In this document: one piece after another, positions 1 to 64,000 of the stretch
Layout of the letters: each line of letters starts with the position of its first letter
How positions within the stretch are numbered: position 1 is the first letter of the stretch
IMG/VR virus record: IMGVR_UViG_3300001765_000038
Coordinates: 1-64,000 of that record
Reading direction: 5' to 3' (one strand)
Source: a virus
Lineage: Duplodnaviria > Caudoviricetes
Length of the DNA: 64,000 bases
Program-made: the position numbers and the translations under genes
The notes under the pieces: model-generated
What the model saw: the letters and a program-made list of their open reading frames with translations, nothing else
What the model was told of the DNA's origin: nothing
Database searches by the model: none

Positions 1-787
1 CTTGAAGTTTGATAACTTCTTGAGCATATTCTTCTTCTAGTGCTTCAATTCTTGCTGCTGCAACTGATTCAACTGCTGCTTCAAAAATTGTCGTTGCTTT
101 AGTTTGAAACTCTTCTGAAAGTTCTTCACCGTTAAACAATGCATCCATATGTTCTTTAACCCCTACTGGATTCTTGTCTGAACCTTTTTGAAGTTCTGTT
201 CCAGCATTATTGCGTGATGAATCAGGATTTTCTGAACCACCAGCTGAAGGTCCACCATTTGCAACCTTGCCGCCAGATTCTTTCTTACTCATACCAACCT
301 TAAGTCTAGCATTATCACCATTATCATCAGTAGCGCCAGATGAAGGAGGGGCAGCAAGTTTACCTGCAGCACCTTCTTTGCGTGAAAGACCAGCCTTTAA
401 TTTAGCAGTTTTGCCAGCATCACCTGCTGAATCACCACCGTTAGAAACTAATGTGCCAAATGGATCATTACCTTCTTTAACTTCTACTTTATTCTTCTTA
501 CCGCTATCTTTAGAATAATCTGTTTGACCATCATCAGATCCATCACCATCACCATCGGTATCTTGTCCATCTTCATCACCATCTGGTTCTGAATCATCTG
601 TTGAATCTTCAGCTGAATCATCATCATTAGAATCACCATCATCTTCGTCAGTGATAGTAGTACCGCCTTTAGTTTTGATGGTTTCTTTACCTTCTTCTAA
701 ATCTTCGATGGATTCTTCTGAAAGAAGCTCGTCGCTGCTATCTTGCTTTGCTTCCATCAGTGTCTTAATGCGTTCTTCTAAAGTCAT
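1..787 (-). CDS. gp22: Prohead core scaffold protein (gp22), runs off the left edge; missing from the ORF track
   Basis: Manual translation from ATG at 787 (AAGGAG RBS at 795-800): MTLEERIKTLMEAKQD...acidic tract...EHMDALFNGEELSEEFQTKATTIFEAAV...; the last motif is typical of gp22, and the gene lies directly downstream of gp21. Confidence 0.9.
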   Translation of the reverse strand, partial: MTLEERIKTLMEAKQDSSDELLSEESIEDLEEGKETIKTKGGTTITDEDDGDSNDDDSAEDSTDDSEPDGDEDGQDTDGDGDGSDDGQTDYSKDSGKKNKVEVKEGNDPFGTLVSNGGDSAGDAGKTAKLKAGLSRKEGAAGKLAAPPSSGATDDNGDNARLKVGMSKKESGGKVANGGPSAGGSENPDSSRNNAGTELQKGSDKNPVGVKEHMDALFNGEELSEEFQTKATTIFEAAVESVAAARIEALEEEYAQEVIKLQ

Positions 788-815
788 GTTGTAACTCCTT
801 GTTTATCTATGATAA

Positions 816-823
816 TATTTATT
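816..823 (-). promoter_or_regulatory. T4-type late promoter variant (AATAAATA) upstream of gp22
   Basis: Plus-strand tatttatt about 30 nt upstream of the gp22 ATG; 7/8 match to TATAAATA. Confidence 0.55.
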
Positions 824-841
824 AAAAGTGGGTTTTCACCC
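824..841 (-). terminator. Possible weak intrinsic terminator after gp21
   Basis: Minus strand GGGT-GAAA-ACCC followed by ACTTTT; only a 4-bp stem with a GNRA loop. Confidence 0.3.
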
Positions 842-874
842 TCACATTAAAATCCATCAATAATGATTGTTGTA

Positions 875-1510
875 TTACTTAGTTTTTAATTCTTCTATCA
901 ACCTTGAAAATTCTTTAATGAATCTCGCTTCGTCAATACGATTTTTTGCTTTATCAATAGTCATTTCAATAATACGACCATCATCAAGCATTTTATAATC
1001 AACTGATTCCATAATACCATTTACCCAACATCCAGGACCTGAGGGATCTGATACTAAATCAATTGCTGAAATGAAAAAATCATTTTTAACATAATTTTGT
1101 CCATTTTTCTCGTAAATAGAACCTAAACCACGAGTTGAAACTCCAAGTTTGATTCCTTCATCAATAAGACTTTTTGCAATAATTCCCATAGGAGTTTCCA
1201 TGATCTTTGCACGACCATTAACATAATTACCTTCCATCTTAAGATTTTCAATAACATGTGAAACTCGATCAAGATTAATACCAGGACCTTGTGGATGATT
1301 TAATTCACCCATAGCGCGTTTTTGTGAAATATATTCACTGCCATATTTTTGTAATGCTGCTTCCATAACATCACCTGGATATATACGACCATTGCGATTT
1401 GGTTCATTAGCAGTTGCCCATCTTCCTTCGACGTAATATTTTTTGCCTTGTTGAGTATTTTCAACTAAACATTCGATTTCTTGATCGACAAATTCTGATA
1501 ATAGTTTCAT
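875..1510 (-). CDS. gp21: Prohead protease (gp21)
   Basis: NRNGRIYP, GELNHP, RVSHVI, GVSTRGLGS and DLVSDPS motifs; position between portal/gp67 and gp22. Confidence 0.97.
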   Translation of the reverse strand: MKLLSEFVDQEIECLVENTQQGKKYYVEGRWATANEPNRNGRIYPGDVMEAALQKYGSEYISQKRAMGELNHPQGPGINLDRVSHVIENLKMEGNYVNGRAKIMETPMGIIAKSLIDEGIKLGVSTRGLGSIYEKNGQNYVKNDFFISAIDLVSDPSGPGCWVNGIMESVDYKMLDDGRIIEMTIDKAKNRIDEARFIKEFSRLIEELKTK

Positions 1511-1520
1511 GATTGATTCC

Positions 1521-2066
1521 TTAAAATACTGTTCTGAATGCTGTTACTTTTCCTAATGCACCACCAACCGCAACAGTGAAATTCAAACGACCATAAACAT
1601 ATGGCTTAGAAACATCAATGATTGCAGATTGATTAGCAGTAAGTGCTGCAGATGCGGGTGATCCAGCATCAACCCAATTTACACCATTTAATGAAGCTTC
1701 AATTTTTGCAGTAACAGTACCAGTACTATTTGTAACGATTTGAACTGCACCAGATGGATAAGAACCCCAACCCCATGTAAATGATTCTTGTGGTCCCGTT
1801 GCTGTAGCATTAAAAATATTAGTATAAATCTGTCCTGGGACTCTAATTTTTGAATTAGTGCAAGCAATAGTAAAATGAGTACTATCTGCTACTGTAACAA
1901 TCGCACCAGAAAATTGAACTGGAAATTCCTGATCCATAAATGTTACAACATCAGTTGCAACTAATCCATGTGGTGCTACTGTTTCGATAGTAAGAACATC
2001 AGCTAACCATGATTGTGTCTTTACAGTAATTGTTCTTGTTATTGGATATACTTTTCTTGAACTCAT
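1521..2066 (-). CDS. Hypothetical beta-rich protein at the gp68 position, possibly a head-associated structural protein
   Basis: 181 aa; N-half TIETVAPHGLVATDVVTF small beta-barrel motif; C-half KIEASLNGVNW beta-sandwich-like; no obvious gp68 similarity by eye. Confidence 0.6.
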   Translation of the reverse strand: MSSRKVYPITRTITVKTQSWLADVLTIETVAPHGLVATDVVTFMDQEFPVQFSGAIVTVADSTHFTIACTNSKIRVPGQIYTNIFNATATGPQESFTWGWGSYPSGAVQIVTNSTGTVTAKIEASLNGVNWVDAGSPASAALTANQSAIIDVSKPYVYGRLNFTVAVGGALGKVTAFRTVF

Positions 2067-2255
2067 TTAAATTTCCTCTTCGTATGAACCTTCTTTGAAT
2101 CCATTAAAATATTGATCAGCAACTTGAACTTTGTGATCTTCTAATCGATCTGAAACTTTTTGACTAATAACAGCTTGAAATAAATCTGTTGCTGTAGCAA
2201 CATCATTTTTTGCAATTGCTCCAAGCATTTGTTCTATATTTTCTTTAATTATCAT
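2067..2255 (-). CDS. gp67: Prohead core protein (gp67-like)
   Basis: 62-aa helical protein (ATDLFQAVISQKVSDRLEDHKVQVA) immediately after the portal gene. Confidence 0.75.
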   Translation of the reverse strand: MIIKENIEQMLGAIAKNDVATATDLFQAVISQKVSDRLEDHKVQVADQYFNGFKEGSYEEEI

Positions 2256-2257
2256 AA

Positions 2258-3994
2258 TTAGTTTCCTTTACCTTGAAATGGATATTTGTCATCTTGCCCA
2301 TCATCCTGAGGTGCAGCATATGGATCACCACCGTCTGGTGTGCCACCGCCCATCATAGGATCACCGCCACCCATTGATGGATCACCACCCATTGATGGAT
2401 CACCACCCATCATAGGTGGCTGCGCCATTTGTTGTTGACTCCAGAATTGTGCAGTTGGATCATCCTTCTCTGAATCAATTTCTTCCTTCATTTGTTCAAT
2501 ATCTTCATCAGTCATCTGTAATACATTCTGTTGGATCCATTCTTTACTAAAATAATTACCAACATACATATTAGCACTTTGTAACATTAAAAATCTTGAA
2601 TTCCAAATATCTTGATTTTTTAATTCAGCAAAATAATTATCACGTTGATATCTAAAACGCAATTTTTCAACAATCTCTTCCCACTCTTCATTATTTATAA
2701 TTCCCTTGAGAATCAATTGTACTTTTAATGCTTCATAGAATAAAACAGAAAATTTACGACGAAGTTTCTCAATAAACTTTTGGAACTTTAATTCATCTCG
2801 TGTAATTTCATTTCCACGACCTATCGAAAAACCAGTTTCAGATTTCATTCTAGAAATAGGCACATTTAATGCTTGATACATTTTTTCTTGAAATTGTATA
2901 AGAACATCAATTTGTCCCTGAAGATTTTGAGCACCAGGTAATGTAGTAATTTCAGTACCCTTGCCACCATCTCGTCTCGGCATCCAAAAATCTTCAAGCA
3001 TGCTCATATATTTTTTATCATCACGAACTTCACCAGTTTTTGCATCATATACCATCTTGTTTCTATAACGATTCATCAAATCTTTCACATATTGTTCTGC
3101 TTTAAGTTTTGGTAAATTTCCCACATCAACATAAAATATCCTACGTTCAGGAGCACGAGCAATAGTGTAAACAACAGTTGCATCTTCCAACATCCTTAGC
3201 TGATTAATGGGACGAATTGCTTTATGTAGGTATGACAGACAATTACCATTTTGATTCTGTGTATCAAAATGGCCAGACGGGCAATATATAATTGAATCTG
3301 GACTTATTTTAATTCCTTGTACTGATGCAGATGTACTTGTGTTTGTTGAAACCGTTGATGACAATGCACCAAAACCTGCTTCGTTATACACATAATATTC
3401 TACAACATTTTTAACAGCATCAACTCCCATTGGAGTTTTTTCACGAATTACTTCTTTTACTTTACGAATTTTTGTTGATTCTAATGGACGCAGATCTACA
3501 ATACCTCTATTTGGATTTGCTTTATCTACAATAATTTGATAGAATAATCTTCCATCAACATACCAACGTCTAAAAATATCTGATGACATTGATGTATATT
3601 TGAGTTTATTGAGAATGTCTTTAAATTCATTTTCGATCTTCATTTTTAGATTATCTGATATGTCTAGATCATCTAAAATAACATCAATTTGGGGTGTATC
3701 ATTTTCATGTGGTATTGCTTCATTGATAATATCTTGAATAGCAATATCGACTTCTGGATATAATGCCATTTGACGATATAATGTGATTGCTGCAATATCA
3801 CTCTTAACGGCACCATCAATGTCCATATAGACGCCATAATAAGCGCCACCAATAGACGGAGAGACGATGGTTGAGCCATCGTCATTGTAGGGTGTCCCTA
3901 CAGCAGCAGATTCGTCTTCTGCTGCAGGGATTTTCTCTATATTTAATCCAAAAAAATTTTGGATATATTGTTGTGCATCTTCAAATAACTTCAT
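2258..3994 (-). CDS. gp20: Portal vertex protein (gp20)
   Basis: WYVDGR, YLHKAIRPINQLRMLEDA, RAPERRIFYVDVGNLPKLKAEQY, MLEDFWMPRRDGGKGTEITTLPG, EITRDELKF motifs. Confidence 0.98.
   Translation of the reverse strand: MKLFEDAQQYIQNFFGLNIEKIPAAEDESAAVGTPYNDDGSTIVSPSIGGAYYGVYMDIDGAVKSDIAAITLYRQMALYPEVDIAIQDIINEAIPHENDTPQIDVILDDLDISDNLKMKIENEFKDILNKLKYTSMSSDIFRRWYVDGRLFYQIIVDKANPNRGIVDLRPLESTKIRKVKEVIREKTPMGVDAVKNVVEYYVYNEAGFGALSSTVSTNTSTSASVQGIKISPDSIIYCPSGHFDTQNQNGNCLSYLHKAIRPINQLRMLEDATVVYTIARAPERRIFYVDVGNLPKLKAEQYVKDLMNRYRNKMVYDAKTGEVRDDKKYMSMLEDFWMPRRDGGKGTEITTLPGAQNLQGQIDVLIQFQEKMYQALNVPISRMKSETGFSIGRGNEITRDELKFQKFIEKLRRKFSVLFYEALKVQLILKGIINNEEWEEIVEKLRFRYQRDNYFAELKNQDIWNSRFLMLQSANMYVGNYFSKEWIQQNVLQMTDEDIEQMKEEIDSEKDDPTAQFWSQQQMAQPPMMGGDPSMGGDPSMGGGDPMMGGGTPDGGDPYAAPQDDGQDDKYPFQGKGN
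2340..2415 (-). repeat. GGDPxM low-complexity repeat in the portal C-terminus
   Basis: ccacccattgatggatca occurs twice in tandem (2367-2402) with degenerate flanking copies; encodes MMGGDPSMGGDPSMGGGDPMMGG. Confidence 0.8.
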
Positions 3995-4026
3995 TTTATT
4001 CTTTCATAACAATGTTTAAAATTCAA

Positions 4027-4581
4027 TTAGAACAACTGGCGATTTAAATTTGGGAAATTAAAATTAGTATCAAACCAAGCATAAACTAATGTTACCTGGA
4101 AATCCTCAACAACATCATTGTTATTAAACGCCAATGGAATTTCAGCAATGTTTGTGGGCCACGTTCCAACAAATCTATAAGATTTGAGTGCAGCACCATT
4201 TCTATCTAATTGATGTACCATCATATCAGCTGAATATGCTGTTGGTGTGGTAACACCTGTATTATAGACTAAATCATTTACTGAATTTGACCATGATTCA
4301 AAAGCATTTCTAATCGCAAAGTCTGTATCATTAAGAATCGTTACAGTCCATGGATTAAATCGTCTTTCGCCTGCTAATGGTAATTCGCGTCCTCTGAAAT
4401 AAACTGGTGCAACACCTACTTCAAAACTAGGTAATGAAGCGGCAGTACACATAAATTGGGCCTTGCGGCCCGCTAATGCAGCATTGACTGCCAATCCAAC
4501 AGGGAAAGTTAATTCCACACGAAATTGGTTGGGACGAGCGCCCCCTCCAATTAGATTTGATTTAAATTCTTGTAGTGACAT
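4027..4581 (-). CDS. gp19: Tail tube protein (gp19)
   Basis: GGARPNQFRV, LPLAGERRFNPWTVTILNDTDF, WPTNIAEIPL motifs; follows the sheath gene. Confidence 0.97.
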   Translation of the reverse strand: MSLQEFKSNLIGGGARPNQFRVELTFPVGLAVNAALAGRKAQFMCTAASLPSFEVGVAPVYFRGRELPLAGERRFNPWTVTILNDTDFAIRNAFESWSNSVNDLVYNTGVTTPTAYSADMMVHQLDRNGAALKSYRFVGTWPTNIAEIPLAFNNNDVVEDFQVTLVYAWFDTNFNFPNLNRQLF

Positions 4582-4593
4582 ACTTATCTCCTA

Positions 4594-6888
4594 TTATCCA
4601 CCAATTACGGTACTAAAATTAACACCTGTCTTAGTTGCAATAAAGTTAAGATAGATAAAGTTAATCGAACGAGCGGGCTTAACATATATATCTGCAATAA
4701 ATTCATTGCGATCAATAACTTCACCGGTGTTATTTGTTTCATCACAAATGACCATAAAGTCAGTTATGCCACGACGACCCTGAACATCACGCAAGAATGG
4801 TTCAACCATATTCTTAAATTGTGCTCTAGTGAATGAATCGTTGAATTCAAACAACTGATATTTAGCCGCAGTGCTGATAGATTTTTCAAGAATAATAAAC
4901 AAACGACGCACATTGATACGGTCAAATGCACTTGGTTTTTCTTGCATTGTACGATCACCAAATAACACTGTACCTGATCCTGGGAATGTTACAACAGGAT
5001 TAATACCCTTTGGATAAAGAATATCACGTTCAGCTTGTGAAGGAACATAATTCAACTTAATCACATTGCGAATTGAACCGCGGTTAAATCCGCCGGGACT
5101 CCACCATGGATCTGTTAATTGATCTGTTCTTGCACAAACACCAGCAATGTCACCGTTCAATGGGATCCAACGATACTTACGATTATAAGCATCATAAATG
5201 TATTTATAACCTGTATCAATAATACCATAAGATTGATAAAGATCAGCAAGATTTAAGCCATCTTTAAATGCAATTAAATCCTCAACCATTGTTGATTTGT
5301 TAATGAATGGTGTAGCAAATTCAGTTGTTACTGAAACAACTCCACTGTTTCTTGTATATGAAATTTTATGTGGTGATGCAAACGTTACACAATCACGTCT
5401 TGTCTGTGCCATTTCAACTGCATGTCTAATAACAGCAATTGGATGATTGCCTGTAATGATCAAATTAACATCAATTTCTTCTGGATTAGCTAATCTATCG
5501 TATGCATCATTAATTTCAGAAGGAGTACAAGCAGCACCTGCTAAACCACCTGATAATGTATATGACACTTTAGCTGTAAAATCAGCAAACTTTTGATCAG
5601 TACCAGAAACATCAAATGCATATGAACCCCATGCAAATGTAGAAATATTATCTGCAACTTCAACACTTGTCGAAGGATGAGAATTCCAATATGCATATGC
5701 TGATTGTGCATTAACTACATCACCGTAAAACATTGATGTGTTTTTATAATCGACTGCATCAACAGCTTTTGAACAATAATTGAATACTTCCAATACACTG
5801 TTTGCTGTATTTGTGATTTGACCTGTATTATCAATGATCAATACTGAAAGTTCATCAGATTTTGTAGTAGGTGTTGCTGTAGCGCGACCACCAACAAAAG
5901 ATGACGTACCAGGAATTGCAGGAAGGAATTCAGTGTAATTTTTGCCAGAATAATCTACCATTGCTGAATCAGCCGCAACTAAATCATAGTTACCAGCATC
6001 AATCAAAACAATCTTAAGTGCATTACCTGCAGTACCAGGTTGTTTAGCAATGAATGTGCCTGAAGCAGACAAAAGATTATTTGACCATTTGTCAGCATAG
6101 TCATCATAGTTCTTAACAAGAATCGATGCAGCAGAAGTCTTTGTAGAAGCCACCGTACCTGTACGATCTTCACCAGCTACAGTACCAGTAACAGTAAATC
6201 TATTAATATCTAACACTGTACCTTGAGTTCCGATAACTGCCATGTTTGAATCAGTTGTAGTATAGGTAATTGTATCATTATCTACTCTAGTAACTTGATA
6301 TGTACCGTTATATCCTGCTGGAGAAACACCAGCAATTGTTACCCAATCACCAGTAACTAAATCGTGTGCTGTTGCAGTATTTACAGTAGCTATAGTCCCA
6401 GATGAAGAACCAGATAATGTAGCAACAGTAGTAGTGTTAAGAGTTGCAACTGTATATGCACCATCAGCAGGAGCAGGAGTGCCTGTAAAATCTAATGTTA
6501 ATTCCTGACCTACGGTATACAAATGATGAACGATTTTAACGTTAATCGTAGTTGAACCTGTGGATTGGGTAAAATCACCATATTTAGTAACACTAGTAAT
6601 GTTTCCAGTTTGTGAGGCATTCATACATCCTGTAGGAGCAGCGCGAACAACCCAACATTTATTAGTATAACCTAAAAACTGTGACACAGAAAACCAAGAA
6701 CCATAGTTTATATCGTTTGGTTGTCCGAATACTTCAACCAATTTATCTTCTGATGAGATAAGAATTGGTGTTTCAATTGGGCCTTTAGTAAAATCACCGG
6801 CCAAACCGCCGATAGATGACGCTACATTAGGTACAATTGTTGAGAAATCTTTTTCCTTAATAAGGACGCCTGGGCTCAATAATGGCAT
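4594..6888 (-). CDS. gp18: Tail sheath protein (gp18) with inserted beta-barrel domains
   Basis: LSPGVLIKEKD start, WWSPGGFNRG, RDILYPKGINPV, LFGDRT, FDRINVRRLF, FEFNDSFTR, KPARSINFI motifs. Confidence 0.98.
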   Translation of the reverse strand: MPLLSPGVLIKEKDFSTIVPNVASSIGGLAGDFTKGPIETPILISSEDKLVEVFGQPNDINYGSWFSVSQFLGYTNKCWVVRAAPTGCMNASQTGNITSVTKYGDFTQSTGSTTINVKIVHHLYTVGQELTLDFTGTPAPADGAYTVATLNTTTVATLSGSSSGTIATVNTATAHDLVTGDWVTIAGVSPAGYNGTYQVTRVDNDTITYTTTDSNMAVIGTQGTVLDINRFTVTGTVAGEDRTGTVASTKTSAASILVKNYDDYADKWSNNLLSASGTFIAKQPGTAGNALKIVLIDAGNYDLVAADSAMVDYSGKNYTEFLPAIPGTSSFVGGRATATPTTKSDELSVLIIDNTGQITNTANSVLEVFNYCSKAVDAVDYKNTSMFYGDVVNAQSAYAYWNSHPSTSVEVADNISTFAWGSYAFDVSGTDQKFADFTAKVSYTLSGGLAGAACTPSEINDAYDRLANPEEIDVNLIITGNHPIAVIRHAVEMAQTRRDCVTFASPHKISYTRNSGVVSVTTEFATPFINKSTMVEDLIAFKDGLNLADLYQSYGIIDTGYKYIYDAYNRKYRWIPLNGDIAGVCARTDQLTDPWWSPGGFNRGSIRNVIKLNYVPSQAERDILYPKGINPVVTFPGSGTVLFGDRTMQEKPSAFDRINVRRLFIILEKSISTAAKYQLFEFNDSFTRAQFKNMVEPFLRDVQGRRGITDFMVICDETNNTGEVIDRNEFIADIYVKPARSINFIYLNFIATKTGVNFSTVIGG

Positions 6889-6921
6889 AACTTATACTCC
6901 TTTATATGTGTTTTTATAATA

Positions 6922-7001
6922 TATTTATTATCATATATTTATGAATAAAATTAACTTAACGCCACTCAAAATACCAGTTAAGTTTTATTGTAATATTTAT
7001 G
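6922..7001 (-). promoter_or_regulatory. Three ATAAATA late-promoter boxes upstream of gp18
   Basis: AATAAATA (6922-6929), CATAAATA (6936-6943), CATAAATA (6994-7001); each a 7/8 match to TATAAATA. Confidence 0.55.
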
Positions 7002-7947
7002 TTTTTGCATTATTTAGCGATAAATAGAGGTTTTCAATGATATGAGTTCTAAGATCCAAAATGTCTGTTCTATTAAACGTATCTATGATAAACATCACAA
7101 ACGATACATGACCAGATTTTAATGAAAAGTCTATAATGAAATTTTGAACTTCTCTCAGCGATCCAAATTCTAACAACAGAGTCATCATATTATAATACAT
7201 ATCATTGTACTCTTTAGTATTGAATAATTCCATAATCAAATATTGAAGCACATACATTCTAAATGACATCTTTTCATGCTTAGTATGCTGAAGATATAAC
7301 TTACAATACTTAACAACATCAAACGATTTTTCATTTCTAACGAAATGTTGAATAGCAAACCAAAGTGCATGAGTATTACCAGTTTCTTCAAAATCGTCAA
7401 TACATAGTTTAGTGTACCAAGTATCTTTTTTAAGATGATTATTTACATGATGATGTAGCCAAATATCAGTTCTGAATTCATTACTTTCACCATCAAGCGG
7501 TTCTAAAAACTCATGAATTCTGTTTTTCCATTGATAATATTTATTCTTGAAGAATTTTTTATTTCCTTCTTTGTATTCTTTCCATTCACCATCTTCTTGC
7601 AAACTATTCACTCGACACCATGCTGCTGTACAAGAAGGATTATTATGTATTGCATCTTCTAATTTTTTGCGCCATCCTTCTTCTAAAATTTCATCAAAAT
7701 CTACTGTAACTATCCAATCAACATCATCTGGTACTAATGTTAGGGTTGCATTTCGTGCTTTAGAAAAATTAAATGGTTCAAATATTTCCTGTGTTACTAT
7801 ACAATTAGCATCTTTAAGTAATTGCATAGAATTATCAGTTGATCCAGTATCAACTACTACTGTAATATCAGCTTCTTTTGCTGCATCTAACCATTTTGGA
7901 ATATATGTTTCTTCATTTTTACAAATAGCAGTTATAGCGATTTTCAT
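6997..7947 (-). CDS. GT2-family glycosyltransferase with helical (TPR-like) C-terminus
   Basis: AICKNEE, VVVDTGSTDNS, FNFSKARN, DxD motif (VDFDE), NRIHE; GT-A fold typical of GT2/TPR protein glycosyltransferases. Confidence 0.85.
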   Translation of the reverse strand: MKIAITAICKNEETYIPKWLDAAKEADITVVVDTGSTDNSMQLLKDANCIVTQEIFEPFNFSKARNATLTLVPDDVDWIVTVDFDEILEEGWRKKLEDAIHNNPSCTAAWCRVNSLQEDGEWKEYKEGNKKFFKNKYYQWKNRIHEFLEPLDGESNEFRTDIWLHHHVNNHLKKDTWYTKLCIDDFEETGNTHALWFAIQHFVRNEKSFDVVKYCKLYLQHTKHEKMSFRMYVLQYLIMELFNTKEYNDMYYNMMTLLLEFGSLREVQNFIIDFSLKSGHVSFVMFIIDTFNRTDILDLRTHIIENLYLSLNNAKT

Positions 7948-7948
7948 A

Positions 7949-8758
7949 TCAATATTGTCCTAAGTTATATTCATTAAAAAGTTCACTTATCCTCATTGCC
8001 CAATCAACATGCGGATCATTATTTATCGGATTCATATGATTTGCTAAACTTGGAATAGGTCTCAAACCTAAATTTCTTTTTGTAAATTCCCACAGTTGTG
8101 GTTCTCTATCATGCACATCATTGTTTATATATGCCTTTTTAATATATTCATTTTGAATGAGTTTTTGTTTATAGAAAAAAGTATGATGAGATGAATTAGA
8201 TTGTGCCCATACACGATGTTTAGAATGAAATAAACGATAATCGAGTTTGCCTTGTGTTAATGTACTATCTTCTAGATACATTGATGGTTCATTGCTAGGA
8301 TGTAAAATAAAATCTGTGTTTTCATATCCATGTAAAATCTTTTGTTGATTTGTAAAAATTTCATCTATAGCAATTATAGATTCTTTAAGAAAAATGTAAT
8401 CATCTTCAACATGACATATAATATCTTCAGGATTGAAAGTAATTATTTTGTTATATGCAACATTCAACCAAGACAAATATTGCCCAACTCCAAGACCCAA
8501 TGCATCAATATCGCCATGAGGTTTTACTTCAATGAATTCAGTAATTTTTTGATTCATGAAAAAATCTGTTAATCTAGATGTTAATCGATCTGCGATAATA
8601 TAGATTTCTGGAACAATCTTTGCATGTTTAAATGAATCAATCAGTGATATAAATGATAAAATAGAAAGTTCAGTTTTACCTAAATTATATAATCTACCGC
8701 CGCCGTGAATACTTAAAATTTTTGAATCATGTGTCGTAAAAACAATTTTATATGTCAT
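7949..8758 (-). CDS. Putative GT-A fold glycosyltransferase
   Basis: ICHVEDDYIF acidic motif; C-terminal RPIPSLANHM shared with 11937..12731. Confidence 0.65.
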   Translation of the reverse strand: MTYKIVFTTHDSKILSIHGGGRLYNLGKTELSILSFISLIDSFKHAKIVPEIYIIADRLTSRLTDFFMNQKITEFIEVKPHGDIDALGLGVGQYLSWLNVAYNKIITFNPEDIICHVEDDYIFLKESIIAIDEIFTNQQKILHGYENTDFILHPSNEPSMYLEDSTLTQGKLDYRLFHSKHRVWAQSNSSHHTFFYKQKLIQNEYIKKAYINNDVHDREPQLWEFTKRNLGLRPIPSLANHMNPINNDPHVDWAMRISELFNEYNLGQY

Positions 8759-9306
8759 TTCAATCCTAATTTAAGTTTTTCTTCAGGAGTGTAAAGATTT
8801 ATATCATGATTCATTATATAATGCTGAGTCAATCCACCTAAAAATGAATGATACAACCATGGTCTGAAAAACACACATTGATTGGGTTTTAATGTGACAC
8901 TTGTAATACAATCCCATTCTAAAATATTATTATTATACGAATTTAATCTTGGGTTTGATAAAGCATCTTCAGTACCATCACTATGTTTATATAATTGAAA
9001 TTGTGTTTCAACTAATGCAATAGTAAAACACCAGTCTAATGGTGTTTTAAAATCTTCATAATGAATATTGATCATAGGTTTTCTGAATACACCAGAATTT
9101 TGTTCATCTATCACTAATTTATCATCTTGACACATATGTCTAAATCTACCTAATAAAGAAGGATCGATCATGTTAAAATCATCTACTTCATCACCAAACT
9201 TTTTAGGCACATAACGCAAATCATAAACAGCACCTGCTATATCATGAATATCATTATAAAAATTATCAATATACATCAATTTAACTAAAGCGACTGAAAC
9301 TGTCAT
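8755..9306 (-). CDS. Putative 2OG-Fe(II) oxygenase-like protein (DUF6445-like)
   Basis: YIDNFYND start, HxD/E-type motif (IHYED), distal His in FRPWLYHS after KPNQCVFF. Confidence 0.6.
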   Translation of the reverse strand: MTVSVALVKLMYIDNFYNDIHDIAGAVYDLRYVPKKFGDEVDDFNMIDPSLLGRFRHMCQDDKLVIDEQNSGVFRKPMINIHYEDFKTPLDWCFTIALVETQFQLYKHSDGTEDALSNPRLNSYNNNILEWDCITSVTLKPNQCVFFRPWLYHSFLGGLTQHYIMNHDINLYTPEEKLKLGLK

Positions 9307-9308
9307 AT

Positions 9309-9908
9309 CTATTCCTTAATTTTCTTTGCGACAAAACAATTAGACATTGTTCTGAATATTTCTATCTTATCTGAAAAAACATTTGCGAATGAATCTATTG
9401 CTAATTTTGGTCTCATAGTTAAACTATATACGTTTTGATTCCATAGGTAATCATCACACATAATTACTCCGCCAACTTTTAGCATATTGAAACCTAAAAT
9501 ACAATCATTTAAAACATCAGGTGCTTGATGAGAACCATCAACATATATAAAATCATATTTAGCATTTTGCTGTTGCAACTGACATAAACAATCAATACTA
9601 TTTCCTCTTAAATGGGAAATTTGATCTTCCTTACCACTTTCATTCATATTATATAAAAACGTTTCATAGATTTCTTCAAAATCAGTACCATCATGTTCAA
9701 TACCACCTTTCCAATTATCAATACACATGATTTTAGATTCAGGGTTAGTGCAATAAACATCTAGAAAATAAGTAGTAGAATAACCTTCATATGACCCAAT
9801 TTCAAGAATGGAAATAGGTTTTCCTTCCCATCCTTGAGTTTTTTGAATCATGAATAAGGTGTCAACCTTATCAGTGAACCAATTGATTGTGAACTTAAAG
9901 TTACGCAA
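9309..9908 (-). CDS. Class I SAM-dependent methyltransferase (Methyltransf_24-like)
   Basis: ILEIGSYEG, CIDNW, YDFIYVDGSH, LKVGGVIMCDDY. Confidence 0.88.
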   Translation of the reverse strand: MRNFKFTINWFTDKVDTLFMIQKTQGWEGKPISILEIGSYEGYSTTYFLDVYCTNPESKIMCIDNWKGGIEHDGTDFEEIYETFLYNMNESGKEDQISHLRGNSIDCLCQLQQQNAKYDFIYVDGSHQAPDVLNDCILGFNMLKVGGVIMCDDYLWNQNVYSLTMRPKLAIDSFANVFSDKIEIFRTMSNCFVAKKIKE

Positions 9909-11382
9909 TTTCTAGTTCCTCTATCAATTGATCAAGTTCATTCAATGGTTCATTCCAAAACTTTGGTGTAACTTGTCGAGCAAGACGTAAATTATCACCA
10001 TACCAACTCACCTTCTTACCACCCTCTGCCCAAATATAATAATCCATGATAGGAACAAATACGATTGTTTTCTTCCCAAGTGCTGCTGCCGCATGAGCAA
10101 TAGAAGTACATGAAGTAATGATCAAATCTAAATTGTTTAAACATCCCAAGGCGTCTTCAAAATTCTCTAGTTTGTCATGTAAAGGTGTGATATTCGGATA
10201 TTGTTCAAGTCGTTCCAAATCATAATCTCTTTGAATTGAATAAATGTCCCATCCTTTATCTTCAATCTTTTTCATCAACCCTTCCAATGGGAGGGAACGG
10301 TGCAGATCATGTTCATATAATGGGTTGCCGGACCAACGAATACCTACTCTCAATTTACCATTATTGGGTAAAATTTCTTTCCATTTCTTATCATATTCTG
10401 GATCAACCGTCAAATAGGAACCGTCCCAAAGATCAGGAAAATCAACATTACATACTTTAGGCAGATTCATTGCAGGTGTCCAAAAATCGAAATCCATAAT
10501 TTGTGGAATATCTGTGGTAAATTTGCGATAGTTGAAAGTAGTTTCATAAGGCATTCTGGATAATACTGTATCCAGTTTCTGACAAGAAGCAAATGATGCT
10601 TTCATCCCCATTGCATTAATATGTTTGACGAATCGAGCATTAATAATTTCATCACCAATACCACCTTCACCTACAATGAGAATATGTTTGCCTTTATATT
10701 CTTTACCATCCCATTCGGGGATTGGGAACCTATGTGTATATGAACCCCAAATTCTCAATTTACGTCCAATTGACAAATAATCCATGCCTGTACGCAAATC
10801 ACCATGACGAATATAATGTGCACCCATATTAAATTGGATTGCCAATGCGTTTCTTTCATCAAACTTCCAACTTTCATTATTCAATTCTTTAAGAATTTCA
10901 AAACCTTCTTCTTTTTTATTACATGCATATAATGCAGCAGCAAGGTCAAGTTTAACATCAACCTTTTCTGGATTCATTTTAGCTACCATCTCAAATGAGT
11001 TTTTTGCTTTAATAGGTTCATTACCATTGAGATAACATTTACCAATGTTGTATCTAACCGATGTTTTTTCTTGTGGTGATGATGCAGCACCTACTGCCAA
11101 TTCACCATATTTTATAGCAGTTCTATAATCTTTGGCTTTATAATAGGCATAACATAGCAAATCATATCCCATAAGATTTTTAGGTATAATTTTATCCTTA
11201 GATAATTTACCGAACACTGTTTTTGTGAGTTCGAAATTTTCTGTTCTATTGAACAAATCAACAATTCTATGTAACGCAGCAAAATCATTTAGTGTGTCAT
11301 TTTGTCTGCCAATCATTTCTTCATTGATTTCATTGGCCGCTGTTGTGGGAACCATACAATTATTATCTACACAATTACTCAT
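9901..11382 (-). CDS. TPR-repeat protein fused to a GT9-like (GT-B) glycosyltransferase
   Basis: N-terminal TPR helices (YNIGKCYL, LDLAAALY); GEGGIGDEI, GIRWSGNP, DLIITSCTSIAHAAAALGK. Confidence 0.85.
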   Translation of the reverse strand: MSNCVDNNCMVPTTAANEINEEMIGRQNDTLNDFAALHRIVDLFNRTENFELTKTVFGKLSKDKIIPKNLMGYDLLCYAYYKAKDYRTAIKYGELAVGAASSPQEKTSVRYNIGKCYLNGNEPIKAKNSFEMVAKMNPEKVDVKLDLAAALYACNKKEEGFEILKELNNESWKFDERNALAIQFNMGAHYIRHGDLRTGMDYLSIGRKLRIWGSYTHRFPIPEWDGKEYKGKHILIVGEGGIGDEIINARFVKHINAMGMKASFASCQKLDTVLSRMPYETTFNYRKFTTDIPQIMDFDFWTPAMNLPKVCNVDFPDLWDGSYLTVDPEYDKKWKEILPNNGKLRVGIRWSGNPLYEHDLHRSLPLEGLMKKIEDKGWDIYSIQRDYDLERLEQYPNITPLHDKLENFEDALGCLNNLDLIITSCTSIAHAAAALGKKTIVFVPIMDYYIWAEGGKKVSWYGDNLRLARQVTPKFWNEPLNELDQLIEELEIA

Positions 11383-11950
11383 CTTTTATCACCATCCATG
11401 TAAATTTAACATCAACAATAGTATTATTCAATTCACGAAGCATTCGTTGAAATTGAGCTTCTTCTTTTGATCCTTGTTGCATACCTTCTAACATTGGTTG
11501 ATACATTGGATCAATATTGAATTTATAATCCATGATCTCAAAATCAATATCATAATACAACCCTAAACGACTTGAACCATCTTCAACCTCTATACAGTAT
11601 TTATTGTGAGATTTACTGAACAATCTCATACCTTCAATAGTAATTGGGCGGCGATGAGTTGGGTCATTCATAAAACAATCATGTCGATGATGTGGCACAA
11701 CTACTTCAATTACTGCATTGGGTTTACAAACACGATATAGTTCTTTAAGAAAGATAAAGAAATCGGGATCACCCAAATGCTCGAACAAATGATGAGAAAT
11801 GACAGCATCAACAGAATTATCTTCCCAAGGCCAATCTGGTTTACTTAAATCAACAACAAAATCTGGATCACACTCCTTATCAAAATCAACATTTAAATAT
11901 CCATCAAAATGTTTGTAACCTGCTCCAAGATGTAGTTTAATTCCACTCAT
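11375..11950 (-). CDS. Class I SAM-dependent methyltransferase (Methyltransf_11-like)
   Basis: KLHLGAG..FDGYLNVD, DL...WPWEDNSVD, HLFEHL, ELYRVCKP, DPTH; start taken at the second Met (ORF track starts at 11956). Confidence 0.85.
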   Translation of the reverse strand: MSGIKLHLGAGYKHFDGYLNVDFDKECDPDFVVDLSKPDWPWEDNSVDAVISHHLFEHLGDPDFFIFLKELYRVCKPNAVIEVVVPHHRHDCFMNDPTHRRPITIEGMRLFSKSHNKYCIEVEDGSSRLGLYYDIDFEIMDYKFNIDPMYQPMLEGMQQGSKEEAQFQRMLRELNNTIVDVKFTWMVIKDE

Positions 11951-12731
11951 AATCATGCCACTCCTTCTTCCAATTAGTAAAATTTGTTGTTAAGTCATTC
12001 GGTGATTCATTTTGATAAGACATATGATATGCTACAGAGGGTATTGGCGAAAAACAAGCTATCGGCCCACCATGTCTGACCAAATTTGTGTAAAGTTGAT
12101 TTATAGTATCATGCTCTTTAACTTTTGGATAATTTAATGCTAAATTCTCAAATATTGGCCAAAACGTCTGTAATGTGTTTTTGTGAATCATCATTGTATT
12201 AGCAGTATAATGAGTAGTTTTCCAATAACGCTTTTCAAAATAAAATAGCATAGTAGGTTCAATCAAACCCGGCCAATATCTGTGCGGACTATCAAATGGA
12301 GTTATAACCATTGGGTTAAATTTGTGATATTGAATTGCTGGTGCCGATTGAAAAAAACTAGTCATTGTTGAAATAGAATCAGCAGTATGAAAATAATCAT
12401 CCTCAATAAAATATATAAATTCTTCTGCTTCTAATCCATGTTTGAATTGCATATACGCAGAATGATTAAATCCCGTTTCTTCAAGATTAATTATTTCATA
12501 TGGATGAAAAAGTTTTTCTGCTCTTTCTTTCAATTCAACAAGAAATTCTTCTGATGAGTGATCGTCTAAAACCTTTATTTTAATATTGTGATATGAATTA
12601 TTACATGCTTTAAACACTGAATCTGCACATTTTAAAATCATGTCTTTGCGATCATCTGATACTAAACGTGTTTGACCGTTTTGTAATGCTCCTGATCGAT
12701 CACATGTTCTAAGTATTACATCAAGTTTCAT
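11937..12731 (-). CDS. Putative GT-A fold glycosyltransferase, paralogue of 7949..8758
   Basis: VILRTCD, VLDDHSS, IYFIEDDYFH, SPIPSVAYHM; likely start MKLDV at 12731. Confidence 0.7.
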   Translation of the reverse strand: MKLDVILRTCDRSGALQNGQTRLVSDDRKDMILKCADSVFKACNNSYHNIKIKVLDDHSSEEFLVELKERAEKLFHPYEIINLEETGFNHSAYMQFKHGLEAEEFIYFIEDDYFHTADSISTMTSFFQSAPAIQYHKFNPMVITPFDSPHRYWPGLIEPTMLFYFEKRYWKTTHYTANTMMIHKNTLQTFWPIFENLALNYPKVKEHDTINQLYTNLVRHGGPIACFSPIPSVAYHMSYQNESPNDLTTNFTNWKKEWHDYEWN

Positions 12732-12738
12732 AATGTTA

Positions 12739-13362
12739 TTACTCCATTTTCTTAAAAATAGCACTCAATATATTAGGTAAACCATGCAGCGTTCCCCTAA
12801 TTTTATCTTCATATGAAGACATTTCTATCAATTTAAAATTACTCTTATAAAACAAATTAGCTAAACCAACTGCACTAAAATGATGTCTATGTTCATTTGG
12901 TTTACGATGTTTCCATGTCTCAAATTCTTTGCCCTCATAATGATTCCATGGCACCGATATAGATATATATCTACATTTTAGTTGATTCAAAATGTTGTTT
13001 AAATCTACCTGCGGAAAATGCTCCAAAGAATCAAAAAACGATACAATATCCACCGCCTCATTTATGTTTTGAGTGATCGTTATCTCTTTGGGTAACTCAT
13101 ATCCAGAAATATCATATCCAAAACATATTTTATCATGTTTTAAACAATATTTCAAAAAAGATCCGTTGCCATATCCAACATCTAAAATAGATTTAAATTT
13201 GATATTTTTTTTGATAAATTCATATCGAAGCTTAGACATGTCATCAACCATTGCATAACGATCATACACATCATGCACATAATTATAATCATATTTTATA
13301 TCACCGGTTTTATTTGTTTGATATAACCAACCCGGCAAAATTTCTTCATATTTTTCTTTCAA
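12739..13362 (-). CDS. Class I SAM-dependent methyltransferase
   Basis: SILDVGYGNGSFL, FGYDI, FFDSLEHF, ISISVP, HFS motifs. Confidence 0.85.
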   Translation of the reverse strand: MKEKYEEILPGWLYQTNKTGDIKYDYNYVHDVYDRYAMVDDMSKLRYEFIKKNIKFKSILDVGYGNGSFLKYCLKHDKICFGYDISGYELPKEITITQNINEAVDIVSFFDSLEHFPQVDLNNILNQLKCRYISISVPWNHYEGKEFETWKHRKPNEHRHHFSAVGLANLFYKSNFKLIEMSSYEDKIRGTLHGLPNILSAIFKKME

Positions 13363-14503
13363 TACAGTACCTCACATAATTTGATGCATCGTCAATGCAC
13401 CCAATCCAATCACCAATTTTATGTTGGGGGAAAACATGCACATTTTTAAACCACGGTTTATTTGACCAACACATATAAGGGCGTTTTGGTGCAATAACAA
13501 TAGTATGTTTTCCAAGCGCTGCTGACATAACAGAAACTGAAGTTTCATTTGTAATCACAAAATCACATCTATCAAGCATTGCTAAAGTGTCATCCCAATT
13601 TTTATATTCAAACTCTAACATTTTTTTAGGAGTTTCAACTGGAAAATCTGAAATAACTTCTTTATGTAGTGATACCAAATTACCAAACGATACAAAACTA
13701 GATTCCAAATAACTTAACGGAGATATAATTGATCGAGGAGTGTCACCATGCCATCTCATTCCAATTAAAGGTTTGTCATTAGGTAGCTGATATGTTATGT
13801 TTTTATCTGATATTAAATATGGAGAGGTATCGGGTTTGTTTATATTTAATCTAATAGGCAATGAAAATATATCAATCCAATAATCATGTTCAACTGGCGT
13901 TGTATATGAAGATATTGACACATTAAAACATCTTTTAACTATATCTTTAATTGATTCTGAACATGCCACAACAACATTACATATTGATAATAAAGGGCGA
14001 ATAAAATTCAAATATATGATTTCATCACCATACCCTGCTTCAGTAAGAACTAATAACGTTTTACCCGATATATTTTGACCATTCCAATATTTTTCTTCAT
14101 CATATCCATAAGTTTTGTATTTGAATAAATTTGCTTCATTTTCTAAATTCTTACTTGTATGAGTTCTCGCTACACCATATTTGTGATCATTATATAATTG
14201 AGCATGTAAATGACTTATATCAGAATAATTTTTGAATGCCTCTAAATGGTTTCCCATAGAATGATTTAAAAAATATAATGCACTCAAATAATCACTTTTA
14301 GATAATTTAGAATATGGTAAAACTTTTTGTAATAGTGACATATCATTAAGTTCAAGTATGTAATTAATTAAAATTCCCCATTGTTCTTCATTCAATTCTT
14401 CTTCAATAGGGAATTTTAATATTGATAAAACATTATTTGCATACTCGAAATTTTTTATAACAATTGCATTTACAACCAAACTAATCATCTCATATGTTTC
14501 CAA
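13346..14503 (-). CDS. Helical/TPR-like domain fused to a GT9-like glycosyltransferase, paralogue of 9901..11382
   Basis: YWNGQNISGKTLLVLTEAGYGDEI, IGMRWHG, DFVITNETSVSVMSAALGK. Confidence 0.8.
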   Translation of the reverse strand: METYEMISLVVNAIVIKNFEYANNVLSILKFPIEEELNEEQWGILINYILELNDMSLLQKVLPYSKLSKSDYLSALYFLNHSMGNHLEAFKNYSDISHLHAQLYNDHKYGVARTHTSKNLENEANLFKYKTYGYDEEKYWNGQNISGKTLLVLTEAGYGDEIIYLNFIRPLLSICNVVVACSESIKDIVKRCFNVSISSYTTPVEHDYWIDIFSLPIRLNINKPDTSPYLISDKNITYQLPNDKPLIGMRWHGDTPRSIISPLSYLESSFVSFGNLVSLHKEVISDFPVETPKKMLEFEYKNWDDTLAMLDRCDFVITNETSVSVMSAALGKHTIVIAPKRPYMCWSNKPWFKNVHVFPQHKIGDWIGCIDDASNYVRYCIERKI

Positions 14504-15264
14504 AAATCAAGTTTTTCGTACTCATTGAATACATCAGGGGGAAGAATAGTTGGACGTTCTTTAAATTCTACTGTTTTACGAACATGATGTAGTCCTTTAA
14601 TATTCATGTCTGTGTCAAATTCATCGTATTTAGTATCTACGTTATTAAAATCGTGCTCATACCAATCTTCACCAATAAAATCGTAAAGTTTTCTCATAAT
14701 CACTTTTGGATTTTTTGCCAATTGATCATATTGAATAATGTGGAGATTTTTATTAGCGGCACCAAAAATTGCTTGTTTTACACCGTTATATGCAAACCCG
14801 ATAAAAGCATCTGGTTGTAAAAGATATGATGTTCTTGAATATACAGATACACCATGTCCAGGCGGAAACATTAATGGCACATCATATGGATTTTTTGCAA
14901 ATAGTTGTTCGAAAGAATCTAATACCCATGGAATAGATCTAATGCAACAAATTACTTTTGCTTGTGGATATAAATCTGACAATAAAGGTAAAAGATAAGT
15001 CCAACCTCTGTTGGTATCAAAAGCAACTTCATTTGAAGTGTTGTAATAGGTGCTAATTACATTATGAATTAATTCTTTTCGTTTTTCAGCTGGACATTGA
15101 AAACGATAACCACCTTGTGATTGTGATTCTTCAATAATGGCACGAGTGAATCGTGCCACTGGTCCTGAAATGGACGAAGAAAACTTAGGATTTTGTCCTA
15201 AAATAGACGATAAAAGTGTTGTTCCAGAACGAGGTAATCCTGATATAAAATGTATTTTTTTCAT
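14485..15264 (-). CDS. Sulfotransferase
   Basis: HFISGLPRSGTTLL 5'-phosphosulfate-binding loop, KVICCIRS, IIQYDQLAKNP, LYDFIGE. Confidence 0.9.
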   Translation of the reverse strand: MKKIHFISGLPRSGTTLLSSILGQNPKFSSSISGPVARFTRAIIEESQSQGGYRFQCPAEKRKELIHNVISTYYNTSNEVAFDTNRGWTYLLPLLSDLYPQAKVICCIRSIPWVLDSFEQLFAKNPYDVPLMFPPGHGVSVYSRTSYLLQPDAFIGFAYNGVKQAIFGAANKNLHIIQYDQLAKNPKVIMRKLYDFIGEDWYEHDFNNVDTKYDEFDTDMNIKGLHHVRKTVEFKERPTILPPDVFNEYEKLDFWKHMR

Positions 15265-15298
15265 AATATCTCCAAAGTAAAAATTTCAATTCACATGT

Positions 15299-15306
15299 TA
15301 TTTATA
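15299..15306 (-). promoter_or_regulatory. Perfect T4 late promoter TATAAATA upstream of the glycan-modification cluster
   Basis: Plus-strand tatttata in the 47-nt gap, 35 nt upstream of the sulfotransferase ATG; GGAG RBS at about 15269-15272. Confidence 0.8.
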
Positions 15307-15311
15307 CCGAA

Positions 15312-17495
15312 TTATCCAGCAGCCATAATCACCCAATTTGTACCATCTGATACTAACGTAACCCATTTGCCTGCAGTTGCTGGTAAAATATCTGTGCCAG
15401 CAGTTGTGTTATTAATTGGCACAATGTTAGATGCAACAGAAACTACTGTGAATGCAGCAATAGTTTTAATTATAATTTCTCTGCCTGTAAATGTTGCAGC
15501 TGCTGGCATTGTTATATTAATTGTTGCTGTACCATTACAAACAATTCTATCTTCTGTTATCGCTACAGTAAAATCACCAGTTTTGGTAACAGGAGCATTT
15601 CGTTTTAATGCACCTATGATTGTTGTTGTAGTTGATACAGTACTACCCAAATTAATATTAGTTGTACTACCTGCAGATCCTGCAGTACCTATATTGATTG
15701 TCTTTGTGCCACCAGTATCAGCTGCAGTCAATAAGTTAAGTGTTCTGCTTGTTGTGCCAGCAGTTGTATAACCAAGATTAAGGGTTGTGTTTGTGTTTGC
15801 ACCAATACTGAGTGATGCTGCATCGGTAATACCAGCAGCAGTGCCAGTAATGTTACTATCTAAGAATGCGATTGTTTTTGCTGCACCATTATAAAATGTT
15901 AATGCACCTGAAACATTCCATAAATCTCCGTTTGTAGTTGTTGTGCTTGTACCGCTTGGTAAGTTTATTGATGCTACAGCACCAGATGGTGTAGCAAATG
16001 TTTGTTTAACTGTAAATGCAGTTGATGCATTATGTGTAATAACAGTACCTGCAGCTGTAGCAGGGAATGTATAAGTAGTAGCAGAACCAAATGATAATGT
16101 AGCATCATTAGTGTTAGTAGTCAATGATGTAGTTAAAGTTAACGATTTGCCAGTTGTTCCATCAATGGTCAATGATTTAGCAGAACCTGCACCGACAATT
16201 AGTGTTGATCCTGTATAACCATCAAAAGTTAATAATTTAGCAGAACCTGTACCGACAGTTATTTTAGAACCAGTAAATCCATCAAATGTAAGTGATTTGG
16301 CTGATGTTGTACCAACTATCAATGTTGAACCTGTATAACCATCAAAAGTTAATGTTTTTGCTGATACTGTTCCCACATTTAATCTTGAACCTGTATATCC
16401 ATCAATTGTAAGAGATTTAACACCACCAACACCGACGATCAATGTTGAACCTGAATATCCGTCAAATGTAAGTGATTTTGCAGAACCTGTTCCAATGAAT
16501 AAAGTTGAACCTGAAATACCGTTAAGTGTTAAAGTTTGAGCAACGGTTAATGTTTTGCTTGTTACGCTGAATGCCAATGTTCCACCATTTGTTGAAACAA
16601 CAAAATTACCTGCTAATGATAAAGTGCCCGTTGTAAAAGATAAAGCATTTGGTGCTGTTGCTGATACGGCACCATTCACACCAAATGTTGCAACTCCACT
16701 TGTGCCAATGTTTGGTAATTTAACACCACCAGTAATCGTTGTGTTAAGTCCAACCTTACCCATGTAAATATCAGCATTTGATCCAATATTAACTGTTGTA
16801 GTATCAGCGCTTGTAAATAAATTTGCGGTAGAGTTTGCTGATCCAGAAGTAATTGATTGTACTGTATCGCCAACAGAACTTAAAACAATATCACCAGTGT
16901 TGACTGTTAAAAGACCGTTGACAGTTAAATCATCTGCTACATTGACAATACCAGTACCGTTTGCTGACAATGTTAAATTAGTGTCAGTTGTTGTAGATGC
17001 TAATGAATTGGCGAATAAAGAAGTAAACGTGCCGCCACTAGGTGCACCGCCACCAATTGGACCATTAAATGAAGAAGCAGTAATTGATGTAAATGTACCT
17101 GCTGCAGCTGTAGTGGCACCAATAACTACATTATTCATTGAACCAGCAGTTTGTGATGTAATAACAACAGCACCAGCAATCGGTGTTAATGAAACTGGTC
17201 CTTCTAATTTAGTAATTCCCTCAACATTAAAATTCTGTTTAATATTAAGATGCCCAGTAATAGTATCACCTGATCTTTTAACTTTTCTACTATTGAGATC
17301 ATTTAATGTTCCAGTAATAATATCTGCAAGAGGTAAAGAATAGTTATCACTTGAGTTTGGATATTCTACACCAGTATTATTAGGAGCGTCTGTTATATAA
17401 ACAGAACCCAAATCACCAATGCTATTAGAAATTTCATTGGTGATATTTCTCCACTGTTCGATTGTGTTAAATCTTGATACTGTTGGTTTTGACAT
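15312..17495 (-). CDS. Tail/whisker fibre-like protein
   Basis: N-terminal FNTIEQWRNITN attachment-type motif, Gly/Ser/Thr-rich beta repeats, C-terminal TMPAAATFTGREIIIK...LVSDGTNWVI fibre-tip-like domain. Confidence 0.7.
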   Translation of the reverse strand: MSKPTVSRFNTIEQWRNITNEISNSIGDLGSVYITDAPNNTGVEYPNSSDNYSLPLADIITGTLNDLNSRKVKRSGDTITGHLNIKQNFNVEGITKLEGPVSLTPIAGAVVITSQTAGSMNNVVIGATTAAAGTFTSITASSFNGPIGGGAPSGGTFTSLFANSLASTTTDTNLTLSANGTGIVNVADDLTVNGLLTVNTGDIVLSSVGDTVQSITSGSANSTANLFTSADTTTVNIGSNADIYMGKVGLNTTITGGVKLPNIGTSGVATFGVNGAVSATAPNALSFTTGTLSLAGNFVVSTNGGTLAFSVTSKTLTVAQTLTLNGISGSTLFIGTGSAKSLTFDGYSGSTLIVGVGGVKSLTIDGYTGSRLNVGTVSAKTLTFDGYTGSTLIVGTTSAKSLTFDGFTGSKITVGTGSAKLLTFDGYTGSTLIVGAGSAKSLTIDGTTGKSLTLTTSLTTNTNDATLSFGSATTYTFPATAAGTVITHNASTAFTVKQTFATPSGAVASINLPSGTSTTTTNGDLWNVSGALTFYNGAAKTIAFLDSNITGTAAGITDAASLSIGANTNTTLNLGYTTAGTTSRTLNLLTAADTGGTKTINIGTAGSAGSTTNINLGSTVSTTTTIIGALKRNAPVTKTGDFTVAITEDRIVCNGTATINITMPAAATFTGREIIIKTIAAFTVVSVASNIVPINNTTAGTDILPATAGKWVTLVSDGTNWVIMAAG
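16152..16511 (-). repeat. Six tandem 60-nt (20-aa) repeats in the fibre
   Basis: Consensus GSTLIVGTGSAKSLTFDGYT, six copies. Confidence 0.9.
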
Positions 17496-17518
17496 AATTT
17501 GCCTCTAATGTTTTTTAA

Positions 17519-17526
17519 TATTTATA
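17519..17526 (-). promoter_or_regulatory. Perfect late promoter TATAAATA upstream of the fibre gene
   Basis: Plus-strand tatttata overlapping the stop of 17522..17725, 24 nt upstream of the fibre ATG; AGAGG RBS. Confidence 0.75.
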
Positions 17527-17725
17527 ATGAAGATATTTTTTCGAGAACATCTTTAAGTGTTAATTTAATAACACGCACTTCATCTTCTAATTTTCTAATT
17601 TTCTCTTTCATAGATTCTTGTTCTATTTTTCCAGCATTCAAACGATTGCGTTCTTTAATATAGTTTTCATATTCTTGTTTATCAGAATTTATAACTGCAG
17701 TTTTAGTTTTTACTAGATTGTTCAT
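17522..17725 (-). CDS. Small coiled-coil protein of the type that follows the large DUF4815 virion protein in T4-like phages
   Basis: AVINSDKQEYENYIKERN followed by a heptad coiled coil; gene position. Confidence 0.65.
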   Translation of the reverse strand: MNNLVKTKTAVINSDKQEYENYIKERNRLNAGKIEQESMKEKIRKLEDEVRVIKLTLKDVLEKISSL

Positions 17726-20700
17726 TATAACACCATTATCACTCTAAGATTTTTAATTCGCGGAACCGCAGATGTATTAGTAGATCTTAGATCTACTTTA
17801 ATTTCTAATTTATCATATATGTCGATAGAATTGCTAAAATTAAAGTCAAATCTCTTTTCAATGAATTCATTGCTGTTGTTTGTCACTTTAACGTTAATAC
17901 CTCGTGAATCATTATAAATTGTATTACCAAGTGTCCAAACTGCATTATTAAATTCATAATCACCACGACATTTTTTATAATAGATTCTTATCTCAGATCC
18001 ATATGGTAAGTTATAATCATAAAACAATATGAAGCCATCAACGGGAGTTTGCAAAGATATAACTTGCGAACAATAACTTGCTGAATTAGTATTATAATTT
18101 ATTGAAGCTGAATCAGTATAAAAATCATAACTGTAAGCTACAATATCGGCCGTAATTGATTCATAAATCATGTCACTATCATTTCTCACATATAATATTA
18201 AATCAGTACCAGTATTTACCTTATTTATTATTAACATCTGAATACCATCATTAGAAACAGTATTTTCAAATTCTAATGTTTGTCCAACTTTTGCTTTATG
18301 ATAAATTTCAGCTGCTGAAGTACAAACAATAGCGCTTGCTGTAGAATTAAATAGTAATGATACCGAGCCAGAATATAAAATATTTTTATCAATAGGTTTG
18401 TTAGTATCAAAATCATAATTATCTATCTTATTTGAAATCGCATTTACTGAGAAAGTAGAAAGATCTATAATAGGTGATAAATCTGGGTTCTTAGAATATA
18501 ACAAGGCATTTAATGTAAATGATTTTTTACCAGTCAATAATCTATCTTCATTTTCTTTTGATAACACCCAACCAGGTTCTGTTAAATAAGCACTTCTTTC
18601 AAGTTCAATTTTTTGATATGTATTTTCTTTAACTCTAGAATCATTTGTTTTTGCAAACGAATAATCAATGTAAGTTCCAAGTAATACAAAATCATTGCCA
18701 TCTAAATATAATACATCATATTTCTTATTACCCATCATATACAATGAGTCATCACCACTCCAAGTTGAAGCAGTTGCAGCTGCAATATTAATAATGAATG
18801 AATCTGTAGTTGCGTCATTTACTGCAAACAGCATATTGTCTGGATTGGCAAAACTAGACGAAACAGCTTGTAGAGATGTATTTTCATTAGCATTAAATTT
18901 AACATAATCACCGTTAATCAAACCGTGACTTTCATGTAATACTCTTGCTTGTGTGAGACCGACAGATGTTTTTATAGGATCAATAATCATTTTATCAGCA
19001 TTAAAATAGTTATTGTTTAGATATACTGTTCCTGCACCGCTTATATCAAATTGAGCTTTATACAGAGTAAAGCATAAATCTTGCATTTGATATGCAGTCC
19101 ATGATGATCCATTCTGTGATTGCAACATAGTACCTAAAGTGGGCTGTTTAACACACATGTTTCCGTATATATCTAATTCTCCTAATTCTGAAGTCCATAC
19201 AGTAACTCCATTATCCATCACATAATTAGAACCTATCACTATACAATATTCTGTTTCATTTTTCAAAAATACAGGTGCATTGAATGTGAATGTAGTTGAT
19301 ACTAATTTAGTGGAAGAATAATTTAATTCATCTGCATTTTTAACAACCGTGCTCATTGGAATTGCTTGAATAGCTGGATAACCATTGACCATTTCACGTA
19401 GTTCAACAAACACTGGATAAGCATTCTGTTTCACATTGTAAAAATATAAATCTACTTTTGTGACAAAAATACCAGCTCCAAACGAATCAACCACAAATGA
19501 TTGTGCTAATGGATCACCACCGCCACCACCGTCACCACCGCCACCACCGCCATCAATAAAATCAGCTAATATAGTTGAAATACTACTGCGAGCTGTAGCA
19601 GTTGTTGGAGGTGGTGATCCAAATATAGACGGTGCAACAGTAGGTGCTGGTGTTGGTGCAGGAGTAAAAGCAGAAGTTGTGATACTTGAAACATTAGTAG
19701 ACGATGTTGTCCAATTTTCTTGTACAACTTGAGACTGTTGAAGTTCAACATCAACTATATTTGCATTTTTAACTGATAATATGTCTGTCTGTGTAGTAAA
19801 TGATAATCCATGAGGATCGTAAGTAGCAACAGCACTTGTAACTGAATTGACTATATTCTTGTTATCACGAATCTGAATATTAACTATTTGTGCTAAAAAT
19901 TTTATATTGTCGTTATTTGGAAAAACCAATACACCGTATACTGATCCAGAAGGACTTGATACAAATGCGTCTTTAGTAATACTTGAAATTGTGACATATG
20001 CTTTAGACGTAAGACCAGTAACAGTTTCACCTTCTAAAAATGTTCCTTGTATATTTGTCACTTTAAGATTGTCATATTCATCTGTCAATAGAATAGCAGT
20101 TGCTTTAGATGTAGATCCAACAACAATCTCACCTCTATCTAGAATATCATAACTATTTGGACCATATTGACGATATTCTAGATTAGTTTGAGAAATAGGT
20201 GAATTCAAATAATTTAAAAATTCGCCTACCTTACCAGTATATGCTAATGAATAAGCAGTATCAACATAATCAGTAACTTCAATATTATCAATATATGCAT
20301 ATAGTTGATAATTGGGTAAAAAGTTTTGACCATAAAACACGATTACTTTTTGTCTTGCATAAACATCCCAAACGGTGTTTTGAATTCCAGTAATTCTACC
20401 TAATTCATCTTGTCTTTCTTGAGCAACTGTTTCTGTACCAAGTTTCAACTGTGATACATTATTAATTCCATCAATTGTAGTTACTGTAGTTGTAGTACGA
20501 GTGGTTGTTGTTGTGGTACCTGCAATTGTTGTTGATGAAGATACACTATTTGTTGAACTTGAATCTATACTTGTCTTTGATGATGCTATTACTCTAGCAG
20601 TATCTTTCCAAGCACCCCAAACAGTTTTGAGAATTCCTAATCTTTGTGCTGCTTGTTGTAACGAATTATAATTACCATCATTCAATTGATTAACATCTGG

Positions 20701-23700
20701 TAATGATTCACTATCAATCCATGTATCATAAGAAGGAAATATATTTAATGATCCAGTACGTTTCTTAAGAGTTGAAAATGGAGTGACACTGTTAGGTGTT
20801 GTTGCAATTTTGTTTGATGATACCACAGCATCAATAAATGGTAATGTTACTAGATCACCTGTTACTTGATAATGTCTTGCTTTTCTCAATTCTGGTGAAT
20901 CTTCTATTAAGTTTATATTAGCAACAGAATATGTTGGTCGGCATTCTTGTGTGTCGTAATCGATTGCAGCTTTAAAACCTGGATCAGTCACGTTTGCTCT
21001 TGAATGATCAACAAATGTATCAATAAAGAATCCAGATTTAAATCTAGATAAACCATTTTCATCATAAACAGTAGATGACTCAACTGAATTTGCGGCAGAC
21101 ATTGATAAACTCAAAACAGCATTGTTTAACCGCTTATCAATAGAACCAATAGCCCGCATGGTATAACCATTCATTCTTATTTCATCTAATTTTATATTTT
21201 TCGTAACGTCGATGATATATGGATCTAATGATATTTTAGCTATCGATGTATAAGTGGGCAGTGCTGTTGGAACTATAGGCATGTCACTCGCATTACCGTT
21301 AGTAACTCGTAATGATCCAATGTCTCCCACTTGAAGAATATCATATCTTGGTAGATAATATTGATATGCTACTTCAATATCAAAATTTGATGATAGCGGT
21401 TCTGTTACAGAAGCATTATTAAGTGTACCATCAGTAACAACTGTTGATTTTGTAGAACTAAATGATGTGTTCTTATTGAGAACATAATTTCCATTTCCAT
21501 CAATGCCCACATCAGAACTTTTAATTTGTAATGCTAATACATGATTATCATATCCTGATATATCACTCCAAACGCTCAATGTATCTAATTGAATTGGGCT
21601 AGATCTACTTATTGTTGAATTAATACCTAATTGACCCGCCCAGTTACTTCCCCATACCCACATTGTACCATTATTTTTGATTGCATATACAGAACCCCAA
21701 TTAGTACCAATTTTATTCCAATCATTTAATGAACCAACTTGACATGGAGAAGATTGTGTAATAAGGTTGTTGCGACCTAATTGACCATATTCATTTCTAC
21801 CCCACGCCCATAATGTATTATCATTTTTGATTGCAAATACTGAATTCCAATCTTGTGTAACTGATTTCCAATCACATAAACTTCCAATCTGTACAGGAAC
21901 AGATTTGCTTGTTGGAAATTCTGTACTAAATTTCCCATCATTATCAAAACCCCAACCCCATAAAGTACCATTTGTTTTAATAGCAAAAAATGAAGATGCA
22001 TATGCATTTTCACTTAATGTTCCCCAATCACTCATTGTACCTACTTGTGTTGGTGATGAACGATTATTAGTATCTCCTAATCCCAAATCACCGTACACAT
22101 TATATCCACAAATCCATAAAGTGTTATCATCTTTAATTGATGCCCATGATGCATAACTACAAGTAATTTTATTCCAATCACTCATTGTACCTACTTGTGT
22201 TGGTGATGAAAGATCTATATTTGATCCTTGACCTAATGATCCATATCCATCATATCCCCAAGTCCACAATGTTCCGTTAGTTCTTTTTGCTAATGCAAAC
22301 AGATAACCGGCCGTAACTTTCTCCCAATTTCTTAAATTTTCGTTTGGATCAGAATCTAAACTTGCCATATCGCATGTTAAATTTACTGCTGTGCCGAGCA
22401 TTGTGGGAGAAGATAAATTATAATCAGTTGTTCCGTGTCCTAACTTTCCATGTGAATCATAACCCCATGACCATAATGACCCATCTTTTTTAATTGCATA
22501 TGATGCAGCACCGCCCGCAACAATTTGTGACCAATCTGCTAATGATCCTATCTGTACAGGTGATGATTTGAAACTTATTGAATTATCACCAAGTTGGCCA
22601 TGTATATTATAACCCCAAGCATGTAAAGGTGATGTTGTTGCTTTTCTAATATAATTTGTTGAACTTGATGAATCATTAGCAATATCTTCTGGCGGTGTAA
22701 CACCATCTGCACTAATTTCTAATGCTAAACTAGCAGCAACTGGTCTAAAATCTAAATAATCACTAATCAATTTGCCTTTATACACAGGCATTTTTTCTAA
22801 TGGAAGATTATATGAATCAACTGACATATAATCACCATCTGAATGTTCATAATAATTGAAAGTTATTTGAATAGGTGCAGCTGGTTCAAAACTGTTAATA
22901 CTTGTTATAATACTGTTGTCATAATAGAAATCATTTATATTCGGTGACAGACGGTATTTGTCTGTAATATCTAATTCATTAAGCGCTGAATATTCAACAA
23001 AAGTATTTCTAAAATTTAAATTAAATTTTGCACCACCTGATTCTCTTATAGAAAGAATCGAAATCACATCAGGTGTACCCAAATCAATTTCTGATTTATG
23101 CACACTGTTTAATGTATTAAAATAAACTGTTTTTATTTTTTTAGTTTTTGTTTTTTCTTTTACTGATTGTTTGCTCTTTTTGACTGGTACAATTGCTCTA
23201 TACATTGTATCTGGGTTCAGATTTTTAAATGTAACTTGTTTAAAATCTGAACTAAGAATCATATTATCACTTGAAGGAACTGGATTAGCAGTAAGTGAGT
23301 TATCAATCAATGCAATATGTGGTAAATCAGTACCTTGTAAATATAATGCATATCCATCCATGAATGCATTTTGAATATCAATCAATGATGTAATTTGAGC
23401 AGGACTTGAACGATCAACAATATCACCTAAACCCAATTGCCCAGTATCATTATAACCACAAGTCCAAACTGTATTATCATTTTTAATAAGCATTGATGAA
23501 TATGTGCTAGCGTCTGCAGACGCCCAATCACTTAAAAATCCTACTTGGGTTGGCGCTGAACGATGAACAATATCATCTATTCCTAACTGACCATAATCAT
23601 TTCTTCCCCACGCCCATGCAGTTCCATCAGTTTTTGTTACTATCGTCTGACCATAACCACAAGCAACTTTATTCCAATTACTTAATGTTCCTACTTGTGT

Positions 23701-24792
23701 AGGGCTTGAGCGTTCTATAATATCTTTTAGTCCTAACTGACCATATAAATTATAGCCCCAAGTCCATAACGTATTATTGGTTTTAACTGCTACAGAAAAA
23801 TCATGAGTTGCTATTTGACGCCAATTACTTAATGTTCCTACTTGTGTGGGAACAGATACACTAAAAGCTGAACTTAACCCAAGTTGACCGTTCCATCCAT
23901 TACCCCACATCCATAAAGTACCATTAGATTTAATCGCACTAACTGTATCCCACCAACAACTTATTTTTGCGCCAGACCAATTATTTAATATACCAACTTG
24001 TGTTGGTGATGAATGATCAACATCTAAAGTACCGAGACCAAGACAGCCATTGTTATCATCACCAGAAGTCCATAAAGTGCCATCAGTTCTAATAGCAAAA
24101 AATCCATGCCAGCTAGTTGTAACATACGTCCAATCACTTAATGTTCCCACTTGTGTAGGTGATGATCTATCAGTATCGCCAGCATCACCCAAACCCAAAT
24201 GCCCTTTAAAATTATAACCACAATTCCACATCGTACCGTCGGATTTAATTATTGAATTTACATATCCGCAAGAAACACTTGTCCATTTATCTTGACCAAA
24301 CATAATCATCACTGGGGCAGATCTATCATTAAGATCACCAAGACCTAATGATCCATAATATTGATTATATCCACATGTAAATAACCCAGGTGCACCTGAA
24401 ACTGGTTGATAACTTTTTCCATCTTTATTATCAACTTTTCCTACTAAATATAAATTAGGATTTGATGAAGGAAAATTCTCGTCTATATTATGTAAAACAA
24501 TAGATAATTCACCAGTTGCGGAACTTTTAAGTTGATATGAACGATTGACACAATAAGAAATTTGTGTTTGATCATTATCGTCCTTTAGAGTTTTAACATA
24601 TGGATGTTGTAAATCTCGTAAAAAATTAGAATCACCTTGTAACTTTACATCCTTTTTCCAAAAATATGGAACATTAGGTAAAACTGAGTTTGCAGTATTA
24701 GTATCATTTATTTTGGTAGTTGGAATAATAGCATTTCCATAAGAATCAATACCAAACTTTTTTACTTTATAATAATCAACTTTTTTTGCCAT
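17725..24792 (-). CDS. C-terminal part of the second DUF4815/VrlC-like virion protein, with two inserted RCC1-like 7-blade propellers
   Basis: Colinear with the latter ~70% of 26611..33072 (YLDFRP, YYLPRYD, ENGLSRFKSGFFID, DPLAQSF, VPRIKNLRVI); RCC1-like repeats at about 23330-24392 and 21525-22630. Confidence 0.85.
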   Translation of the reverse strand: MAKKVDYYKVKKFGIDSYGNAIIPTTKINDTNTANSVLPNVPYFWKKDVKLQGDSNFLRDLQHPYVKTLKDDNDQTQISYCVNRSYQLKSSATGELSIVLHNIDENFPSSNPNLYLVGKVDNKDGKSYQPVSGAPGLFTCGYNQYYGSLGLGDLNDRSAPVMIMFGQDKWTSVSCGYVNSIIKSDGTMWNCGYNFKGHLGLGDAGDTDRSSPTQVGTLSDWTYVTTSWHGFFAIRTDGTLWTSGDDNNGCLGLGTLDVDHSSPTQVGILNNWSGAKISCWWDTVSAIKSNGTLWMWGNGWNGQLGLSSAFSVSVPTQVGTLSNWRQIATHDFSVAVKTNNTLWTWGYNLYGQLGLKDIIERSSPTQVGTLSNWNKVACGYGQTIVTKTDGTAWAWGRNDYGQLGIDDIVHRSAPTQVGFLSDWASADASTYSSMLIKNDNTVWTCGYNDTGQLGLGDIVDRSSPAQITSLIDIQNAFMDGYALYLQGTDLPHIALIDNSLTANPVPSSDNMILSSDFKQVTFKNLNPDTMYRAIVPVKKSKQSVKEKTKTKKIKTVYFNTLNSVHKSEIDLGTPDVISILSIRESGGAKFNLNFRNTFVEYSALNELDITDKYRLSPNINDFYYDNSIITSINSFEPAAPIQITFNYYEHSDGDYMSVDSYNLPLEKMPVYKGKLISDYLDFRPVAASLALEISADGVTPPEDIANDSSSSTNYIRKATTSPLHAWGYNIHGQLGDNSISFKSSPVQIGSLADWSQIVAGGAASYAIKKDGSLWSWGYDSHGKLGHGTTDYNLSSPTMLGTAVNLTCDMASLDSDPNENLRNWEKVTAGYLFALAKRTNGTLWTWGYDGYGSLGQGSNIDLSSPTQVGTMSDWNKITCSYASWASIKDDNTLWICGYNVYGDLGLGDTNNRSSPTQVGTMSDWGTLSENAYASSFFAIKTNGTLWGWGFDNDGKFSTEFPTSKSVPVQIGSLCDWKSVTQDWNSVFAIKNDNTLWAWGRNEYGQLGRNNLITQSSPCQVGSLNDWNKIGTNWGSVYAIKNNGTMWVWGSNWAGQLGINSTISRSSPIQLDTLSVWSDISGYDNHVLALQIKSSDVGIDGNGNYVLNKNTSFSSTKSTVVTDGTLNNASVTEPLSSNFDIEVAYQYYLPRYDILQVGDIGSLRVTNGNASDMPIVPTALPTYTSIAKISLDPYIIDVTKNIKLDEIRMNGYTMRAIGSIDKRLNNAVLSLSMSAANSVESSTVYDENGLSRFKSGFFIDTFVDHSRANVTDPGFKAAIDYDTQECRPTYSVANINLIEDSPELRKARHYQVTGDLVTLPFIDAVVSSNKIATTPNSVTPFSTLKKRTGSLNIFPSYDTWIDSESLPDVNQLNDGNYNSLQQAAQRLGILKTVWGAWKDTARVIASSKTSIDSSSTNSVSSSTTIAGTTTTTTRTTTTVTTIDGINNVSQLKLGTETVAQERQDELGRITGIQNTVWDVYARQKVIVFYGQNFLPNYQLYAYIDNIEVTDYVDTAYSLAYTGKVGEFLNYLNSPISQTNLEYRQYGPNSYDILDRGEIVVGSTSKATAILLTDEYDNLKVTNIQGTFLEGETVTGLTSKAYVTISSITKDAFVSSPSGSVYGVLVFPNNDNIKFLAQIVNIQIRDNKNIVNSVTSAVATYDPHGLSFTTQTDILSVKNANIVDVELQQSQVVQENWTTSSTNVSSITTSAFTPAPTPAPTVAPSIFGSPPPTTATARSSISTILADFIDGGGGGGDGGGGGDPLAQSFVVDSFGAGIFVTKVDLYFYNVKQNAYPVFVELREMVNGYPAIQAIPMSTVVKNADELNYSSTKLVSTTFTFNAPVFLKNETEYCIVIGSNYVMDNGVTVWTSELGELDIYGNMCVKQPTLGTMLQSQNGSSWTAYQMQDLCFTLYKAQFDISGAGTVYLNNNYFNADKMIIDPIKTSVGLTQARVLHESHGLINGDYVKFNANENTSLQAVSSSFANPDNMLFAVNDATTDSFIINIAAATASTWSGDDSLYMMGNKKYDVLYLDGNDFVLLGTYIDYSFAKTNDSRVKENTYQKIELERSAYLTEPGWVLSKENEDRLLTGKKSFTLNALLYSKNPDLSPIIDLSTFSVNAISNKIDNYDFDTNKPIDKNILYSGSVSLLFNSTASAIVCTSAAEIYHKAKVGQTLEFENTVSNDGIQMLIINKVNTGTDLILYVRNDSDMIYESITADIVAYSYDFYTDSASINYNTNSASYCSQVISLQTPVDGFILFYDYNLPYGSEIRIYYKKCRGDYEFNNAVWTLGNTIYNDSRGINVKVTNNSNEFIEKRFDFNFSNSIDIYDKLEIKVDLRSTNTSAVPRIKNLRVIMVL

Positions 24793-24802
24793 GGTTTTTA
24801 AC

Positions 24803-26602
24803 CTATATTAAATCTGTATATACAACGAATGGATCGCCTGGGCTTAATTCAGCATTTAAATCGTTTCCTTCACCTGTAAATGCAGCAGTATACGAGGTAG
24901 GACCAGAACCAAAATTATATTGCCATAATCCACCTGGCAATTGAGTAACATTTCCTAAAATTTCTGCGTAAAATGTACCATCTGGTGCTCTAATTGATCT
25001 AGCATCTTTGTTCAAATTATAATTTTGATCAATCTTTAAATCAAAGATATATGCTTTATATGTTGCAACTGAAGATGAGACATATAATGTTGTTGGGTCA
25101 ATTTCTCCAAACGTTTCGGTATTATATTCAAAATTTCTAATTTTACAAACACCTATCGGTAAATCATTATAACTATATATGACATGATTAATTAGTGCTC
25201 TATTATTTTCATCTATATTTGTTAAAACTGGCAACCCTCTAACCCCAGTAACGATCAAATATTGACCAACTGGGCTTGTTAAAAAGTAATTATTAGATTG
25301 TTTGAAATCTCTAGTTTTATCTATTGGTGCTAATTTAAAGCCATTGGTTACATCAACTTCTTTACCCTTGATATACATTTTGCCGCCAGAAACTTTAACT
25401 AAAGCGACCTTTGATCTATATAATTCATCTTCTAATGTTAAATTATCTGTATGAGGATAATATCCATTATTGTATTTTGGATTAGAAACACAAACCCAAT
25501 TAATTGATCCATCTAAAATTTCATTTACTTTTATGACTGGAATTGTAGATCCAGAAACACCATCATTGAGTGCTACTAAATTATACGTTATATCATTTTG
25601 GGTGATAGTAATAACATCATCCATTAAATATGGAGTTGCTGCTAACCAATCTCCTCTATTGTTATTTCTATATTCAATGAACTCATATTTTATAGGTTTT
25701 AAAATATAATCACCAGATTCGTCATATGTGCGTCTAGATAAAATAGTACCTAATTGGCCAAGTTCAGTTTTATCTACTATAGTTTGAACTTCACCATCTT
25801 TAACACTTAATAGTGGAATAAAATTTGTATTAGTTAAATCTGAAAAATAATCATATTTAGTCAATACTAAATCTATATGCATTCTATCAGCACCGACCGC
25901 AACTGGATTGTTAAATCCTGCTGAATTATCATATAAAGAAGAATCATCTGATACTGTAACTATTGATGTAACTACATCAAATCCTACAACATAAGAAGGT
26001 CTTTTATCAAATTTATTGAGCGATATAGTTTGTTTTCTATTTTGAACAAAGTATCCGTTTATATAATAAACACCACTTATAACTGTTGCTAAAGAACTAT
26101 TTGATTCAAAATCATCTACATTTTTAATTGAAACATATCTACTTTTATCTTCAATATATAATAATTCTTCTGTTCCATATGTTCTTACTAATTCTCCTTC
26201 TGGAGTGGTACCACCTGACCGATAAAACACATATAACATAGGTGGATCAGTATCAGTAGCTTTATCAGCATGCACAACATATGCATTTATTCCAGTTATT
26301 GAACTTATTATATTTTTACCAATAAATTCTTCTATGTAATTAGATACTGCTAACCCATTATAAAATTCATTCAATTTTATACCGAATGTATTGGGTTCAT
26401 ATGATACGTTTCCAGGAAATACCATTGCTCCATTACTAAAAGTAAAATCAGCAACTCTTTTTAATTGCTCTTGAATACCCGATTGCAACTGAGTAAGTTC
26501 TCGAGACTGGAGTGCAGTACTTGGATTGAATATTATTTTATGATAATTTTTAGATACATCATAATCATCATAATATGGAGCTTCTGAATAAATTTTAGTC
26601 AT
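24803..26602 (-). CDS. N-terminal part of the second DUF4815/VrlC-like virion protein
   Basis: APYYDDYD..KNYHKIIF, LQSRELTQLQS, GVYYINGYFV, RRTYDESGDY; colinear with the first ~580 aa of 26611..33072. Confidence 0.85.
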   Translation of the reverse strand: MTKIYSEAPYYDDYDVSKNYHKIIFNPSTALQSRELTQLQSGIQEQLKRVADFTFSNGAMVFPGNVSYEPNTFGIKLNEFYNGLAVSNYIEEFIGKNIISSITGINAYVVHADKATDTDPPMLYVFYRSGGTTPEGELVRTYGTEELLYIEDKSRYVSIKNVDDFESNSSLATVISGVYYINGYFVQNRKQTISLNKFDKRPSYVVGFDVVTSIVTVSDDSSLYDNSAGFNNPVAVGADRMHIDLVLTKYDYFSDLTNTNFIPLLSVKDGEVQTIVDKTELGQLGTILSRRTYDESGDYILKPIKYEFIEYRNNNRGDWLAATPYLMDDVITITQNDITYNLVALNDGVSGSTIPVIKVNEILDGSINWVCVSNPKYNNGYYPHTDNLTLEDELYRSKVALVKVSGGKMYIKGKEVDVTNGFKLAPIDKTRDFKQSNNYFLTSPVGQYLIVTGVRGLPVLTNIDENNRALINHVIYSYNDLPIGVCKIRNFEYNTETFGEIDPTTLYVSSSVATYKAYIFDLKIDQNYNLNKDARSIRAPDGTFYAEILGNVTQLPGGLWQYNFGSGPTSYTAAFTGEGNDLNAELSPGDPFVVYTDLI

Positions 26603-26610
26603 TAAAAACC

Positions 26611-29600
26611 TTAAGCAAGAGCAATTAATCTAAAGTTTTTGATCCTAGGCACTTTGGATGTGTTATTAGATCTAAACACAACTTTAACAGTAATTTGATC
26701 ATATTGTACTTCTGTATTATATTTATTGACAATATTATTCATATCATATTCATGTTCTATAAATGTATCATATTTTTCTACATCTTGATATACATCATCT
26801 TCTAATTTGATCCATGGTAATTTCTCAATGTTTGTATAATCAGACTTTATAGCAATTTTATAATAAACATCAATGAATGCATCTTTAGGTTTATTGTAAT
26901 CAAAAAACAATCTAAATCCTGTTGATGGTTGAGCTAATTCAACTATACTTGTTACATAATTTGATAAATTACTTGAACCATCTGAAGCAATAAAATCTAC
27001 ATAATGATCATACACCTGAATTGATACAGGAACTGATCCTAATGGAGTAGGCACTGATGCTGTTGGTAAAATACCATCAACTGTAATAGTTAATGTTGTC
27101 GTTCCATCTGTATAAACTTTAGTAATCATCATTGGACTTATTGATCCAACGGTAGTATTATTTAAAAGTAAATATCTACCCACCTTCAATGTATTGAAAT
27201 TATCAGCTAAATCACCAACAATACCACCTGTAATAGTGATTGTATCATCTAATAATGTTATTGTACTTCCATAATAACCAGAAGTAGTCAAATTAATGAT
27301 ATATCTTTTATCTACGTCTAAATTAATAGTTGGTGAAGGATTATTAATCTTATTTCCTATTGTATAAACAGCATATGAAGGAAGATCTATAACTGGAGAA
27401 AGATTTTCATTTTTACTTAAAATGTATGCTTTAAGTTTAAATGAACTTTCTTTTGTAAAGATGTCTTCATTTTCTTTAGATAAAATAAATTGTGGATTTT
27501 CAAATGTCACATTTTGATTTATTTGAATTGGTATTTCATCTGGTTGAACTTCAATTGAGTTATTTACTAATGCACTGCTATTGAAGGTGTATTGAATATG
27601 TGTTCCTGGCAATACAAAATCTGCACCATTAAAATACATTGTATCCATGCGTCTATCTGAAGTTGCAATGCATTCTTTGTTTCCATAATGACCAGATGTT
27701 ACTGCTGCTACTGGTAATGTGATTGTATAAGTATCCAACTCAACATTTGATACAGTAAATTTACTATTAAGTTCTGTTTGTGAAGGATGTGTCAAATTAG
27801 TTATAACATTGCTAAATGTTACACTTGCACCATTTATGAAACCGTGATTTTGATGAGTTACTCTTACTATTTTTGAACCAGAAGTAAGTTTGAAAGGATT
27901 GATACCTAACATTGACGTTTCAGTATTATTATTCTTAAATGTAAACACACCTGTATTAGCAGTATCAAATTTAGCTTTATATAAAGTAAAACACATGTCA
28001 GTCAATTGATCTGTATCCCATGTGCTGTTATTTTGTGATCTAAAGAATGATCCAGCAGCAGGTTGTTTAGTGATAATTTGACCATCTAAACCAGCCTCAC
28101 CCATTTTAGCAATCCACACCTTAGAATCACTTTGATCTGATCCCATAACGATACAATATTCAACACCATCTTTAAGATATACAGGAGATGGGAATGTGAA
28201 TTTAGATGGAGCTAAAGCTCTACTAGATCCTCTAAGTTCTCTTGGCATTTTTGTTAATGCACCAAACGGTACAATCATTGGACCTGGATATCCATTAACC
28301 ATTTCACGAATTTGCAAGAATATAGATGCTGTAGAATTAAGATCAACTGTATGAAAATAAACATCAACAGCTGTCACAAATATACCACCAACATCACTAA
28401 CTTGGAATGATTGTGCGATTGGATCTAAACCTATAGGTGTGAATGGTCGATAAGCAATAAATAGTGCTGGTAATCCACAACCGTAACAACCTGTATTAGT
28501 TCTTGGCGCTTCTGTTGGAGCAGGTGCACGAGTCGGAGCAGGAGTTACATATACAATTTTTGTAATAACTCTAGGTGGCGTCGGCGCTGGTGTTGGAGGT
28601 GGAGGTGGAGGTGGTATAGCAACATCTGAATATGTTGAAGATTGAGAATTTGTTGTTACAGCACCCACTATCTTCGACCAATTTTCAGTAGTTTGTTTTG
28701 TATCTGAAACATCTCTTGAAACAATCGTACCATTTCTCACAGTCATAATTGTTGTTTGTTTAACTTGAATTATACCATGACCGTCATATTTTGCTTCGCT
28801 ATTAGTAGTAATAGCGTCTTGTGTGTCGGCATCACGCAACGAAATAGTTAAAATGCCTGCGGGTACTCTAACAGTACTGTTATTTGGTATAGTTACAATA
28901 CCATAAAAATTACCGGCGCTATTTGTCTTAATTGTTGATTCTGTGACAATTTTATCAAAAACAAGTGTAGCTTTAGAACTTTGTCCAACGATAGTTTCAC
29001 CTTTAATAAAGGTACCCTTGATGTTAATAATTTTCAAAACATCTTCAGTTGCTGTTACAAATTGTCTTTCTTCACAAATTGTAATTGCTGTAGCTCCAGA
29101 AGTAGTACCCTTGATGACTTCTCCTCTTTCTAATATATCATATGAATGTGAACCATATTGACGGGCGGTTAAGTCTTGATGATCAATGTTTGAACTAATA
29201 TAATCTAAAAATGTTCCGTTCTTAGATGTATAATATAATGTAGTTGCAGCGCTAGCATAAGAAGTTAAAGGAGTATTTTCGATGAACACACTTAAGCGCA
29301 CATTTGGCATCATCTTCTTGCTATACAATACCACACACTTTTCACGCATCCAAGGCGACCAGAGTTCATCAATAACGTTAGTTACTTGACCTACTGTATC
29401 CCAACGTTCTTGCATTTCTGAATAAACACCTGTTCTGCTCCAATTTAATTGATCTGTACCAGTCTGTGTAGTAGTCAATGTAGTAGCAGTAGTGGTAGTA
29501 GTGGTAGTTCTATTGACAACACCACCGATGTTTTGAGTCGATGAAGCAACTCCTGCCACATTTGAAGATGTTGAAGAAGATAAATTTGTATTAAGTGTTG

Positions 29601-32600
29601 TTCTTGCAGTTGTCTGCCAAGAATTCCAAACAGTACCTAAAATACCAGTTGATTGTGCTATCGTCTGAACAGAATTAAAATTACCTTCAGACTTAGTTGT
29701 AACTGACGGAACAGTAGTGGTGTCAACCCATGTATCACCTACTGGGAAAATATTTAAATCACCATGCATTGATCTAATATAAACATAAGGAGTGATACTT
29801 TCACCACTACTAGCTATATTCTGTTTAATAGCAACAACTTCAGTATATGGTAATGTAACCAAATCACCAGTTACTTGATAACCTTTTGATGCTCTCGAAC
29901 TTGTTAAGCTTTCAATCAATTTAACACTATCAGCATAAAATGTAGGACGACATTCTAAATTACCAGCATCAATAGCACATCTATAGCTTGGATTAGCAAC
30001 ATCACCAACACCATGATCTTTAAATTGATCAACAATAAATCCATTTTTATAACGATTCAATCCATTCTCATCTTTGATTTGCATGTTGCTTGTAGCAATT
30101 TCTAAAGATGTTAAAGAAATATAATATTCAGCGTTTTTAACTCTGCTATCTATTTTACCAATGTCTTTCATTGTGTAACGTTTTAAATCTGCAACTTCAA
30201 TATTGATGTTGTTGGAATTTACTTTAACAGTATATGGTGCTAAACTTGCATATGCCAATATAACATTATCATCATTTGGTAATGGTGCTATTGGTGTGTC
30301 ACTTGGAGTTCCTTGTTCTACTCTAAATGAACCTGTTGTATCCAATTGAATAATGTCTCTTCTAGGAAGATAATATGAATAACTTAAATTGATTGGATAT
30401 TTTGATGATAATGGTTCTGTTTGATACAATGAATAATCATATGGATCATATGGTCTAAAATCTAAATAATCACCAATACTTGCATTATTATATACTGGAA
30501 GTTCTGAATAAGTAAATTCATTATATGAATCAATACTATAATAATCACCAGCACCAGTAGTATCGAATTTTTCAAAAATGATTCTAATTGGGCCACTTGG
30601 AATAAATCCTTGAACTGGTGATATTGTCGAATAACTTAATGTGCTAGCTGAGCTATTAGAAACACAACGATAATTATCTGTTACATCAATATTAAAAGGT
30701 GTTGTTACTGTAACCACAGCATCAGGTGTATTAAAATCAAATTTATCAGTACATTGATAAACGCCTATTAATTTAGAACCACCCGACCATGTAGCAAGAA
30801 TATTATTTGAACCTATTACATCATTGAGTTTCGTATAATCAGTATGTGCTATGCTTCTAATTTTTTGCTTTTCTTTAGCTGCTTGTTTTTCTTTTCTTAT
30901 GATCGCTTTAAGATAATATGAACCTGTAGCTAATCCAGTAAGAGTAAGTTCTGTAGAATCTGGTGATTTAGAAAAAGTAACACCATCATTTATACTTAAC
31001 GGATAATTCAAACCAGATGAATTAACAAATAGATAATTTCCAACAACTAAATCAGCAAATGTTTCAAATGGGCGACTTAATGTTATTGTTACAGGAGAAC
31101 CAACACTTACAATGCTAAACATACGATTCACATAATAACTAATATCAATAGATAAATCATCTGCTCCTCTTACTGATCTTACAAATGAGTGATCTAATTT
31201 TTTCAATAAATCAACTGTTCCATGTAACACTGTTCTTTTTACATATATTGAATACCACTCACCGTTATTAGGAATAAATCCGGATCCAAGATCACCAATT
31301 GTTAGTGTTGATGAGTTGAGTACAGTTGAAACACGATATGTTCTATTATCAACACTGATATAATCACCAGAAACTAGTTCTGATGTGAATAATGTACTTT
31401 GACCACTTAATGTAGTACTACCGTATGATTGTACTGAACCGCTTAAGAGTACGTCATCTCCTACCACATAATATAATGCTGTTCCACCATTTTCTTGTAA
31501 AAATCTAACATCTGATATGCCATAACCATCATTCATCATAATTGATACAACATACAATCTATATTTACAATCATGGTAACCAATAATACCACTCTCATAT
31601 TCAATGTTTCTAACATAACATTGTCCAATTAAACCAGCTTCGCCAAGTAATTCAAGATATGGATAAAAGTTTGGTGTTATACCCTGGAAATTTGGAAGAT
31701 TTTGAGCACCATTTACTATAAAATATTGTCCCATATCACTATTGATATTGACATTTTCTATATTTTTATATGTTCTTGCCTTATCGAAGAAAGCAATTTT
31801 ATATCCATTAACTGCTATTTCATAACCTTTGATATATGCTTTTCCGCTATTAATCTTATACACTGCTAATGCAGCATAATCTAATTGTGTTTCGATAGTC
31901 TGTTCATCAGTTGGAGCTTCATAACCAAAATTAAAATTAGGTTTTCTAGTTGTTTCCCATGTTATATTGCCATCACTACTTGGTGTGAAGAATTCATCTG
32001 TTGTTGGTGCTGTTGCACCAGATGTTCCACTGTTTTTAGCAGTAAAAAATACATCATTATAACTAACAATATCTCCTTCTAAATAAACTCTATTTGTAAC
32101 CCATTCACCGCGATCATTATTTCTAAAATCGATTAAATCAATTTTAAAAGGTTCAACTACATAATCACCAGATTCATCGTATGTTCTTCTTGCGAGAACT
32201 TTTTCTAAATCACCTAAACGAGTAGAATTGACTTTAAATTGTTGAGTGCCGTTTTTAACATGTAATAAATCAATAAATTGATCTGATGTAGTATTGTCTA
32301 TTTGATCTTCTAAAAGAATATTTTTAGTAAGTTCAAGTTGAATTTGATATCTATCAGCGCCAGCTGCACCATAATTGGATGAATCAATTGCAATATCTTT
32401 TAATGATGGATCGATAGCAGATGTTACAATATTTTCGACAAAATTTAAACCAACTCTATAAGATGGATAATTACTATATTTGTCAAGTGAAATTGTCTGA
32501 GATAAATTTTGAACAAAGAAACCATTAATATAATACACACCTTCAGTAATAGAAGCTAAAGAACCATAGCCCTTATATGTACTTTCATCGATTATTTTAA

Positions 32601-33072
32601 CTTGAACTTCTGTATCATCTTCAAGATATAATGTTTCATTTTTATTGAATGTTTTAAAGAAATTACCGTCTTGATCTATACCGCCTGCAGTATACATAAT
32701 AAAAATAGTGGGGTAATCATTATCAGTAGATTGTTCAACATGAATCACTGTAGCTTTTACTTGAGTATCAGTACCCACTATTCTTTTAGTTAATAATGAA
32801 TCGATTATCGTATCAGTAGATATATTATTATGAATGAGCTTAAGTTTTATATAATTGGCATTGTTGATAAAATTAATATCACCAGGCACAACCATTGAAC
32901 CATTTTTAAAAATATAATCAGCATTTTGTTTTAATTGATGCTGAAGAATAGATTGAATTTGCGTTAATTCTCTAGCCTGAATAGGGCGGCCGGGAACAAA
33001 TAAAATCTTGTGATAACCTTTTGAAGGATCAAAATCATCATAATACGGCTCGACGTTTAAACTGATAGGCAT
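26611..33072 (-). CDS. Large DUF4815/VrlC-like virion structural protein
   Basis: PYYDDFDPSKGYHKILF, ARELTQIQS, RRTYDESGDY, RYKNGFIVDQF, DPIAQSF, VPRIKNFRLIALA; position after gp8 as in environmental T4-like phages. Confidence 0.88.
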   Translation of the reverse strand: MPISLNVEPYYDDFDPSKGYHKILFVPGRPIQARELTQIQSILQHQLKQNADYIFKNGSMVVPGDINFINNANYIKLKLIHNNISTDTIIDSLLTKRIVGTDTQVKATVIHVEQSTDNDYPTIFIMYTAGGIDQDGNFFKTFNKNETLYLEDDTEVQVKIIDESTYKGYGSLASITEGVYYINGFFVQNLSQTISLDKYSNYPSYRVGLNFVENIVTSAIDPSLKDIAIDSSNYGAAGADRYQIQLELTKNILLEDQIDNTTSDQFIDLLHVKNGTQQFKVNSTRLGDLEKVLARRTYDESGDYVVEPFKIDLIDFRNNDRGEWVTNRVYLEGDIVSYNDVFFTAKNSGTSGATAPTTDEFFTPSSDGNITWETTRKPNFNFGYEAPTDEQTIETQLDYAALAVYKINSGKAYIKGYEIAVNGYKIAFFDKARTYKNIENVNINSDMGQYFIVNGAQNLPNFQGITPNFYPYLELLGEAGLIGQCYVRNIEYESGIIGYHDCKYRLYVVSIMMNDGYGISDVRFLQENGGTALYYVVGDDVLLSGSVQSYGSTTLSGQSTLFTSELVSGDYISVDNRTYRVSTVLNSSTLTIGDLGSGFIPNNGEWYSIYVKRTVLHGTVDLLKKLDHSFVRSVRGADDLSIDISYYVNRMFSIVSVGSPVTITLSRPFETFADLVVGNYLFVNSSGLNYPLSINDGVTFSKSPDSTELTLTGLATGSYYLKAIIRKEKQAAKEKQKIRSIAHTDYTKLNDVIGSNNILATWSGGSKLIGVYQCTDKFDFNTPDAVVTVTTPFNIDVTDNYRCVSNSSASTLSYSTISPVQGFIPSGPIRIIFEKFDTTGAGDYYSIDSYNEFTYSELPVYNNASIGDYLDFRPYDPYDYSLYQTEPLSSKYPINLSYSYYLPRRDIIQLDTTGSFRVEQGTPSDTPIAPLPNDDNVILAYASLAPYTVKVNSNNINIEVADLKRYTMKDIGKIDSRVKNAEYYISLTSLEIATSNMQIKDENGLNRYKNGFIVDQFKDHGVGDVANPSYRCAIDAGNLECRPTFYADSVKLIESLTSSRASKGYQVTGDLVTLPYTEVVAIKQNIASSGESITPYVYIRSMHGDLNIFPVGDTWVDTTTVPSVTTKSEGNFNSVQTIAQSTGILGTVWNSWQTTARTTLNTNLSSSTSSNVAGVASSTQNIGGVVNRTTTTTTTATTLTTTQTGTDQLNWSRTGVYSEMQERWDTVGQVTNVIDELWSPWMREKCVVLYSKKMMPNVRLSVFIENTPLTSYASAATTLYYTSKNGTFLDYISSNIDHQDLTARQYGSHSYDILERGEVIKGTTSGATAITICEERQFVTATEDVLKIINIKGTFIKGETIVGQSSKATLVFDKIVTESTIKTNSAGNFYGIVTIPNNSTVRVPAGILTISLRDADTQDAITTNSEAKYDGHGIIQVKQTTIMTVRNGTIVSRDVSDTKQTTENWSKIVGAVTTNSQSSTYSDVAIPPPPPPPTPAPTPPRVITKIVYVTPAPTRAPAPTEAPRTNTGCYGCGLPALFIAYRPFTPIGLDPIAQSFQVSDVGGIFVTAVDVYFHTVDLNSTASIFLQIREMVNGYPGPMIVPFGALTKMPRELRGSSRALAPSKFTFPSPVYLKDGVEYCIVMGSDQSDSKVWIAKMGEAGLDGQIITKQPAAGSFFRSQNNSTWDTDQLTDMCFTLYKAKFDTANTGVFTFKNNNTETSMLGINPFKLTSGSKIVRVTHQNHGFINGASVTFSNVITNLTHPSQTELNSKFTVSNVELDTYTITLPVAAVTSGHYGNKECIATSDRRMDTMYFNGADFVLPGTHIQYTFNSSALVNNSIEVQPDEIPIQINQNVTFENPQFILSKENEDIFTKESSFKLKAYILSKNENLSPVIDLPSYAVYTIGNKINNPSPTINLDVDKRYIINLTTSGYYGSTITLLDDTITITGGIVGDLADNFNTLKVGRYLLLNNTTVGSISPMMITKVYTDGTTTLTITVDGILPTASVPTPLGSVPVSIQVYDHYVDFIASDGSSNLSNYVTSIVELAQPSTGFRLFFDYNKPKDAFIDVYYKIAIKSDYTNIEKLPWIKLEDDVYQDVEKYDTFIEHEYDMNNIVNKYNTEVQYDQITVKVVFRSNNTSKVPRIKNFRLIALA

Positions 33073-33084
33073 ATATGTTCCCTT

Positions 33085-34551
33085 TTAATATTCTAAAACT
33101 AAGTGAATATCTTCTATTTGCAATGCATTTCTAATAATAGGTATTCTATTTTCAAAGTAAATTATTTTTCCAGTGTTATGTGCGATCTCTGGAACTACTA
33201 CGTTTGCAAGAGGTTCGTTAGAAATACTTCCTCCCACTACTGAAATTGTGTCACCAATGTTAAACCCATTAAATGCTGACCAATTTGATGTAGAAAGTGG
33301 GCGTGAAAGATTTACTTTCAACACTTTTGTAGCAGCATTCCAATCAATCACTCGAGCCCTAGAACCTGTTGTATTATCAACAATTTCTGTATCAACTGTA
33401 AATGAAAGACCAGTATTAGTAACAGTCAATCGATAGCTTGCATCTAACGTATCTGCATTAGCTAATGAACCAGAGCTAGTCAATGGATTTGTAATCAACC
33501 CTATTTGTCTAAAATCATTATTTACAATGTAATCAGCACTGTTACTTCCTTCAATTTTTGTTCCAACTAACAGATAATTAGATCCCAAATCATATATCGG
33601 ATTCGCACCAAGACCAGTTAATGGTGTATAAATTGGAGTTAAATTAGATCCAGTAACTCCAGTAATAGTAATGGAACAATATGAATAACCCGTTCCTGGT
33701 GCTAATATTGTTATCTTCTGTAGCAAATTGTTTAGGCCTCCGAATGTAGCAGATATTTTTAATCCTGAACCATCACCCTTAATATTAAAAAATGATTGAT
33801 CTACAAGTGTTCCTATTGTGCCAGAATATGCAGCATCATTCGTGCCAGGTGCTGTTACAATGACATTATAAATTGCCCCTGCTTGTTCAACAGCAGCTTC
33901 TTGAGCAAGATATTGCAATTCATATGGATCTCCAGATACAGGTTGAGTTGTAACTTGTTTAACTGGATGAAAATTGATTGTTGAAAATCTTACACTATCA
34001 GCAGATGATATAGAAGAAATAAATTTCCAAATATATCCGTCGGCGGTTGTAAATGAACCAAAACCAACACCAACTCCATAATCTTGAGGATTTGATGTTG
34101 AAGCAGTTAAGCCACTGTTATTCCCTAAACAAATATAAACATTACCGTTTGATGTAACAACATAATAATTAGCAACATCTAATGAAATGGGATAAGTAAC
34201 TTGACCAGTTAATGAAATACCCTGAACACCATTATTACCATAATCGCTTCTGTAAATATCGTAATAATTACCACTCGTCCAAACGGTTTTCTTAATACCG
34301 TGAGATACCTCTGATCTTAAAATTCTTTTGAGAAACATCATATTTTCCCAAATGAAGTTTTTACTATTAGTGTTATCGATAGGTGTAGCTGGAGTTGAAT
34401 CAGAAGTTGATTCTAAAGGATTAGTTAAATCCCATCGCATTGAATCACCTAAAAATAAGTATGTATAGATATCTGGAGTCGATCCCTCCATACTCTTTAA
34501 AAATGTATCGACATTGAAAACTCTATAATCATTGGTAATAATAGCTGCCAT
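33085..34551 (-). CDS. gp8: Baseplate wedge subunit (gp8)
   Basis: MAAIIT..RVFN start, W.SGNYYDIYR, NYYVVTSNGNVYICLGN, DGYIWKF, NDFRQIGLITNP, IIYFENR.PI.R...QIEDI. Confidence 0.92.
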   Translation of the reverse strand: MAAIITNDYRVFNVDTFLKSMEGSTPDIYTYLFLGDSMRWDLTNPLESTSDSTPATPIDNTNSKNFIWENMMFLKRILRSEVSHGIKKTVWTSGNYYDIYRSDYGNNGVQGISLTGQVTYPISLDVANYYVVTSNGNVYICLGNNSGLTASTSNPQDYGVGVGFGSFTTADGYIWKFISSISSADSVRFSTINFHPVKQVTTQPVSGDPYELQYLAQEAAVEQAGAIYNVIVTAPGTNDAAYSGTIGTLVDQSFFNIKGDGSGLKISATFGGLNNLLQKITILAPGTGYSYCSITITGVTGSNLTPIYTPLTGLGANPIYDLGSNYLLVGTKIEGSNSADYIVNNDFRQIGLITNPLTSSGSLANADTLDASYRLTVTNTGLSFTVDTEIVDNTTGSRARVIDWNAATKVLKVNLSRPLSTSNWSAFNGFNIGDTISVVGGSISNEPLANVVVPEIAHNTGKIIYFENRIPIIRNALQIEDIHLVLEY

Positions 34552-34576
34552 GGTTTTTCCTCATTTATTGTTTGAA

Positions 34577-34584
34577 TATTTATC
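34577..34584 (-). promoter_or_regulatory. Late promoter variant GATAAATA upstream of gp8
   Basis: Plus-strand tatttatc in the 41-nt gap, 26 nt upstream of the ATG; GAGG RBS. Confidence 0.55.
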
Positions 34585-34592
34585 TTATATTT

Positions 34593-37500
34593 TTAGAAGG
34601 TATAGGCGTAATTGTCTATATTTGAGAGTGGTTCCCATAATGTATTCACACCAACGGGGCCATTATCTGATGTTGCTATTGCTTCTGTAGACGTAAAGAA
34701 ATACAGTGTTGGAACTCCTGCGATTACATAATATACAATATCATTGAATGAATGCGTATCACCTATCACCCATTTAATAACTGATGTAGAACTTTCAGAC
34801 CATGCAGTAATTTTGAAAATATCAACATCACCAGAACATGTAATCACATCAAACGTCACATAATTATTATCACCAGTTGTAGTAACATTTACGGGATTAG
34901 TAAATGTTATTGTTGTAGCATTTGCAGTTGCAACTGTATATTCATCATCAACAATATCGCCTTCAATAACACCATTTATTACTGGTAATAGTTTAACAAC
35001 ATCAATTGTATCACCAGCATTAACAGCACTTAATGTTGAATTTAAAGTAACAGTAGTTGATCCAGTTCCAACATATTGAGCACTATAACTATTTGTTTTT
35101 GCAGTAACTACAAATGAATCTGCTGTTTTAGATTTAACATAATACTCACCAGCAATACATCCGCCACTTGTGAATGATAATATTAATCTATCATCAACTT
35201 CTAAACCATGTGCTGTTAAACTAATTGTTATATCATCAGAAGCTAGAGCATATGTACCAGTACCTATTTCTTCTTTAGATTCAATAATTGTAGTGACTGA
35301 TGCACTATTAACATTATATGGAACTCCATCTAAATAAGAAAATTCATATTCAGGAATAGTATCTGCATCATATAAAAATATTGGATCATTTTCTTGCCGC
35401 CAATTTTCATAATTATAATTTGCATAAAAGGTTGGTTCGGTTGTAGGCAACACTAAATTTCTTATACTTGATAAATCCAATGCGTCTTCATTTTGTGTAA
35501 AATGTGCGATCATTCTAGCTACTTTTGTATGAGTAACTATTTTAATATCACCATACATCGAATAACCCGTTGGATGTAATATATTATTTACTTCAGATGA
35601 ATAACTTTCGATTGGTATACCAGACTTAATAATGTAAGAATAATCTTGATATTTTTTATTATCATGTATTTTTAACAAAGGTGAACTAGTTAAACTTTGC
35701 GATTTGATTAATGTGTTATCGTATATTCCAACACCATTAAGAATGCCTGTACCTTGTGCTCTGTTATATTTTAATGCTACGCATTCAGATTTAGATTTTT
35801 CACCTACTAAAGTAGAACCCTCAACAATTGTATCAGAATATTCATGAAGAATATAATCTTGACTTATTCCTTCTAAAGTTAAAAAGTAACCTGTTTCTGT
35901 TATAAACTCATATGTTTCGCTCATATCATCAACATACAACAAGTTTCTAATTCTATCTATATCAACAACTCTCGCATGGGGTACTGAAAATATATCTATT
36001 GGCGCTGGATCTTGTTTCACATAAACATATTCATTGGTTATAAAGTTAACATTTTCTGAAACTGCTATAGTTGCAGGGAATCGTATCATAGGCACTGATG
36101 AAACACCGATAGCATAATCTGTAAATTTTATGCTTTCAATTTGTCCTATTGATTTACTAAATGATCTTATTTCTGCACCAGTTCCAATATTTGAAGTTAC
36201 TGTTAATACTGGAAATTCTTTGTATCCATATCCACCATCTTGAATAGTAATTTTAGAAATAGCACCATATCCACTATTGTCACTTATATTTAAATTAGGC
36301 ATCTGTGAATAACGATTTCCTTTGTAAGTAACATTAAAGTTCTGAATAGAATTATTTGAAATGTTAGCTCTCAATACAGCATTATTACCATCACCAGTTA
36401 CTTTCACAGATGCATGGGTATATTGTTGACCTGCTGTTGTAAGTGTAGCATTGACAATTGGTCGATCAGCATATGCTTCAATAATAGCACCTGTTCCTGA
36501 ACCCTGTACTGTAACGGTAGGATTATGATAACCTTGACCTTGATTACTATAATATGCCGTTATTATCTTTCCATCTTTTATAATAGGAATTAATGAAGCG
36601 CCACCGCCCGGAAGTGTTCCCGGTGGTGCAACATCATCAACTACTAAAACAGTATCATGTGCTGAGTAACCAGAACCCGAATTAATTATTTCCATTCGTG
36701 TTATGCCCGTATCTACTGTCAACTCAACTACAGCACCTGTTCCATCACCTATCACAGTGGCATATGTGCCATAATAATATCCTGTTCCTGGATTTGTTAT
36801 GCCAACTCTTGTAATAATGCCATTTTCAATGACAGGTGTTAATACCGCTTCAGTACCATTGATTTTTCCACCCTGAATTGTGATAGTAACACCGGTATAA
36901 TTTTGACCGCCATCAACAACAAGAACATCTACAAATGAGCCGTTTTCTAAGATTGGCAATAATTCAGCTCCAGTACCACCTTTAGCACTATCATCTACAG
37001 TAACACTTGCAGTAGTATAACCAGAACCAGGAGTGAGAACATTAATTTTATCGACTTTTGAATCAATAACAGGAGTCAATATTGCGCCATTGCCATAACC
37101 ACCAATTGCAGTAACTGTCGGTGGTGTTGTTTTTGAATAACCAGAACCTTCTTCAGTTATATTAATAGATGTAATTCTGCAAGGAATCCATGCATCAGCT
37201 GCAGCACCAGCACCATCGCCTGTAATTTGTACTGTTGGGTGTGACGTATAACCAGATCCCCCATCAACTATATCAATAGCAGTAATTATACCACCATTGA
37301 TAACAGGTACAGCAGTTGCATTTGAACCACCACCATTTATTATGCTTACAGAAGTGTTTCCTATTGTGTATCCATACCCACCTTGAAGTACTTCAATTCT
37401 AGAAACAAATGTGCCACTAGTCACTAATAATGCAACATTTGCTGTTGCTGTTGCTTGAACACCTAATGGATTATTTGGTGCAGTAATCACAATATTAGGC

Positions 37501-40500
37501 TTTTTAACGAAACCCTCACCTTCATATTGAACTAATATTGATTTGACGTAATCAGTAATAGTTGCTTCTGCTGTTGCATTTGTACCGTCACCCACAATTG
37601 TTATATCTGGTGGAAATGAATAATATTCTCCACCATCAGTTACATCAATACTATCAACAGCACCAGAATTCAAATTAACTGTAGCTACTGCTGTAGCACC
37701 AATGCCACTTCCATTAACAGTCAAAATTAATGGTTCTCTTTCTGCATTAGAATAATAACCAGAACCACCCGCATCTACAGAAATACTTGTAATAGATTTA
37801 GTTGTAGATCCCGATATAGCATATGTTGCTAAATGAGGGCTTGTATCATCATAATATATTTCTATTTCTGATTCTGATGATGCTACAAAACCACCTGAAA
37901 CGTAAGCACCCAAAGTAGAATGTGTCGTTGCAGTGAAAAGATCTTTAGCTATGTTGAATTCGTTAATGATATAACTTCCATTATATGATGATGGATTAAC
38001 ACCGCCTATTGATATTACATCACCAACATTTAATAATAATGATGTATCAACTGACACAGTGATGATTGCTGTACTTGGATTCCAATTGATATTTGTTATA
38101 TTAACAGAATCAAAATATCCCAAACCACCGTCAGTAATAGAAATTGAAGTAATTTTACCATAATCGATAACAGGTGTTATCGAAGCAGCAGATAATGGAT
38201 TTCTTAATTTAGAATTAACTCGTGCTAAACACCCATGATGATAACCGTAACCACTTGATGTAACTGATATTGATTTTATTGTACCGTTTTTAAGTTCAGA
38301 AATTTCTGCTGTTGCGGCAATGCCATCGCCACTTATAATGATTGTGTCCATAACATCATAATCATAACCACCATCATTAATCGTAATTGATACTATTTGA
38401 TCAGCAGATAAAACTGCTGTGCCTCTAAAATTAACTCCAACTGAAGTTACAATTTCAACTAATGCCCATGTATAACCAGAACCATTATTAGTCATCAATA
38501 TATCAGTTATAACACCATTTTTAATATTTGGTTCAGCTGAAAACCCAACACCATGTCCTTCTGAAATAGTAGAAGTATAATCTAAATAATTTTGACCAGG
38601 ATTAGATATAAAAATTCTAAGAGGTCTGTAATACAAATCTAAATCTAATCCAGATCCATGGCCGCCCTGAATTGTATATTTGTTAACTCCATATTTGTTA
38701 ATTTCAAAAAACTCACCTCTGCTAATAATATCAAATGTATTAATACCACCATTCTTTAAATTAGCAGTTAATACAGCTCCAGATCCTTTTGCTTCTTTTA
38801 CAATAAGTGTATCTGAAACTCCATAATTAGATCCTTGACGAATGATTATAACATCAGTTATGGATCCAAATTCATCTATTACAACATCAAATTCAGCGCC
38901 AGTACCAGTAGTAGTATTAACAACAACAATAGGATCCACATAATTAATTCCCTCATTATCGACAGATACTGCAGTTATTGCACCAGTAGCAATAGTAGGT
39001 GATATTAATCCATTAACTCCATTTACAACAACACTTACAGTACTGTCACCAAGATTAGAATCTGTTAATTGCCAATCGACTTTGGTTATTGCACCAATAG
39101 GATTTTTACTAATCTTAATAGCGCCCTTTGTTGTTTCAACAACACCATTATCATAACTCGTATAATCAGTTCTTATTTGGCGCAACGGTGAATTTGAATT
39201 AGCATCTGGTAAAATAGCAAAAGAAGTATATGCATATTTGCTGCCGCCATTATTAATTGTTATTGAATTTAAAACACTAGATGTTACTATTCCAGTAACC
39301 TGTATTTCAGCTAATTTAGAACCAGTTGGTGCATCTTCAATATTTAAATCACCGCCGTAAATATAAAGTAAATCATTTATTTGAAAATCATATCCTTTAT
39401 TAAGAAAATTGATTTCATCTAATTCCATTACAGTAATTGTGTTTAAATCTACACCATCAATAGACGATACAAATCCAGAAAATCCTTTACCTAATGCATC
39501 ATCAGATGTTACTTTATCTCCAACTGTATAACCAGAACCACCGTTAGCAATAATCGCTGTATCAACTGATCCAAATGAAGTTGCATCAATACTTAATGAA
39601 CCTCCCGCTCCATCATCATCAAAATTAATAACCTGCCCTTTTTTATAACCCGATCCGCGATAATTTAATTCTATATCTGAAAATATAGGAGTGCTTAAAC
39701 CTATAATATCACTACCATTAATCGTAGCTCTAACAATAGAATCAGTATTGAAATTGCCAAACAATCCCTTTTTCTGTAAATAAAGTATATAATATTCTGT
39801 GCCGTTAATAACAGTAGAAATTACATCATCAACAATAGCAGTTGCATATTCACCTACTTGAACAATTCGATTGCCCTTTAACGATGTATAATCATATGTT
39901 GGAAGATCAAATGAAATAGACGGTGTGTTAATATAATTAGTACCACCATCTAATATTTCAATACTAGAAACTTTACTATTATTTAATAATGCTCTTACTT
40001 TTGCATCTCTTGTATCAGAAACTGTCCATGTTAATGTGGGAGTTCCAATATAACCACTTCCCGGATCAAGAATATGTGAATCAATAACTGTACCATTAGA
40101 ATCTAATATCAATTGAATTTTAATTGGAGTTGTATTAGTTCCAGTAAATTCAACTGTAGGTGGTAGTGTCCAATGTGATTTACCATCAATAATAGTAAAT
40201 GTATTTAATGCACCACCACTCATTGTAAATGATACAGTAGGTAAATTATCAGTTAAATCATCATTAATGTTTCTAACAAATGAGACTTCTGGTGTTAGAT
40301 AAATGCCATAATCTGAATCTGTTATATTTACAGCATCGACCGCACCCTTTATCATACGAACTGTAGCTTCTAAATTTGGTTTTTTAAGCGCTAAAATAAT
40401 ATTTTTTCTATATACAGAATCAGATGATTTAGTATATAAATCTCTACCCCAATCTATTTCAACATCTTCACCATAGATTGTTTTAAATAAGAATCTAAAA

Positions 40501-40805
40501 CTATCTTCAGATCCTTTACTTCTAAAAAACTGTTTGCTATTTTTTATTAATAAACTTTTATCGACACTTGTATCTAATGGAAGATTATTAAGAACACCAT
40601 TAGCAATTAGTGTTTTAAACTTTTCATCTGCAGTATCGTAATCATGCTGCTCTAAAGAATAGCGAATATAATCTAATGGATTACCATCATTTTCTAACCA
40701 TTCAAAATAATATTCTATAAATTTTACAAAATTAGCTGCAGTACCTTGAAAGAATGCAGGTACCTGACTTGATAAAACGTGACTTACTTTAGGCTTAATA
40801 CTCAT
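34593..40805 (-). CDS. gp7: Baseplate wedge initiator (gp7-like), expanded with GGxGY beta repeats
   Basis: FVKFIEYYFEWLE, LLIKNSKQFFRSKGSEDSFRFLFKTIYGE, many V.V..GGSGY..P.V.I.G.G.GA repeats, IHDNKKYQDYSYIIKS, LHPTGYSMYG. Confidence 0.85.
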   Translation of the reverse strand: MSIKPKVSHVLSSQVPAFFQGTAANFVKFIEYYFEWLENDGNPLDYIRYSLEQHDYDTADEKFKTLIANGVLNNLPLDTSVDKSLLIKNSKQFFRSKGSEDSFRFLFKTIYGEDVEIDWGRDLYTKSSDSVYRKNIILALKKPNLEATVRMIKGAVDAVNITDSDYGIYLTPEVSFVRNINDDLTDNLPTVSFTMSGGALNTFTIIDGKSHWTLPPTVEFTGTNTTPIKIQLILDSNGTVIDSHILDPGSGYIGTPTLTWTVSDTRDAKVRALLNNSKVSSIEILDGGTNYINTPSISFDLPTYDYTSLKGNRIVQVGEYATAIVDDVISTVINGTEYYILYLQKKGLFGNFNTDSIVRATINGSDIIGLSTPIFSDIELNYRGSGYKKGQVINFDDDGAGGSLSIDATSFGSVDTAIIANGGSGYTVGDKVTSDDALGKGFSGFVSSIDGVDLNTITVMELDEINFLNKGYDFQINDLLYIYGGDLNIEDAPTGSKLAEIQVTGIVTSSVLNSITINNGGSKYAYTSFAILPDANSNSPLRQIRTDYTSYDNGVVETTKGAIKISKNPIGAITKVDWQLTDSNLGDSTVSVVVNGVNGLISPTIATGAITAVSVDNEGINYVDPIVVVNTTTGTGAEFDVVIDEFGSITDVIIIRQGSNYGVSDTLIVKEAKGSGAVLTANLKNGGINTFDIISRGEFFEINKYGVNKYTIQGGHGSGLDLDLYYRPLRIFISNPGQNYLDYTSTISEGHGVGFSAEPNIKNGVITDILMTNNGSGYTWALVEIVTSVGVNFRGTAVLSADQIVSITINDGGYDYDVMDTIIISGDGIAATAEISELKNGTIKSISVTSSGYGYHHGCLARVNSKLRNPLSAASITPVIDYGKITSISITDGGLGYFDSVNITNINWNPSTAIITVSVDTSLLLNVGDVISIGGVNPSSYNGSYIINEFNIAKDLFTATTHSTLGAYVSGGFVASSESEIEIYYDDTSPHLATYAISGSTTKSITSISVDAGGSGYYSNAEREPLILTVNGSGIGATAVATVNLNSGAVDSIDVTDGGEYYSFPPDITIVGDGTNATAEATITDYVKSILVQYEGEGFVKKPNIVITAPNNPLGVQATATANVALLVTSGTFVSRIEVLQGGYGYTIGNTSVSIINGGGSNATAVPVINGGIITAIDIVDGGSGYTSHPTVQITGDGAGAAADAWIPCRITSINITEEGSGYSKTTPPTVTAIGGYGNGAILTPVIDSKVDKINVLTPGSGYTTASVTVDDSAKGGTGAELLPILENGSFVDVLVVDGGQNYTGVTITIQGGKINGTEAVLTPVIENGIITRVGITNPGTGYYYGTYATVIGDGTGAVVELTVDTGITRMEIINSGSGYSAHDTVLVVDDVAPPGTLPGGGASLIPIIKDGKIITAYYSNQGQGYHNPTVTVQGSGTGAIIEAYADRPIVNATLTTAGQQYTHASVKVTGDGNNAVLRANISNNSIQNFNVTYKGNRYSQMPNLNISDNSGYGAISKITIQDGGYGYKEFPVLTVTSNIGTGAEIRSFSKSIGQIESIKFTDYAIGVSSVPMIRFPATIAVSENVNFITNEYVYVKQDPAPIDIFSVPHARVVDIDRIRNLLYVDDMSETYEFITETGYFLTLEGISQDYILHEYSDTIVEGSTLVGEKSKSECVALKYNRAQGTGILNGVGIYDNTLIKSQSLTSSPLLKIHDNKKYQDYSYIIKSGIPIESYSSEVNNILHPTGYSMYGDIKIVTHTKVARMIAHFTQNEDALDLSSIRNLVLPTTEPTFYANYNYENWRQENDPIFLYDADTIPEYEFSYLDGVPYNVNSASVTTIIESKEEIGTGTYALASDDITISLTAHGLEVDDRLILSFTSGGCIAGEYYVKSKTADSFVVTAKTNSYSAQYVGTGSTTVTLNSTLSAVNAGDTIDVVKLLPVINGVIEGDIVDDEYTVATANATTITFTNPVNVTTTGDNNYVTFDVITCSGDVDIFKITAWSESSTSVIKWVIGDTHSFNDIVYYVIAGVPTLYFFTSTEAIATSDNGPVGVNTLWEPLSNIDNYAYTF

Positions 40806-42568
40806 TATTGATTCCTAGTTCTATCGTCATAAATTCCTATTTTAATATTTTCTTGTTGTATTCTTACAATCGTATTGTTTTTAGAAAATATATCACTAAT
40901 AATAGGTGTTGCGTAAATCTTAATTCCATTACCATCAAAATTAGTTATAATGAGAGGTTTAATACTTATAATGCCACTGTTTAAATCAACTGATCCAGCA
41001 CTATTTTCTACAACTTTAATAGTTTGATCTTGATTATAATAATATAACTGTATAGTTTCATTTAAGTTTCTTAAAAATACTTTTTCTGCTAAACCATCAA
41101 TATAAAAACCTGTACTATCTACATTCGTTATACCATTATAAAATTTAAATTCCATACTATTACTTTGTGCTATAACTGGTAAAAATAGTTTAAACATTTT
41201 AAATGTTGTTAAGTTGTTTAAAATTGAATAATCAGATCCATCAATAATTCTACTTAAAAGCGAGAATCTGAATATATCATCAAACTTACCTAAATAGTTA
41301 TCAGCATATTCTACAATGTTATCCAATACAACATTTTGAAGTTCTAAATTAGTTTTATTATTCTTAAATTTATCAAAATACACTTTTGAATCAATTTCAA
41401 TATCGATATAATCTGGATCTAAAAATCGTGGTGATACATTAGCAACAGCACGTTTTTGAATAATGTCTAACACTTCTGCTTTTTCTGAATCAGTCAAAAA
41501 TTCAGTATTTTGTGGTTGAATACATATAATCACTTTTCCATATTCAGGAGGTATTTGTTTTTCGCCACCCCATACAACAAGATTTTTAACGTTATTAAAG
41601 TTCTGCATTATTAACGCTTTACAATCATCTGCAGTAACAGCACGATTTTGAACACCAAAATAAGTCATTGCATTAAAACGAATTGATTCTATATTTTCAG
41701 CATCTGAACCACTTGCTGCTTGTTCTTGTGTTTGTATTGTAACAATACTATTACCTTCAATAGCTCCGGTAAGTTTAAAAACTTTTGCACCGTTAGCAAC
41801 TTTACCAGACGATGTGACATAGGTAACATGAATTATATTACCAGCAGACAATTGCTTACCCAATATATCATCACCAAAATAGATTTCTGTTAAATTGTTT
41901 AATCCCTCTTGAACAAAAAATACTGTAGAAGTAGAATTAACATCAATAATAGAATCTGCTAATGAATAATAAGCATAATTAGGGGATGAAATAGATTCTT
42001 GAACAATCACTCTAATACTCGTTGTATCAACTTCACTATTAGGCAATGAAAATTTTTCTACTTTAAAACCTTCTGCTACATAACTATTCTGTTGAAACTT
42101 CCCTTCATAAATGAAAAACTGTCCAAAGTCATAAGTACTGCCACTTAATGGTGCAATAACATCATCAACAGTTACAAATTGATATGTATTTTCGTTTATA
42201 GTAGTTTCAAAAGGTGTGCCTGCTTTCATTGTTAATTGTGCAGGATTATTTAATGCATTTTGCAACACCATTCCTATTTTTGCTTTTGCTGATTTAATTG
42301 ATTTTGGAATATAACCTAATGATTTTGCATGTGACACAACTGAATCACGTTTAACAGCACTGTCAATGTAAGTTTCATTAGCAATATAATTGGCCATTAC
42401 AGAATTGTAATATGTGTTATATGCTAATAAATCCATCAGAATAGACATTCCCGAGGCTTCATAATCATAATCAGCAAATTCAGTCTGTGTAGATAAATAA
42501 CTCTTTAAATTTTCTTTAATAGAGGCAAAATCTAATTCTGATACTCTTAGTTTGTTATTTAATATCAT
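40805..42568 (-). CDS. gp6: Baseplate wedge subunit (gp6)
   Basis: ELDFASIKENLK, DYDYEASGMSILMDLLAYNT, R.SVVSHAKSLGYIP, QNRAVTADD, VWGGE, YGKV. Confidence 0.96.
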   Translation of the reverse strand: MILNNKLRVSELDFASIKENLKSYLSTQTEFADYDYEASGMSILMDLLAYNTYYNSVMANYIANETYIDSAVKRDSVVSHAKSLGYIPKSIKSAKAKIGMVLQNALNNPAQLTMKAGTPFETTINENTYQFVTVDDVIAPLSGSTYDFGQFFIYEGKFQQNSYVAEGFKVEKFSLPNSEVDTTSIRVIVQESISSPNYAYYSLADSIIDVNSTSTVFFVQEGLNNLTEIYFGDDILGKQLSAGNIIHVTYVTSSGKVANGAKVFKLTGAIEGNSIVTIQTQEQAASGSDAENIESIRFNAMTYFGVQNRAVTADDCKALIMQNFNNVKNLVVWGGEKQIPPEYGKVIICIQPQNTEFLTDSEKAEVLDIIQKRAVANVSPRFLDPDYIDIEIDSKVYFDKFKNNKTNLELQNVVLDNIVEYADNYLGKFDDIFRFSLLSRIIDGSDYSILNNLTTFKMFKLFLPVIAQSNSMEFKFYNGITNVDSTGFYIDGLAEKVFLRNLNETIQLYYYNQDQTIKVVENSAGSVDLNSGIISIKPLIITNFDGNGIKIYATPIISDIFSKNNTIVRIQQENIKIGIYDDRTRNQ

Positions 42569-42954
42569 CTAACTCTTTCAAATTTAAGTGTTAATTGTTG
42601 AGTTACATCTGAACCTATTACATGAAAGTAAAAGTCAATTGCAATTTCATTATAGTCTGGATTATCACGAATAATCAAATTATCTATATACACTCTTTGA
42701 TCATAATAAGCTAATTGATTTCTTATTTTTTTCAATAGAGTGATGCTCGTCAATGGTGTCAAGTTTTCAAATATCAAACCCGGAATACTAATACCGAAGT
42801 TCGGATCGAATCTCTTTTCAAAATTATTCGTTAAGAATAAAGTCATGAGAGCTTGCTTTACTGAATCAAGATCGTACTTAAGAATAACATCGTCTGTTGA
42901 TGGATGTTTTTTAAATGTGAGACTTAGATCGGAGTAAGTATATGTTGTGGCCAT
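42565..42954 (-). CDS. gp25: Baseplate wedge protein (gp25)
   Basis: YSDLSLTFKKHP, SVKQALMTLFLT..FEKRFDPNFG, YDQRV. Confidence 0.93.
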   Translation of the reverse strand: MATTYTYSDLSLTFKKHPSTDDVILKYDLDSVKQALMTLFLTNNFEKRFDPNFGISIPGLIFENLTPLTSITLLKKIRNQLAYYDQRVYIDNLIIRDNPDYNEIAIDFYFHVIGSDVTQQLTLKFERVR

Positions 42955-43034
42955 AAAAATAAATTTGACTTAATTTGACAATAATGTAATAATTACATGT
43001 CGGTTGGGTTATGGATATTGATAAGTGATTGATA

Positions 43035-43042
43035 TATTTATA
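43035..43042 (-). promoter_or_regulatory. Perfect late promoter TATAAATA upstream of gp25, embedded in an inverted repeat
   Basis: Plus-strand tatttata at 43035-43042 within attgatata-tt-tatatcaat (43028-43047). Confidence 0.75.
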
Positions 43043-43050
43043 TCAATTGA

Positions 43051-43344
43051 TCAAGCGCTATTACAAAATACATCAGGACTACCTGATGCAGATACATCAC
43101 CGCATGATATAGCATCACCTATTCGATGCACTGGTATTCCTTCAATGAATACATTAGGTGATCCAGCTGAGGCATTACCATCATGACATTCTAGATCACA
43201 ACAATGAGTTGGATAATGTGCACCAATAACAGTTGCTAATATACCATTGACGTATACTGAACTTTGTGCTGCCATATCTGATGGTCTTGGCGGAAAACAA
43301 TGTCCCGCACTTGGATCAACATCAATTCTTGTGATTGCTGGCAT
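43051..43344 (-). CDS. gp5.4: PAAR spike-tip protein (gp5.4)
   Basis: GHCFPP, VYVNG...G..YPTH, GSPNVFIEG.PVHRIGDAISCG, GSPDVF; Zn-ligand His/Cys pattern. Confidence 0.95.
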   Translation of the reverse strand: MPAITRIDVDPSAGHCFPPRPSDMAAQSSVYVNGILATVIGAHYPTHCCDLECHDGNASAGSPNVFIEGIPVHRIGDAISCGDVSASGSPDVFCNSA

Positions 43345-43346
43345 AA

Positions 43347-46300
43347 TTATTCCCTTGTATGTTGTTTGACTTTATCGATAAGTTTTCCATTGAAAACTCC
43401 CCAATTATCTCTTACTGTAATCTTTAATGGGATTGTTGTAGTAAATGGTTCAACCGTTGTGGTAGTACCGCCGACGCCACCTGTATCTGATAATTCAATG
43501 ATGCCTTTAAATGTAGGATTTTGTGCTGATATATCAACCCATTTATATTGAGGGCCGATTTGCACTGGGCTAGAATAAATTATTGTATTTCCTTGACCTA
43601 ATTCTCCATTAACATTATAGCCCCAACCCCATAATGCTCCTGTATCATTAAGCATATAATAATTACCTGCTAATGCAGACACTTTAGACCAATTACTTAA
43701 TGTACCAATTTGAATTGGCGACATCATAAAATGATCAATTCCATGATTAATAAAATCATTATTTAAATAATTACCATATGTTTGTAAATCCCCCCAACCC
43801 CATAATGTACCATCTGTTTTTACTGCCATCGTCAAATCATTAAAATAACCACATGTTATCTGTTTCCAATTTGTTAATGTACCAATTTGTGTTGGGCTAG
43901 ATATACCAAACACAGTTATATGATCTGATACATATCCCAATCCTAATTTTCCATAATAATTAGAACCACAACCCCATAATGTGCCATCAGTTTTAATTGC
44001 TAACAAATCATCTCTAAAATTAGAACCTAATTTGCTCCAAGTAGTTAAAGATCCAATTTGAGTAGGCGATGAAACTGAATTAGTATGACCAAGACCTAAA
44101 CAACCAGGTGTATTATACCCCCAACCCCATAATGAGCCATTAGTTTTGATTGCAGCTACATTATTATTTGTTCCTGAAATACTCGCCCAATCACTCATTG
44201 AACCAACTTGAGTAGGACTTGATCTTAAAATTTCATCTCCTAAACCCAAAGCACCACCGCTGTTTTCACCCCAACCCCATAATGTGCCATCTGTTTTGAT
44301 TGCATTAGTGCACTGTTGTTTCCATGATCCAATTATTTGAGTCGGACTTGAACGATGAATTATATCACCAGTTCCTAATTCACCATTTCCATTCCAACCT
44401 GTCGCCCACAATGAATTATCCGCTCTGATACCCAATGTTGAATATGAATCACTAACAGAAGACCAATCATTTTTATCACCTATTTGTATTATAACATGAT
44501 GATCTATGGTATCACCTGTACCTAACTGACCGAACATATTAGATCCACATCCTACTAATACTCTACCAGTACCAGTTATAGGGGTGTCTGGTGGTGTTAT
44601 TGGTGTACTATCAGTGATACCCAACCAATAAGTATGACTTCCACTAACATCTTTCCAAGTACTCAATGTACCTACTTGCATCGGTGCAGAAATTTCCCAT
44701 ACAGTATCATCTGGTGTTATCATTTGATCTGTATTATAACCACATGCCCATAATGTACCATTAGTTTTAATCATCATCATGCAATAATGACCAGATGATG
44801 CTAATTTATCCCAATCACTTAATGATCCAACTTGTGTAGGAGAAGATTTATCAATACTATCTCCATGGCCTAAAATGTTTCCACCATTGTATCCCCAAGA
44901 CCATAATGTACCATCTGTTTTGATAGCAAAACTAGCAGAACCGTCAGCATGTACTTGTTTCCAATTACTTAATAAACCAACTTGAGTTGGAACATCTAAA
45001 TTTACAGAACTAGTATTTTGTCCTAAAACACCATCTACATCTCTACCCCAAGACCATAATGTACCATTAGTTTTAACTGCTAAAGTGTGATATTCGTTAA
45101 CAGATGCCTGTTTCCAGTTTAAATCAGTGCCAATTTGAACAGGTGATGAAACACCAAGATCAGTAATAGCACCTAATCCCAACATAGTGTTTTCCCAATC
45201 CCAACCCATCACCCATAATGATCCATTATTATTTAATAATATTGTTCGATTAGATTCAGCTGTCCATGCTTTTGACCAAGTATTCCCACCAGCAATTTGT
45301 ACTGGTGAACTTATAGGAATATTTGGATTCATTCCTAATTCACCAGAATAATTATAACCCATACCCCATGCTGTGCCATCAGTTTTTATCATAACTGTAG
45401 TCATTGCACTACAATGCACATATGCCCAATCATTTGATGTTCCAACTTTAATAGGAGTTGATACATTATAAACATATCCATTATAAGGTGTTTGTCCCCA
45501 CACCCATAACGACCCATCAGTTTTAATACCGTTAGAATTATATGCATATCTTTCAGATGGTGCAGCTAATTGTTTCCAATCGACATTAGAAATTAATTGA
45601 ACGGGTGATGAGTATTGATTATTAATTTCACCGATACCTAATTCGCCTGACCAGTTTGTTCCGTTGCCCCAACCAGCAATATTAGATGGTGGTGTATCAT
45701 CTGTTGTCGCTAACCATGCATAACCTGCACCCCAAACTTTACTCCAATTACTCAATGTTCCAATTTGAATTGGTGACGAGTGATTTATTTGATTAAGTAT
45801 AGCCCCATTCGATGTATATGCGTAATTAGTTTCACCCCATGCCCATAATGTGCCATTAATTTTTCTTGCTATAAATGATCTCCATGGGACGCCTCCCCCA
45901 CCAATTTCACCCCAATCGCTCAATGTTCCAATTTGAACAGGTGAAGATAATTCAAAATTTGGATCAATTGTACGCTCTGCAGCACAAACAGTCTTGAGTA
46001 ATGAATAACTAGTTCCACCCCATCCCCATAAGGTATTATTATTCTGTATCCCATAAACTGTGGAATCATCACAAGTTACATTTTTCCAATTACTTAGTGT
46101 CCCCAGTTGAACTGGCGAAGATGTTGATTGAGTAGTAAAACTATTTAATAAAAGATTTCCATAAAAATTAACACCCCAACCCCATAATGTATTGTTAGTT
46201 TTAATTGCTGTAGAATATTCAGTGCCTATAGCAATAAACCTCCAATCAGTATCTACACCAATTTGCACTGGAGAAGACATGCTAGTATATCCATTTACCC

Positions 46301-49300
46301 CTTGTCCTGTTTGTCCTCTATTATTGTTTCCCCATCCCCATAATGTGTTATTTTCTCCAATGGCAATTGTATGATAACCACAAACCACTTTATTCCAAGT
46401 TGTTTTTGTTCCAATTTGCACCGGACTTGATCGTGAGAAATAATCACCTATACCACCTTCTCCAAAACCATTATAACCTATCATCCATAAAGTATTATCT
46501 GATTTAATTCCCATCATTGTTGAACCATGACAATTAACACTTTCCCAATTTCCGGTGTTGCTTATCATTACTGGTGCACTAACAGACTTATTATATGCTC
46601 CATATATGTTTCCAACTCCCCATAAATTTTTATTTTTATCAATAAAAAATGATGCTGGGACATCACCAGAAGTACACATATATGTCCAATTACTACTTAA
46701 TTGAACGGGTGATGAATAATTAGTATAATCTGCCTTATCGAGTGCTGGGAAGTAACCAGCACCCCAATGTTTAATATAAGTAGGTGCCGGCGCCGGCGCC
46801 GGCGCCGGCAATATTTCTCTTGTTGCTAATGTAACATTATCATATGATGATATTTCATTCCAATCACTTAATGTGCCAATTTGAATTGGCGATGAATAAT
46901 CGAGTGTATTAGAAGCTCCTAATGAGCCCCATACTACACCTTCACCACAAGCCCACAATGTTCTATCAGTTTTAGTGGCAAATAAAGCTGAATCACCTAT
47001 TTCAACCGATCTCCAGTTATTCAAACTGCCAATTTGAGTGGGAGATGATCTGTGGATCTTATCTCCCAGTCCTAAACCACCATCACCATTCCAACCCCAA
47101 GACCATAATGTACCATCTGTTTTAACAGCTCCAGTAGAATAATAAATTGATACTTGTTCCCAGTTACTTAAAGTACCAACTTGTGTTGGTACTGAATACC
47201 CGAGTATGTTTTCTAATCCCAATTGCCCATGTGAATTCCAACCCCATGCCCATAATGTACCATTAGTTTTTACTGCCATTGTGCTAGCATATTCTCCAGC
47301 TGATATTTGTTTCCAATTAAATCCTGTACCAATTTGAACTGGACTTGAACGATTAATATCATCACCCAATCCAAGCTCTCCAGATTCATTTTCACCCCAA
47401 CCCCATATTCCACCACCTATACTTTTTGCAATTGTATGATAATATCCACAAGAAACTTTATCCCAATAATCTAATATTCCGATTTGAATTGGTGAAGAAC
47501 GATTATCAGCATAACCAGATATACCGTTACCCAAAGTACCTATCCAATTATATCCACATGACCATAATGTACCATCGGTTTTAACGGAAACAAAAAATCT
47601 TCTTCCCGCAGAAATTTGCTTCCAATTACTTAAAGTACCGACCTGACATGGAGAAGAACGATTATTATAAACATCTCCTAAACCTAAACCACCTTCACTA
47701 TTAGCACCCCAGGACCATAATGTCCCATTTGTTTTGATACCATATGATGATTGATAATATTCTTCAATAGTATTCCAATCATTTAATAGTCCAACTTGAA
47801 CTGGACTAGAACGATCTAAATCATCATTTGTTCCTATTTGACCCCATGTATTTGCACCCCATGCCCATAATGTATTGCTTGTAAGTGGAGGTGCATTTAC
47901 AGTAGTTTTAAATCCGAAAAAATAATCTGCATCAATAATTGCTTTTTCCCATGTATTTTCTATACCAATTTGTACTGGAGAAGATACATAATTTACAATT
48001 TCCCAGTCACCCAAATCAAATCCGGGATTTAATCCCCATCCCCACAAGGTTCCATCTGTTTTAGTTGCAATAACATTATCCCATGAAACAAATACTGTTT
48101 TCCAGTTATTTAATGCTCCAATTTGACGAGGAATAAATGTATCTAATGTTTCAGGTGATGTTATATCAGGTAAATATCCGTTATGATCATTACCCCATCC
48201 CCACAGTGTTCCATCAGTTTTAATTGCAATATTATAATCATAATGAGAATCAACAAATGACCAATTGCTCAATGTTCCAACTTGAGTTGGACTAGAACGA
48301 TCAATATAATCACCCAATCCTAGTTGTCCATTTATATTCCACCCCCATGTCCATAATGTTCCATTTGTTTTGATTGCTTTAACACTCTCAACACTTGCGG
48401 CAACTTGTTTCCAATCATTTGACGTACCAACTTGTATTGGAGAACTATAACGATAAGCACCAATTGTAGTACCGGTAAGTATTCCATAATCATCTTGTCC
48501 CCAACCCCATAATGTGCCATCTGTTTTAATTGCGAAATGTGCCCACACCCAACCATATGGTTTACCAGAAACAGAACTCCAATCACTTAATGATCCAACT
48601 TGAATAGGTGATGAATATCTAATCGTATTACCAACTCCCAATAATCCATCCCAATTATAACCACATCCCCATAATGTTCCATTAGTTTTAATTGCTAGCC
48701 AACTCCATTCAGCAGCTGATGATACTGTTTTCCAATTATTTAATAAACCTATTTGACATGGAGATGATCTTTCAATATTATCACCAAATCCAATTATAGA
48801 ATCTCTGTTCCCGCCCCATCCCCATAATGTACCATCAGCTTTAGTTGCAACTACACTATTATCCCAACCAGATGAATTTAATATTGCTATCGAACTCCAA
48901 TTATCACCAACATGTTCAAATTTGAAATAACCATCTGCATTACCAACACCTGCAGGTCCAGTACTGTCACTTAAAGGTATTTGATCATATCCACAGAACC
49001 ATAATTCATTTGATGGTGTTACTTGTACTGGACTAGATATTACTGGTGTTATTGGTGTTAATGTATCATCAGTAATGCCAATCCAATGATAAGAATTACA
49101 TGATACTTGCGTCCAATTAGAAAGAGATCCAAGTTGAACAGGTGAAGATTTATTTTCATTTATTAATTGATCACACCCCGCAATATCACCCCATGCCCAT
49201 AATGTACCATTAGTTTTAATAGCAAAGGTTCTTTCACTGCCCCAACCACCAGTATGATTATTTGATAATTTACTCCAATCGCCTAGCAATCCAATTTGAG

Positions 49301-52300
49301 TTGGTACATCCACATATGTTCCAGTACCACCACCCTGACCAGAATTACCTATACCCCACGTCCATAATGTGCCATCTGTTTTAATTGCTGTTGATTGAGA
49401 ATATCCACAAGAAATAATATTCCAATTTGTGGCAGTTCCAATTTGAGTGGGAGAGGATCTACTAAACTGATCTGCTTGACCTAACGCACCATTTGCATAA
49501 CTACCCCAACCCCATAATGTTCCATCAGTTTTAATCGCTATACTAAATCTTCCACCACATGATACTGTTTTCCAATTATTCATTGTTCCTACTTGTGTAG
49601 GACTAGAACGATCATCCCAATTATCACCCAATCCTAATTGGCCATCAGATGTACTTCCCCATGACCATAATGTGTTATCAATTTTAATTGCTAATGAGTG
49701 TGTATCACCTGGTGCAATATCTTTCCAATTGGTTGAAGTGCCTACTTGAGTTGGACTAGAACGATTTTCATACAATGTTCCATGACCAAGCATTCCCCAA
49801 TCATCATTACCCCAAGTCCACATTGTACCGTCAGTTTTGACTGCCATAACATGATCACGGTTCATTGCAATTGTTTTCCAATTGCTTGTATCACCTACTT
49901 GAGTTGGACTAGAAATTCCCATAAATTGACCTGAAGAAGTATAACCTAAACCCAATTGACCTACATCATTATATCCACAACCCCATAATGTGCCATCAGT
50001 TTTAATAGCAAATGATTGCTCCCATTCACCTGTTGCAATATATTTGTAATCATCTCCTAACATTAATATTGGACTAGTATACTGTATTCTATCACCATGT
50101 CCTAATTCACCACCATCATTATAACCACAACCCCATACTTTTAAAGGTGATGGTGGTTTTATGTAAACTTCACCTTGAGATGCAAGTGTTGCATACATTG
50201 ATGATTCTACTTTATTCCAATTACTCAATGTTCCAACTTGGCAAGGAGATGATCTATCAATATTATCACCTAATCCACAATTATTATGATATTGTGTATT
50301 TTGACCCCATGTCCATAATGTTCCATCTGTTTTTGTTGCTGCGGCAGCATAACCACAAGCAATATCTTTCCAATTTGTCATTGATCCAATTTGAACAGGT
50401 GAAGATCTATCAATATTATCACCCATTCCTAATCTTCCATGGAAATTTTCTCCCCATGACCATATTGTGCCATCAGTTTTAAGAGCTAAAGAATATCTAC
50501 AAAATGTTTTTTTAGATACTTTATTCCAATTTGACATTAATCCTATTTGTATAGGAGAAGATATATTTGTTACTAAATCACCACTAATTCCATTGCCAAA
50601 TTCGCCTCTAGTATTATCACCCCAAGACCATAATGTGCTGTCAGTTTTAATTGCATGAGCAACAAATTCACTTGCATTTATTTGTTTCCAATTTGTTAAT
50701 GATCCAATCTGCACAGGAGATGAAATTGCCTCCCAAAAATAAGTACCACCTGATGGTGCTGGCAATAATCCGTCACTAGTATATCCCCAACCCCACAGTG
50801 TGCCATTAGTTTTAATAGCGAAAGTTGTGTTCATACCGCATGTTACTTCTTTCCAATCACTTAATGATCCTACTTGAATCGGTGAAGATGCCCATATTGT
50901 TTCTGGATATCCACATTTACCGCCACTATTATTTCCCCACACCCACAATGTTCCATCAATTTTAATTGCACCTACATGATTTTCTACAGATACTTGTTGC
51001 CAATCAGTTAATGCACCTATTTGTATTGGAGAAGATTTTTTTTCATCATCTTCATAAAAATGTCCTGTTGATCCCCATGACCACAATGTACCATCTATTT
51101 TAATGGCAAACGCATTATATTCGCCCAGAGAAAAATTATTCCAATTTTCTAATACACCAATTTGACAAGGAGATGATCTATCAATCATATCACCTAAACC
51201 TAAACCACCATATTTTATACCCCATGAATATAATTTGCTACCACGAGAAAAACTAGAACATAATTTTTCTTCATATCCTATAAACTCTGTAGTATTTCTT
51301 ATTCCCATTGAATTATTATATGAGCATGAGATACTACTCCAATCGCTCAATGATCCAACTTGAGTAGGACTACTTCTACCATCAGATATTGTAGTTCCTA
51401 TACCTAAATGATGTTGAACCCAATTTATACCCCACGCCCATAATGTACCATTATTCTTAATTGCGAAAGTGTTTTGTGCACCAACTTTAACATCTTTCCA
51501 ATCAGTCATTGATCCTACTTGAACTGGGCTTGATCTAGCAATTGTATCATTAACTCCAACTGCACCATCAATGTTAGATCCCCACGCCCATAATGTACCG
51601 TCTGTTTTAATTGCTGCAGTGGCCATGTCAGATATTGCAACAGTTTTCCAATTGCTTAACAATCCAACTTGAGTTGGGCTAGATCTATTTATTGTATCAC
51701 CCAATCCTAAACCAGCGCCCCATCCCACACCCCAAACCCATAATGTACCATCAGTTTTAATTGCTGCAGAATTAGCCCACATAGTAGAAATATGAGCCCA
51801 ATCACTCAATGTTCCAAGTTGAACAGGACTTAAAGTATCGACACCTTCAACTCTTCCCCATCGCCATAAAGTATTATTTGTTTTTATAGAATATGATATA
51901 AATCTACCGGCTATAATTTTATTCCAATCACTTAACAATCCAACTTGAACTGGACTAGATCGATAAATATCATCACCTAACCCTAATTGACCCTCATCAT
52001 TTGATCCAGTTGCCCATAGTGTTCCATTTGTTTTTGTCATTAATGCATGATAACCGCAAGATACATCTTTCCAATCAGTCATCGAACCAACTTGAACGGG
52101 TGATGATGAATAACCTATATAATTTCCAAAACCACCCCATACCCAATCATTTGATCCCCATGACCATAATGTGCCATTTGGTTTTATTCCCGCACTTGTA
52201 TAATTTCCTGGTGCTAAAACTGACCAATTGTTTAATGATCCAATTTGCATAGGAGAAGATATTCCCCAAATTGGTCGATCTCCAATACCTAAAGAACCGT

Positions 52301-55300
52301 CTAAACATTGCCCCCAACCCCATCCAGTTGTAGAAGTTACTATAACTGGTGATGAACATATATTTGGATCTGGGCATGGTACATTTAACCAATTATTTGT
52401 TCTATTTTTAATAGCAAATGATCTATAATAAGTAGAATATGCATCTGACCAATTACTTAATGTGCCTACTTGTGTTGGACTTGAATAATTTATGTTATTT
52501 GTGTTTAGACCTAAACTGCCACCTTGAGCATTACCCCACGCCCAAAGTGTACCATCTGTTTTAATTGCTGCACTATAGTAACCACATGTTATTTTTGCCC
52601 AATTTGACATTGAACCAATTTGACATGGAGAAGATTGATGAGCAAAATTACCAGCATATCCTAATCCTAAATCTCCATTCCAATTTCCACCCCATGACCA
52701 TAATGTGCCATTTGTTTTAAGTGCGAGTGTATGCCAACACCCAGGTTTTATATCTGCCCAATCTGACATTAGTCCGACTTGCGTAGGACTAGATCTCCAA
52801 ATTTCATTACCTAATCCCAATGCACCCATCCATCCAGATCCCCACATCCATAATGTGCCGTCTGTTTTAATTGCACCTACGGGTGGTGCATTAAGTGAAT
52901 ACCAAGTAGATAATTTTGCCCAATTTGACATTGATCCAATTTGACATGGACTCGAGCGATCAATTTGGTCACCAAGTCCAAGAGGCCCTTGCCAACCCCA
53001 ACCCCACGACCATATAGTGCCGTCTGTTTTAAGTGCGTGAAATATATTATCATCACATGCATTTATACTTTTCCAATTACTTAATGATCCAAGTTGAACT
53101 GGACTAGATTCAGCATAATTTGTACCGAGTGTGCCAAACGCACATTGAGAATTATACGCACCCCAATACCATAACGTTCCGTCAGTTTTGATACCCAATG
53201 TCGCCGTTTCAGCACATCTTACTTCTTTCCAATCGCTTAATGTTCCTACTTGTTGAAAATCATAATTGTATGCAAAAAGTGAATGCCCGAGGCCGAGCAT
53301 ACCATCCCAGTTTAATCCGTTAGCCCATAATGTTCCATCATCTTTAATAACAAAGAAAGAATCCCAATTGCCTGATATTTTATCCCAGTTTGATTCTATA
53401 CCTATTTGTACTGGTGATGAAATGTCTGTACTTACAATTTCATCTTTATAACCAGAATACCACAATTCACCACCCATTTGTACGGGAGATGAACATGTTA
53501 CTGGTAATGTATCTTCTCCAGTTAATCGTATTCCTCTGAACGAACCCCATCCACAAGTTATGTCAGTCCACGTAGATAATGTGCCAACTTGACAAGGACT
53601 AGAACGATCAAATACATCATTCAATCCAAGTTGACCACCATTATTTTCTCCCCAGGTCCATAAAGTACCGTTTGTTTTAATAGCATATGATGATTCAACA
53701 CAATAATTTTCTATTTCTTTCCAATCACTTAATGTGCCAACTTGACATGGACTAGAACGATTAATATTATCATTTAATCCTAAAAGACCTTTAGAATTAT
53801 CACTACCCCATGTCCATAAAGTACCGTTTGTTTTAATTGTAAGTGCATGTGCGGTTCCGCATGCTAATTTATTCCAATCAGTTAATGCACCTATTTGTGC
53901 TGGACTAGATCGCCATATATTATCATTATGTCCCAATTGACCCTGTTCATTATATCCCCAACTCCAAATACTATTGTCTAATTTTAAACCAACTACTGCA
54001 TTACTTAAAAATTTAGCTGTTTTCCAATTTGCTTCTGGATCAGTACAAGTTTTTGTTCCAGTAAGTCCTACAGCTTTAAAAAATTCTTGTCCGACTTTTA
54101 ACCAATTACTTAATGATCCGATCTGTATTGGAGAAGATATTACACTATCTGAAAAATTATTTCCTCCCAATAAATAAGTATAATTACCAGTTTGTGAATA
54201 AAACGGATATCTATTTGATCCCCAACCCCATAATGTTCCATCAGTTTTAATTCCATAATATATTGGTAAATTAACATCTTCTTTATTCGACCAAACTGTT
54301 TTCCAATTTGATAAATTGCTTATCATAATTGGTGTAAGTATTGGTGTAGTAGATCCATTTAATAATTCTTTTTCATAGGGTGATCCCATACCCCATAACG
54401 TCCCATTAGTTTTTACTGCTATTGTGCAATGAAAACTCATTGCAACATGTGACCAATCACTCATTGATCCAATTTGCACTGGTGAAGAAATATCATTTTG
54501 ATGACCAATACCCAAATTACCAAAATAATTGCTGCCCCAACCCCATAATGTGCCATCAGTTTTAATTGCTACTGCTGATTGGTCAGATGTAAAAATATTT
54601 TTCCAATCATCTAAAATACCAACTTGAAATGGTATTTCATGTTCTTGATTTGAAGAATTTAATCCTAATTGCCCATGAGTACCAAGCCCCATTCCCCACA
54701 ACTTACCGTTACTTGTAATGCCCATTACTGTTTCATTACCACCAACTGAAACATCTTTCCAATTACTCATGGTTCCTACTTGACAAGGACTAGAACGAGA
54801 TATTCCACCAGTATTAATACCTAGCCCCAACGATCCGTAATAATCATTACCCCATGTCCATAATGTACCATCTGATTTAATAGCAGCATTAGTTGAATAA
54901 CCACAAGATATTGTTTTCCAATCAGTCAATGTTCCAATTTGTATTGGACTCGAATGATCAATTGTATCACTTTGACCCAATTGACCATCGTGATTACGAC
55001 CGTTTGACCACATTGTGCCATCATTTTTAATTGCAACCCAATGATAATCACCACATCCAATATCTTTCCAAACTGTTGTTGTATCAGTTATGGAAATTGG
55101 AGTTGGATTATTAAATAATCCATTTACTAGTTCACCATAATAACTTGCACCCCAACCCCATAAATTACCGATTGCGACTGGTGATACTGATGGTGTTCCA
55201 TGGATGCCCATAGTATGAACTAACCAATTATGTGCTACTTTAGTCCAATCACTATATGTGCCTACTTGAACAGGTAAAAAATAATATGTTGCTGAATAAG

Positions 55301-58300
55301 GAAGACCTGCTTGACCAGAATCATTTCTACCCCAGCCCCATAAAGTACCATTTGTTTTAATACCATTAACAATTGTTTCACCACCGAGCGAACATGATAC
55401 TTCTTTCCAGTCTGAAGCAGAACCCATTTGTACTGGTGATGAAATAGTTGGTTGCCCCCATGTGTAAGAATTTCCCCACCACCATAATGTTCCATTTTGT
55501 TTAACTGCATATGCATTTGCCTCTGCTAATGCACATTGACTCCAATCACTCATTGATCCTATTTGAATAGGACTCTGAACATTAGCTGTAAGTGTATCAC
55601 CCCAACCCCACAATGCACCAGTAGTTTTAACTGCAAGAGCACCACTGCCACTTGCACATACTTGTTTCCAATCTGTTGATGTTCCAAGTTGTGTATGTTG
55701 TAATAACGGTGATTGAAATATATCATATAATTCATGATCACCTGATACCCAAAGAGTATTGTTTTCTCTTATTCCATATGAAGCACCATAACTACATGAT
55801 ATTTGACGCCAATCACTGAAATTACCCACTTGAGCTGGAGATGATATTAAATCATATTCAATACCTAAACCAAAAATAGATGAGTTGGGATTACCTTCAT
55901 TTTCACCTAATGCCCATAATGTTCCATCTTTTTTAATTAACATTGTGCTAAATGATTCATTGACAACTACTTTGTTCCAATCAGTTAATGAACCAATTTG
56001 AACTGGACTTGAACGGTATACTTGATCCCAAAGATTAATATTGACTTGACCATGATTACCTCTCCAATCTCTACCACAGAACCATAATGATCCATCATCT
56101 TTAATACCTGTCCAAAACCAATATCCACAACTAATATCTTTCCAATTTACACTTGGTGGTGCGACCTGAATAAATCCATATTGTTCATAATTAGGTGCTG
56201 TGCCATCACCAACAGTACCATGAGATATCCAACCTGTAATCATTAAATTACCATTTGTCGCTGTTGTTACATTTTGAGTTGCATCATTTGAAATAGTGCA
56301 TACTAAATTATCTTGTGGTGCGCCCTGTGTATATGATATTGTTCCTAATTGAACTGGTGAAGATCTGTTAATATTATCACCTAATCCTAAATTACCATCG
56401 CCGCCATATCCAATAACTAACGTTCTATTATCATTAGTTAAAACTGTTATTTGTCCAAAATCAGCTGAGGTTGTTATTGATTTCCAATCATATCCTATAT
56501 TGGTTAATGTAGTTAAAACTCCAGTATTTACAGTTGTATATCCTAATAGATTACCGTAATCATCATCGCCGGCTGCCCATACTTGGTTATATGTATTAAA
56601 TGCATATATATTAGTAGCCCCAGCAACAACATTTGACCAATTAGATAATGATCCTATTTGTACTGGACTAGAATATACAATGTCTATTCCAGTACCAAGA
56701 TATCTTCCTCTTCCAATACCCCATAATGTACCATTTGTTTTAATTAATACAGTATTATCAGTACTGTTACTACTAGAAATTTTATTCCAATCACTTAATG
56801 ACCCTATTTGAGTAGGAACAGAACGATTAATATTATCACCAAACCCTAAATAACAGCCCCAATTATATCCCCATGCCCATAATGTACCATTTGTTTTAAT
56901 TGCATGATTTCTAGCATATGCTGGAGCTAATACTTTCCAATCAGTATCTACACCAACTTGAACAGGACTAGATCTACCAATACCAGAAACACCTAAACCG
57001 AGACTTCCACTATAATCAGTTCCCCAAGCCCATAATGTACCGTCTGTTTTAATTGCAGAACCACAACTCCAACCAGCATATATTTCTTTCCAATCATTAG
57101 AGGTTCCTATTTGAGTTGGAGATGTATATGTGTCCCAAGTTCCTAAACCTAATGTACCACCAAAATCACCCCACGCCCATAATGTACCATTTGTTTTTAG
57201 AGCGAAAGTTTCTCTAGTTTGGTTACCAACAATTTTTGCCCAATCATTTGATAAACCAACTTGAACTGGAGAAGAAATAAATCTATCTGCCCATGGCGGT
57301 ACTGTTGGGTAAAATGATGGGTCACCTGCAATATAACCATCTGTACAACCAGTAAACCATAAAGTACCATCTGATCTGATTAAATGTAAACCTAATCTAG
57401 ACATTCCATATTCTTTGTAATACAATGAAGAAAATGTATTATTTGATGATAATTGAACTGGTGATGAATATTGAATAGTTTGATCAGCTGAGTTACCTAA
57501 TTGACCGCCAAAATTCCAACCCCAGATCCATAAAGTATTATCATTTTTAATTGCTAGAGTATTAGTATTATCATTATTTGTGATAAATTTCCAATCAGAT
57601 AAAGATCCTATTTGACAAGGACTTGATCTACTTATCATATCTCCCAAACCTAAATGACCACCTTCTGGTATACTGTTACCCGGCCAACCCCACGACCATA
57701 TTGTACCATCTGTTTTTAGTGCAACTGCTTCTGCACCACTACCCCCATATATTTCTTTCCAATCATTAAGATTACCAACTTGAACTGGACTCGAATTTAA
57801 ATAATAATCCCACGGAAACAGTGCATTGTATGCACAAGACCAAAGTGAATTATTATTTTTAGTAAGAAATGTTGGATATCCATTAAATACCTTTGACCAA
57901 TCATTTGGATTACCTAATTGAGTAGGTACTGAACGAGAATTAATATCACCAAGACCTAAATTACCATCACTATTATAACCACAAACATATACAGTACGAT
58001 TACTGCCACCACTTCCTAATGTTGTTTTTGTGCCAGTGATAGTTACTTGTGCATAATAGGGATATTGGTGATTCGGGCCTGTATATTGAAATATCTCTGA
58101 TTCGATGGGTATATTATCAAAACTTTTTGATGTACCATATGTTATATCTGGATTGATAAATTGCATACCACGAGGAAATTTATCTTTCAATTCACCAAAA
58201 TTGCCTTTGATATGAATTGTTGTGCCATCAACAGACGATTGAACACCTGCTTCTGAGGGCACAACAATCGACACATGTTCAATTGATTGTGTTACCGCTG

Positions 58301-58400
58301 GATCAGTATTAGTATCAACAACATACACAACATTGTCGAATTGTGTAAGTTCAACCGCGTTTACCTTATCAGGATTTAAATTAAAATTTACATCAGTCAT
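43347..58400 (-). CDS. Giant RCC1-like beta-propeller array protein (91 blades) in a gp5.1-like frame
   Basis: Repeat consensus LWxWGxNxxGxLGxGDxxxRSSPxQIGxLSxWxxVxxGxxxxxAIKTDGT counted 91 times; about 130 N-terminal and 40 C-terminal residues are non-repetitive; lies between gp5 and gp5.4. Confidence 0.9.
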   Translation of the reverse strand: MTDVNFNLNPDKVNAVELTQFDNVVYVVDTNTDPAVTQSIEHVSIVVPSEAGVQSSVDGTTIHIKGNFGELKDKFPRGMQFINPDITYGTSKSFDNIPIESEIFQYTGPNHQYPYYAQVTITGTKTTLGSGGSNRTVYVCGYNSDGNLGLGDINSRSVPTQLGNPNDWSKVFNGYPTFLTKNNNSLWSCAYNALFPWDYYLNSSPVQVGNLNDWKEIYGGSGAEAVALKTDGTIWSWGWPGNSIPEGGHLGLGDMISRSSPCQIGSLSDWKFITNNDNTNTLAIKNDNTLWIWGWNFGGQLGNSADQTIQYSSPVQLSSNNTFSSLYYKEYGMSRLGLHLIRSDGTLWFTGCTDGYIAGDPSFYPTVPPWADRFISSPVQVGLSNDWAKIVGNQTRETFALKTNGTLWAWGDFGGTLGLGTWDTYTSPTQIGTSNDWKEIYAGWSCGSAIKTDGTLWAWGTDYSGSLGLGVSGIGRSSPVQVGVDTDWKVLAPAYARNHAIKTNGTLWAWGYNWGCYLGFGDNINRSVPTQIGSLSDWNKISSSNSTDNTVLIKTNGTLWGIGRGRYLGTGIDIVYSSPVQIGSLSNWSNVVAGATNIYAFNTYNQVWAAGDDDYGNLLGYTTVNTGVLTTLTNIGYDWKSITTSADFGQITVLTNDNRTLVIGYGGDGNLGLGDNINRSSPVQLGTISYTQGAPQDNLVCTISNDATQNVTTATNGNLMITGWISHGTVGDGTAPNYEQYGFIQVAPPSVNWKDISCGYWFWTGIKDDGSLWFCGRDWRGNHGQVNINLWDQVYRSSPVQIGSLTDWNKVVVNESFSTMLIKKDGTLWALGENEGNPNSSIFGLGIEYDLISSPAQVGNFSDWRQISCSYGASYGIRENNTLWVSGDHELYDIFQSPLLQHTQLGTSTDWKQVCASGSGALAVKTTGALWGWGDTLTANVQSPIQIGSMSDWSQCALAEANAYAVKQNGTLWWWGNSYTWGQPTISSPVQMGSASDWKEVSCSLGGETIVNGIKTNGTLWGWGRNDSGQAGLPYSATYYFLPVQVGTYSDWTKVAHNWLVHTMGIHGTPSVSPVAIGNLWGWGASYYGELVNGLFNNPTPISITDTTTVWKDIGCGDYHWVAIKNDGTMWSNGRNHDGQLGQSDTIDHSSPIQIGTLTDWKTISCGYSTNAAIKSDGTLWTWGNDYYGSLGLGINTGGISRSSPCQVGTMSNWKDVSVGGNETVMGITSNGKLWGMGLGTHGQLGLNSSNQEHEIPFQVGILDDWKNIFTSDQSAVAIKTDGTLWGWGSNYFGNLGIGHQNDISSPVQIGSMSDWSHVAMSFHCTIAVKTNGTLWGMGSPYEKELLNGSTTPILTPIMISNLSNWKTVWSNKEDVNLPIYYGIKTDGTLWGWGSNRYPFYSQTGNYTYLLGGNNFSDSVISSPIQIGSLSNWLKVGQEFFKAVGLTGTKTCTDPEANWKTAKFLSNAVVGLKLDNSIWSWGYNEQGQLGHNDNIWRSSPAQIGALTDWNKLACGTAHALTIKTNGTLWTWGSDNSKGLLGLNDNINRSSPCQVGTLSDWKEIENYCVESSYAIKTNGTLWTWGENNGGQLGLNDVFDRSSPCQVGTLSTWTDITCGWGSFRGIRLTGEDTLPVTCSSPVQMGGELWYSGYKDEIVSTDISSPVQIGIESNWDKISGNWDSFFVIKDDGTLWANGLNWDGMLGLGHSLFAYNYDFQQVGTLSDWKEVRCAETATLGIKTDGTLWYWGAYNSQCAFGTLGTNYAESSPVQLGSLSNWKSINACDDNIFHALKTDGTIWSWGWGWQGPLGLGDQIDRSSPCQIGSMSNWAKLSTWYSLNAPPVGAIKTDGTLWMWGSGWMGALGLGNEIWRSSPTQVGLMSDWADIKPGCWHTLALKTNGTLWSWGGNWNGDLGLGYAGNFAHQSSPCQIGSMSNWAKITCGYYSAAIKTDGTLWAWGNAQGGSLGLNTNNINYSSPTQVGTLSNWSDAYSTYYRSFAIKNRTNNWLNVPCPDPNICSSPVIVTSTTGWGWGQCLDGSLGIGDRPIWGISSPMQIGSLNNWSVLAPGNYTSAGIKPNGTLWSWGSNDWVWGGFGNYIGYSSSPVQVGSMTDWKDVSCGYHALMTKTNGTLWATGSNDEGQLGLGDDIYRSSPVQVGLLSDWNKIIAGRFISYSIKTNNTLWRWGRVEGVDTLSPVQLGTLSDWAHISTMWANSAAIKTDGTLWVWGVGWGAGLGLGDTINRSSPTQVGLLSNWKTVAISDMATAAIKTDGTLWAWGSNIDGAVGVNDTIARSSPVQVGSMTDWKDVKVGAQNTFAIKNNGTLWAWGINWVQHHLGIGTTISDGRSSPTQVGSLSDWSSISCSYNNSMGIRNTTEFIGYEEKLCSSFSRGSKLYSWGIKYGGLGLGDMIDRSSPCQIGVLENWNNFSLGEYNAFAIKIDGTLWSWGSTGHFYEDDEKKSSPIQIGALTDWQQVSVENHVGAIKIDGTLWVWGNNSGGKCGYPETIWASSPIQVGSLSDWKEVTCGMNTTFAIKTNGTLWGWGYTSDGLLPAPSGGTYFWEAISSPVQIGSLTNWKQINASEFVAHAIKTDSTLWSWGDNTRGEFGNGISGDLVTNISSPIQIGLMSNWNKVSKKTFCRYSLALKTDGTIWSWGENFHGRLGMGDNIDRSSPVQIGSMTNWKDIACGYAAAATKTDGTLWTWGQNTQYHNNCGLGDNIDRSSPCQVGTLSNWNKVESSMYATLASQGEVYIKPPSPLKVWGCGYNDGGELGHGDRIQYTSPILMLGDDYKYIATGEWEQSFAIKTDGTLWGCGYNDVGQLGLGYTSSGQFMGISSPTQVGDTSNWKTIAMNRDHVMAVKTDGTMWTWGNDDWGMLGHGTLYENRSSPTQVGTSTNWKDIAPGDTHSLAIKIDNTLWSWGSTSDGQLGLGDNWDDRSSPTQVGTMNNWKTVSCGGRFSIAIKTDGTLWGWGSYANGALGQADQFSRSSPTQIGTATNWNIISCGYSQSTAIKTDGTLWTWGIGNSGQGGGTGTYVDVPTQIGLLGDWSKLSNNHTGGWGSERTFAIKTNGTLWAWGDIAGCDQLINENKSSPVQLGSLSNWTQVSCNSYHWIGITDDTLTPITPVISSPVQVTPSNELWFCGYDQIPLSDSTGPAGVGNADGYFKFEHVGDNWSSIAILNSSGWDNSVVATKADGTLWGWGGNRDSIIGFGDNIERSSPCQIGLLNNWKTVSSAAEWSWLAIKTNGTLWGCGYNWDGLLGVGNTIRYSSPIQVGSLSDWSSVSGKPYGWVWAHFAIKTDGTLWGWGQDDYGILTGTTIGAYRYSSPIQVGTSNDWKQVAASVESVKAIKTNGTLWTWGWNINGQLGLGDYIDRSSPTQVGTLSNWSFVDSHYDYNIAIKTDGTLWGWGNDHNGYLPDITSPETLDTFIPRQIGALNNWKTVFVSWDNVIATKTDGTLWGWGLNPGFDLGDWEIVNYVSSPVQIGIENTWEKAIIDADYFFGFKTTVNAPPLTSNTLWAWGANTWGQIGTNDDLDRSSPVQVGLLNDWNTIEEYYQSSYGIKTNGTLWSWGANSEGGLGLGDVYNNRSSPCQVGTLSNWKQISAGRRFFVSVKTDGTLWSCGYNWIGTLGNGISGYADNRSSPIQIGILDYWDKVSCGYYHTIAKSIGGGIWGWGENESGELGLGDDINRSSPVQIGTGFNWKQISAGEYASTMAVKTNGTLWAWGWNSHGQLGLENILGYSVPTQVGTLSNWEQVSIYYSTGAVKTDGTLWSWGWNGDGGLGLGDKIHRSSPTQIGSLNNWRSVEIGDSALFATKTDRTLWACGEGVVWGSLGASNTLDYSSPIQIGTLSDWNEISSYDNVTLATREILPAPAPAPAPTYIKHWGAGYFPALDKADYTNYSSPVQLSSNWTYMCTSGDVPASFFIDKNKNLWGVGNIYGAYNKSVSAPVMISNTGNWESVNCHGSTMMGIKSDNTLWMIGYNGFGEGGIGDYFSRSSPVQIGTKTTWNKVVCGYHTIAIGENNTLWGWGNNNRGQTGQGVNGYTSMSSPVQIGVDTDWRFIAIGTEYSTAIKTNNTLWGWGVNFYGNLLLNSFTTQSTSSPVQLGTLSNWKNVTCDDSTVYGIQNNNTLWGWGGTSYSLLKTVCAAERTIDPNFELSSPVQIGTLSDWGEIGGGGVPWRSFIARKINGTLWAWGETNYAYTSNGAILNQINHSSPIQIGTLSNWSKVWGAGYAWLATTDDTPPSNIAGWGNGTNWSGELGIGEINNQYSSPVQLISNVDWKQLAAPSERYAYNSNGIKTDGSLWVWGQTPYNGYVYNVSTPIKVGTSNDWAYVHCSAMTTVMIKTDGTAWGMGYNYSGELGMNPNIPISSPVQIAGGNTWSKAWTAESNRTILLNNNGSLWVMGWDWENTMLGLGAITDLGVSSPVQIGTDLNWKQASVNEYHTLAVKTNGTLWSWGRDVDGVLGQNTSSVNLDVPTQVGLLSNWKQVHADGSASFAIKTDGTLWSWGYNGGNILGHGDSIDKSSPTQVGSLSDWDKLASSGHYCMMMIKTNGTLWACGYNTDQMITPDDTVWEISAPMQVGTLSTWKDVSGSHTYWLGITDSTPITPPDTPITGTGRVLVGCGSNMFGQLGTGDTIDHHVIIQIGDKNDWSSVSDSYSTLGIRADNSLWATGWNGNGELGTGDIIHRSSPTQIIGSWKQQCTNAIKTDGTLWGWGENSGGALGLGDEILRSSPTQVGSMSDWASISGTNNNVAAIKTNGSLWGWGYNTPGCLGLGHTNSVSSPTQIGSLTTWSKLGSNFRDDLLAIKTDGTLWGCGSNYYGKLGLGYVSDHITVFGISSPTQIGTLTNWKQITCGYFNDLTMAVKTDGTLWGWGDLQTYGNYLNNDFINHGIDHFMMSPIQIGTLSNWSKVSALAGNYYMLNDTGALWGWGYNVNGELGQGNTIIYSSPVQIGPQYKWVDISAQNPTFKGIIELSDTGGVGGTTTTVEPFTTTIPLKITVRDNWGVFNGKLIDKVKQHTRE
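46785..46810. repeat. Perfect 26-bp palindrome T(GCCGGC)4A encoding a PAPAPAPA linker
   Basis: tgccggcgccggcgccggcgccggca read directly; self-complementary. Confidence 0.95.
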
Positions 58401-58403
58401 TTA

Positions 58404-61121
58404 TTATGCAAAGCCAAGACCTTGTGTAGTTGTACCCGTTGAAGTATTTATCGTCATCATAGATCCTCTATTTCCACCATCTGCATTCATTGATACATGC
58501 ACCCATGCAGAACCAGAACTACCAGATGATTCAAGAATAAGTTGATCAAATGGCACACTATTTTTTATTTCACTTGCAAATTCTTGCATTAATTGTTTCT
58601 TATTGGCCGATTCTTCTATTGAACGTCTTGACAGATCAACTGCCATACCCTTGTTATGTTGTGATGTTCCCGTTCCCATTCTAAAGCCGCTATTGATAAT
58701 GAGATCAGGATATTTCTGTTTAAGTGGTTCAAGAACATTAATCGCTAACTGCATTAAATTACATACAATCTTATCTTGTGATAAACCTACTTGTCCATCA
58801 ATTCCCGGTAAGGGTGCTGAACCGCCACCCGGTCTTTTACATAATTGACCTAATGTGAAATTAGTAGATAATCTTGTGCTTGAACCAAATGGTTTTTGAT
58901 CTTCTAACGCTGCACAATCACCTTGATATGGTTTAATTGGTGGCGGCGGCAAATTATCTACTGGAATATCTGATGACGGTTCTGCTAATCTTGGAGTGTT
59001 ATTACTCAATCTTTGATCCTCTACATATTTTGCCTGTTCTTCTGGACTTGCATCTTCCATTAAAAAGTCATCTGATGATTGGCGAGTGGTAGGATCTAAT
59101 ACCTTAAGTTCTGGTTCAAATTCTTCAATATCAACTGCATCTTTCGCATCACCCGCATCGCCCGCATCTGCAGCAAGAGTTGACATACCAGAGTTCCAAT
59201 GGATCAATTGTGCATCACCAGCAATCATCACACCTGCAGTTAAACTCATTGTATCACCTGCACTACCAGCAATGTTTATACCTGCTTTATAATCATAATT
59301 ACCATCAATAGTTAAACGACTATCCATCAATACATGTTCATCTTTAGCACCATCAATTTTCAACATGTAATCGCCAACTGTATGTTCATCATAATTACCA
59401 TCTAACAACAATTTATAATCGCCACCTATGTGCCAGTCATAATTACCATCAACTCGCATTTTCATATCACCCTTAACCCAACAATCCCAATCACCATCTA
59501 TTTTTTGTCTGACATCACCTTGCACATATAGTTGAACGTCTCCCACAACTTCTACTTGTAATGACTTTTGAATAATGACACTAAAATCGCCATCAACTGT
59601 TATAAGACCAGTACCTGTAATATGAGTTTTATTGTCGTTTTCATTTATTTTAACTTCATTACCCTTGATACGACTTGTGATATTACCTTTAGAATCTATT
59701 TCAACAAAAGTACCCGTTTTATGATAGATGTGAATGCGCTCCATACCTTCAGTATCATCAATTTCTATAGTGTGCCCAGACTCAGATTCCAATACATGGT
59801 TAAATGGATAATCAGCATTGTAAGGAATTAATGTTTGATCCCATGTAGATTCAGAATTTGCTATTAATAGTTCTTTTTCACGTTCTTGCTCTTTAGGAAC
59901 AACAATTGTTTTTTCAATCGATTGATGCCGCGCTAATCGATGAGTATCAGGTTCTTCCAACCAATCTTCTTTTGGATATTTTTCATTAGGATCTTTAAAT
60001 CCTATTATATCTTTGGTGCCACGAATTCTTAATTTTTTACTTAGTTCGGGCATGTTTGCTGGATCAAACTTTGAACTCTCTGAACTAGAATTACTGTTGT
60101 TTTGGATATTTTTATCAATAGGAGCACTAGCTAAGTTTTGTGGTGTTGGTAATTCATTAGTTGCTTGCCCAGCAATTGCTTTTTGTCCCAGGTTATAATA
60201 TGATTGAGCACTTGTACCATTACCATCAACGGGATTACTACCATTTAAAAACTGTTTTGCACCACCAGCACCGACTAAATGTGCTGCTGTAAGCATGCCT
60301 GCTTGTTTTTCAGCAGGCACTGAATCATTTAAATTCAAACGTTTATAGTTAGTTTTCAAATTGCTATCCATTGCATTTTCTTGTGCAGATGGATTATTTA
60401 AAAATGAGTCCTTACTTGTAGTGCCATCTTTACCAGTCCAAAGACTTGGATTATTCATCGCCTGATTGCCATATTTGGCAGTCGATCCTGGACTTAAATA
60501 GCCTGCATCTTCCAATGCACCCGCACCCATTTGATATTTGCCCAAATAGTTGCGGCTATTTACTGCTTGATAATTATTACTTGATTCTCTATTGCCAATT
60601 GTTTGTTTTAACTTATCATATTGATCTTGTGATAAATTACCTAATGTATTATCGCCTGATGCAGTTGATGGTGAGACAACATAACCACCTGAACCAGTTT
60701 GAATAGGTGTGCCTGAACTGTCAGTCACTGCATTTTCTGGTACAGATGTGTTTCCCTTTGCTTGATTCTGAATAGTGTTCTGTAGAAAATCTTCAATATC
60801 TTCTGCTCGTGCATTATCTTCAATAGGAATTCCACCAATACTTCCCATCATAAATGGTTGCTGATATGAATCATCTAAAAACGTTACAACCAACCATGTA
60901 CCTTCGACTGGCCCAACAGGCGCTTGTCCGATACCAGACATTGCAGCACTATTGATTGCTTGAAGTGGCCACGCCCATGGTAAATCTTCTATAGGCAATT
61001 CGATTTTATTATCAGTATGTAACCCAAGCACCCTAACACGGCATCGCCCCAAAAACAGAGGATCCATTCGATCCTCTACAACACCAAACCAAAGAATTTT
61101 ATTGCCTATTTTATTATGCAT
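58404..61121 (-). CDS. gp5: Baseplate central spike (gp5) with lysozyme-like domain, beta-helix and C-terminal peptidase M15-like domain
   Basis: WFGVVEDRMDPLFLGRCRVRVLGLHT OB-fold; RESSNNY...YLGKYQMG; YPFNHVLESESGH.IEIDDT.G.ERIH..H.TGTF.E; GxYDxxxD octads; INSGFR...SQH.KG.AVD...WVHVS; start set to MHNK at 61121 with GGAG RBS. Confidence 0.93.
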   Translation of the reverse strand: MHNKIGNKILWFGVVEDRMDPLFLGRCRVRVLGLHTDNKIELPIEDLPWAWPLQAINSAAMSGIGQAPVGPVEGTWLVVTFLDDSYQQPFMMGSIGGIPIEDNARAEDIEDFLQNTIQNQAKGNTSVPENAVTDSSGTPIQTGSGGYVVSPSTASGDNTLGNLSQDQYDKLKQTIGNRESSNNYQAVNSRNYLGKYQMGAGALEDAGYLSPGSTAKYGNQAMNNPSLWTGKDGTTSKDSFLNNPSAQENAMDSNLKTNYKRLNLNDSVPAEKQAGMLTAAHLVGAGGAKQFLNGSNPVDGNGTSAQSYYNLGQKAIAGQATNELPTPQNLASAPIDKNIQNNSNSSSESSKFDPANMPELSKKLRIRGTKDIIGFKDPNEKYPKEDWLEEPDTHRLARHQSIEKTIVVPKEQEREKELLIANSESTWDQTLIPYNADYPFNHVLESESGHTIEIDDTEGMERIHIYHKTGTFVEIDSKGNITSRIKGNEVKINENDNKTHITGTGLITVDGDFSVIIQKSLQVEVVGDVQLYVQGDVRQKIDGDWDCWVKGDMKMRVDGNYDWHIGGDYKLLLDGNYDEHTVGDYMLKIDGAKDEHVLMDSRLTIDGNYDYKAGINIAGSAGDTMSLTAGVMIAGDAQLIHWNSGMSTLAADAGDAGDAKDAVDIEEFEPELKVLDPTTRQSSDDFLMEDASPEEQAKYVEDQRLSNNTPRLAEPSSDIPVDNLPPPPIKPYQGDCAALEDQKPFGSSTRLSTNFTLGQLCKRPGGGSAPLPGIDGQVGLSQDKIVCNLMQLAINVLEPLKQKYPDLIINSGFRMGTGTSQHNKGMAVDLSRRSIEESANKKQLMQEFASEIKNSVPFDQLILESSGSSGSAWVHVSMNADGGNRGSMMTINTSTGTTTQGLGFA

Positions 61122-62394
61122 ATTCAGTCTCCACACTTTCACGAGCTATATTTAAAACCATTGCATGTTTTTTTAATGTTAATCGATGCATTATAGAAGT
61201 CACTAGATAATTACCATTATATCTACTATCTGATGCACCTTCATTTTTTTCATCTGGAACAATTAAACCAAGACCGCCTATATTGACATTAATAACAGTT
61301 CCCACTTCTAAATCAGATCGACCATTAACAGTTATTTCTAATTTTACAGTATTAAGTTGTTCTAATAATGGTAATTTTTTAGTGAGTACTTTACCATAAT
61401 TATCTTCAGACATATCATTATGAACTTGCGGGTAAGTAGTTAATACAGACAATGCTGTATTCTTTGATGTAAGAATATTATCAGACGATACTTTACTCTC
61501 ACTTAAATGTGCAGTTTTATCGAAATCTTCTTTGTAATAATAACCACGTTTTGTGATGGTTTTAAGCAATATATTATGATCCCATACGAAATGTGAATAA
61601 AATCCATTTTCATATCTATTTAATACGTTGAATTTTTCTAATATATGTAAATCATAAATCTTCATTAATTCTGCTTCTACATCACGATAAGATTCTTTTA
61701 AAACCCCATTACGTGCTGGATCATTGTTATAGAAATATTTAATTTTAGGTTCTTTACCATTTTCATATATACTATTTAAAGATGTAAAAACGTATTTTTT
61801 ATTTGTTTCATAGAACACAAAATCGGACGCTTTAAACCCATCTGATGATTGTGCTCGTGATGTTAAATAATTAATACATCTAAATGGATTCCAACTTGGT
61901 GCCACAAATTTTAAATTATTAGTACTACTATCAAATTCTGTTTCTTTTATTGATTGTAATCCATTAGATCCTAATATACGAGAAATAATGTTATTTGGTG
62001 TTCCTGTAAATGCTTTTGTTATTCTACTATTCAAATCAATAATCGATTCTGGTGTTGTGAAATATAACGTATAAATCTGTTTATGTGGTGTGGGTGTTAA
62101 TATTGTGCCTAATTTATATACAGAAAAGACTTGTGTCACTCTAGCAGATTCGGGAAATCCAGGTGTTTTAAATACTAACTCAATCTTTTCTTCACCTATA
62201 ATAGGTAAGTTTTCAATTAAGTTATTAGTATCAACCATTGTAATTGAACCAGATAATGAATGAGAAAACATATCCTCATACAGTTCTATTTCAGAAAACA
62301 TGTTGCTAATATCATATGAATTATCTTTATAATCATATAATACTAGAGTAGATATTTCTACATCGCCACCTACTGCTAATTCATTATCATTCAT
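61114..62394 (-). CDS. Baseplate hub protein (gp27-like)
   Basis: IELYEDMFSHSLSGSITMVDTNNLIENLPIIGEE, FVFYET, L.VGTVINV, RYNGNYLVTSIMH; position between gp53 and gp5. Confidence 0.8.
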   Translation of the reverse strand: MNDNELAVGGDVEISTLVLYDYKDNSYDISNMFSEIELYEDMFSHSLSGSITMVDTNNLIENLPIIGEEKIELVFKTPGFPESARVTQVFSVYKLGTILTPTPHKQIYTLYFTTPESIIDLNSRITKAFTGTPNNIISRILGSNGLQSIKETEFDSSTNNLKFVAPSWNPFRCINYLTSRAQSSDGFKASDFVFYETNKKYVFTSLNSIYENGKEPKIKYFYNNDPARNGVLKESYRDVEAELMKIYDLHILEKFNVLNRYENGFYSHFVWDHNILLKTITKRGYYYKEDFDKTAHLSESKVSSDNILTSKNTALSVLTTYPQVHNDMSEDNYGKVLTKKLPLLEQLNTVKLEITVNGRSDLEVGTVINVNIGGLGLIVPDEKNEGASDSRYNGNYLVTSIMHRLTLKKHAMVLNIARESVETEYA

Positions 62395-62981
62395 GTTGTA
62401 GATTCTTTCAACGCTTTTAAATATGCCTTAATAAATTCACCAATATAATTACTTTTTATAAGTTTAATCTGTCTTTTTCTTTCATTCAGACCATCTTCGT
62501 ACTCATAATTAGTTACTGGTATACCTTCTAAAGTTTTATAATCACTCATCCATATGGGGTGAGTAGCATCAAGACCCTTTAATTGTGCATTGGTAGCATT
62601 TTTATAATCATAATAATATTCATCAACTACATTACCATCTGGATCTTCATAATGATGTATATCATAGATCTTATCTTCACCGTATTTACTTATAACAAAT
62701 TTCATCATAGAATCATATATCATTGGAAAGTCAGTGATGTAATCAAACCTGTTATTAATATACATAACAACCCAGTGATAATCCATCGTGTTATAAAATT
62801 TATATGATATGATTTCTGGTGTTTCTCCATCTAACATTGTGTAATTGAAAAACATATAACGGTTTTCAATATCAGTCATTCTATAATTTATTCGTACTAA
62901 AATATCTGGAATAATAACCGGAATAGCATTCTCATTACGAATTGCTAAATCATACATAATTTTTGGTAAATTTTTAATCAT
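62391..62981 (-). CDS. gp53: Baseplate wedge protein (gp53, LysM-like)
   Basis: Y...DGETPEIISYKFY..MDYHWVVMYIN, IHHYED, V.NYEYE..LNERKRQIKLI. Confidence 0.93.
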   Translation of the reverse strand: MIKNLPKIMYDLAIRNENAIPVIIPDILVRINYRMTDIENRYMFFNYTMLDGETPEIISYKFYNTMDYHWVVMYINNRFDYITDFPMIYDSMMKFVISKYGEDKIYDIHHYEDPDGNVVDEYYYDYKNATNAQLKGLDATHPIWMSDYKTLEGIPVTNYEYEDGLNERKRQIKLIKSNYIGEFIKAYLKALKESTT

Positions 62982-64000
62982 TAAGTTCTATCCCTAGCAT
63001 TAATTATTCCCGCAGCAGAACCAATAGGATTGTCTGCTGCAAATGAGGCCGCTGCATCAGAAACACCAGTTGAAGTTGTCGGCCCTTCGCCAAATTCATC
63101 TAAACGATCTTTTGTCAATGGTTCTAATTCAGTAAAGGTTAATGACATTGTTACTGCGGTCGGATAACCATTTGTATCTTTGAATGCAGACCATACACCG
63201 TCTGGTGTATAATTTACTGACATATCTGTTAATGCACATGTCGCAATACTACCAATAAATTGATTAACTTGTCGTGTGCCAGAATCATTGTTTTTTGTGC
63301 CACTATAAAAATCTATTTCAAATTCTGCAGGGAATATTAAATATTCACCAGATGTTATTTCTGGATGCATGTGATATTTAAATGTATCAATGATTCTTAT
63401 TACATTTCCTGCTTCTGTTCTTGATCTTGGTGCCATTAAAAATTCAAAGGTGAACGTTCTAAAGTTCATACCATTAAATATTGATTCAGAATTAGGGTTA
63501 GATAATTTACCTTGCAATTTATTAGCAACTTCTTTACTTGATGTTATCGCTGCTAAAATATTACCTACGGTACCTTGTGCAAATCTATTTGCCATCGATC
63601 CTGCCATGCTACTTATTGCATCTGTTACTTGACCACCGCTCTTATTAGCTTCTCGTGATAATAAATTGATAATAGCGTTAGAATCAGCTTGTTCATATTT
63701 AGCACTCCATGATTCAACCCAATTGTTAGGCATATACATGGCAATGGCGCTCTTTAATTGTTTATAACCAGGTGCAAATGTAATCGTTTGTCCGCCTACT
63801 GTCATTGATGTAATACCAGCATTCGCTGCTGCTTTTCCAATATTACCCGTCCCACTCTTTTTAGACATTGGTGCAGCACCAGAAAATAATGTGTTTGCAG
63901 CATCACCAATTTTTGATTTACCTGGAACATTTATGAAGAATACTACCATATGCTTTTTATCTTCTTGAAAAAGATCTATGGGGTACGTCAATTCATCAAT
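62981..64000 (-). CDS. gp48: Baseplate tail-tube cap (gp48-like), probably 5'-truncated by the window edge
   Basis: YP.DL, IAMYMP, NP..ESIFNGMNFRTFTFEFLMAPRS..EA..V..II..FK..M.P, CALTDMSVNYTPDG, LTFTELEPLT; the frame stays open upstream of the TTG at 63991 (ATT GAT GAA TTG). Confidence 0.9.
   Translation of the reverse strand: MDELTYPIDLFQEDKKHMVVFFINVPGKSKIGDAANTLFSGAAPMSKKSGTGNIGKAAANAGITSMTVGGQTITFAPGYKQLKSAIAMYMPNNWVESWSAKYEQADSNAIINLLSREANKSGGQVTDAISSMAGSMANRFAQGTVGNILAAITSSKEVANKLQGKLSNPNSESIFNGMNFRTFTFEFLMAPRSRTEAGNVIRIIDTFKYHMHPEITSGEYLIFPAEFEIDFYSGTKNNDSGTRQVNQFIGSIATCALTDMSVNYTPDGVWSAFKDTNGYPTAVTMSLTFTELEPLTKDRLDEFGEGPTTSTGVSDAAASFAADNPIGSAAGIINARDRT

Follow-up and report, generated by a model that had tools for sequence, protein, structure and literature searches.

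A putative late operon of ten glycan-modifying enzymes that may decorate the host-recognition proteins of a T4-like phage

Introduction

What do glycan-modifying enzymes act on when their genes lie within the structural module of a phage? The question is raised by an uncultured T4-like phage from water, for which a preliminary description of the window analysed here (64,000 nt, positions 1 to 64,000 of IMG/VR record IMGVR_UViG_3300001765_000038) had proposed a ten-gene operon acting on virion proteins. Glycosyltransferase clusters in this region of pelagi- and cyanomyophages are already published (PMC7029224). We found no description of this particular cassette in the literature, and the new result is its genomic context, namely a TPR-glycosyltransferase core beside RCC1 propeller genes. 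We infer the function of all the operon enzymes from fold, family and gene neighbourhood.

Results

A packed operon preceded by a late-promoter-like box

The claim of a tightly packed ten-gene operon was borne out, with ten co-directional ORFs (o1 to o10, Table 1) occupying the minus strand from 6997 to 15264 and junctions that either overlap by 4–26 nt or leave gaps of 1–2 nt. Its location between fibre and sheath genes was also confirmed, since the operon is flanked by a sheath gene (phrog_23, E 2e-121) and by a Thr/Ser-rich fibre-like gene. The hairpin in the spacer towards the sheath gene was not called by a terminator scan, so that we only infer it to be the operon end.

The TATAAATA box occurs only five times in the window, compared to 14.8 copies expected by chance, and all copies are on the coding strand. 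Intergenic DNA adds up to approximately 850 nt, or about 1.3% of the window, and holds eight of the 17 ATAAATA cores on the minus strand; seven of these are found 24–81 nt before gene starts, including those of the sheath, a baseplate wedge and the fibre-like gene, and the remaining one is a second copy upstream of the sheath gene, 106 nt from its start. The CATAAATA and AATAAATA boxes precede the sheath ATG by 48 and 34 nt, respectively, and the fibre-like gene has its own TATAAATA box. The late-promoter reading is upheld by this enrichment before structural genes and by the retention of the motif in front of the sulfotransferase gene of five further lineages (L003, L028, L042, L048 and L066).

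Table 1. Features of the operon and of its surroundings.
Feature	Position	Strand	Description	Basis
sheath gene	4594..6888		sheath	phrog_23
spacer operon/sheath	6889..6996	-	AT-rich inverted repeat ~6953-6984, then T-rich run, CATAAATA, AATAAATA	
o10	6997..7947	-	GT2 glycosyltransferase, 316 aa; C-terminal third without assignment	PF00535, PF13704, phrog_13126
o9	7949..8758	-	divergent GT-A paralogue of o4, 269 aa	BLASTP vs o4
o8	8755..9306	-	DUF6445-like 2OG/Fe(II) oxygenase, 183 aa	predicted fold
o7	9309..9908	-	O-methyltransferase-type SAM enzyme, 199 aa	PF13578, PF01596
o6	9901..11382	-	TPR (~21-207) + GT9-like GT-B (227-493), 493 aa; conserved core enzyme	
o5	11375..11956	-	small SAM methyltransferase, 193 aa	PF08241
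o4	11937..12764	-	GT-A glycosyltransferase, EDDY motif, 275 aa	PF00535
o3	12739..13362	-	class I SAM methyltransferase, 207 aa	PF13489, phrog_6564
o2	13346..14503	-	short helical N-domain + GT9-like GT-B domain, 385 aa	o6 paralogue
o1	14485..15264	-	PAPS-type sulfotransferase, 259 aa	PF13469, phrog_27463
late-promoter-like box TATAAATA	15299..15306	-	34 nt before o1 start codon	
fibre-like neighbour	15312..17495	-	727 aa, Thr/Ser/Gly-rich, upstream of operon	
TATAAATA box of fibre-like gene	17519..17526			
DUF4815 baseplate protein	17725..24792		2355 aa, contains RCC1 repeats	Pfam RCC1

Ten enzymes around a TPR and GT9-like core

Assignment of each ORF by HMM and structure, which the preliminary description had proposed as a check, upheld nine of its ten enzyme calls; the TPR portion given to o10 was not found, there being no Pfam TPR match at E<=0.01. 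In Pfam, o6 matches TPR families only; it scores 12.3 bits against the GT9 profile, below the threshold of 22, and has no GT41 match. Its predicted model comprises TPR and a GT9-type GT-B domain, and the catalytic domain is nearest to the GT9 heptosyltransferases, including the adhesin-glycosylating TibC, GT9 being closer than GT41. The best whole-chain Foldseek matches of the model are two protein O-glycosyltransferases, OGT (5djs, 2jlb) and SPINDLY (8dti), with E-values of 2e-8 to 8e-8, and the whole-chain TM-scores against these proteins are low (0.3–0.4) because the domain orientations differ. As modelled, the TPR + GT-B architecture of o6 would be the one typical of protein substrates.

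The catalytic domain is shared by o2 and o6 (30% identity over 234 aa, E 3e-22), and the structural neighbours of o2 in the Atlas are TPR+GT9/GT41 proteins (TM 0.77–0.80); the true start of o2 may be the ATG at residue 6. In a database relative (P0123, 533 aa), the o2-like domain and a sulfotransferase form a single fusion protein, which places sulfation and glycosylation in the same pathway.

The sulfotransferase o1 matches Sulfotransfer_3 (E 1e-16, 62 bits against a cut-off of 27) and its PHROG family (E 3e-46). The nearest solved relatives of its family profile are the protein-tyrosine sulfotransferases TPST1/2 (E 5e-13 to 1e-9), compared to E 0.03 for heparan-sulfate sulfotransferases, and its invariant residues lie in the GLPRSGTT loop and at R109 and S117. 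The methyltransferases o3, o5 and o7 match Methyltransf_23 (E 5e-15), Methyltransf_11 (E 3e-8) and Methyltransf_24 (E 7e-21), respectively, with o7 also matching PF01596 (E 8e-9). GT2 profiles are matched by o4 (E 5e-6, 27.0 bits against a cut-off of 23.3), whose family alignment (A6) has an invariant D-D-Y, and by o10 (E 1e-9), which additionally matches PF13704 (E 1e-7) and phrog_13126 (E 1e-39). There is no Pfam match for o9, which has the EDDY motif in common with o4 (BLASTP E 9e-7) and matches PDB profiles weakly (GT25, E 0.046; chondroitin synthase, E 0.057).

The model of o8 (pLDDT 90) has the fold of a 2OG/Fe(II) oxygenase, and the residues H82-x-E84...H153 are present in 17 of 19 homologues. 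Its Atlas neighbours are DUF6445 proteins, and Foldseek matches it to MINA53, NO66, OGFOD1, SnoN, HygX and PhyH (E ~2e-4, TM <=0.53); the top matches include ribosomal-protein hydroxylases, with small-molecule oxygenases as numerous as protein hydroxylases. The preliminary description foresaw a sulfated and possibly hydroxylated glycan; the sulfate and hydroxyl groups may sit on the protein instead, since the nearest solved relatives include protein-tyrosine sulfotransferases and ribosomal-protein hydroxylases. No membrane-spanning segment was found in any of the ten proteins, and the operon contains no flippase, polymerase, undecaprenyl-linked step or lipid-carrier transferase. In summary, the operon most likely encodes ten soluble enzymes that add sugar, methyl, sulfate and hydroxyl groups.

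The core recurs beside RCC1 propeller genes

Relatives of o6 were collected from 80 IMG/VR loci, which form 33 clusters at 70% o6 identity and 12 at 50%. Of the 33 clusters, 31 extend more than 3 kb upstream of o6, and 30 of these have RCC1 propeller genes within 5 kb of it. The median distance in the IMG/VR loci is 0.8 kb, and the propeller genes there are often interleaved with DUF6445 and methyltransferase genes. The usual companions of o6 are a small methyltransferase of the o5 type, a sulfotransferase and a DUF6445-type 2OG oxygenase. The o5 homologue, the usual upstream partner, adjoins that of o6 in 57 of the 80 loci and in two Bdellovibrio-like contigs, one of which has the gene order RCC1, o6, o5. 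The order propellers, DUF6445, Methyltransf_11, TPR-glycosyltransferase, sulfotransferase is common to lineages whose o6 proteins are only 30–35% identical. Among 50,697 phage records, o6 homologues are found only in S-SRM01, BUCT-ZZ01 and AG-345-E08, the same three T4-like phages that bear this propeller type, and in the first two they lie in the tail-fibre region. Part of this conserved neighbourhood could be inherited gene order rather than functional coupling, since the loci compared are all from related aquatic T4-like phages.

In the present phage, no free-standing propeller gene adjoins the cassette; the RCC1 repeats closest to it belong to the DUF4815 baseplate protein, two genes upstream, and RCC1 propellers are here parts of giant baseplate, and hence virion, proteins. 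The preliminary description named fibre or DUF4815 fragments for co-expression with the glycosyltransferases; it is the RCC1 propeller, rather than either of these as such, that recurs as the genomic partner. The fibre-like neighbour has no Pfam or PHROG match, contains 29% Ser+Thr and six 20-residue repeats, and is a possible additional substrate. Podophage proteins share its C-terminal 100 aa, with 58% identity in the case of Pseudomonas phage PfAn1; the fibre itself is unique to this phage and absent in the closest relative, L003.

Comparison with L003 shows stronger conservation in the cassette (83–92% identity for o1, o3–o5, o7 and o8) than in the sheath (69%); o2, unlike its neighbours, is only 48% identical. 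L003 has an extra GT25 'LPS biosynthesis' gene; the L040 cassette contains a homing endonuclease, and L040 also has TylF-type enzymes.

Discussion

Since the cassette core recurs beside genes for propeller-shaped attachment proteins, the most likely function of this late operon is the post-translational decoration of the phage's own host-recognition proteins before assembly, a proposal to which we give about an even chance. The NATAAATA-type promoter (15299-15306) would fire together with the structural genes, and the helical repeat domains of o6 and o2 would grip a structural protein, presumably at the RCC1 beta-propeller modules of the giant baseplate proteins and perhaps also at the Thr/Ser-rich repeat fibre. 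The GT-B domain of o6/o2 would then attach the first sugar to Ser or Thr, in the manner of OGT, SPINDLY, FlmG and the GT9-type adhesin heptosyltransferases TibC/Aah. The glycan could be extended by o4, o9 and o10, with its hydroxyl groups capped by o3, o5 and o7, while o1 would transfer sulfate from host PAPS to a sugar or tyrosine and o8 would hydroxylate a sugar or side chain, the sugar donors being supplied by the host. If so, the likely consequence for the receptor-binding parts would be a change in adhesion, stability or recognition. The virion-protein target of the preliminary description is the best-supported reading, through the TPR + GT-B architecture, the lack of membrane components and the RCC1 linkage; the shielding or host mimicry that it gave as the purpose found no support.

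The cassette might instead remodel the host surface during infection by acting on capsule, the LPS O-chain or some other glycan of the envelope, for instance to prevent superinfection or to keep released virions off lysed cells. O-antigens commonly bear methyl and sulfate caps, and polysaccharide loci, too, typically contain GT2, GT25, methyltransferase and sulfotransferase genes; o4 and o10 are GT2 enzymes, the related L003 adds its GT25 gene, and the PHROG family of o10 is filed under morons and auxiliary metabolic genes as a beta-1,4-glycosyltransferase. Furthermore, many LPS-type glycosyltransferases are reported from this hypervariable region, and the only paper found on it favours modification of the host O-chain (PMC7029224). 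However, the absence of membrane segments, flippase, polymerase and lipid-carrier transferase argues against a surface polysaccharide, as do the apparently late expression alongside structural genes, the protein-directed architecture of the core enzyme and the kinship of o1 to protein-tyrosine sulfotransferases, and the near-obligate RCC1 linkage is not predicted. We consider host remodelling unlikely on balance, although it is the main competitor.

Decoration of virion proteins must also be weighed against some other target, such as a host protein (of the pilus, S-layer or flagellum), phage proteins outside the virion or a secreted small molecule, in which case proximity to propellers would reflect only that a hyperplastic island builds up accessory genes. 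Unrelated accessory genes do gather in this region (PMC7029224), as the homing endonuclease in L040 illustrates, the fold of o8 is common to antibiotic-tailoring oxygenases, and o7 and the TylF-type enzymes of L040 resemble natural-product O-methyltransferases. Random build-up nevertheless fails to explain the same gene order at 30–35% o6 identity, or why the same three isolates have both the o6 family and the propellers, and the window cluster has no scaffold-forming biosynthetic gene, which makes such a target rather improbable. DNA is glucosylated in T-even phages, and in some others complex glycans are attached to bases (cited in PMC12619734); a cluster with three methyltransferases and several glycosyltransferases could in principle hypermodify phage DNA to evade restriction. 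This we regard as very improbable: o3, o5 and o7 all fail to reach the threshold of any DNA methyltransferase family, and the sole label of that kind comes from a weak PHROG match of o7 (E 6e-8, class I fold); the cluster has no base-hydroxymethylase, kinase or DNA-binding domain; its genes lie in a late structural operon, away from replication genes; and TPR, sulfotransferase and RCC1 linkage play no role in known DNA modification.

Comparison with known systems

Two published regions are likewise variable islands in the structural module of aquatic T4-like phages, with fibre genes mixed with LPS-type glycosyltransferases: the hypervariable, glycosyltransferase-rich host recognition cluster that pelagimyophages have between VrlC and the neck genes (PMC7029224), and the cyanomyophage hyperplastic region (Millard et al. 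2009, as cited in PMC7029224). The words RCC1, TPR and sulfotransferase do not occur in PMC7029224, which reads the enzymes as host O-chain modifiers and does not describe the propeller, TPR-glycosyltransferase and methyltransferase core.

Virus-encoded glycosyltransferases near structural genes, accompanied in chloroviruses by methyltransferases, also modify the virion proteins of mycobacteriophages and chloroviruses. The capsid of chlorovirus PBCV-1 carries glycans with methylated sugars. For mycobacteriophages, virion glycosylation by virus-encoded enzymes is reported by Freeman et al. 2023, as cited in PMC12619734. These systems use different enzyme families, have the major capsid protein or subunits of the capsid and tail tube as their targets, and are not known to include sulfation or 2OG-dependent hydroxylation, whereas the targets here would be receptor-binding modules.

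The domain order of o6, with N-terminal TPR and C-terminal GT-B, is that of OGT (GT41), SPINDLY and FlmG, where TPR serves substrate binding and GT-B catalysis, although its catalytic domain resembles GT9 more closely than GT41. FlmG of Caulobacter binds flagellins via TPR and adds sugars to them while they are still in the cytoplasm, prior to their export (PMC7591256). TibC and Aah are bacterial autotransporter heptosyltransferases that act on the adhesins TibA and AIDA-I (PMC4358343; PDB 4RAP, 4RB4). TibC lacks a TPR domain and is an iron-containing dodecamer, whereas the phage enzyme is predicted to capture its substrate by TPR repeats; the beta-helical autotransporters would be replaced by beta-propellers or a phage fibre, and the phage system adds GT-A, methyl-, sulfo- and hydroxylating enzymes to the TibC/Aah type of glycosylation.

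Locus and operon organization

The window covers the first 64 kb of a virus contig that is 75.8 kb long and, by CheckV, about 46% complete; the minus-strand structural genes of the window encode the portal, prohead protease, tail tube, sheath and baseplate wedge proteins. The sheath protein is 35-46% identical to pelagimyophage and cyanomyophage sheaths, and the source virus is a T4-like aquatic myophage. Ten ORFs, from o1 (first gene) to o10, either overlap their neighbours by 4-26 nt or stand 1-2 nt apart from them, and lie beside the gene for a Thr/Ser-rich fibre-like protein of 727 aa (see the table). The G+C content of this operon (29-34%) is similar to that of the remainder of the window, all ten proteins lack membrane segments, and megablast found no match to the whole cluster among 50,697 phage records.

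Coordinates and family scores of the operon, its promoter boxes and related features
Feature	Position	Strand	Context or evidence
Ten-ORF operon o1-o10	6997-15264	minus	between sheath gene 4594-6888 and 727-aa gene 15312-17495
TATAAATA box	34 nt before o1 ATG	minus	sequence motif
NATAAATA boxes	822, 6928, 6942, 7000, 15305, 17525, 34583, 43041	minus	concentrated in intergenic DNA
Box before sulfotransferase gene	L003:6130		conserved
TATAAATA palindrome	L003:15870		
Methyltransferase o3			PF13489, 56 bits (cut-off 27)
Methyltransferase o5			PF08241, 34.7 bits (cut-off 21.2)
Methyltransferase o7			PF13578, 75.6 bits (cut-off 26.3)
C-terminal 100 aa of 727-aa protein	15312-15611	minus	common to podophage proteins
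DUF4815 protein	17725-24792		RCC1 repeats (Pfam)
Genes absent from window	L003:12619-13440, 15157-15852, 15902-16255, 16262-18067		before sheath
APS-kinase-like ORF	L040:14552-14956		directly after sulfotransferase gene; PF01583
APS-kinase-like ORFs	G003:C1:156412-156675, G004:C1:48315-48587, G005:C1:88468-88776		PF01583
Homing-endonuclease-like gene	L040:1982-2662		NUMOD3
DUF4376 protein	L040:5172-5795		between two propeller genes
Second DUF6445-type gene	L040:11967-12587		PF20043, E 5e-15
Bdellovibrio-like RCC1 protein	L083:1336-2568		beside o6 homologue
Ser/Thr-rich protein	L086:1-7494		beside Bdellovibrio-like o6 homologue

A predicted late transcription unit

The preliminary description had placed the operon under a late promoter, and the distribution of the motif supports this. 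Only 5 copies of the TATAAATA octamer occur in the window where 14.8 would be expected, all of them on the coding strand. Of the 17 coding-strand ATAAATA cores, 8 occur in intergenic DNA, which totals approximately 850 nt. Gene starts follow seven of the eight at a distance of 24-81 nt, among them those of o1, the 727-aa gene, the sheath gene and a wedge gene; the remaining core is an additional copy upstream of the sheath gene, 106 nt from its start. The box before the sulfotransferase gene is conserved in L003, the closest relative among the compared loci, as well as in four further lineages, and the motif is strongly coding-strand-biased in the representative loci. A T4-type late unit should have a TATAAATA box 20-50 nt before its first gene and in common with structural genes, and the box before o1 agrees with both. 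Hence, the position of the box, its strand bias and its conservation before the sulfotransferase gene support, at the level of sequence, a predicted late, structural-gene-like transcription unit comprising o1-o10. The positions of the NATAAATA boxes also provide a usable late-promoter map for this phage.

Enzymes encoded by the operon

The o1 protein scores 62.2 bits against PF13469 (cut-off 27, E 1e-16), which places it among the PAPS-dependent sulfotransferases. G9, R12, G14 and T16 are invariant in its N-terminal loop (5'-PSB), and R109...S117 has the R-x7-S spacing of the 3'-PB. The best solved relatives of the o1 family profile are the protein-tyrosine sulfotransferases TPST1/2 (E 5e-13 to 1e-9, positions 5-203), a kinship that alone does not give the acceptor; heparan-sulfate enzymes reach E 0.03. 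In P0123, a 533-aa protein from an ENA metagenome, sulfotransferase domains (PF13469, PF00685) are fused to an o2-like GT9-type domain, that is, the neighbours o1 and o2 are joined in one chain.

Class I SAM methyltransferase families are matched above the Pfam cut-off by all three of o3, o5 and o7, and the GT2 family PF00535 by o10 (38.8 bits) and o4 (27.0 bits, cut-off 23.3), which are thus GT2/GT-A enzymes. The o9 protein is a paralogue of o4 (E 9e-7) with the EDDY motif in common, and its GT-A assignment is by paralogy only; D119-D120-Y121 is invariant in this o4/o9-type family, whose profile gave weak matches only (E 0.05) in a PDB search. At E<=10, Pfam returned no family for o2, o8 or o9. 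A TPR part that had been ascribed to o10 was not found with Pfam, and the remaining enzyme assignments of the preliminary description agree with Pfam, paralogy and the predicted structures.

We then considered the two TPR + GT9-like proteins, o6 and o2. In o6, TPR repeats alone are above the Pfam threshold, and the score against the GT9 family PF01075 lies below its cut-off (12.3 bits, E 0.1, cut-off 22); o2 does not match PF01075, and the GT41 Pfam model matches neither protein even at E<=10, so that by sequence they do not belong to GT41. Since phmmer against PDB sequences returned TPR proteins only for o6 and nothing for o8, structure prediction was required for both. The AlphaFold model of o6 (pLDDT 88) has a TPR superhelix (21-207) followed by a GT-B Rossmann pair (227-493), which is the layout of OGT and SPINDLY, and its top Foldseek matches are bacterial OGT, SPINDLY and Xanthomonas OGT (5djs, 8dti, 2jlb; E 2e-8 to 8e-8). 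The GT-B fold of both o6 and o2 can be superposed on solved GT9 enzymes, and GT9 ranked first among the fold matches of the o6 catalytic domain, with TibC among the matches. An invariant G-x-G-D-E motif follows the first strand of this domain in the o6 family, and its Asp (D244), a candidate catalytic residue, is positioned where the catalytic Asp of WaaC sits. The C-terminal 234 residues of o2 are homologous to o6 (30% identity, E 3e-22), and o2 has TPR + GT9/GT41 proteins as its Atlas neighbours (TM 0.77-0.80). In a representative library, 14,050 clusters match the o2 catalytic domain at E<=0.001; the best relatives there (P0124-P0272) are very large, at 1,200-3,100 aa, and in most of them the domain is matched by 2 to 6 stretches in tandem (8 at most). 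A phage-borne heptose supply (SIS_2/GmhA) was not found in five related phage records.

The model of o8 (pLDDT 90) is a double-stranded beta-helix, and Foldseek matches it to the ribosomal-protein hydroxylases MINA53, NO66 and OGFOD1, as well as to SnoN, HygX and PhyH (E 2e-4 to 1e-3). Of 19 homologues, 17 retain the iron triad H82-x-E84...H153; H82 never varies, E84 hardly does and H153 occurs in 17 of the sequences. The fold and the HxD/E...H triad together identify o8 as a 2OG/Fe(II) oxygenase. Its Atlas feature and structure neighbours are clusters of DUF6445 (PF20043), a family that o8 itself does not match at E<=10; the second DUF6445-type gene, in L040, is not tied to o8 by BLAST.

Related loci and linkage to RCC1 propellers

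The same cassette is present in L003 (IMG/VR), where o1, o3-o5, o7 and o8 are 83-92% identical to those of the window, o6 77%, o9 and o10 approximately 63%, the sheath only 69% and o2 only 48%. Directly upstream, RCC1-repeat proteins take the place of the 727-aa fibre. Two of the four extra genes of L003 encode another GT2 and a GT25 'LPS biosynthesis' protein, and the other two are family-less ORFs of 117 and 601 aa.

A profile of o6 homologues, of which the protein database contains 715, retrieved 80 viral loci, and the window proteins were compared by BLAST with all of their ORFs. The recurrent order is 2-5 RCC1 beta-propeller genes (approximately 400 aa each), an o5-type methyltransferase, the TPR-GT and a sulfotransferase, often with a DUF6445 gene between the propeller genes and with GT2/GT-A genes; the sheath gene follows approximately 8-10 kb downstream where the locus reaches that far. 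After collapsing the loci to 33 clusters at 70% o6 identity (12 at 50%), a propeller gene was found within 5 kb in 30 of the 31 clusters having more than 3 kb of upstream flank (median distance 0.8 kb), counts that are inflated by shared ancestry because the loci compared come from related phages. Only three of the 50,697 phage records, S-SRM01, BUCT-ZZ01 and AG-345-E08, contain an o6 homologue, and they are exactly the T4-like phages with this propeller type; in S-SRM01 and BUCT-ZZ01 the homologue lies in the tail-fibre region.

The L040 locus encodes a DUF4376 protein, a domain found at phage tail-fibre C-termini, and its position between two propeller genes supports the propellers being part of the fibre apparatus. 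The L040 cassette also contains a NUMOD3 homing-endonuclease-like gene between TylF-type methyltransferase and GT1/GT4 genes. In cellular genomes, a pattern scan found o6 relatives in Bdellovibrio-like bacteria only. One such contig has the order RCC1, o6, o5, and on a Bdellovibrio chromosome the o6 homologue adjoins the Ser/Thr-rich protein of L086, which is secreted, spans at least 2498 aa and has a signal peptide. The N-terminus of the RCC1 protein in L083 is twin-arginine-like (RREFL).

Candidate substrates and PAPS supply

In the source phage the propellers do not stand alone but are built into giant virion proteins. Its 2355-aa DUF4815 protein contains RCC1 repeats, and the free-standing propellers of relatives match the window's 5017-aa protein at 35-50% identity. 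The neighbouring 727-aa protein (29% Ser+Thr, six 20-residue repeats) may be an extra substrate in the source phage. L003 lacks this fibre and its o2 is poorly conserved, which as a single comparison is compatible with such a role. We did not retain the idea that the cassette is generally linked to this fibre type, since the 727-aa protein has no relatives in any of the 88 loci, even without low-complexity masking, and no Pfam or PHROG family. Its C-terminal 100 aa are common to proteins of approximately 39-kb podophages (Pseudomonas phage PfAn1, 58% identity; Phage DSL-LC05; Enterobacter phage EP1), and this shared domain suggests that a receptor-binding tip may have been exchanged between phage types.

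Four of the five related phage records carry an APS-kinase-like ORF within a few kb of the TPR-GT gene, on its downstream side and either in the cassette or next to it. These ORFs score above the PF01583 cut-off, matching the N-terminal half of the model only. Their location suggests a putative local supply of PAPS in the related phages; no such gene was found in the window contig or L003. In summary, the TPST kinship, the o1/o2-type fusion, the lack of membrane segments, the APS-kinase-like ORFs of relatives and the propellers inside virion proteins point to a protein substrate.

Discussion

The most economical reading, in which our confidence is evenly balanced, is that the late-expressed cassette decorates the phage's own host-recognition proteins; the TPR-GT9-like enzymes would then be the substrate-selecting step. 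The glycosyltransferases of a 'host recognition cluster' could instead remodel the host O-chain (PMC7029224). This would account for the GT2, GT25 and methyltransferase families, but it leaves the TPR architecture, the missing membrane steps, the late promoter and the propeller linkage unexplained, and we give it a lower, though real, probability. Targets other than host-recognition proteins, the host O-chain or DNA are less probable still, and modification of the phage DNA by the cassette is so improbable that we reject it.

Decoration of host-recognition proteins could extend further. More tentatively, and with somewhat less confidence than in the decoration itself, aquatic T4-like phages and Bdellovibrio-like predators may share a dedicated multi-step modification of RCC1-propeller attachment proteins, a new class of decoration tuning prey-surface recognition, with a ten-enzyme expansion here that perhaps also serves the repeat fibre. 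In this scheme a GT9-like enzyme, guided by its TPR domain, would O-glycosylate the attachment proteins, which would also be methylated, sulfated (possibly on tyrosine) and hydroxylated in a 2OG-dependent reaction. Should the decoration reading hold, phages abundant in oceans and lakes would chemically edit the proteins by which they bind receptors, adding sugars, methyl groups and sulfate, so that host range would be set by more than fibre sequence alone. Genome-based receptor-binding predictions would then call for revision, and the many 'LPS genes' in pelagi- and cyanomyophage annotations for reinterpretation. It would also offer a concrete, testable enzyme-substrate pair, the TPR-GT and the RCC1 propeller, in cultured cyanophages.

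Comparison with known systems

Glycosyltransferase-rich islands in pelagi- and cyanomyophage-type phages have been published (PMC7029224). For the conserved module of propeller, TPR-GT9, methyltransferase, sulfotransferase and oxygenase, we found no describing paper, and literature searches on phage RCC1 with glycosyltransferase and sulfotransferase, cyanophage RCC1, and glycosylated tails or capsids gave nothing relevant. The source phage carries an expanded, ten-enzyme version, and its propellers have become incorporated in giant baseplate proteins. Mycobacteriophages are known to glycosylate their virions with enzymes of their own (cited in PMC12619734), and sulfated or heptosylated virion proteins would, if confirmed, add to the few known cases of phage virion glycosylation. 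As working analogies for the TPR-GT9-like enzymes, we consider OGT/SPINDLY, FlmG acting on flagellins (PMC7591256) and, with most stress, TibC/Aah with their repeat adhesins (PMC4358343).

What the first reader, a model, noticed from the sequence alone, without database searches (positions are those of the whole stretch)
21525..24392. The same RCC1-like propeller cassette is inserted twice into a second virion protein
Relative to its insert-free paralogue (26611..33072), the 2355-aa ORF carries two 7-blade propellers at defined loops. One lies after NLYLVGK..., and one lies between YLDFRP and TEPLSS, motifs that are only about 10 residues apart in the paralogue. The blades share the KTDGTLWxWG / RSSPTQVGTLSDW idiom of the 5017-aa protein. 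The window therefore encodes 15 propellers across two unrelated host proteins, consistent with a mobile 'plug-in' binding module used to decorate the baseplate.
Basis: partly seen in the sequence, partly recalled or inferred. Interest (0 to 1): 0.75.

Follow-up and report, generated by a model that had tools for sequence, protein, structure and literature searches.

The report
Propellers grafted into a phage baseplate protein
A T4-like aquatic phage has grafted two complete seven-bladed RCC1-type beta-propellers into two loops of one of its two large outer baseplate proteins, probably as extra host-binding modules; one graft is shared with a related phage, so these are old, kept features and not recent copies of the phage's other propellers.

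Summary
The 2355-aa ORF (17725-24792, minus strand) carries two 7-blade RCC1-like propellers. Insert 1 is aa 122-486. Insert 2 is aa 685-1125.

Additions:
- The host protein is a VrlC/DUF4815 protein, the family of the tripod protein of the Staphylococcus phage 812 baseplate.
- The counterpart of the insert-free paralogue is two ORFs together: the upstream 599-aa ORF plus the 2355-aa ORF.
- A related phage record (G001) has the same split. It also has a propeller at exactly the second site, there cut into two ORFs, and nothing at the first site. Site 2 is therefore old and shared, and site 1 is specific to this lineage.
- About 250 other VrlC genes examined carry no RCC1.

Correction: this is not one cassette inserted twice. 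The two propellers are 39% identical to each other and 42-44% identical to the best units of the 5017-aa protein. They reach 44-49% identity to propellers of unrelated metagenome proteins. Nucleotide identity never exceeds about 70%. Trees neither show nor reject a common origin within the genome.

The looser plug-in idea survives. All 15 propellers share one blade phase. The two related phages also place very different numbers of propellers in different virion proteins.

The binding role is inferred, not shown. The scan had already noted the split and the giant protein on this same genome.

The parts
24803..26602 (-). P0005, 599 aa: N-terminal piece of the second VrlC/DUF4815 paralogue (the gene is split here)
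   Evidence: 38% identity to P0002 residues 9-570. DUF4815 profile positions 3-54 and 64-191 are matched. The same split is present in relative G001, whose 586-aa piece is 47% identical.
17725..24792 (-). P0001, 2355 aa: C-terminal piece of the second VrlC paralogue, carrying both propellers
   Evidence: It starts 10 nt after the stop of P0005, in another frame.
24430..24792 (-). Host segment aa 1-121, equivalent to P0002 about 582-686
   Evidence: Weak but collinear alignment. Relative R_mid658 residues 29-120 are 39% identical to P0001 residues 35-126.
23335..24429 (-). Insert 1 (aa 122-486): 7-bladed RCC1-like propeller, specific to this phage
   Evidence: Pfam WD40_RLD matches aa 137-470. 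Absent at this site in relative G001.
22741..23334 (-). Host middle segment aa 487-684, ending in YLDFRP
   Evidence: 34% identity to P0002 703-874.
21418..22740 (-). Insert 2 (aa 685-1125): a linker of about 35 aa, the 7-bladed RCC1-like propeller (aa 719-1105), and a linker of about 20 aa. Shared with relative G001.
   Evidence: The AF2 model has pLDDT above 90 over aa 719-1105. Foldseek matches UVR8 and HERC2 RLD at TMt 0.81-0.88. The relative has a propeller between CLDFRP and PEPLSS.
17725..21417 (-). Host C-terminal part aa 1126-2355 (the rest of VrlC) plus the stop codon
   Evidence: 36% identity to P0002 885-2152. DUF4815 profile positions 355-567 are matched.
26611..33072 (-). P0002, 2153 aa: first VrlC paralogue, unsplit and insert-free
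   Evidence: Matches the 1152-aa DUF4815 chain of the phage 812 baseplate at E 1.3e-37.
43347..58400 (-). P0004, 5017 aa: the other propeller-bearing protein (91 blades, about 13 propellers), between gp5 and a PAAR protein

Best explanation
What it is. The window is the baseplate module of a T4-like aquatic myophage. The gene order is gp48, gp53, a tail protein, gp5, the RCC1 giant, PAAR, gp25, gp6, a gp7-like giant, gp8, VrlC-1 and VrlC-2.

VrlC/DUF4815 proteins are relatives of the tripod protein of the double-layered baseplate of phage 812. There the tripods are trimeric outer complexes that carry carbohydrate-binding domains.

This phage has two tandem VrlC paralogues. The second one:
- is split into a 599-aa and a 2355-aa polypeptide;
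- has taken up two complete 7-bladed RCC1-like propellers as domain insertions in two length-variable loops.

How it most likely works (inferred). Each propeller is a self-contained, closed domain tied to the host loop by flexible linkers. It can therefore project from the assembled complex without disturbing the host fold. It would add protein- or glycan-binding surfaces to the outer baseplate, alongside the 13 propellers next to the tail spike.

History (shown by comparison). The split and the site-2 propeller predate the divergence from relative G001. The site-1 propeller was added later in this lineage. None of these events is recent.
For: Anatomy and insertion points.

Baseplate context: Pfam and PHROGs hits for gp5, gp6, gp8, gp48, gp53 and the sheath; PAAR and gp25 ORFs.

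VrlC is tripod-like:
- P0002 matches the 1152-aa DUF4815 chain of phage 812 baseplate entries at E 1.3e-37.
- The host model matches 9euj_G with Z 8.8, and 9eui_Q with Foldseek E 5.7e-8.
- Entries 9EUJ and 9EUK hold the inner tripod.
- The tripod domains, including CBM-like ones, are described in PMC13433997.
- VrlC is a core baseplate protein of pelagimyophages and cyanomyophages (PMC7029224).

Loops:
- The host model has pLDDT below 50 at residues 133-136, six residues beyond site 1, and at 320-324, inside the site-2 loop.
- Loop lengths in homologues are 9-48 aa at site 1 and 9-41 aa at site 2.

Complete propeller: pLDDT above 90 over aa 719-1105, with flanks below 50; TMt 0.81-0.88 to UVR8 and HERC2 RLD.

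Conservation:
- Relative G001 has the same split and a propeller at the same site 2.
- Its propeller best matches propeller 2 here, at 142 bits against at most 99 for the other 11 window units (propeller 1 and ten units of the giant).

Not an assembly artefact: the Logan contig is identical.

Rarity:
- none of the 120 best VrlC homologues carries an RCC1 Pfam domain;
- none of the 80 IMG/VR VrlC loci of the first set holds RCC1 blades;
- of the 53 loci of the second set only L086, which is G001 itself, does.

Precedent for RCC1 proteins in phage particles: GAP32 GAP_001 was found by mass spectrometry (PMC5259590).
Against: - No experiment and no ligand. Binding is inferred from the fold family, the position in the virion module and analogy with the tripod's CBM domains.
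- The equation of the PDB chain with the tripod protein rests on which entries hold the chain and on domain descriptions, not on a stated accession.
- The match to the tripod was tested on the paralogue P0002. It reaches P0001 only through paralogy.
- Exposure in the assembled trimer and baseplate was not modelled. Only a monomer fragment of the paralogue and the isolated propeller were folded, and the hybrid was not.
- Propeller 1 was not folded.
- Whether the two polypeptides really assemble into one complex is unknown.
Confidence: 0.7

Rival explanations
1. One reading: one mobile propeller cassette moves between the 5017-aa gene and this gene, and was copied into the two loops.
For: - Same idiom and same blade phase in all 15 propellers.
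- Mean blade identity between P0001 and P0004 is 0.422, as high as within P0004 (0.432) and above an unrelated RCC1 giant (0.385).
- The maximum-likelihood tree places propeller 2 among the giant's propellers.
- AU tests do not reject one clade of all 12 window units, p 0.47.
Against: - The two inserts are 39% identical to each other.
- The best unit of the giant scores 224 bits for propeller 1 and 232 for propeller 2. Outside proteins score 279 and 272.
- Nucleotide identity is at most about 70%, and no long identical tract exists.
- Propeller 1 groups with outside units P0215 and P0208, with bootstrap 96 and 88.
- Propeller 1 and propeller 2 as sisters costs 62 log-likelihood units, AU p 0.09.
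- Support for propeller 2 inside the giant's group is only 45-65.
- The site-2 propeller already existed in the common ancestor with G001.
Confidence: 0.12
2. The propellers are structural only. They act as spacers, struts or a shield that sets baseplate geometry or hides the particle, and they have no ligand of their own.
For: - The propellers are rigid closed domains.
- Their number varies greatly between relatives without an obvious pattern.
- The relative's propeller is strongly diverged and is even split between two ORFs.
Against: - RCC1-like propellers with a known function in the solved set act as interaction platforms, for example UVR8, HERC2 RLD and RCC1.
- The host family carries receptor-binding domains.
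- VrlC-2 evolves faster than its neighbours, as host-range proteins do. It is 37-42% identical to G001, against 54-61% for gp5, gp6 and gp8.
Confidence: 0.15
3. The inserts and the split are artefacts of metagenome assembly, or a decaying gene.
For: - The source is a metagenome-derived record.
- The repeat-rich region ended the Logan contig at window 22181.
- The 3' junction of insert 2 has no second assembly.
Against: - A second assembly is identical over 13.4 kb, including the split, insert 1 and the 5' junction of insert 2.
- The frame stays open for 2355 codons.
- All full blades score 64-83 bits.
- The relative has the same split and the same site-2 insert.
Confidence: 0.03

Closest known systems
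Tripod protein of Staphylococcus phage 812 (Kayvirus) baseplate; 1152-aa DUF4815 chain in PDB 9EUF, 9EUJ, 9EUK, 9TIG and others (PMC13433997)
   Same: - Same family (DUF4815).
- The paralogue P0002 aligns in four collinear blocks, E 1.3e-37.
- The host model matches the chain at Z 8.8.
- Same gene position, directly after the gp8-like gene.
- It is an outer baseplate component with sugar-binding domains.
   Different: - The proteins here are about twice as long.
- They are duplicated in tandem.
- One copy is split into two ORFs and carries two RCC1 propellers. Of the domains the paper lists for the 812 tripod, none is a propeller.
- The host is aquatic and T4-like, not a Herelleviridae phage.
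VrlC proteins of T4-like cyanophages and pelagimyophages (e.g. P-SSM4, HTVC008M; PMC7029224)
   Same: - 27-29% identity over the C-terminal half.
- A core gene next to gp8 and upstream of the host-recognition cluster.
   Different: - None of the 120 best homologues carries RCC1, and none of the 133 IMG/VR loci except the one that is G001.
- They are single ORFs.
- They have 9-48 residues at site 1 and 9-41 at site 2.
VrlC-2 of the related phage record G001 (IMGVR_UViG_3300001765_000263)
   Same: - Same split after about 590 aa.
- RCC1 propeller at exactly the same site, between (C/Y)LDFRP and EPLSS.
   Different: - No propeller at site 1.
- Its propeller is more diverged and is itself divided between a 658-aa and a 1323-aa ORF.
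- Most of its about 91 blades lie in five downstream ORFs, not in the gp5.1-position gene.
Stand-alone RCC1/BLIP-II-type proteins of phages: GAP32 GAP_001 (found in virions by mass spectrometry, PMC5259590); Synechococcus phage S-SRM01 gp337 and gp344
   Same: - RCC1-like propellers encoded by phages.
- At least one is a particle component.
- 36% identity to S-SRM01.
   Different: - The S-SRM01 genes are single propellers of about 400 aa encoded as separate genes, not domains inserted into loops of another virion protein.
- GAP_001 is reported as a separate gene. Its size and architecture were not examined here.
Eukaryotic RCC1-like domains (UVR8, HERC2 RLD, RCC1)
   Same: Same 7-bladed fold: TMt 0.81-0.88 and phmmer E down to 4e-42.
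   Different: - About 20-23% identity.
- No reason to expect guanine-nucleotide exchange or UV sensing.
- Here the domain is an insert in a virion protein.

Membership tests
RCC1-like domain / RCC1 repeat (PF25390, PF00415) | Score above Pfam's curated cut-off | tested here: met
   WD40_RLD 394.9 bits (cut-off 150); RCC1 313.7 bits (cut-off 21.7), 13 stretches.
RCC1-like domain / RCC1 repeat (PF25390, PF00415) | Seven tandem repeats of 50-60 residues per domain | tested here: met
   7 + 7 anchors spaced 49-68 residues apart.
RCC1-like domain / RCC1 repeat (PF25390, PF00415) | Closed seven-bladed beta-propeller fold | tested here: met
   Propeller 2 only: AF2 pLDDT above 90 over aa 719-1105; Foldseek TMt 0.81-0.88 to UVR8 and HERC2 RLD over 366-389 columns. 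Propeller 1 was not folded.
RCC1-like domain / RCC1 repeat (PF25390, PF00415) | Nucleotide-exchange or other known activity of named members | not testable with these tools
   No assay is available. The activity is not expected and is not claimed.
VrlC / DUF4815 (PF16075) | Score above Pfam's curated cut-off | tested here: met
   P0001 70.3 bits and P0002 188.3 bits (cut-off 30). The P0005 frame scores 60.8 and 40.6 bits.
VrlC / DUF4815 (PF16075) | Collinear with full-length members over the whole length | tested here: met
   P0005 + P0001 aligns end to end with P0002, P0126 and P0006 once the two inserts are set aside; 37-40% identity over about 2030-2070 columns.
VrlC / DUF4815 (PF16075) | Gene position after the gp8-like baseplate gene | tested here: met
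   The order gp7-like, gp8, VrlC-1, VrlC-2 holds in the window, in L001 and in G001.
Tripod protein of double-layered baseplates (phage 812 gp119) | Sequence and fold relation to the solved chain | tested here: met
   Shown for the paralogue P0002: E 1.3e-37 in four collinear blocks; Z 8.8, rmsd 2.9 A over 119 residues. P0001 was not tested directly. The relation reaches it only through its alignment to P0002 (36-37% identity).
Tripod protein of double-layered baseplates (phage 812 gp119) | Trimer docked on loops of the arm scaffold protein; 12 trimers per baseplate | not testable with these tools
   Needs a particle structure. A gp7-like giant (P0003) and a gp8-like protein are present as possible arm parts.
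   No BLIP-II chain appeared among the 28 PDB sequences at E <= 1e-10. The search was not aimed at it.

The most novel reading that the evidence does not exclude
In this phage lineage the seven-bladed RCC1 propeller is a general-purpose binding module. It can be grafted into loops of quite different virion proteins: the gp5.1-position protein next to the spike, the tripod-like VrlC-2, and proteins of the host-recognition cluster. It can also be multiplied there. Its number and placement would then set host range. The module is so self-contained that it tolerates being encoded across two polypeptides, as in the relative's split propeller.
Probability: 0.3. Interest if true: 0.7.

Novelty: new variant of a known kind. 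Interest (0 to 1): 0.55.

Why it matters
- Outer baseplate proteins decide what a phage sticks to. This is a clear natural case of whole folded domains grafted into two loops of such a protein.
- One graft is kept across two diverged phages. The same module is used in very different numbers and places in their particles.
- It marks two permissive loops in the widespread VrlC/tripod family. One of them also tolerates a gene split in the relative. That is useful for anyone who wants to understand or engineer these proteins.
- It gives a concrete candidate for the function of the thousands of giant RCC1-repeat proteins seen in metagenomes.
- No literature on RCC1 propellers inside baseplate proteins turned up in the held library.

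Tried and rejected
- The search for related loci with P0001 alone found nothing in IMG/VR.
- megablast against the phage collection found nothing.
- Alignments A1, A3 and A4 mixed VrlC rows and propeller rows. MAFFT laid the host rows onto the propeller (checked for A1 and A3), so none of them was sent to structure prediction. Because of this the hybrid (host plus insert) was not folded. The insert-free host region (A5) and propeller 2 (A6) were folded separately.
- The top 150 RCC1-rich representatives contain no VrlC-like region. That list favours proteins with many propellers and could not have shown a two-propeller VrlC.
- The 1323-aa piece of G001 was not among the 120 rows listed, although it fits the length range and its BLASTP score of 947 bits is above the top listed hit. 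The rarity claim is therefore 'not seen in about 250 genes', not 'absent'.
- Literature searches for RCC1 in phages mostly hit strain numbers of the Roscoff Culture Collection.
- Blade-by-blade comparison of the two inserts shows no diagonal of matching blade positions.

Full report
**The observation**

All large ORFs of the window lie on the minus strand. The 2355-aa ORF at 17725-24792 (P0001) contains two runs of seven RCC1-type repeats. The SSPxQVG anchors lie at aa 159-463 and at aa 744-1065, spaced 49-68 residues apart. A blade profile built from them finds the same 7 + 7 units at 64-83 bits for the full blades. Pfam gives WD40_RLD at 394.9 bits and RCC1 at 313.7 bits, plus DUF4815 on residues 1114-1362. 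The finding's coordinates 21525-24392 correspond to aa 135-1089. That span runs from the first blade of propeller 1 to the end of propeller 2 and includes the host segment between them.

**Insertion points**

BLASTP against the 2153-aa paralogue P0002 aligns three stretches:
- P0001 1130-2354 to P0002 885-2152 (36% identity);
- P0001 514-684 to P0002 703-874;
- P0001 20-90, weakly, to P0002 582-656.

A 4-way alignment with the two VrlC genes of a related contig fixes the boundaries (L001). Insert 1 is aa 122-486. It lies between ..NPNLYLVGK and GTDLPHIAL, where the three insert-free sequences have no extra residues. Insert 2 is aa 685-1125. It lies between YLDFRP and (A)SVTEPLSS, where the others have 10-21 residues.

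**The gene is split**

The 599-aa ORF just upstream (24803-26602, P0005) aligns to P0002 residues 9-570 at 38% identity. It also carries the N-terminal part of the DUF4815 profile. The counterpart of P0002 is therefore P0005 plus P0001. The lengths agree: 599 + 2355 - 365 - 441 = 2148 aa, against 2153.

The two ORFs are separated by a TAG stop, 10 nt and an ATG, and they lie in different frames. An independent Logan assembly of run SRR931349 is 100% identical over window 22181-35602. This stretch includes the split, insert 1 and the start of insert 2.

**Context and host family**

The neighbours are gp48, gp53, a tail protein, gp5, the 5017-aa RCC1 protein, a PAAR protein, gp25, gp6, a gp7-like giant, gp8, VrlC-1, VrlC-2, a 727-aa protein and, further on, the sheath.

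tblastn finds the 'VrlC' proteins of T4-like cyanophages and Pelagibacter phages at 27-29% identity. The pelagimyophage paper lists VrlC as a core protein and as part of a two-layered baseplate (PMC7029224).

P0002 matches one solved sequence, a 1152-aa 'DUF4815 domain-containing protein', at E 1.3e-37 in four collinear blocks. That chain belongs to the phage 812 baseplate entries.
- The entries include 9EUJ and 9EUK, which hold the core, the wedge and the inner tripod.
- The paper describes the tripod's leg domain as Cwp84-like.
- The VrlC of Bacillus phage Deep-Blue has a Cwp84-like domain at residues 811-959.
- P0002 1548-1707 aligns to chain residues 790-948.

On this basis I take the chain to be the tripod protein. 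This is an inference.

**Are the sites loops, and is the insert a whole domain?**

An AF2 model of the insert-free region P0002 560-1130 was built from 65 aligned sequences. Its mean pLDDT is 77.9.
- Site 1 (model residues 127/128) lies in a coil just after a strand.
- Site 2 (model residues 315-326) lies in a coil between strands.
- The model's stretches of pLDDT below 50 include 133-136, six residues beyond site 1, and 320-324, inside the site-2 loop.

The model's best structural matches are the phage 812 baseplate chains: Foldseek E 5.7e-8, and Z 8.8 for model 59-405 against chain 254-464. In homologues the loops vary from 9 to 48 residues at site 1 (26 sequences) and from 9 to 41 at site 2 (63 sequences).

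A model of P0001 670-1140 gives a confident domain over aa 719-1105 (pLDDT above 90) with floppy flanks. It superposes on complete seven-bladed RCC1-like domains such as UVR8 and HERC2 at TMt 0.81-0.88.

The hybrid protein itself could not be folded, because the aligner could not open the large gaps.

**A relative settles the history**

A search with P0005 found a 586-aa protein at 47% identity. It lies on an 81.7-kb phage record (L084/L086, handle G001). The gene order there is gp7-like, gp8, VrlC-1 (2127 aa), then three ORFs of 586, 658 and 1323 aa.

| ORF in G001 | Content |
|---|---|
| 586 aa | The N-terminal piece, cut at the same split point as here |
| 658 aa | N segment, no insert at site 1, middle segment ending in CLDFRP, a linker, about six RCC1 blades |
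| 1323 aa | One or two blades, a linker, PEPLSS.., and the rest of VrlC |

The relative thus has a propeller at exactly site 2. That propeller is itself cut between two ORFs, and the second ORF has its own AAGGA ribosome-binding site. There is nothing at site 1.

Its propeller matches propeller 2 here best, at 142 bits, against at most 99 for the other 11 window units (propeller 1 and ten units of the giant).

G001 is closer to the window than L001 is. For gp8 the identity is 54% against 50%. For the VrlC-2 N piece it is 47% against 39%. L001's VrlC-2 is unsplit and insert-free.

The most economical history is this. The split and the site-2 graft arose in the common ancestor of the window phage and G001. 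The site-1 graft came later in this lineage.

**Rarity**

- None of the 120 best VrlC homologues carries an RCC1 domain.
- None of the 80 IMG/VR VrlC loci of the first set holds RCC1 blades within 6 kb of the gene.
- Of the 53 loci of the second set, only L086, which is G001 itself, holds RCC1 blades within 10 kb.

**One cassette, or exchange with the giant protein?**

| Comparison | Identity | Bits |
|---|---|---|
| Propeller 1 vs propeller 2 | 39% | 209 |
| Propeller 1 vs best unit of the 5017-aa protein | 42.7% | 224 |
| Propeller 2 vs best unit of the 5017-aa protein | 41.9% | 232 |
| Propeller 1 vs best outside metagenome unit | 48.8% | 279 |
| Propeller 2 vs best outside metagenome unit | 44% | 272 |
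| Propeller 1 vs G001's downstream RCC1 proteins | 41-51% | up to 234 |
| Propeller 2 vs G001's downstream RCC1 proteins | 39-46% | up to 254 |

Nucleotide identity is at most about 70% between the two genes, and also inside the giant gene.

Mean blade identity:
- 0.422 between the two genes;
- 0.432 within the giant;
- 0.385 to an unrelated RCC1 giant;
- 0.405-0.429 to other outside proteins.

In a tree of 53 propeller units, propeller 1 joins the outside units P0215 and P0208 (bootstrap 96 and 88). Propeller 2 sits among the giant's propellers with weak support (45-65).

AU tests reject none of the groupings tried:
- giant plus propeller 2: p 0.47;
- all 12 window units: p 0.47;
- the two inserts as sisters: p 0.09, at a cost of 62 log-likelihood units;
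- propeller 2 with the relative's propeller: p 0.18.

Recent copying is excluded. An old common origin within the lineage is neither shown nor ruled out.

**What survives of the plug-in idea**

All propellers of both genes begin with the ..W.WG.N..GQLG strands and end after the first strand of the closing blade. The unit is therefore a whole closed propeller in one fixed phase.

The relative carries about 91 blades, distributed quite differently:
- about 10 at the gp5.1 position;
- one propeller in VrlC-2;
- about 81 in five ORFs downstream of the 727-aa homologue.

VrlC-2 is 37-42% identical between the two phages, while gp5, gp6 and gp8 are 54-61% identical. That is the usual pattern for host-range proteins.

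**Function**

Nothing here tests function. I infer display of the propellers as extra binding surfaces on the outer baseplate. The grounds are the host family, the fold family, the flexible linkers and this pattern of variation.

Phage RCC1 proteins are known as separate genes. GAP32 GAP_001 was found in particles by mass spectrometry (PMC5259590). S-SRM01 gp337 and gp344 are annotated as RCC1 proteins. I found no report of RCC1 propellers inserted into a baseplate protein.

**Earlier notes of this scan**

The scan had already recorded, on this same genome, the split as old and conserved, the giant as a gp5.1-position protein with 13 propellers, and the plain and 'armed' tandem copies. My own tests agree with the first and third notes, and partly with the second.

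Noticed in passing
L084:11761-17724 (relative G001): The relative's site-2 propeller is divided between two ORFs. The 658-aa ORF ends after about six blades. The 1323-aa ORF starts 15 nt later, with its own AAGGA ribosome-binding site, and supplies the last one or two blades. If both are made, a propeller would have to close from two polypeptides.
   Followed up: partly
L140:1962-16439 and L139:7607-9935 (relative G001): The relative holds about 81 RCC1 blades in five consecutive ORFs (1802, 603, 460, 1271 and 709 aa) downstream of the homologue of the 727-aa protein. It holds only about 10 blades at the gp5.1 position, where the window phage has 91.
   Followed up: partly
window 24785-24815; L084 about 11755-11765: The split between the 599-aa and 2355-aa ORFs falls inside a small conserved block (..GD.I.V...YRV..). 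It lies at the same place in the relative, where the stop and start codons overlap as TAATG.
   Followed up: yes
window 43051-43344 and 42565-42954: A 97-aa PAAR-like ORF (82% identical to the relative's) and a 129-aa gp25-like ORF lie between the 5017-aa gene and gp6. The giant therefore sits between gp5 and the spike-tip protein.
   Followed up: partly
L141 (Synechococcus phage S-SRM01, record 223664-236731): Two stand-alone RCC1 genes (gp337, gp344) lie among sulfotransferase, glycosyltransferase, TPR and 2OG-oxygenase genes. RCC1 propellers and glycan-modification clusters may travel together.
   Followed up: no
L002:1285-25252: An unrelated metagenome contig has four consecutive RCC1-rich ORFs (4655, 1562, 989 and at least 798 aa) with no VrlC nearby. 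None of six window baseplate and tail proteins tested (gp48, gp53, the 426-aa tail protein, gp5, gp6, the 727-aa protein) matches it.
   Followed up: partly
window 22354-22389 (P0001 aa 802-813): Blade 2 of propeller 2 carries an extra 18-residue loop (..TAVNLTCDMASLDSDPNENL..). Its core, aa 802-813, is the only low-confidence stretch inside the folded domain.
   Followed up: no
window 32014-32106 (P0002 aa 323-353): Weak match to carbohydrate-binding module family 5/12 (E 1.2e-4, below Pfam's cut-off) in the insert-free paralogue.
   Followed up: no
window 19506-19680 (P0001 aa about 1705-1762): A Pro/Thr/Ala-rich linker and a GGGGGDGGGGGD run precede the conserved DPLAQSF block. The paralogue has a much longer proline-rich linker at the same place.
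   Followed up: no

Follow-up and report, generated by a model that had tools for sequence, protein, structure and literature searches.

The second VrlC/DUF4815 copy in the window, a 64,000-nucleotide stretch of DNA from an uncultured marine T4-like phage (positions 1 to 64,000 of IMG/VR record IMGVR_UViG_3300001765_000038), is very probably encoded by two separate, co-transcribed genes, A and B, which arose by an ancient gene fission. According to the ORF list, gene A (24803..26602, 599 aa) encodes the N-terminal piece and gene B (17725..24792, 2355 aa; start MAKKVDYYKVKKF) the C-terminal piece. They follow an intact first paralogue (26611..33072, 2153 aa), which is located directly downstream of a gp8-like baseplate wedge gene (33085..34551; Pfam Phage-Gp8, E 7.4e-14) that marks the canonical VrlC position. 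All four genes lie on the minus strand. As expected for a gene fission, collinear fused homologues exist, start and stop codons are present in both pieces, and a diverged orthologue is divided in the same way. VrlC/DUF4815 proteins of T4-like cyanophages, pelagimyophages and rhizophages are reported to replace T4 gp7 and are tied to double-layered baseplates (PMC7029224, PMC4621102). The window holds a rare two-chain form of a giant baseplate protein that is otherwise nearly always a single chain.

Gene Content and Order of the Wedge Block

A and B together are collinear with the intact paralogue to an extent far beyond chance, and the collinearity on both sides of the break that had been described in an earlier note on this DNA was confirmed. 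Residues 9-590 of A align with paralogue residues 9-570 at 38% identity (E 3e-117). The head of B (residues 1-136; 24385..24792, minus strand), which precedes the first RCC1 insert, corresponds in the alignments to paralogue residues about 577-715, and B residues 514-684 and 1130-2354 align with paralogue residues 703-875 and 885-2152, with 36% identity over 885-2152. Both proteins matched Pfam DUF4815 (PF16075) well above the gathering cut-off of 30: A with 99.1 bits at profile positions 64-191, and B with 70.3 bits at profile positions 355-567 (B residues 1114-1362). The helices at the N-terminus, a trifurcation-like region and strands one to four of a small barrel belong to A; B holds the remaining two strands of this barrel, the conserved C-terminal 1200 aa of VrlC and, as inserts, two RCC1 propellers, each complete with 7 blades (Pfam RCC1/WD40_RLD matches). 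By Pfam score and by position in the wedge block the pair belongs to the VrlC/DUF4815 family, but it does not form a single polypeptide; as the N-terminal part of DUF4815 resides in A and the C-terminal part in B, we regard it as a split variant and not as a canonical VrlC member. Compared to the single-chain VrlC proteins of about 2100 aa, e.g., those of Synechococcus phage BUCT-ZZ01 and Methylophilales phage Melnitz, A and B share the collinear arrangement, but the second copy consists of two cistrons, is a tandem duplicate and carries the two RCC1 propeller inserts.

The wedge block starts with gp6 (40805-42568), followed by a gene for a 2070-aa, gp7-like wedge protein, gp8, the first copy, A and B; the corresponding genes of contig L092 and of Melnitz are ordered alike. 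In Melnitz, the orthologue of the intact paralogue is the only VrlC gene and is located after the baseplate wedge gene; in BUCT-ZZ01 it is a single 2097-aa gene, which there does not follow gp8. A pattern search identified a putative T4-type late promoter, TATAAATA, upstream of gp6 (43035..43042, minus strand), and the next such motif on the minus strand occurred at 17519-17526, after B. A single long late transcript therefore seems to cover gp6, the gp7-like gene, gp8, the first paralogue, A and B.

The A/B Boundary Has the Features of an Ordinary Gene Boundary

Read on the minus strand, the junction is GAT TTA ATA TAG G TTA AAA ACC ATG GCA AAA, as it had been described before, including the TAG, the ATG GCA AAA of B and the one-base frame offset. 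The C-terminus of A reads ...GDPFVVYTDLI and is followed by the TAG. Within the boundary (24793..24805, minus strand), this stop codon (24805-24803) overlaps a Shine-Dalgarno (SD)-like AGGT (24804-24801), and after 8 nt the ATG of B follows at 24792, shifted to the +1 frame with respect to A; the stop-to-start spacer is 10 nt. The downstream start had been considered plausible, and B does have a conserved ATG and an SD-like motif of its own. Across the gene block the spacers are 8, 12, 10, 2 and 1 nt long, with AGG or GGA located 6-10 nt before the ATG, and the junction of the intact paralogue with A is built alike (a stop-overlapping TAAGGT, 6 nt, ATG). The A/B boundary is therefore an ordinary gene boundary in the same style as the neighboring true boundaries. 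At a GC content of 33.6%, stop codons would be expected about once per 14 codons (arithmetic from composition), and A and B are both open throughout. RNA folding at the boundary yielded a minimum free energy of -12.5 kcal/mol compared to a shuffle mean of -17.9 (z = +1.8), so that the region is less structured than its shuffles.

Closely spaced or overlapping stop and start codons resulting from gene fission, which allow translational coupling, are common in phage late operons. The A/B pair, with its stop, 10 nt and ATG and its neighbor-style boundary, is similar to these cases but differs in that the cut runs through a small predicted beta-barrel and not through an inter-domain linker.

The Split Is Conserved in a Diverged Relative

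An orthologue of A with 47% identity was found on one independent relative, contig IMGVR_UViG_3300001765_000263 (L007), as a 593-aa ORF starting from TTG (586 aa as called). Its end, GTG TAA TGG, shows that the stop codon overlaps the ATG of the next ORF (TAATG), resulting in a frame offset of -1 as opposed to +1 in the window. This next ORF begins MANVFRKYKVSGF, and the downstream proteins of both phages start with MA(N/K). In these two genomes, on which the conservation of the split is based, the cut occurs at the same alignment column, and the junction DNA is unrelated. In both phages, a stop codon is present in the B frame 4-5 codons before the ATG. The orthologous L007 ORFs are open over 593, 658 and 1323 codons; the B orthologue is cut once more inside the RCC1 region, with a clean stop, stop, ATG boundary.

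An alignment with the orthologue and four fused homologues revealed about nine extra residues at the junction of the split forms. The true counterpart of the paralogue's TYRVSTV consists of B residues 7-13 (YYKVKKF; KYKVSGF in L007), and no such motif occurred in the B-frame codons upstream of the L007 ATG. This overturns the earlier alignment of YRLKT, obtained by removing one A, with YRVST of the paralogue. Likewise, a continuous gene broken by the insertion of one nucleotide, as had been proposed, does not account for the extra residues or for the L007 split with its opposite offset and different DNA; the split forms are more than a continuous frame interrupted by +1 nt.

At the split point, 116 of the 117 other informative VrlC loci checked are fused, the sole exception being L007's own contig: reading continued past residue 700 without a stop at all 71 metagenome loci and at 45 of the 46 IMG/VR loci. 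Among the best 150 matches of an exhaustive profile search, most were internal to long proteins (about residues 450-1100), and, of the few located near a protein N-terminus, those examined proved to be fragments or artefacts. No A-type orthologue beyond L007 was recovered by word-based searches for homologues or by scanning IMG/VR and JGI metagenomes. At the DNA level, the junction region gave no match among GenBank phages, and all protein-level matches were at 30% identity or less. Several short DUF4815 proteins resembling further splits were examined and discarded: the in-frame TAA of L010 lies further downstream, contig L011 has low coverage and turns into unrelated sequence, in L094 a frameshift is present and homology goes on in another frame without a start codon, L095 contains an N gap, and P0101 (1138 aa) is a short form followed by genes without a recorded DUF4815 match.

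In a quick-search tree of VrlC proteins with midpoint rooting, the first copies (win_P, L007 P' and P0081) formed one clade (SH-aLRT 95), and the second copies another (support 81), in which the fused 2017-aa copy of L092 groups with the pair of win_A and L007_A (99); the support for joining the L092 copy to the A clade is moderate. These two clades indicate one old duplication followed by one derived fission, and the fused copy of the outgroup contig L092 supports an originally continuous second copy.

Alternative Explanations for the Split

The earlier note had left four options, among which tolerated gene fission stands, and an assembly error, a recent inactivation and +1 frameshifting are contradicted by the L007 split, by the ATG and SD-like motif of B itself and by the lack of a slippery site or structure. 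It is highly improbable that the extra base stems from faulty assembly or sequencing, or that it is an inactivating mutation of very recent date in one genome. The source contig is a metagenome assembly, removal of one A does open the frame, and genuine frameshift and gap artefacts occur elsewhere in the VrlC family (L094 and L095). However, the same-column split in the 47%-identical L007 with its unrelated junction DNA, the roughly nine additional residues and the clean stop, spacer and ATG all argue against an artefact. In addition, no homology runs on into the other frame across the A/B break as it does in L094, the B frame is open only for 4 codons before the ATG, and the longest homopolymer at the proposed extra-A site is AA. 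Decay of the second paralogue, leaving A and/or B as non-functional remnants that are no longer incorporated into virions, is slightly easier to envisage but still very improbable. A redundant duplicate might be dispensable, and the L007 B orthologue is cut again within the RCC1 region; yet that additional cut is itself a clean gene boundary, reading frames of 599 and 2355 codons have stayed intact in AT-rich DNA, as have their L007 orthologues at about 47% identity, family motifs are retained along the whole length of A and B, and B has acquired two complete 7-blade propellers.

There is similarly very little likelihood that programmed +1 frameshifting at UUA-AUA-UAG-G fuses A to B in some translations and thereby sets the amount of full-length, propeller-bearing protein. 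As at +1 sites of the prfB and Ty1 type, the second ORF lies in the +1 frame, and the two frames overlap, here over a 2-codon window, up to a stop codon, which in this case is followed by G, a context able to pause ribosomes. Furthermore, the products of A and B are parts of one ancestral protein. In contrast to these known sites, however, the A/B junction has no slippery P-site codon, as re-pairing would move tRNA-Ile from AUA to UAU or tRNA-Leu from UUA to the stop UAA. It also lacks a stimulator, since no prfB-type SD-like element is located 3 nt upstream and the downstream RNA is less stable than its shuffles, and the direction is not conserved: the L007 orthologue would need a -1 shift at a plain TAATG overlap without a heptamer. 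Finally, B possesses a start of its own, with the conserved ATG, the MA(K/N) N-terminus and the SD-like AGG. According to the earlier note, an identical split across diverse relatives with only separate products detected would refute frameshifting; the split itself was found, in one relative. The A/B split has no bearing on recoding, and A and B are to be annotated as two genes without a pseudogene or frameshift flag.

Proposed Origin of A and B and the Position of the Cut

Fission of a duplicated gene would have proceeded as follows. A tandem duplication of VrlC probably took place in a common ancestor of at least three of the marine T4-like phages, and on the branch leading to the window phage and L007 the second copy would later have been divided at a barrel hairpin, thereby acquiring a stop codon, a new ATG and, between them, a short spacer that contains an SD-like AGG. 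We infer that each piece is translated separately, B probably starting by coupling or re-initiation after termination of A.

The barrel was seen in an AlphaFold model built for residues 480-725 of the intact paralogue rather than for A and B themselves. The model contains strands at model residues 60-63, 67-71, 75-79, 92-95, 98-107 and 110-114, with a pLDDT of 86-94 for the block over model residues 61-110 and of about 72 for the last strand. The cut maps between strands 92-95 and 98-107, a hairpin of this small six-stranded barrel. The split had earlier been described as lying mid-domain, which holds true insofar as the cut falls inside one small beta-barrel; the Pfam model, however, extends over several structural domains and accommodates inserts that are hundreds of residues long. 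Foldseek searches with the barrel region returned chains of the F1-ATPase alpha subunit and of Uba1 (71-85 columns, probability 0.98-0.99, rmsd 3-4.6 Å), and also the first catalytic cysteine half-domain of mouse E1 (2v31; probability 0.60), in all cases with non-significant E-values. Pfam E1_FCCH was not recognized in the small barrel of the window's proteins, even at E = 10. As the cut inside the barrel would leave four strands to A and two to B, the two proteins probably rejoin non-covalently. Since it passes through a barrel and not through a linker, the pieces would have to complement each other's strands, the first two strands of B completing the last four of A.

With regard to function, gp117 of phage 812, the 'arm scaffold protein', joins two wedge proteins by its N-terminal 176 residues, and the rest forms an arm docking receptor-binding proteins (PMC13433997). 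In the baseplate structures of Staphylococcus phage 812 (PDB 9EUF, 9EUJ, 9EUK), the DUF4815 chain of 1152 aa is most likely gp117, judging from the text of that paper, which does not state the identity together with the PDB chain. A residues 6-58 and 168-302 correspond to positions 6-58 and 70-195 of the 9euf chain, i.e., its wedge-module part, and the C-terminal region of the intact paralogue matches the phage 812 DUF4815 chain with an E-value of 1.3e-37. Both matches support A as a wedge anchor and B as an arm, although the phage 812 chain is a single chain of half the size without RCC1 propellers. From this homology and the literature we infer a baseplate role in which A would carry the wedge-anchoring N-terminus, and B would form a peripheral arm bearing the two RCC1 propellers. 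The cut thereby separates the wedge anchor from the propeller arm, making the pair a natural test case for arm attachment and for the evolution of host-recognition modules in marine T4-like phages.

More tentatively, the cut barrel might act as a plug-and-socket joint, at which the wedge anchor A and the propeller-armed B are connected by strand complementation, a possibility we consider rather doubtful. If it applied, B would be a module that could be swapped or re-armed beside the hypervariable host-recognition cluster, leaving the wedge-binding part untouched, and plain arms formed by the first copy could occur together with armed arms formed by A and B in one virion.

Organization of the second DUF4815 paralogue

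All genes in this region of the window are encoded on the minus strand, and an intact DUF4815 protein of 2153 aa (26611-33072 (-)) is located directly after the gp8-like gene and immediately upstream of ORF A (24803-26602 (-); 599 aa), which ends with a TAG stop at 24805-24803. Ten nucleotides, GTTAAAAACC, separate this stop from the ATG at 24792 of ORF B (17725-24792 (-); 2355 aa), whose frame is +1 with respect to that of A. A TAA interrupts the B frame four codons ahead of the ATG, and the A frame is closed again eight codons past the TAG. In Pfam searches, A matched the N-terminal portion of DUF4815 (PF16075), and the C-terminal portion was located at residues 1114-1362 of B, behind RCC1 propeller repeats. 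A aligned to residues 9-570 of the intact paralogue (38% identity, E 3e-117) and B to residues 703-875 and 885-2152, bearing out the earlier note's description of a collinear, split second paralogue.

Spacers of 8, 12, 10, 2 and 1 nt occur in the gene block, where AGG or GGA precedes the ATG by 6-10 nt. Between the intact paralogue and A the sequence runs TAAGGT, 6 nt, ATG, and between A and B TAGGT, 8 nt, ATG; the latter boundary is built like the surrounding true gene boundaries. At the composition of the window (33.6% GC), a stop would be expected roughly once in 14 codons. That A and B are open over 599 and 2355 codons, respectively, argues that both are still used; the orthologous ORFs are likewise open in the relative L007 (IMGVR_UViG_3300001765_000263).

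Conservation of the split and its origin

A scan of IMG/VR yielded one A orthologue, that of L007, with 47% identity to A. It ends GTG TAA TGG, so that its stop shares bases with the start codon of the following ORF (beginning MANVFRKYKVSGF); here, too, the downstream frame is closed a few codons ahead of that start. The two cuts fall in the identical alignment column; the junction DNA is unrelated to that of the window, and the frame offset is -1 versus +1 in the window. Compared to fused homologues, both split forms carry about nine extra residues at the junction, and the TYRVSTV strand of the intact copy is matched by B residues 7-13 (YYKVKKF) and by KYKVSGF in L007. The one-base repair proposed earlier is therefore not upheld, as its read-through YRLKT is not the counterpart of TYRVSTV.

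The B orthologue of L007 is cut a second time within the RCC1 propeller region (L007:9700-9760 (+)), where ...IWTWGGTGENPP is followed by a stop, four codons, a further stop and, in the same frame, the ATG of MANECLGW. The resulting pieces comprise 658 and 1323 aa. The arrangement resembles a clean gene boundary and would be a second fission, with a pair of in-frame nonsense codons as the alternative reading.

Outside the window and L007, the fused state is the rule. All 71 informative metagenome loci were uninterrupted past residue 700, as were 45 of 46 informative IMG/VR loci, the lone exception being L007's own contig. An exhaustive profile search with the region after the cut covered 1.84 billion representatives; among the best 150 matches most were internal, around residues 450-1100 of long proteins, and the few near a protein N-terminus were fragments or artefacts where checked. 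Three further candidates were set aside: L095 has an N gap, L011 is a low-coverage contig turning into unrelated sequence, and L010 carries an in-frame stop at a different position. L010 (4640-4815 (+)) is an ENA contig with a coverage of 6.8x; in its primary VrlC, located after gp8, codon 601 is an in-frame TAA, the only one, and the frame remains open beyond it. This TAA could be an error, a nonsense mutation or a candidate for read-through.

Trees built on the N-terminal ~600 residues of DUF4815 proteins resolved two mirrored clades of first and second copies. The first-copy clade (SH-aLRT 95) comprised the window paralogue, the L007 first copy (P0201) and P0081, and the second-copy clade (SH-aLRT 81) united the second DUF4815 gene of L092 with A and its L007 orthologue, which grouped together at SH-aLRT 99. 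On L092 (JGI contig Ga0394245_16928; 10001-22307 (+)), two tandem DUF4815 genes, both intact, lie after gp8 and encode 2061 and 2017 aa. The latter gene shows 40% identity to A, has no RCC1 insert and exemplifies the second copy in its fused state. The simplest reading of these sequences would be one old tandem duplication, then one fission on the branch of the window phage and L007. B contains two RCC1 propeller inserts (about residues 137-505 and 685-1110; 21463-24384 (-)), L007 the second only and L092 none; the propellers were therefore acquired stepwise after the duplication.

Alternative explanations for the junction

Taken together, the A-B junction is very probably an ordinary, conserved gene boundary that arose by an old fission, as conserved between the window phage and one relative. 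The earlier note had also considered an assembly error, a recent inactivation and programmed +1 frameshifting. An error or a fresh lesion would hardly fit a same-column split in a 47%-identical relative with unrelated junction DNA and a -1 offset. Genuine artefacts also look different: in the negative control L094 (2500-2760 (+); JGI contig), where VrlC was called as 437 + 1237 aa, homology carries over into another frame without a start codon, and this break is a true frameshift or an assembly artefact.

Programmed frameshifting would suit the +1 position of B; we consider it, and hence recoding at the junction, very unlikely. UUA-AUA-UAG is the sole window for such a shift, and neither P-site tRNA is able to re-pair there in the +1 frame. 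RNA structure at the junction was less than in shuffled controls (z = +1.8), which suits an accessible initiation region and not a frameshift stimulator. Moreover, in L007 the shift would have to run the other way, and the boundary resembles its true neighbours. By contrast, a tolerated gene fission, likewise among the earlier options, agrees with the split kept in L007, the fused second copy in L092 and the ordinary boundary anatomy.

Predicted function and genomic context

For the intact copy, residues 480-725 were modelled with AlphaFold from a 54-sequence alignment (mean pLDDT 75.7; block values 86-94 over model residues 61-110); the model displayed six consecutive beta-strands at model residues 60-114, which may be read as a small barrel. 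Foldseek matched this region to F1-ATPase alpha subunit and Uba1 chains with a probability of 0.98-0.99, at E-values that were not significant (rmsd 3-4.6 A over 71-85 columns), and to the isolated first catalytic cysteine half-domain of mouse E1 (2v31) with a probability of 0.60 and again a non-significant E-value. The cut falls in the turn between strands 92-95 (GDYISV) and 98-107 (TYRVSTV...), so that A would end with four barrel strands and B begin with the last two. Based on this model of the intact paralogue, the two chains may complete the barrel in trans, rebuilding a VrlC-like unit.

The sole solved relative is the 1152-aa DUF4815 chain of the phage 812 baseplate entries (PMC13433997), probably the arm scaffold protein gp117 of that study; its residues 6-58 and 70-195 are matched by A residues 6-58 and 168-302. 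In gp117, the first 176 residues are described as linking two wedge proteins and the remainder as building the arm to which receptor-binding proteins dock. By homology to the 812 chain, A would carry the wedge-anchoring N-terminus and B the arm, which bears two RCC1 propellers in this phage. In GenBank, A is closest to single-chain proteins of Kyanoviridae of ~2100 aa, named 'VrlC' or virion structural protein (28-30% identity), for example those of Synechococcus phage BUCT-ZZ01 and Methylophilales phage Melnitz. VrlC is reported to take the place of T4 gp7, to be linked to double-layered baseplates and to adjoin a hypervariable host-recognition cluster (PMC7029224, PMC4621102). A and B represent a rare form, in two chains, of an established baseplate protein family; the case is modestly interesting for the evolution of proteins and phage tails and useful in practice for annotation.

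The IMG/VR virus record from which the window derives is 75.8 kb long, with an estimated completeness of 46%, and the window contains a T4-like baseplate block with gp6, a 2070-aa wedge protein and gp8. A predicted late promoter of T4 type, the motif TATAAATA, occurs at 2692, 5201, 15299, 17519 and 43035 (-). As the next site on this strand after 43035 is that at 17519, the genes from gp6 to B look as if they shared a single late transcript. The five occurrences, all on the gene strand, compare to 14.8 expected on both strands, and all 100 shuffles contained at least five, which suggests avoidance of the motif outside late promoters. The site at 43035 lies in a stretch of 778 nt (42569-43346) without an ORF of at least 150 aa, between a 5017-aa ORF and gp6.

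On several long contigs, e.g., L093 (8001-11417 (+)), gp8 is followed by a short VrlC of ~1130-1160 aa, and the genes after it have no DUF4815 match on record. Close in size to the 1152-aa chain of phage 812, it seems to represent a short architecture distinct from others in the family.

What the first reader, a model, noticed from the sequence alone, without database searches (positions are those of the whole stretch)
43347..58400. 5017-aa protein: a gp5.1-like scaffold split open by 13 RCC1-like beta-propellers next to the tail spike
Seen: counting repeats by hand gives 91 RCC1-like blades, exactly 13 x 7. They come mostly in clean 7-blade blocks separated by Pro/Thr linkers (PSVSPVAIG, PPSPLK, PITPVISSPVQ, PAPAPAPAP, PITPPDTPITG). 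The array is flanked by Gly linkers (LGSGGSN; DTGGVGG) and short unique ends: N-end ...IHIKGNFGELKDKFPRGMQF...YGTSKSFDNIP..SEIFQYTGP...YYAQVTITG, and C-end TTTIPLKITVRDNWGVFNGKLIDKV. Established: in T4 the gene between gp5 and gp5.4 is the small gp5.1. Inference from recall: the joined ends resemble gp5.1 (..SWEELP..LYLWKAP..FTYEVTL.. / ..TIVGNW..W.NKL..YV), so a ~170-aa protein has gained ~4850 aa in one loop. This would display a chain of 13 Trp-rich, sequence-diverse propellers near the baseplate centre, a candidate multivalent adhesin/lectin array I do not recognise from characterised T4-like phages.
Basis: partly seen in the sequence, partly recalled or inferred. Interest (0 to 1): 0.9.

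Follow-up and report, generated by a model that had tools for sequence, protein, structure and literature searches.

The report
Spike-tip protein carrying 13 propellers
A marine T4-like phage has turned its small gene-5.1 protein, which sits between the tail-spike and spike-tip genes, into a 544-kDa protein by inserting 91 RCC1-type blades (13 beta-propellers) into one hairpin loop, which gives the first real clue to what the long-unexplained T4 protein gp5.1 is for.

Summary
Window 43347-58400 (- strand) is one intact 5017-aa ORF. It lies 3 nt after gp5 and 2 nt before the PAAR gene. A blade HMM finds 91 RCC1-type blades. Ten blocks are clean 7-blade propellers. The other 28 blades fit 7 + (4 | 7 | 7 | 3), which suggests two propellers nested inside a third.

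The interpretation also holds. BLAST, Pfam and PHROGs see nothing in the ends. A gp5.1 profile, however, scores the joined ends at 26 bits, against a maximum of 10.7 in 5000 shuffles. The break falls in the variable Gly/Ser loop of a long beta-hairpin in the AlphaFold2 gp5.1 model.

Relatives found through the PAAR gene carry, in the same slot, a plain 156-aa form, a plain 199-aa form, and a form with at least 12 blades between the same two ends. A profile of this lineage matches Straboviridae gp5.1 at 96% HHalign probability (E 2e-9).

Function is inferred, not shown. I read it as a late, spike-associated display scaffold carrying a multivalent binding array. The high Trp content is framework and is not evidence for a lectin. 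It is a new variant of known kinds. No characterised phage has it, and none of 119 other metagenomic RCC1 giants has gp5.1 ends.

The parts
43347..58400 (-). Giant gene: 5017 aa, 544 kDa, pI 4.9. Layout is gp5.1-N half, 91 RCC1 blades, gp5.1-C half.
58026..58400 (-). N-end, residues 1-125: the gp5.1-like beta-sandwich half, ending in the strand YYAQVTIT.
   Evidence: gp5.1 HMM 13.7-16.4 bits on its own, profile positions about 28-118. It is the best hit of that HMM among 143 ORF segments of the window.
57987..58025 (-). Entry linker, residues 126-138 (TLGSGGSNRTVY).
   Evidence: It aligns with the Gly/Ser-rich variable loop of gp5.1.
56883..57986 (-). Propeller 1 (residues 139-506), 7 blades.
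56238..56882 (-). Propeller 2, first part (residues 507-721), 4 blades.
54084..56237 (-). Propellers 3 and 4 (residues 722-1067 and 1080-1439), 7 blades each. They lie between the two parts of propeller 2.
53517..54047 (-). Propeller 2, second part (residues 1452-1628): a half blade plus 3 blades.
   Evidence: Joined to the first part it gives exactly 7 blades and 361 aa.
43515..53465 (-). Propellers 5-13, nine clean 7-blade blocks separated by Pro/Thr/Cys-rich linkers. Residues: 1646-1999, 2027-2369, 2392-2741, 2756-3112, 3133-3500, 3511-3860, 3879-4235, 4244-4595, 4617-4962.
   Evidence: One block matches UVR8 at E 5e-41, and also HERC1/2, RPGR and RCC1.
43350..43514 (-). Exit linker (DTGGVGGTTTT) and C-end, residues 4963-5017: the gp5.1-like last strand (IPLKITVRDNW) and C-terminal helix (GVFNGKLIDKV).
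   Evidence: gp5.1 HMM 3.9-9.0 bits at profile positions about 131-161. BLASTP to the C-end of the L023 homologue, E 7e-4.
58404..61142 (-). gp5 central spike (912 aa): OB domain, then beta-helix, then a roughly 300-aa C-terminal extension with an endolysin/M15-like hit. Its stop codon is 3 nt before the giant's ATG.
43051..43344 (-). PAAR spike-tip protein (gp5.4-like, 97 aa). It starts 2 nt after the giant's stop.
43035..43042 (-). TATAAATA (T4-type late-promoter motif) upstream of gp25. There is none between here and the window end, so gp48-gp53-tail protein-gp5-giant-PAAR look like one late transcription unit.
17725..24792 (-). Second virion-module protein (DUF4815, 2355 aa). It carries two more 7-blade propellers of the same family (residues 139-481 and 725-1089, 40-44% identical to the giant's).

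Best explanation
The gene is this phage's gp5.1 orthologue, the late gene that lies between the central-spike gene 5 and the PAAR spike-tip gene 5.4 in T4-like phages. An array of 91 RCC1-type blades (13 seven-bladed propellers, about 4,825 aa) has been inserted into the tip loop of the protein's long C-terminal beta-hairpin.

Shown: the ORF, the blade count, the homology of both ends to gp5.1, the insertion point, and the existence in related phages of a no-insert form and a shorter-insert form.

Inferred: because the array leaves and re-enters the same small beta-sandwich, the 13 propellers would form a closed loop, a necklace held by one clasp. The clasp keeps whatever contact gp5.1 normally makes. 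The only proposal in print for that contact is an AlphaFold3 model placing gp5.1 on a side face of the PAAR tip.

Inferred: the protein is made late, translationally coupled to gp5 and PAAR, and is carried on the virion near the spike. There the sequence-diverse propellers act as a multivalent, low-affinity binding array for host-envelope molecules. The array would have to be shed or pushed aside when the spike fires.

The array grows by insertion of whole propeller cassettes into loops. The same mechanism put two propellers inside another propeller, and two more into a DUF4815 tail protein of the same phage.

My odds: architecture and homology 0.9; virion-associated near the spike 0.5; binding/adhesin role 0.45.
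For: ORF and context.

Blades.

gp5.1 homology:
- HMM of 11 Straboviridae gp5.1 against the joined ends: 18.3 bits, E 9e-8 at Z=1, one collinear alignment across the junction. 2000 shuffles reach at most 7.1.
- The 151-aa gene directly upstream of PAAR in Synechococcus phage BUCT-ZZ01 is a gp5.1 member (39.8 bits; tblastn to Acj61 gene 5.1, E 2e-6).
- With it in the profile, the ends score 26.1 bits (N 16.4, C 9.0). 5000 shuffles reach at most 10.7, and about 237 natural ORF decoys at most 7.2.
- MAFFT independently places the break in the variable Gly/Ser loop.

AF2 model of gp5.1 (pLDDT 85.8): strand 105-118, disordered loop 119-138, strand 139-152, helix 155-168.

Lineage series, found through the PAAR protein:
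- L024 has a plain 156-aa form (23.2 + 6.4 bits).
- L025 has a plain 199-aa form.
- L023 shares about 67% nt identity with the window across gp5 and PAAR-gp6. It has gp5.1-N, then a Gly/Thr linker, then at least 12 blades, then gp5.1-C.
- BLASTP of the L023 joined ends against the window joined ends: E 2.5e-5 across the junction.
- HHalign of this lineage against Straboviridae gp5.1: 96.2%, E 2.4e-9, 136 columns.

Virion or binding role (indirect):
- An AF3 model places gp5.1 on PAAR (PMC13611949).
- The RCC1-like protein gp1 of phage GAP32 was found in virions by mass spectrometry (PMC5259590).
- Other metagenomic RCC1 giants lie in tail-fibre neighbourhoods, and one 677-aa tail-fibre protein has an embedded RCC1 domain.
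- Bacterial RCC1 giants carry extracellular-type domains such as LamG, dockerin and T9SS sorting tails.
Against: Curated libraries give no hit for the ends. That covers phrog_1168, the PHROG family that T4 gp5.1 itself matches, and Pfam; PF26906 is not in the copy used. BLASTP of T4 gp5.1 against either end finds nothing. Single-sequence HHalign gives only 43% probability. The homology therefore rests on custom profiles and on intermediates.

The fold of the N-end could not be confirmed, because single-sequence AF2 gave pLDDT 40.6.

gp5.1 has never been seen in T4 baseplate reconstructions, and its virion presence is unproven (PMC13611949).

A 544-kDa load on a membrane-piercing tip is mechanically awkward.

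This phage's gp5 continues for about 300 aa past the beta-helix, so the geometry of the tip is unknown here.

No binding, glycan or expression data exist.

The L023 array is frame-broken and contains an exact 29-aa duplicate, so its blade number is unreliable.
Confidence: 0.6

Rival explanations
1. Same architecture, different job. The protein is not an adhesin. One option is a cargo or effector carried by or with the PAAR tip and released into the host envelope or cytoplasm on infection, by analogy with PAAR-linked type VI secretion cargo. Another is an intracellular late protein that uses RCC1 propellers as protein-protein interaction platforms, as the eukaryotic RCC1, HERC and RPGR domains do.
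For: The closest solved relatives of the propellers are all protein-binding platforms: UVR8, HERC1/2, RPGR and RCC1. gp5.1 is not visible in T4 baseplate maps (PMC13611949). PAAR adjacency is compatible with a cargo relationship.
Against: 544 kDa of folded propellers is far too large to pass a tail tube or to be driven through a membrane on a spike. The gene sits inside the baseplate operon. RCC1 arrays in other phage contigs sit among tail-fibre genes. A second tail-module protein of the same phage carries the same propellers.
Confidence: 0.15
2. The gp5.1 likeness is a coincidence of generic Ig-like beta-sandwich features. On this view the protein is a free-standing RCC1 fibre or whisker with its own unrelated anchor domain, and it merely happens to lie between gp5 and PAAR.
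For: No hit in curated libraries or by BLAST. The gp5.1 model matches only generic Ig-like folds in the PDB. Other RCC1 giants have no gp5.1 ends.
Against: Both ends match the right halves of the profile, collinearly and far above shuffles and decoys. The chain of significant pairwise links runs window - L023 - ZZ01 - Acj61/T4. The lineage profile gives 96-97.5% HHalign probability. Synteny is exact in more than ten phages. The break falls at the family's own variable loop.
Confidence: 0.07
3. Runaway repeat expansion or assembly artefact. The array would be a non-functional, selfish or decaying expansion, or a chimeric assembly of repeats.
For: The database gene call for the same sequence starts at internal Met820 (P0056). 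The related L023 array is frame-broken and carries an exact duplicate.
Against: The frame is uninterrupted for 15,051 nt in AT-rich DNA. Blades keep all framework residues: W2 100%, G5 99%, P23 96%, W32 98%, T50 100%. Propellers are 31-46% identical and DNA repeats are at most 85% identical over at most 133 nt, so neither recent slippage nor repeat-driven misassembly fits.
Confidence: 0.03

Closest known systems
T4 gp5.1 family (phrog_1168; listed as PF26906 in the protein database): 145-190 aa late ORFan between genes 5 and 5.4 in Straboviridae
   Same: Same genomic slot. Both halves are homologous by profile and by profile-profile comparison. The family's variable Gly/Ser/Pro loop sits at the point where the array is inserted.
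   Different: About 30 times larger. The loop holds 91 RCC1 blades instead of 0-35 residues. The ends are too divergent for the curated phrog_1168 model or for BLAST.
151-aa protein upstream of PAAR in Synechococcus phage BUCT-ZZ01 (Kyanoviridae), and the 156-aa and 199-aa metagenomic forms (L024, L025)
   Same: Same slot, same lineage, same fold family. The C-terminal motif ITV-x-N-D/N-W...L-I-x-K-V is shared.
   Different: No insert at all. These are the uninterrupted state.
Metagenomic contig JFJP01037012.1 (L023): gp5.1-N + at least 12 RCC1 blades + gp5.1-C between gp5 and PAAR
   Same: The same architecture in an independent phage with about 67% nt identity. The joined ends match the window's at E 2.5e-5.
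   Different: Much shorter array. It is split into 211-aa and 599-aa ORFs by a frame break and holds an exact 29-aa duplicate, so it may be collapsed by assembly or decaying. Its blades have no one-to-one orthologue in the window's array.
RCC1-like proteins of phages: Rak2-like jumbo phages (GAP32 gp1, eleven paralogues in phAPEC6), phiCD211-like Clostridioides phages, Synechococcus phage S-SRM01
   Same: Same repeat family. GAP32 gp1 is a virion protein by mass spectrometry (PMC5259590). Function is unknown in all of them (PMC7247149).
   Different: Those have one to a few propellers each, as separate genes. They are not in the gp5-PAAR slot and have no gp5.1 ends.
Giant metagenomic RCC1 arrays (562 proteins of 2759-8780 aa, e.g. 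P0057 at 4328 aa and P0058 at 4655 aa)
   Same: Comparable size and repeat family. At least two lie in phage tail-fibre neighbourhoods.
   Different: None of the best 119 has gp5.1-like ends. They start directly with blades, or carry LamG, dockerin, T9SS or other anchors.
RB43 orf205w, a roughly 690-aa protein occupying the T4 5.1-5.4 locus
   Same: It shows that the slot after gp5 is a place where T4-like phages vary their spike-tip equipment (bioRxiv 10.1101/2025.08.28.672839).
   Different: Mixed alpha/beta N-terminal part followed by an all-alpha-helical remainder, and it replaces PAAR. There are no RCC1 repeats. I did not compare it by sequence here.
RCC1/UVR8/HERC/RPGR seven-bladed propellers (solved structures)
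   Same: Each block is a bona fide RCC1-like domain. UVR8 matches at E 5e-41.
   Different: The eukaryotic ones are single intracellular propellers. This is a tandem and nested array in a phage tail operon.

Membership tests
T4 gp5.1 family (phrog_1168 / PF26906) | Gene lies directly between the central-spike gene 5 and the PAAR gene 5.4 | tested here: met
   gp5 58404-61142, giant 43347-58400, PAAR 43051-43344, with gaps of 3 and 2 nt. The same order is seen in T4, JSE, Acj133, Vibrio D486, BUCT-ZZ01 and others.
T4 gp5.1 family (phrog_1168 / PF26906) | Sequence matches a family profile over the whole domain | tested here: met
   Custom HMMs: 18.3 and 26.1 bits for the joined ends, against shuffle maxima of 7.1 and 10.7. 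Lineage profile against family profile: 96.2% / E 2.4e-9, and 97.5% / E 4.9e-12.
T4 gp5.1 family (phrog_1168 / PF26906) | Hit to the curated library model | tested here: not met
   phrog_1168, which T4 gp5.1 itself matches, is not reported for either end at E <= 0.01. PF26906 is not in the Pfam copy used: T4 gp5.1 itself gets no such hit, so that model was not testable.
T4 gp5.1 family (phrog_1168 / PF26906) | Fold: beta-sandwich plus long C-terminal beta-hairpin plus C-terminal helix | tested here: inconclusive
   Family model pLDDT 85.8. The N-end alone gives pLDDT 40.6. Its few predicted strands fall at the aligned positions, but the model is too poor to search with.
T4 gp5.1 family (phrog_1168 / PF26906) | Small size (about 145-190 aa) | tested here: not met
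   5017 aa. The excess is all RCC1 blades inside one loop.
T4 gp5.1 family (phrog_1168 / PF26906) | Late expression / virion association | not testable with these tools
RCC1-like repeat / RLD propeller (PF00415, PF13540, PF25390) | Tandem blades of about 50 aa scoring above the Pfam gathering thresholds | tested here: met
   PF25390 scores 848 and 1052 bits against a cut-off of 150. PF00415 scores 494 and 632 bits. 91 blades by own HMM.
RCC1-like repeat / RLD propeller (PF00415, PF13540, PF25390) | Seven blades per closed propeller | tested here: inconclusive
   Ten linker-bounded blocks have exactly 7 blades. The remaining 28 give 4 x 7 only under a nested arrangement. No propeller was folded.
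Phage tail fibre / receptor-binding protein | Recognisable fibre anchor, trimerisation or tip domain | tested here: not met
   There are no tail-fibre PHROG or Pfam hits except one weak match, phrog_11922 at E 7e-4. The ends are gp5.1-like instead.
PAAR-linked cargo (type VI secretion style) | Fusion to PAAR, or demonstrated binding to PAAR | not testable with these tools
   PAAR is a separate 97-aa gene.

The most novel reading that the evidence does not exclude
gp5.1 is a general spike-tip display adaptor of T4-like phages. A single copy would sit on a side face of the PAAR tip, and its hairpin loop would be a built-in insertion site. In this marine lineage the loop has been loaded with a closed necklace of up to 13 different RCC1 propellers. 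These would make the phage's first, multivalent contact with the host surface and would be shed when the spike fires. The array evolves by insertion of whole propeller cassettes into loops, including loops of other propellers and of a second tail protein. On this reading the phage has a modular, expandable receptor-binding organ at the tail tip rather than on fibres.
Probability: 0.3. Interest if true: 0.8.

Novelty: new variant of a known kind. Interest (0 to 1): 0.68.

Why it matters
gp5.1 is conserved in more than 1,200 T4-like phage genomes in the collection searched and is one of three late-expressed T4 ORFans. Its function is still unknown, and it has never been seen in baseplate reconstructions.

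This finding identifies a natural variant in which the family's variable hairpin loop carries half a megadalton of folded binding-type domains. That argues gp5.1 is a surface-exposed scaffold rather than, say, a buried assembly factor. It also points to concrete experiments: loop-insertion tolerance and tagging in T4, and proteomics or cryo-ET in the marine lineage.

The locus is also an unusually clear natural series of domain insertion and expansion in one slot: 0, at least 12, and 91 blades. It includes probable propeller-in-propeller nesting.

Finally, it adds to the hints that RCC1-like propellers are a widespread but uncharacterised class of phage host-interaction module.

Tried and rejected
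- BLASTP of T4 gp5.1 against the N-end and the C-end: no alignment at E <= 100.
- Pfam and PHROGs on the ends: nothing, even at E 10 for Pfam.
- tblastn of the N-end against 50,697 phage records: nothing.
- phmmer of the N-end against 1.84 billion representatives: two hits, both spurious. One is a low-complexity repeat and the other an unrelated tandem Ig-like repeat.
- ESM Atlas: no usable hit.
- The search for related loci with the N-end, gp5 or the ZZ01 protein in viral contigs: nothing. Alignment A3 was too divergent to search with.
- gp5.1 alignment searched for longer, fused forms of 330-2000 aa: none, which is weak evidence.
- Single-sequence HHalign of the ends: only 43%.
- AF2 of the N-end alone: pLDDT 40.6, unusable, so it was not sent to fold search.
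- Foldseek of the gp5.1 model against the PDB: only generic Ig-like matches.
- The look-up of encoding contigs for P0056: not on record.
- Cyanomyovirus (S-PM2, Syn1) and Mosig/Melnitz loci: uninformative, because gp5 is elsewhere or there is no gene between gp5 and the next small gene.
- Promoter/terminator consensus scan: no excess over shuffles.
- Rejected idea: high Trp content as a sign of lectin activity. The 301 Trp sit mainly at blade positions 2, 4 and 32, which are framework positions.
Full report
**What is there.**
The window is the first 64 kb of a 75.8-kb IMG/VR viral contig, rated 46% complete. All large genes are on the - strand. The region is a T4-type baseplate module. In order it holds:
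- gp48 tail-tube cap (62981-63991)
- gp53 (62391-62981)
- a 426-aa tail protein (61114-62394)
- gp5 (58404-61142)
- the 5017-aa ORF (43347-58400)
- a 97-aa PAAR protein (43051-43344)
- gp25, gp6, a 2070-aa ORF with a weak, sub-threshold baseplate-wedge hit (gp7-like by position), and gp8

The giant's ATG lies 3 nt after the gp5 stop, and the PAAR ATG lies 2 nt after the giant's stop. The only T4-type late-promoter motif nearby (TATAAATA, 43035-43042) precedes gp25. All five copies in the window are on the coding strand, and the motif is depleted at 5 copies against 14.8 expected. The nearest cultured relatives are Kyanoviridae (pelagiphage Mosig, Methylophilales phage Melnitz, cyanomyoviruses), with gp6 only 37% identical.

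**The repeat array.**
Pfam assigns nearly the whole protein to RCC1-type repeats.

Ten blocks of 343-368 aa contain exactly seven blades and are bounded by the quoted Pro/Thr linkers. The other 28 blades read 7, 4, 7, 7, half + 3. Joining 507-690 to 1452-1628 gives a normal 361-aa, seven-blade unit that is 33-41% identical to the others. The simplest reading is that propellers 3 and 4 are inserted inside propeller 2. Another first-stage note reached this independently (e1-5909831). I could not verify it in three dimensions.

The propellers are 31-46% identical to each other, and DNA repeats are short and at most 85% identical. The array is therefore old or fast-diverging and is not an assembly artefact.

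The blade consensus is LWGWGSNSGGQLGLGDNISRSSPVQIGTLSNWKKVSAGESSVLAIKTDGT. Trp is fixed at positions 2 and 32 and common at position 4. Variation is concentrated at positions 6-11, 17-19 and 37-43. The 6% Trp is therefore framework. One block matches UVR8 at E 5e-41 and also matches HERC1/2, RPGR and RCC1.

**Are the ends gp5.1?**
Simple tests fail:
- BLASTP finds nothing.
- Pfam and PHROGs find nothing.
- phmmer of the N-end against 1.84 billion representatives finds only two spurious hits.

Profiles succeed. I collected gp5.1 from ten further diverse Straboviridae. In every one the gene lies right after gene 5 or right before the PAAR gene, and in most it lies between the two. Their alignment shows a conserved N-terminal body, then a loop of 0-35 Gly/Ser/Pro-rich residues, then a conserved ...Y-x-Q-x-V-x-G-N-W-x-x-W-x-x-x-L-R-x-Y-V tail.

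The HMM aligns the giant's joined ends in one collinear stretch (profile 34-161) at 18.3 bits. The N-end alone scores 13.7 and the C-end alone 3.9, each at the correct profile positions. 2000 shuffles reach at most 7.1. The N-end is the best hit of that HMM among 143 ORF segments of the window. MAFFT, given the two ends as separate rows, also places the break in the variable loop.

**Structure of the family.**
AF2 on a 34-sequence gp5.1 alignment gives pLDDT 85.8. The model is a beta-sandwich followed by a long hairpin (strands 105-118 and 139-152) whose tip loop (119-138) is the only low-confidence part, and then a C-terminal helix.

The giant's YYAQVTIT strand, its two Gly linkers, its IPLKITVRDNW strand and its GVFNGKLIDKV segment map onto that hairpin and helix. 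The array therefore sits at a hairpin tip, a structurally tolerant place for domain insertion.

Foldseek finds the same fold across T4-like phages in BFVD, including a 169-aa Prochlorococcus phage P-HM1 protein. It finds nothing specific in the PDB. The N-end alone folds at pLDDT 40.6, so fold identity remains unconfirmed.

**Intermediates.**
The best PAAR match among cultured phages is Synechococcus phage BUCT-ZZ01. Its 151-aa gene directly upstream of PAAR is a gp5.1 member: 39.8 bits to the HMM, and tblastn E 2e-6 to Acinetobacter phage Acj61 gene 5.1. Adding it raises the giant's joined ends to 26.1 bits (N 16.4, C 9.0). By comparison, 5000 shuffles reach at most 10.7 and about 237 natural decoy ORFs at most 7.2.

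**The decisive series.**
Scanning metagenome contigs with the window's PAAR gave 24 loci. In the relatives with T4-like synteny, the gene between gp5 and PAAR is one of the following:
- L024 (PAAR 71% identical): a plain 156-aa gp5.1-like protein, 23.2 + 6.4 bits, and E 8e-8 to the ZZ01 protein.
- L025 (PAAR 67%): a plain but divergent 199-aa protein.
- L023 (PAAR 82%, about 67% nt identity over gp5 and PAAR-gp6): a gp5.1-like N-half, the linker SGTGGTSTS, at least 12 RCC1 blades, and a C-end ...IPFNFNIQSDWNKANSELITAVK.

The L023 joined ends match the window's joined ends at E 2.5e-5 across the junction, and match ZZ01 at E 1.4e-5.

A profile of this marine lineage matches the Straboviridae gp5.1 profile at 96.2% probability, E 2.4e-9, over 136 columns. 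With ZZ01 included it reaches 97.5% and E 4.9e-12.

The L023 array is split into 211-aa and 599-aa ORFs by a frame break and holds an exact 29-aa duplicate. It may be collapsed by assembly or decaying, so its blade number is a lower bound. Its blades have no one-to-one orthologues in the window's array.

**How common is this?**
Giant RCC1 arrays are common in metagenomes: 562 proteins of 2759-8780 aa. At least two of them lie in phage tail-fibre neighbourhoods. One contig has three consecutive RCC1 genes, and another has a 677-aa tail-fibre protein with an embedded RCC1 domain. None of the best 119 has gp5.1-like ends.

In cultured phages, RCC1-like proteins are known but uncharacterised. phAPEC6 has eleven (PMC7247149), and GAP32 gp1 is a virion protein by mass spectrometry (PMC5259590).

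In this same phage, a DUF4815 tail-module protein (17725-24792) carries two more propellers of the same family. Its paralogue at 26611-33072 carries none, which confirms first-stage note e1-5909833.

**Mechanism.**
Shown: gp5.1 homology, the insertion point, variable array size, and the operon context.

[quoted passage not shown] An AF3 model places gp5.1 on a side face of the PAAR pyramid, although it has never been seen in cryo-EM maps (PMC13611949).

Inferred: the gp5.1 halves reassemble into one clasp, so the 13 propellers form a closed loop. The clasp keeps gp5.1's normal contact near the spike tip. The propellers serve as a multivalent binding array for the host envelope.

The main difficulties are these:
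- gp5.1's own location is unproven.
- A 544-kDa load on a piercing tip must be displaced at firing.
- This phage's gp5 extends about 300 aa beyond the beta-helix, with an endolysin/M15-like region, so the tip geometry is unknown.

**Verdict.**
The structural interpretation is supported at about 0.9. The functional reading is plausible but untested, at about 0.45-0.5. It is a new variant of known kinds: the gp5.1 family and phage RCC1 arrays. No characterised phage carries it, and exactly one other instance was found, in an uncharacterised metagenomic contig.

Noticed in passing
window 58404-59300 (- strand; gp5 residues about 620-912): This gp5 continues for about 300 aa beyond the T4-like beta-helix (residues 438-598 align to T4 gp5 381-541). 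The extension hits an endolysin PHROG (phrog_894, E 5e-15) and weakly hits Peptidase_M15/VanY. It is unclear how a PAAR protein caps such a spike.
   Followed up: partly
window 17725-24792 and 26611-33072 (- strand): These are two DUF4815 paralogues. The 2355-aa one carries two 7-blade RCC1 propellers (residues 139-481 and 725-1089) that are 40-44% identical to the giant's. The 2153-aa one has none and shows a weak CBM_5_12 hit. The phage therefore has 15 propellers in its tail module.
   Followed up: partly
window 55943 (residue 820 of the giant): The protein database holds this protein only as a 4198-aa product starting at internal Met820 (P0056, two contigs, longest 76,651 bp), although the frame is open to residue 1 in the window. 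The other record could not be fetched, so I cannot say whether it differs upstream.
   Followed up: partly
L023:3507-6001 (contig JFJP01037012.1): The shorter-array homologue is broken into 211-aa and 599-aa ORFs by a frame change near 4120-4140. It also contains the same 29-residue stretch twice (GTLWTCGYNYFGGLGLGDNINRSSPTQVG). Possible causes are assembly collapse, recombination between blades, or decay.
   Followed up: partly
L022:1285-21252 and L020:3965-18987: Other metagenomic phage-like contigs carry RCC1 giants among tail-fibre genes. L022 has three consecutive RCC1 genes (4655, 1562 and more than 989 aa) after a tail-fibre-like 427-aa protein. L020 has a 677-aa protein with a collagen-like tail-fibre N-terminus, an RCC1 domain and a fibre C-terminus, directly before a 4328-aa RCC1 giant.
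   Followed up: partly
window, whole: TATAAATA occurs five times, always on the coding (-) strand, against 14.8 expected from shuffles. This pattern fits use as a late promoter with avoidance elsewhere. The sites are at 2692, 5201, 15299, 17519 and 43035.
   Followed up: no
window 46785-46810: A perfect (GCCGGC)n palindrome was flagged as terminator-like on the + strand. It is simply the coding sequence of the PAPAPAPAP linker between propellers 10 and 11.
   Followed up: yes
BFVD hits of the gp5.1 model: Several much longer phage proteins match part of the gp5.1 model at Foldseek probability 1.0 but TM only about 0.37. They are 424-1251 aa and include an Agrobacterium phage Atu_ph07 'serine proteinase' and a MedDCM 'tail fiber protein'. 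They could be other decorated gp5.1-like scaffolds or just generic Ig-like domains.
   Followed up: no
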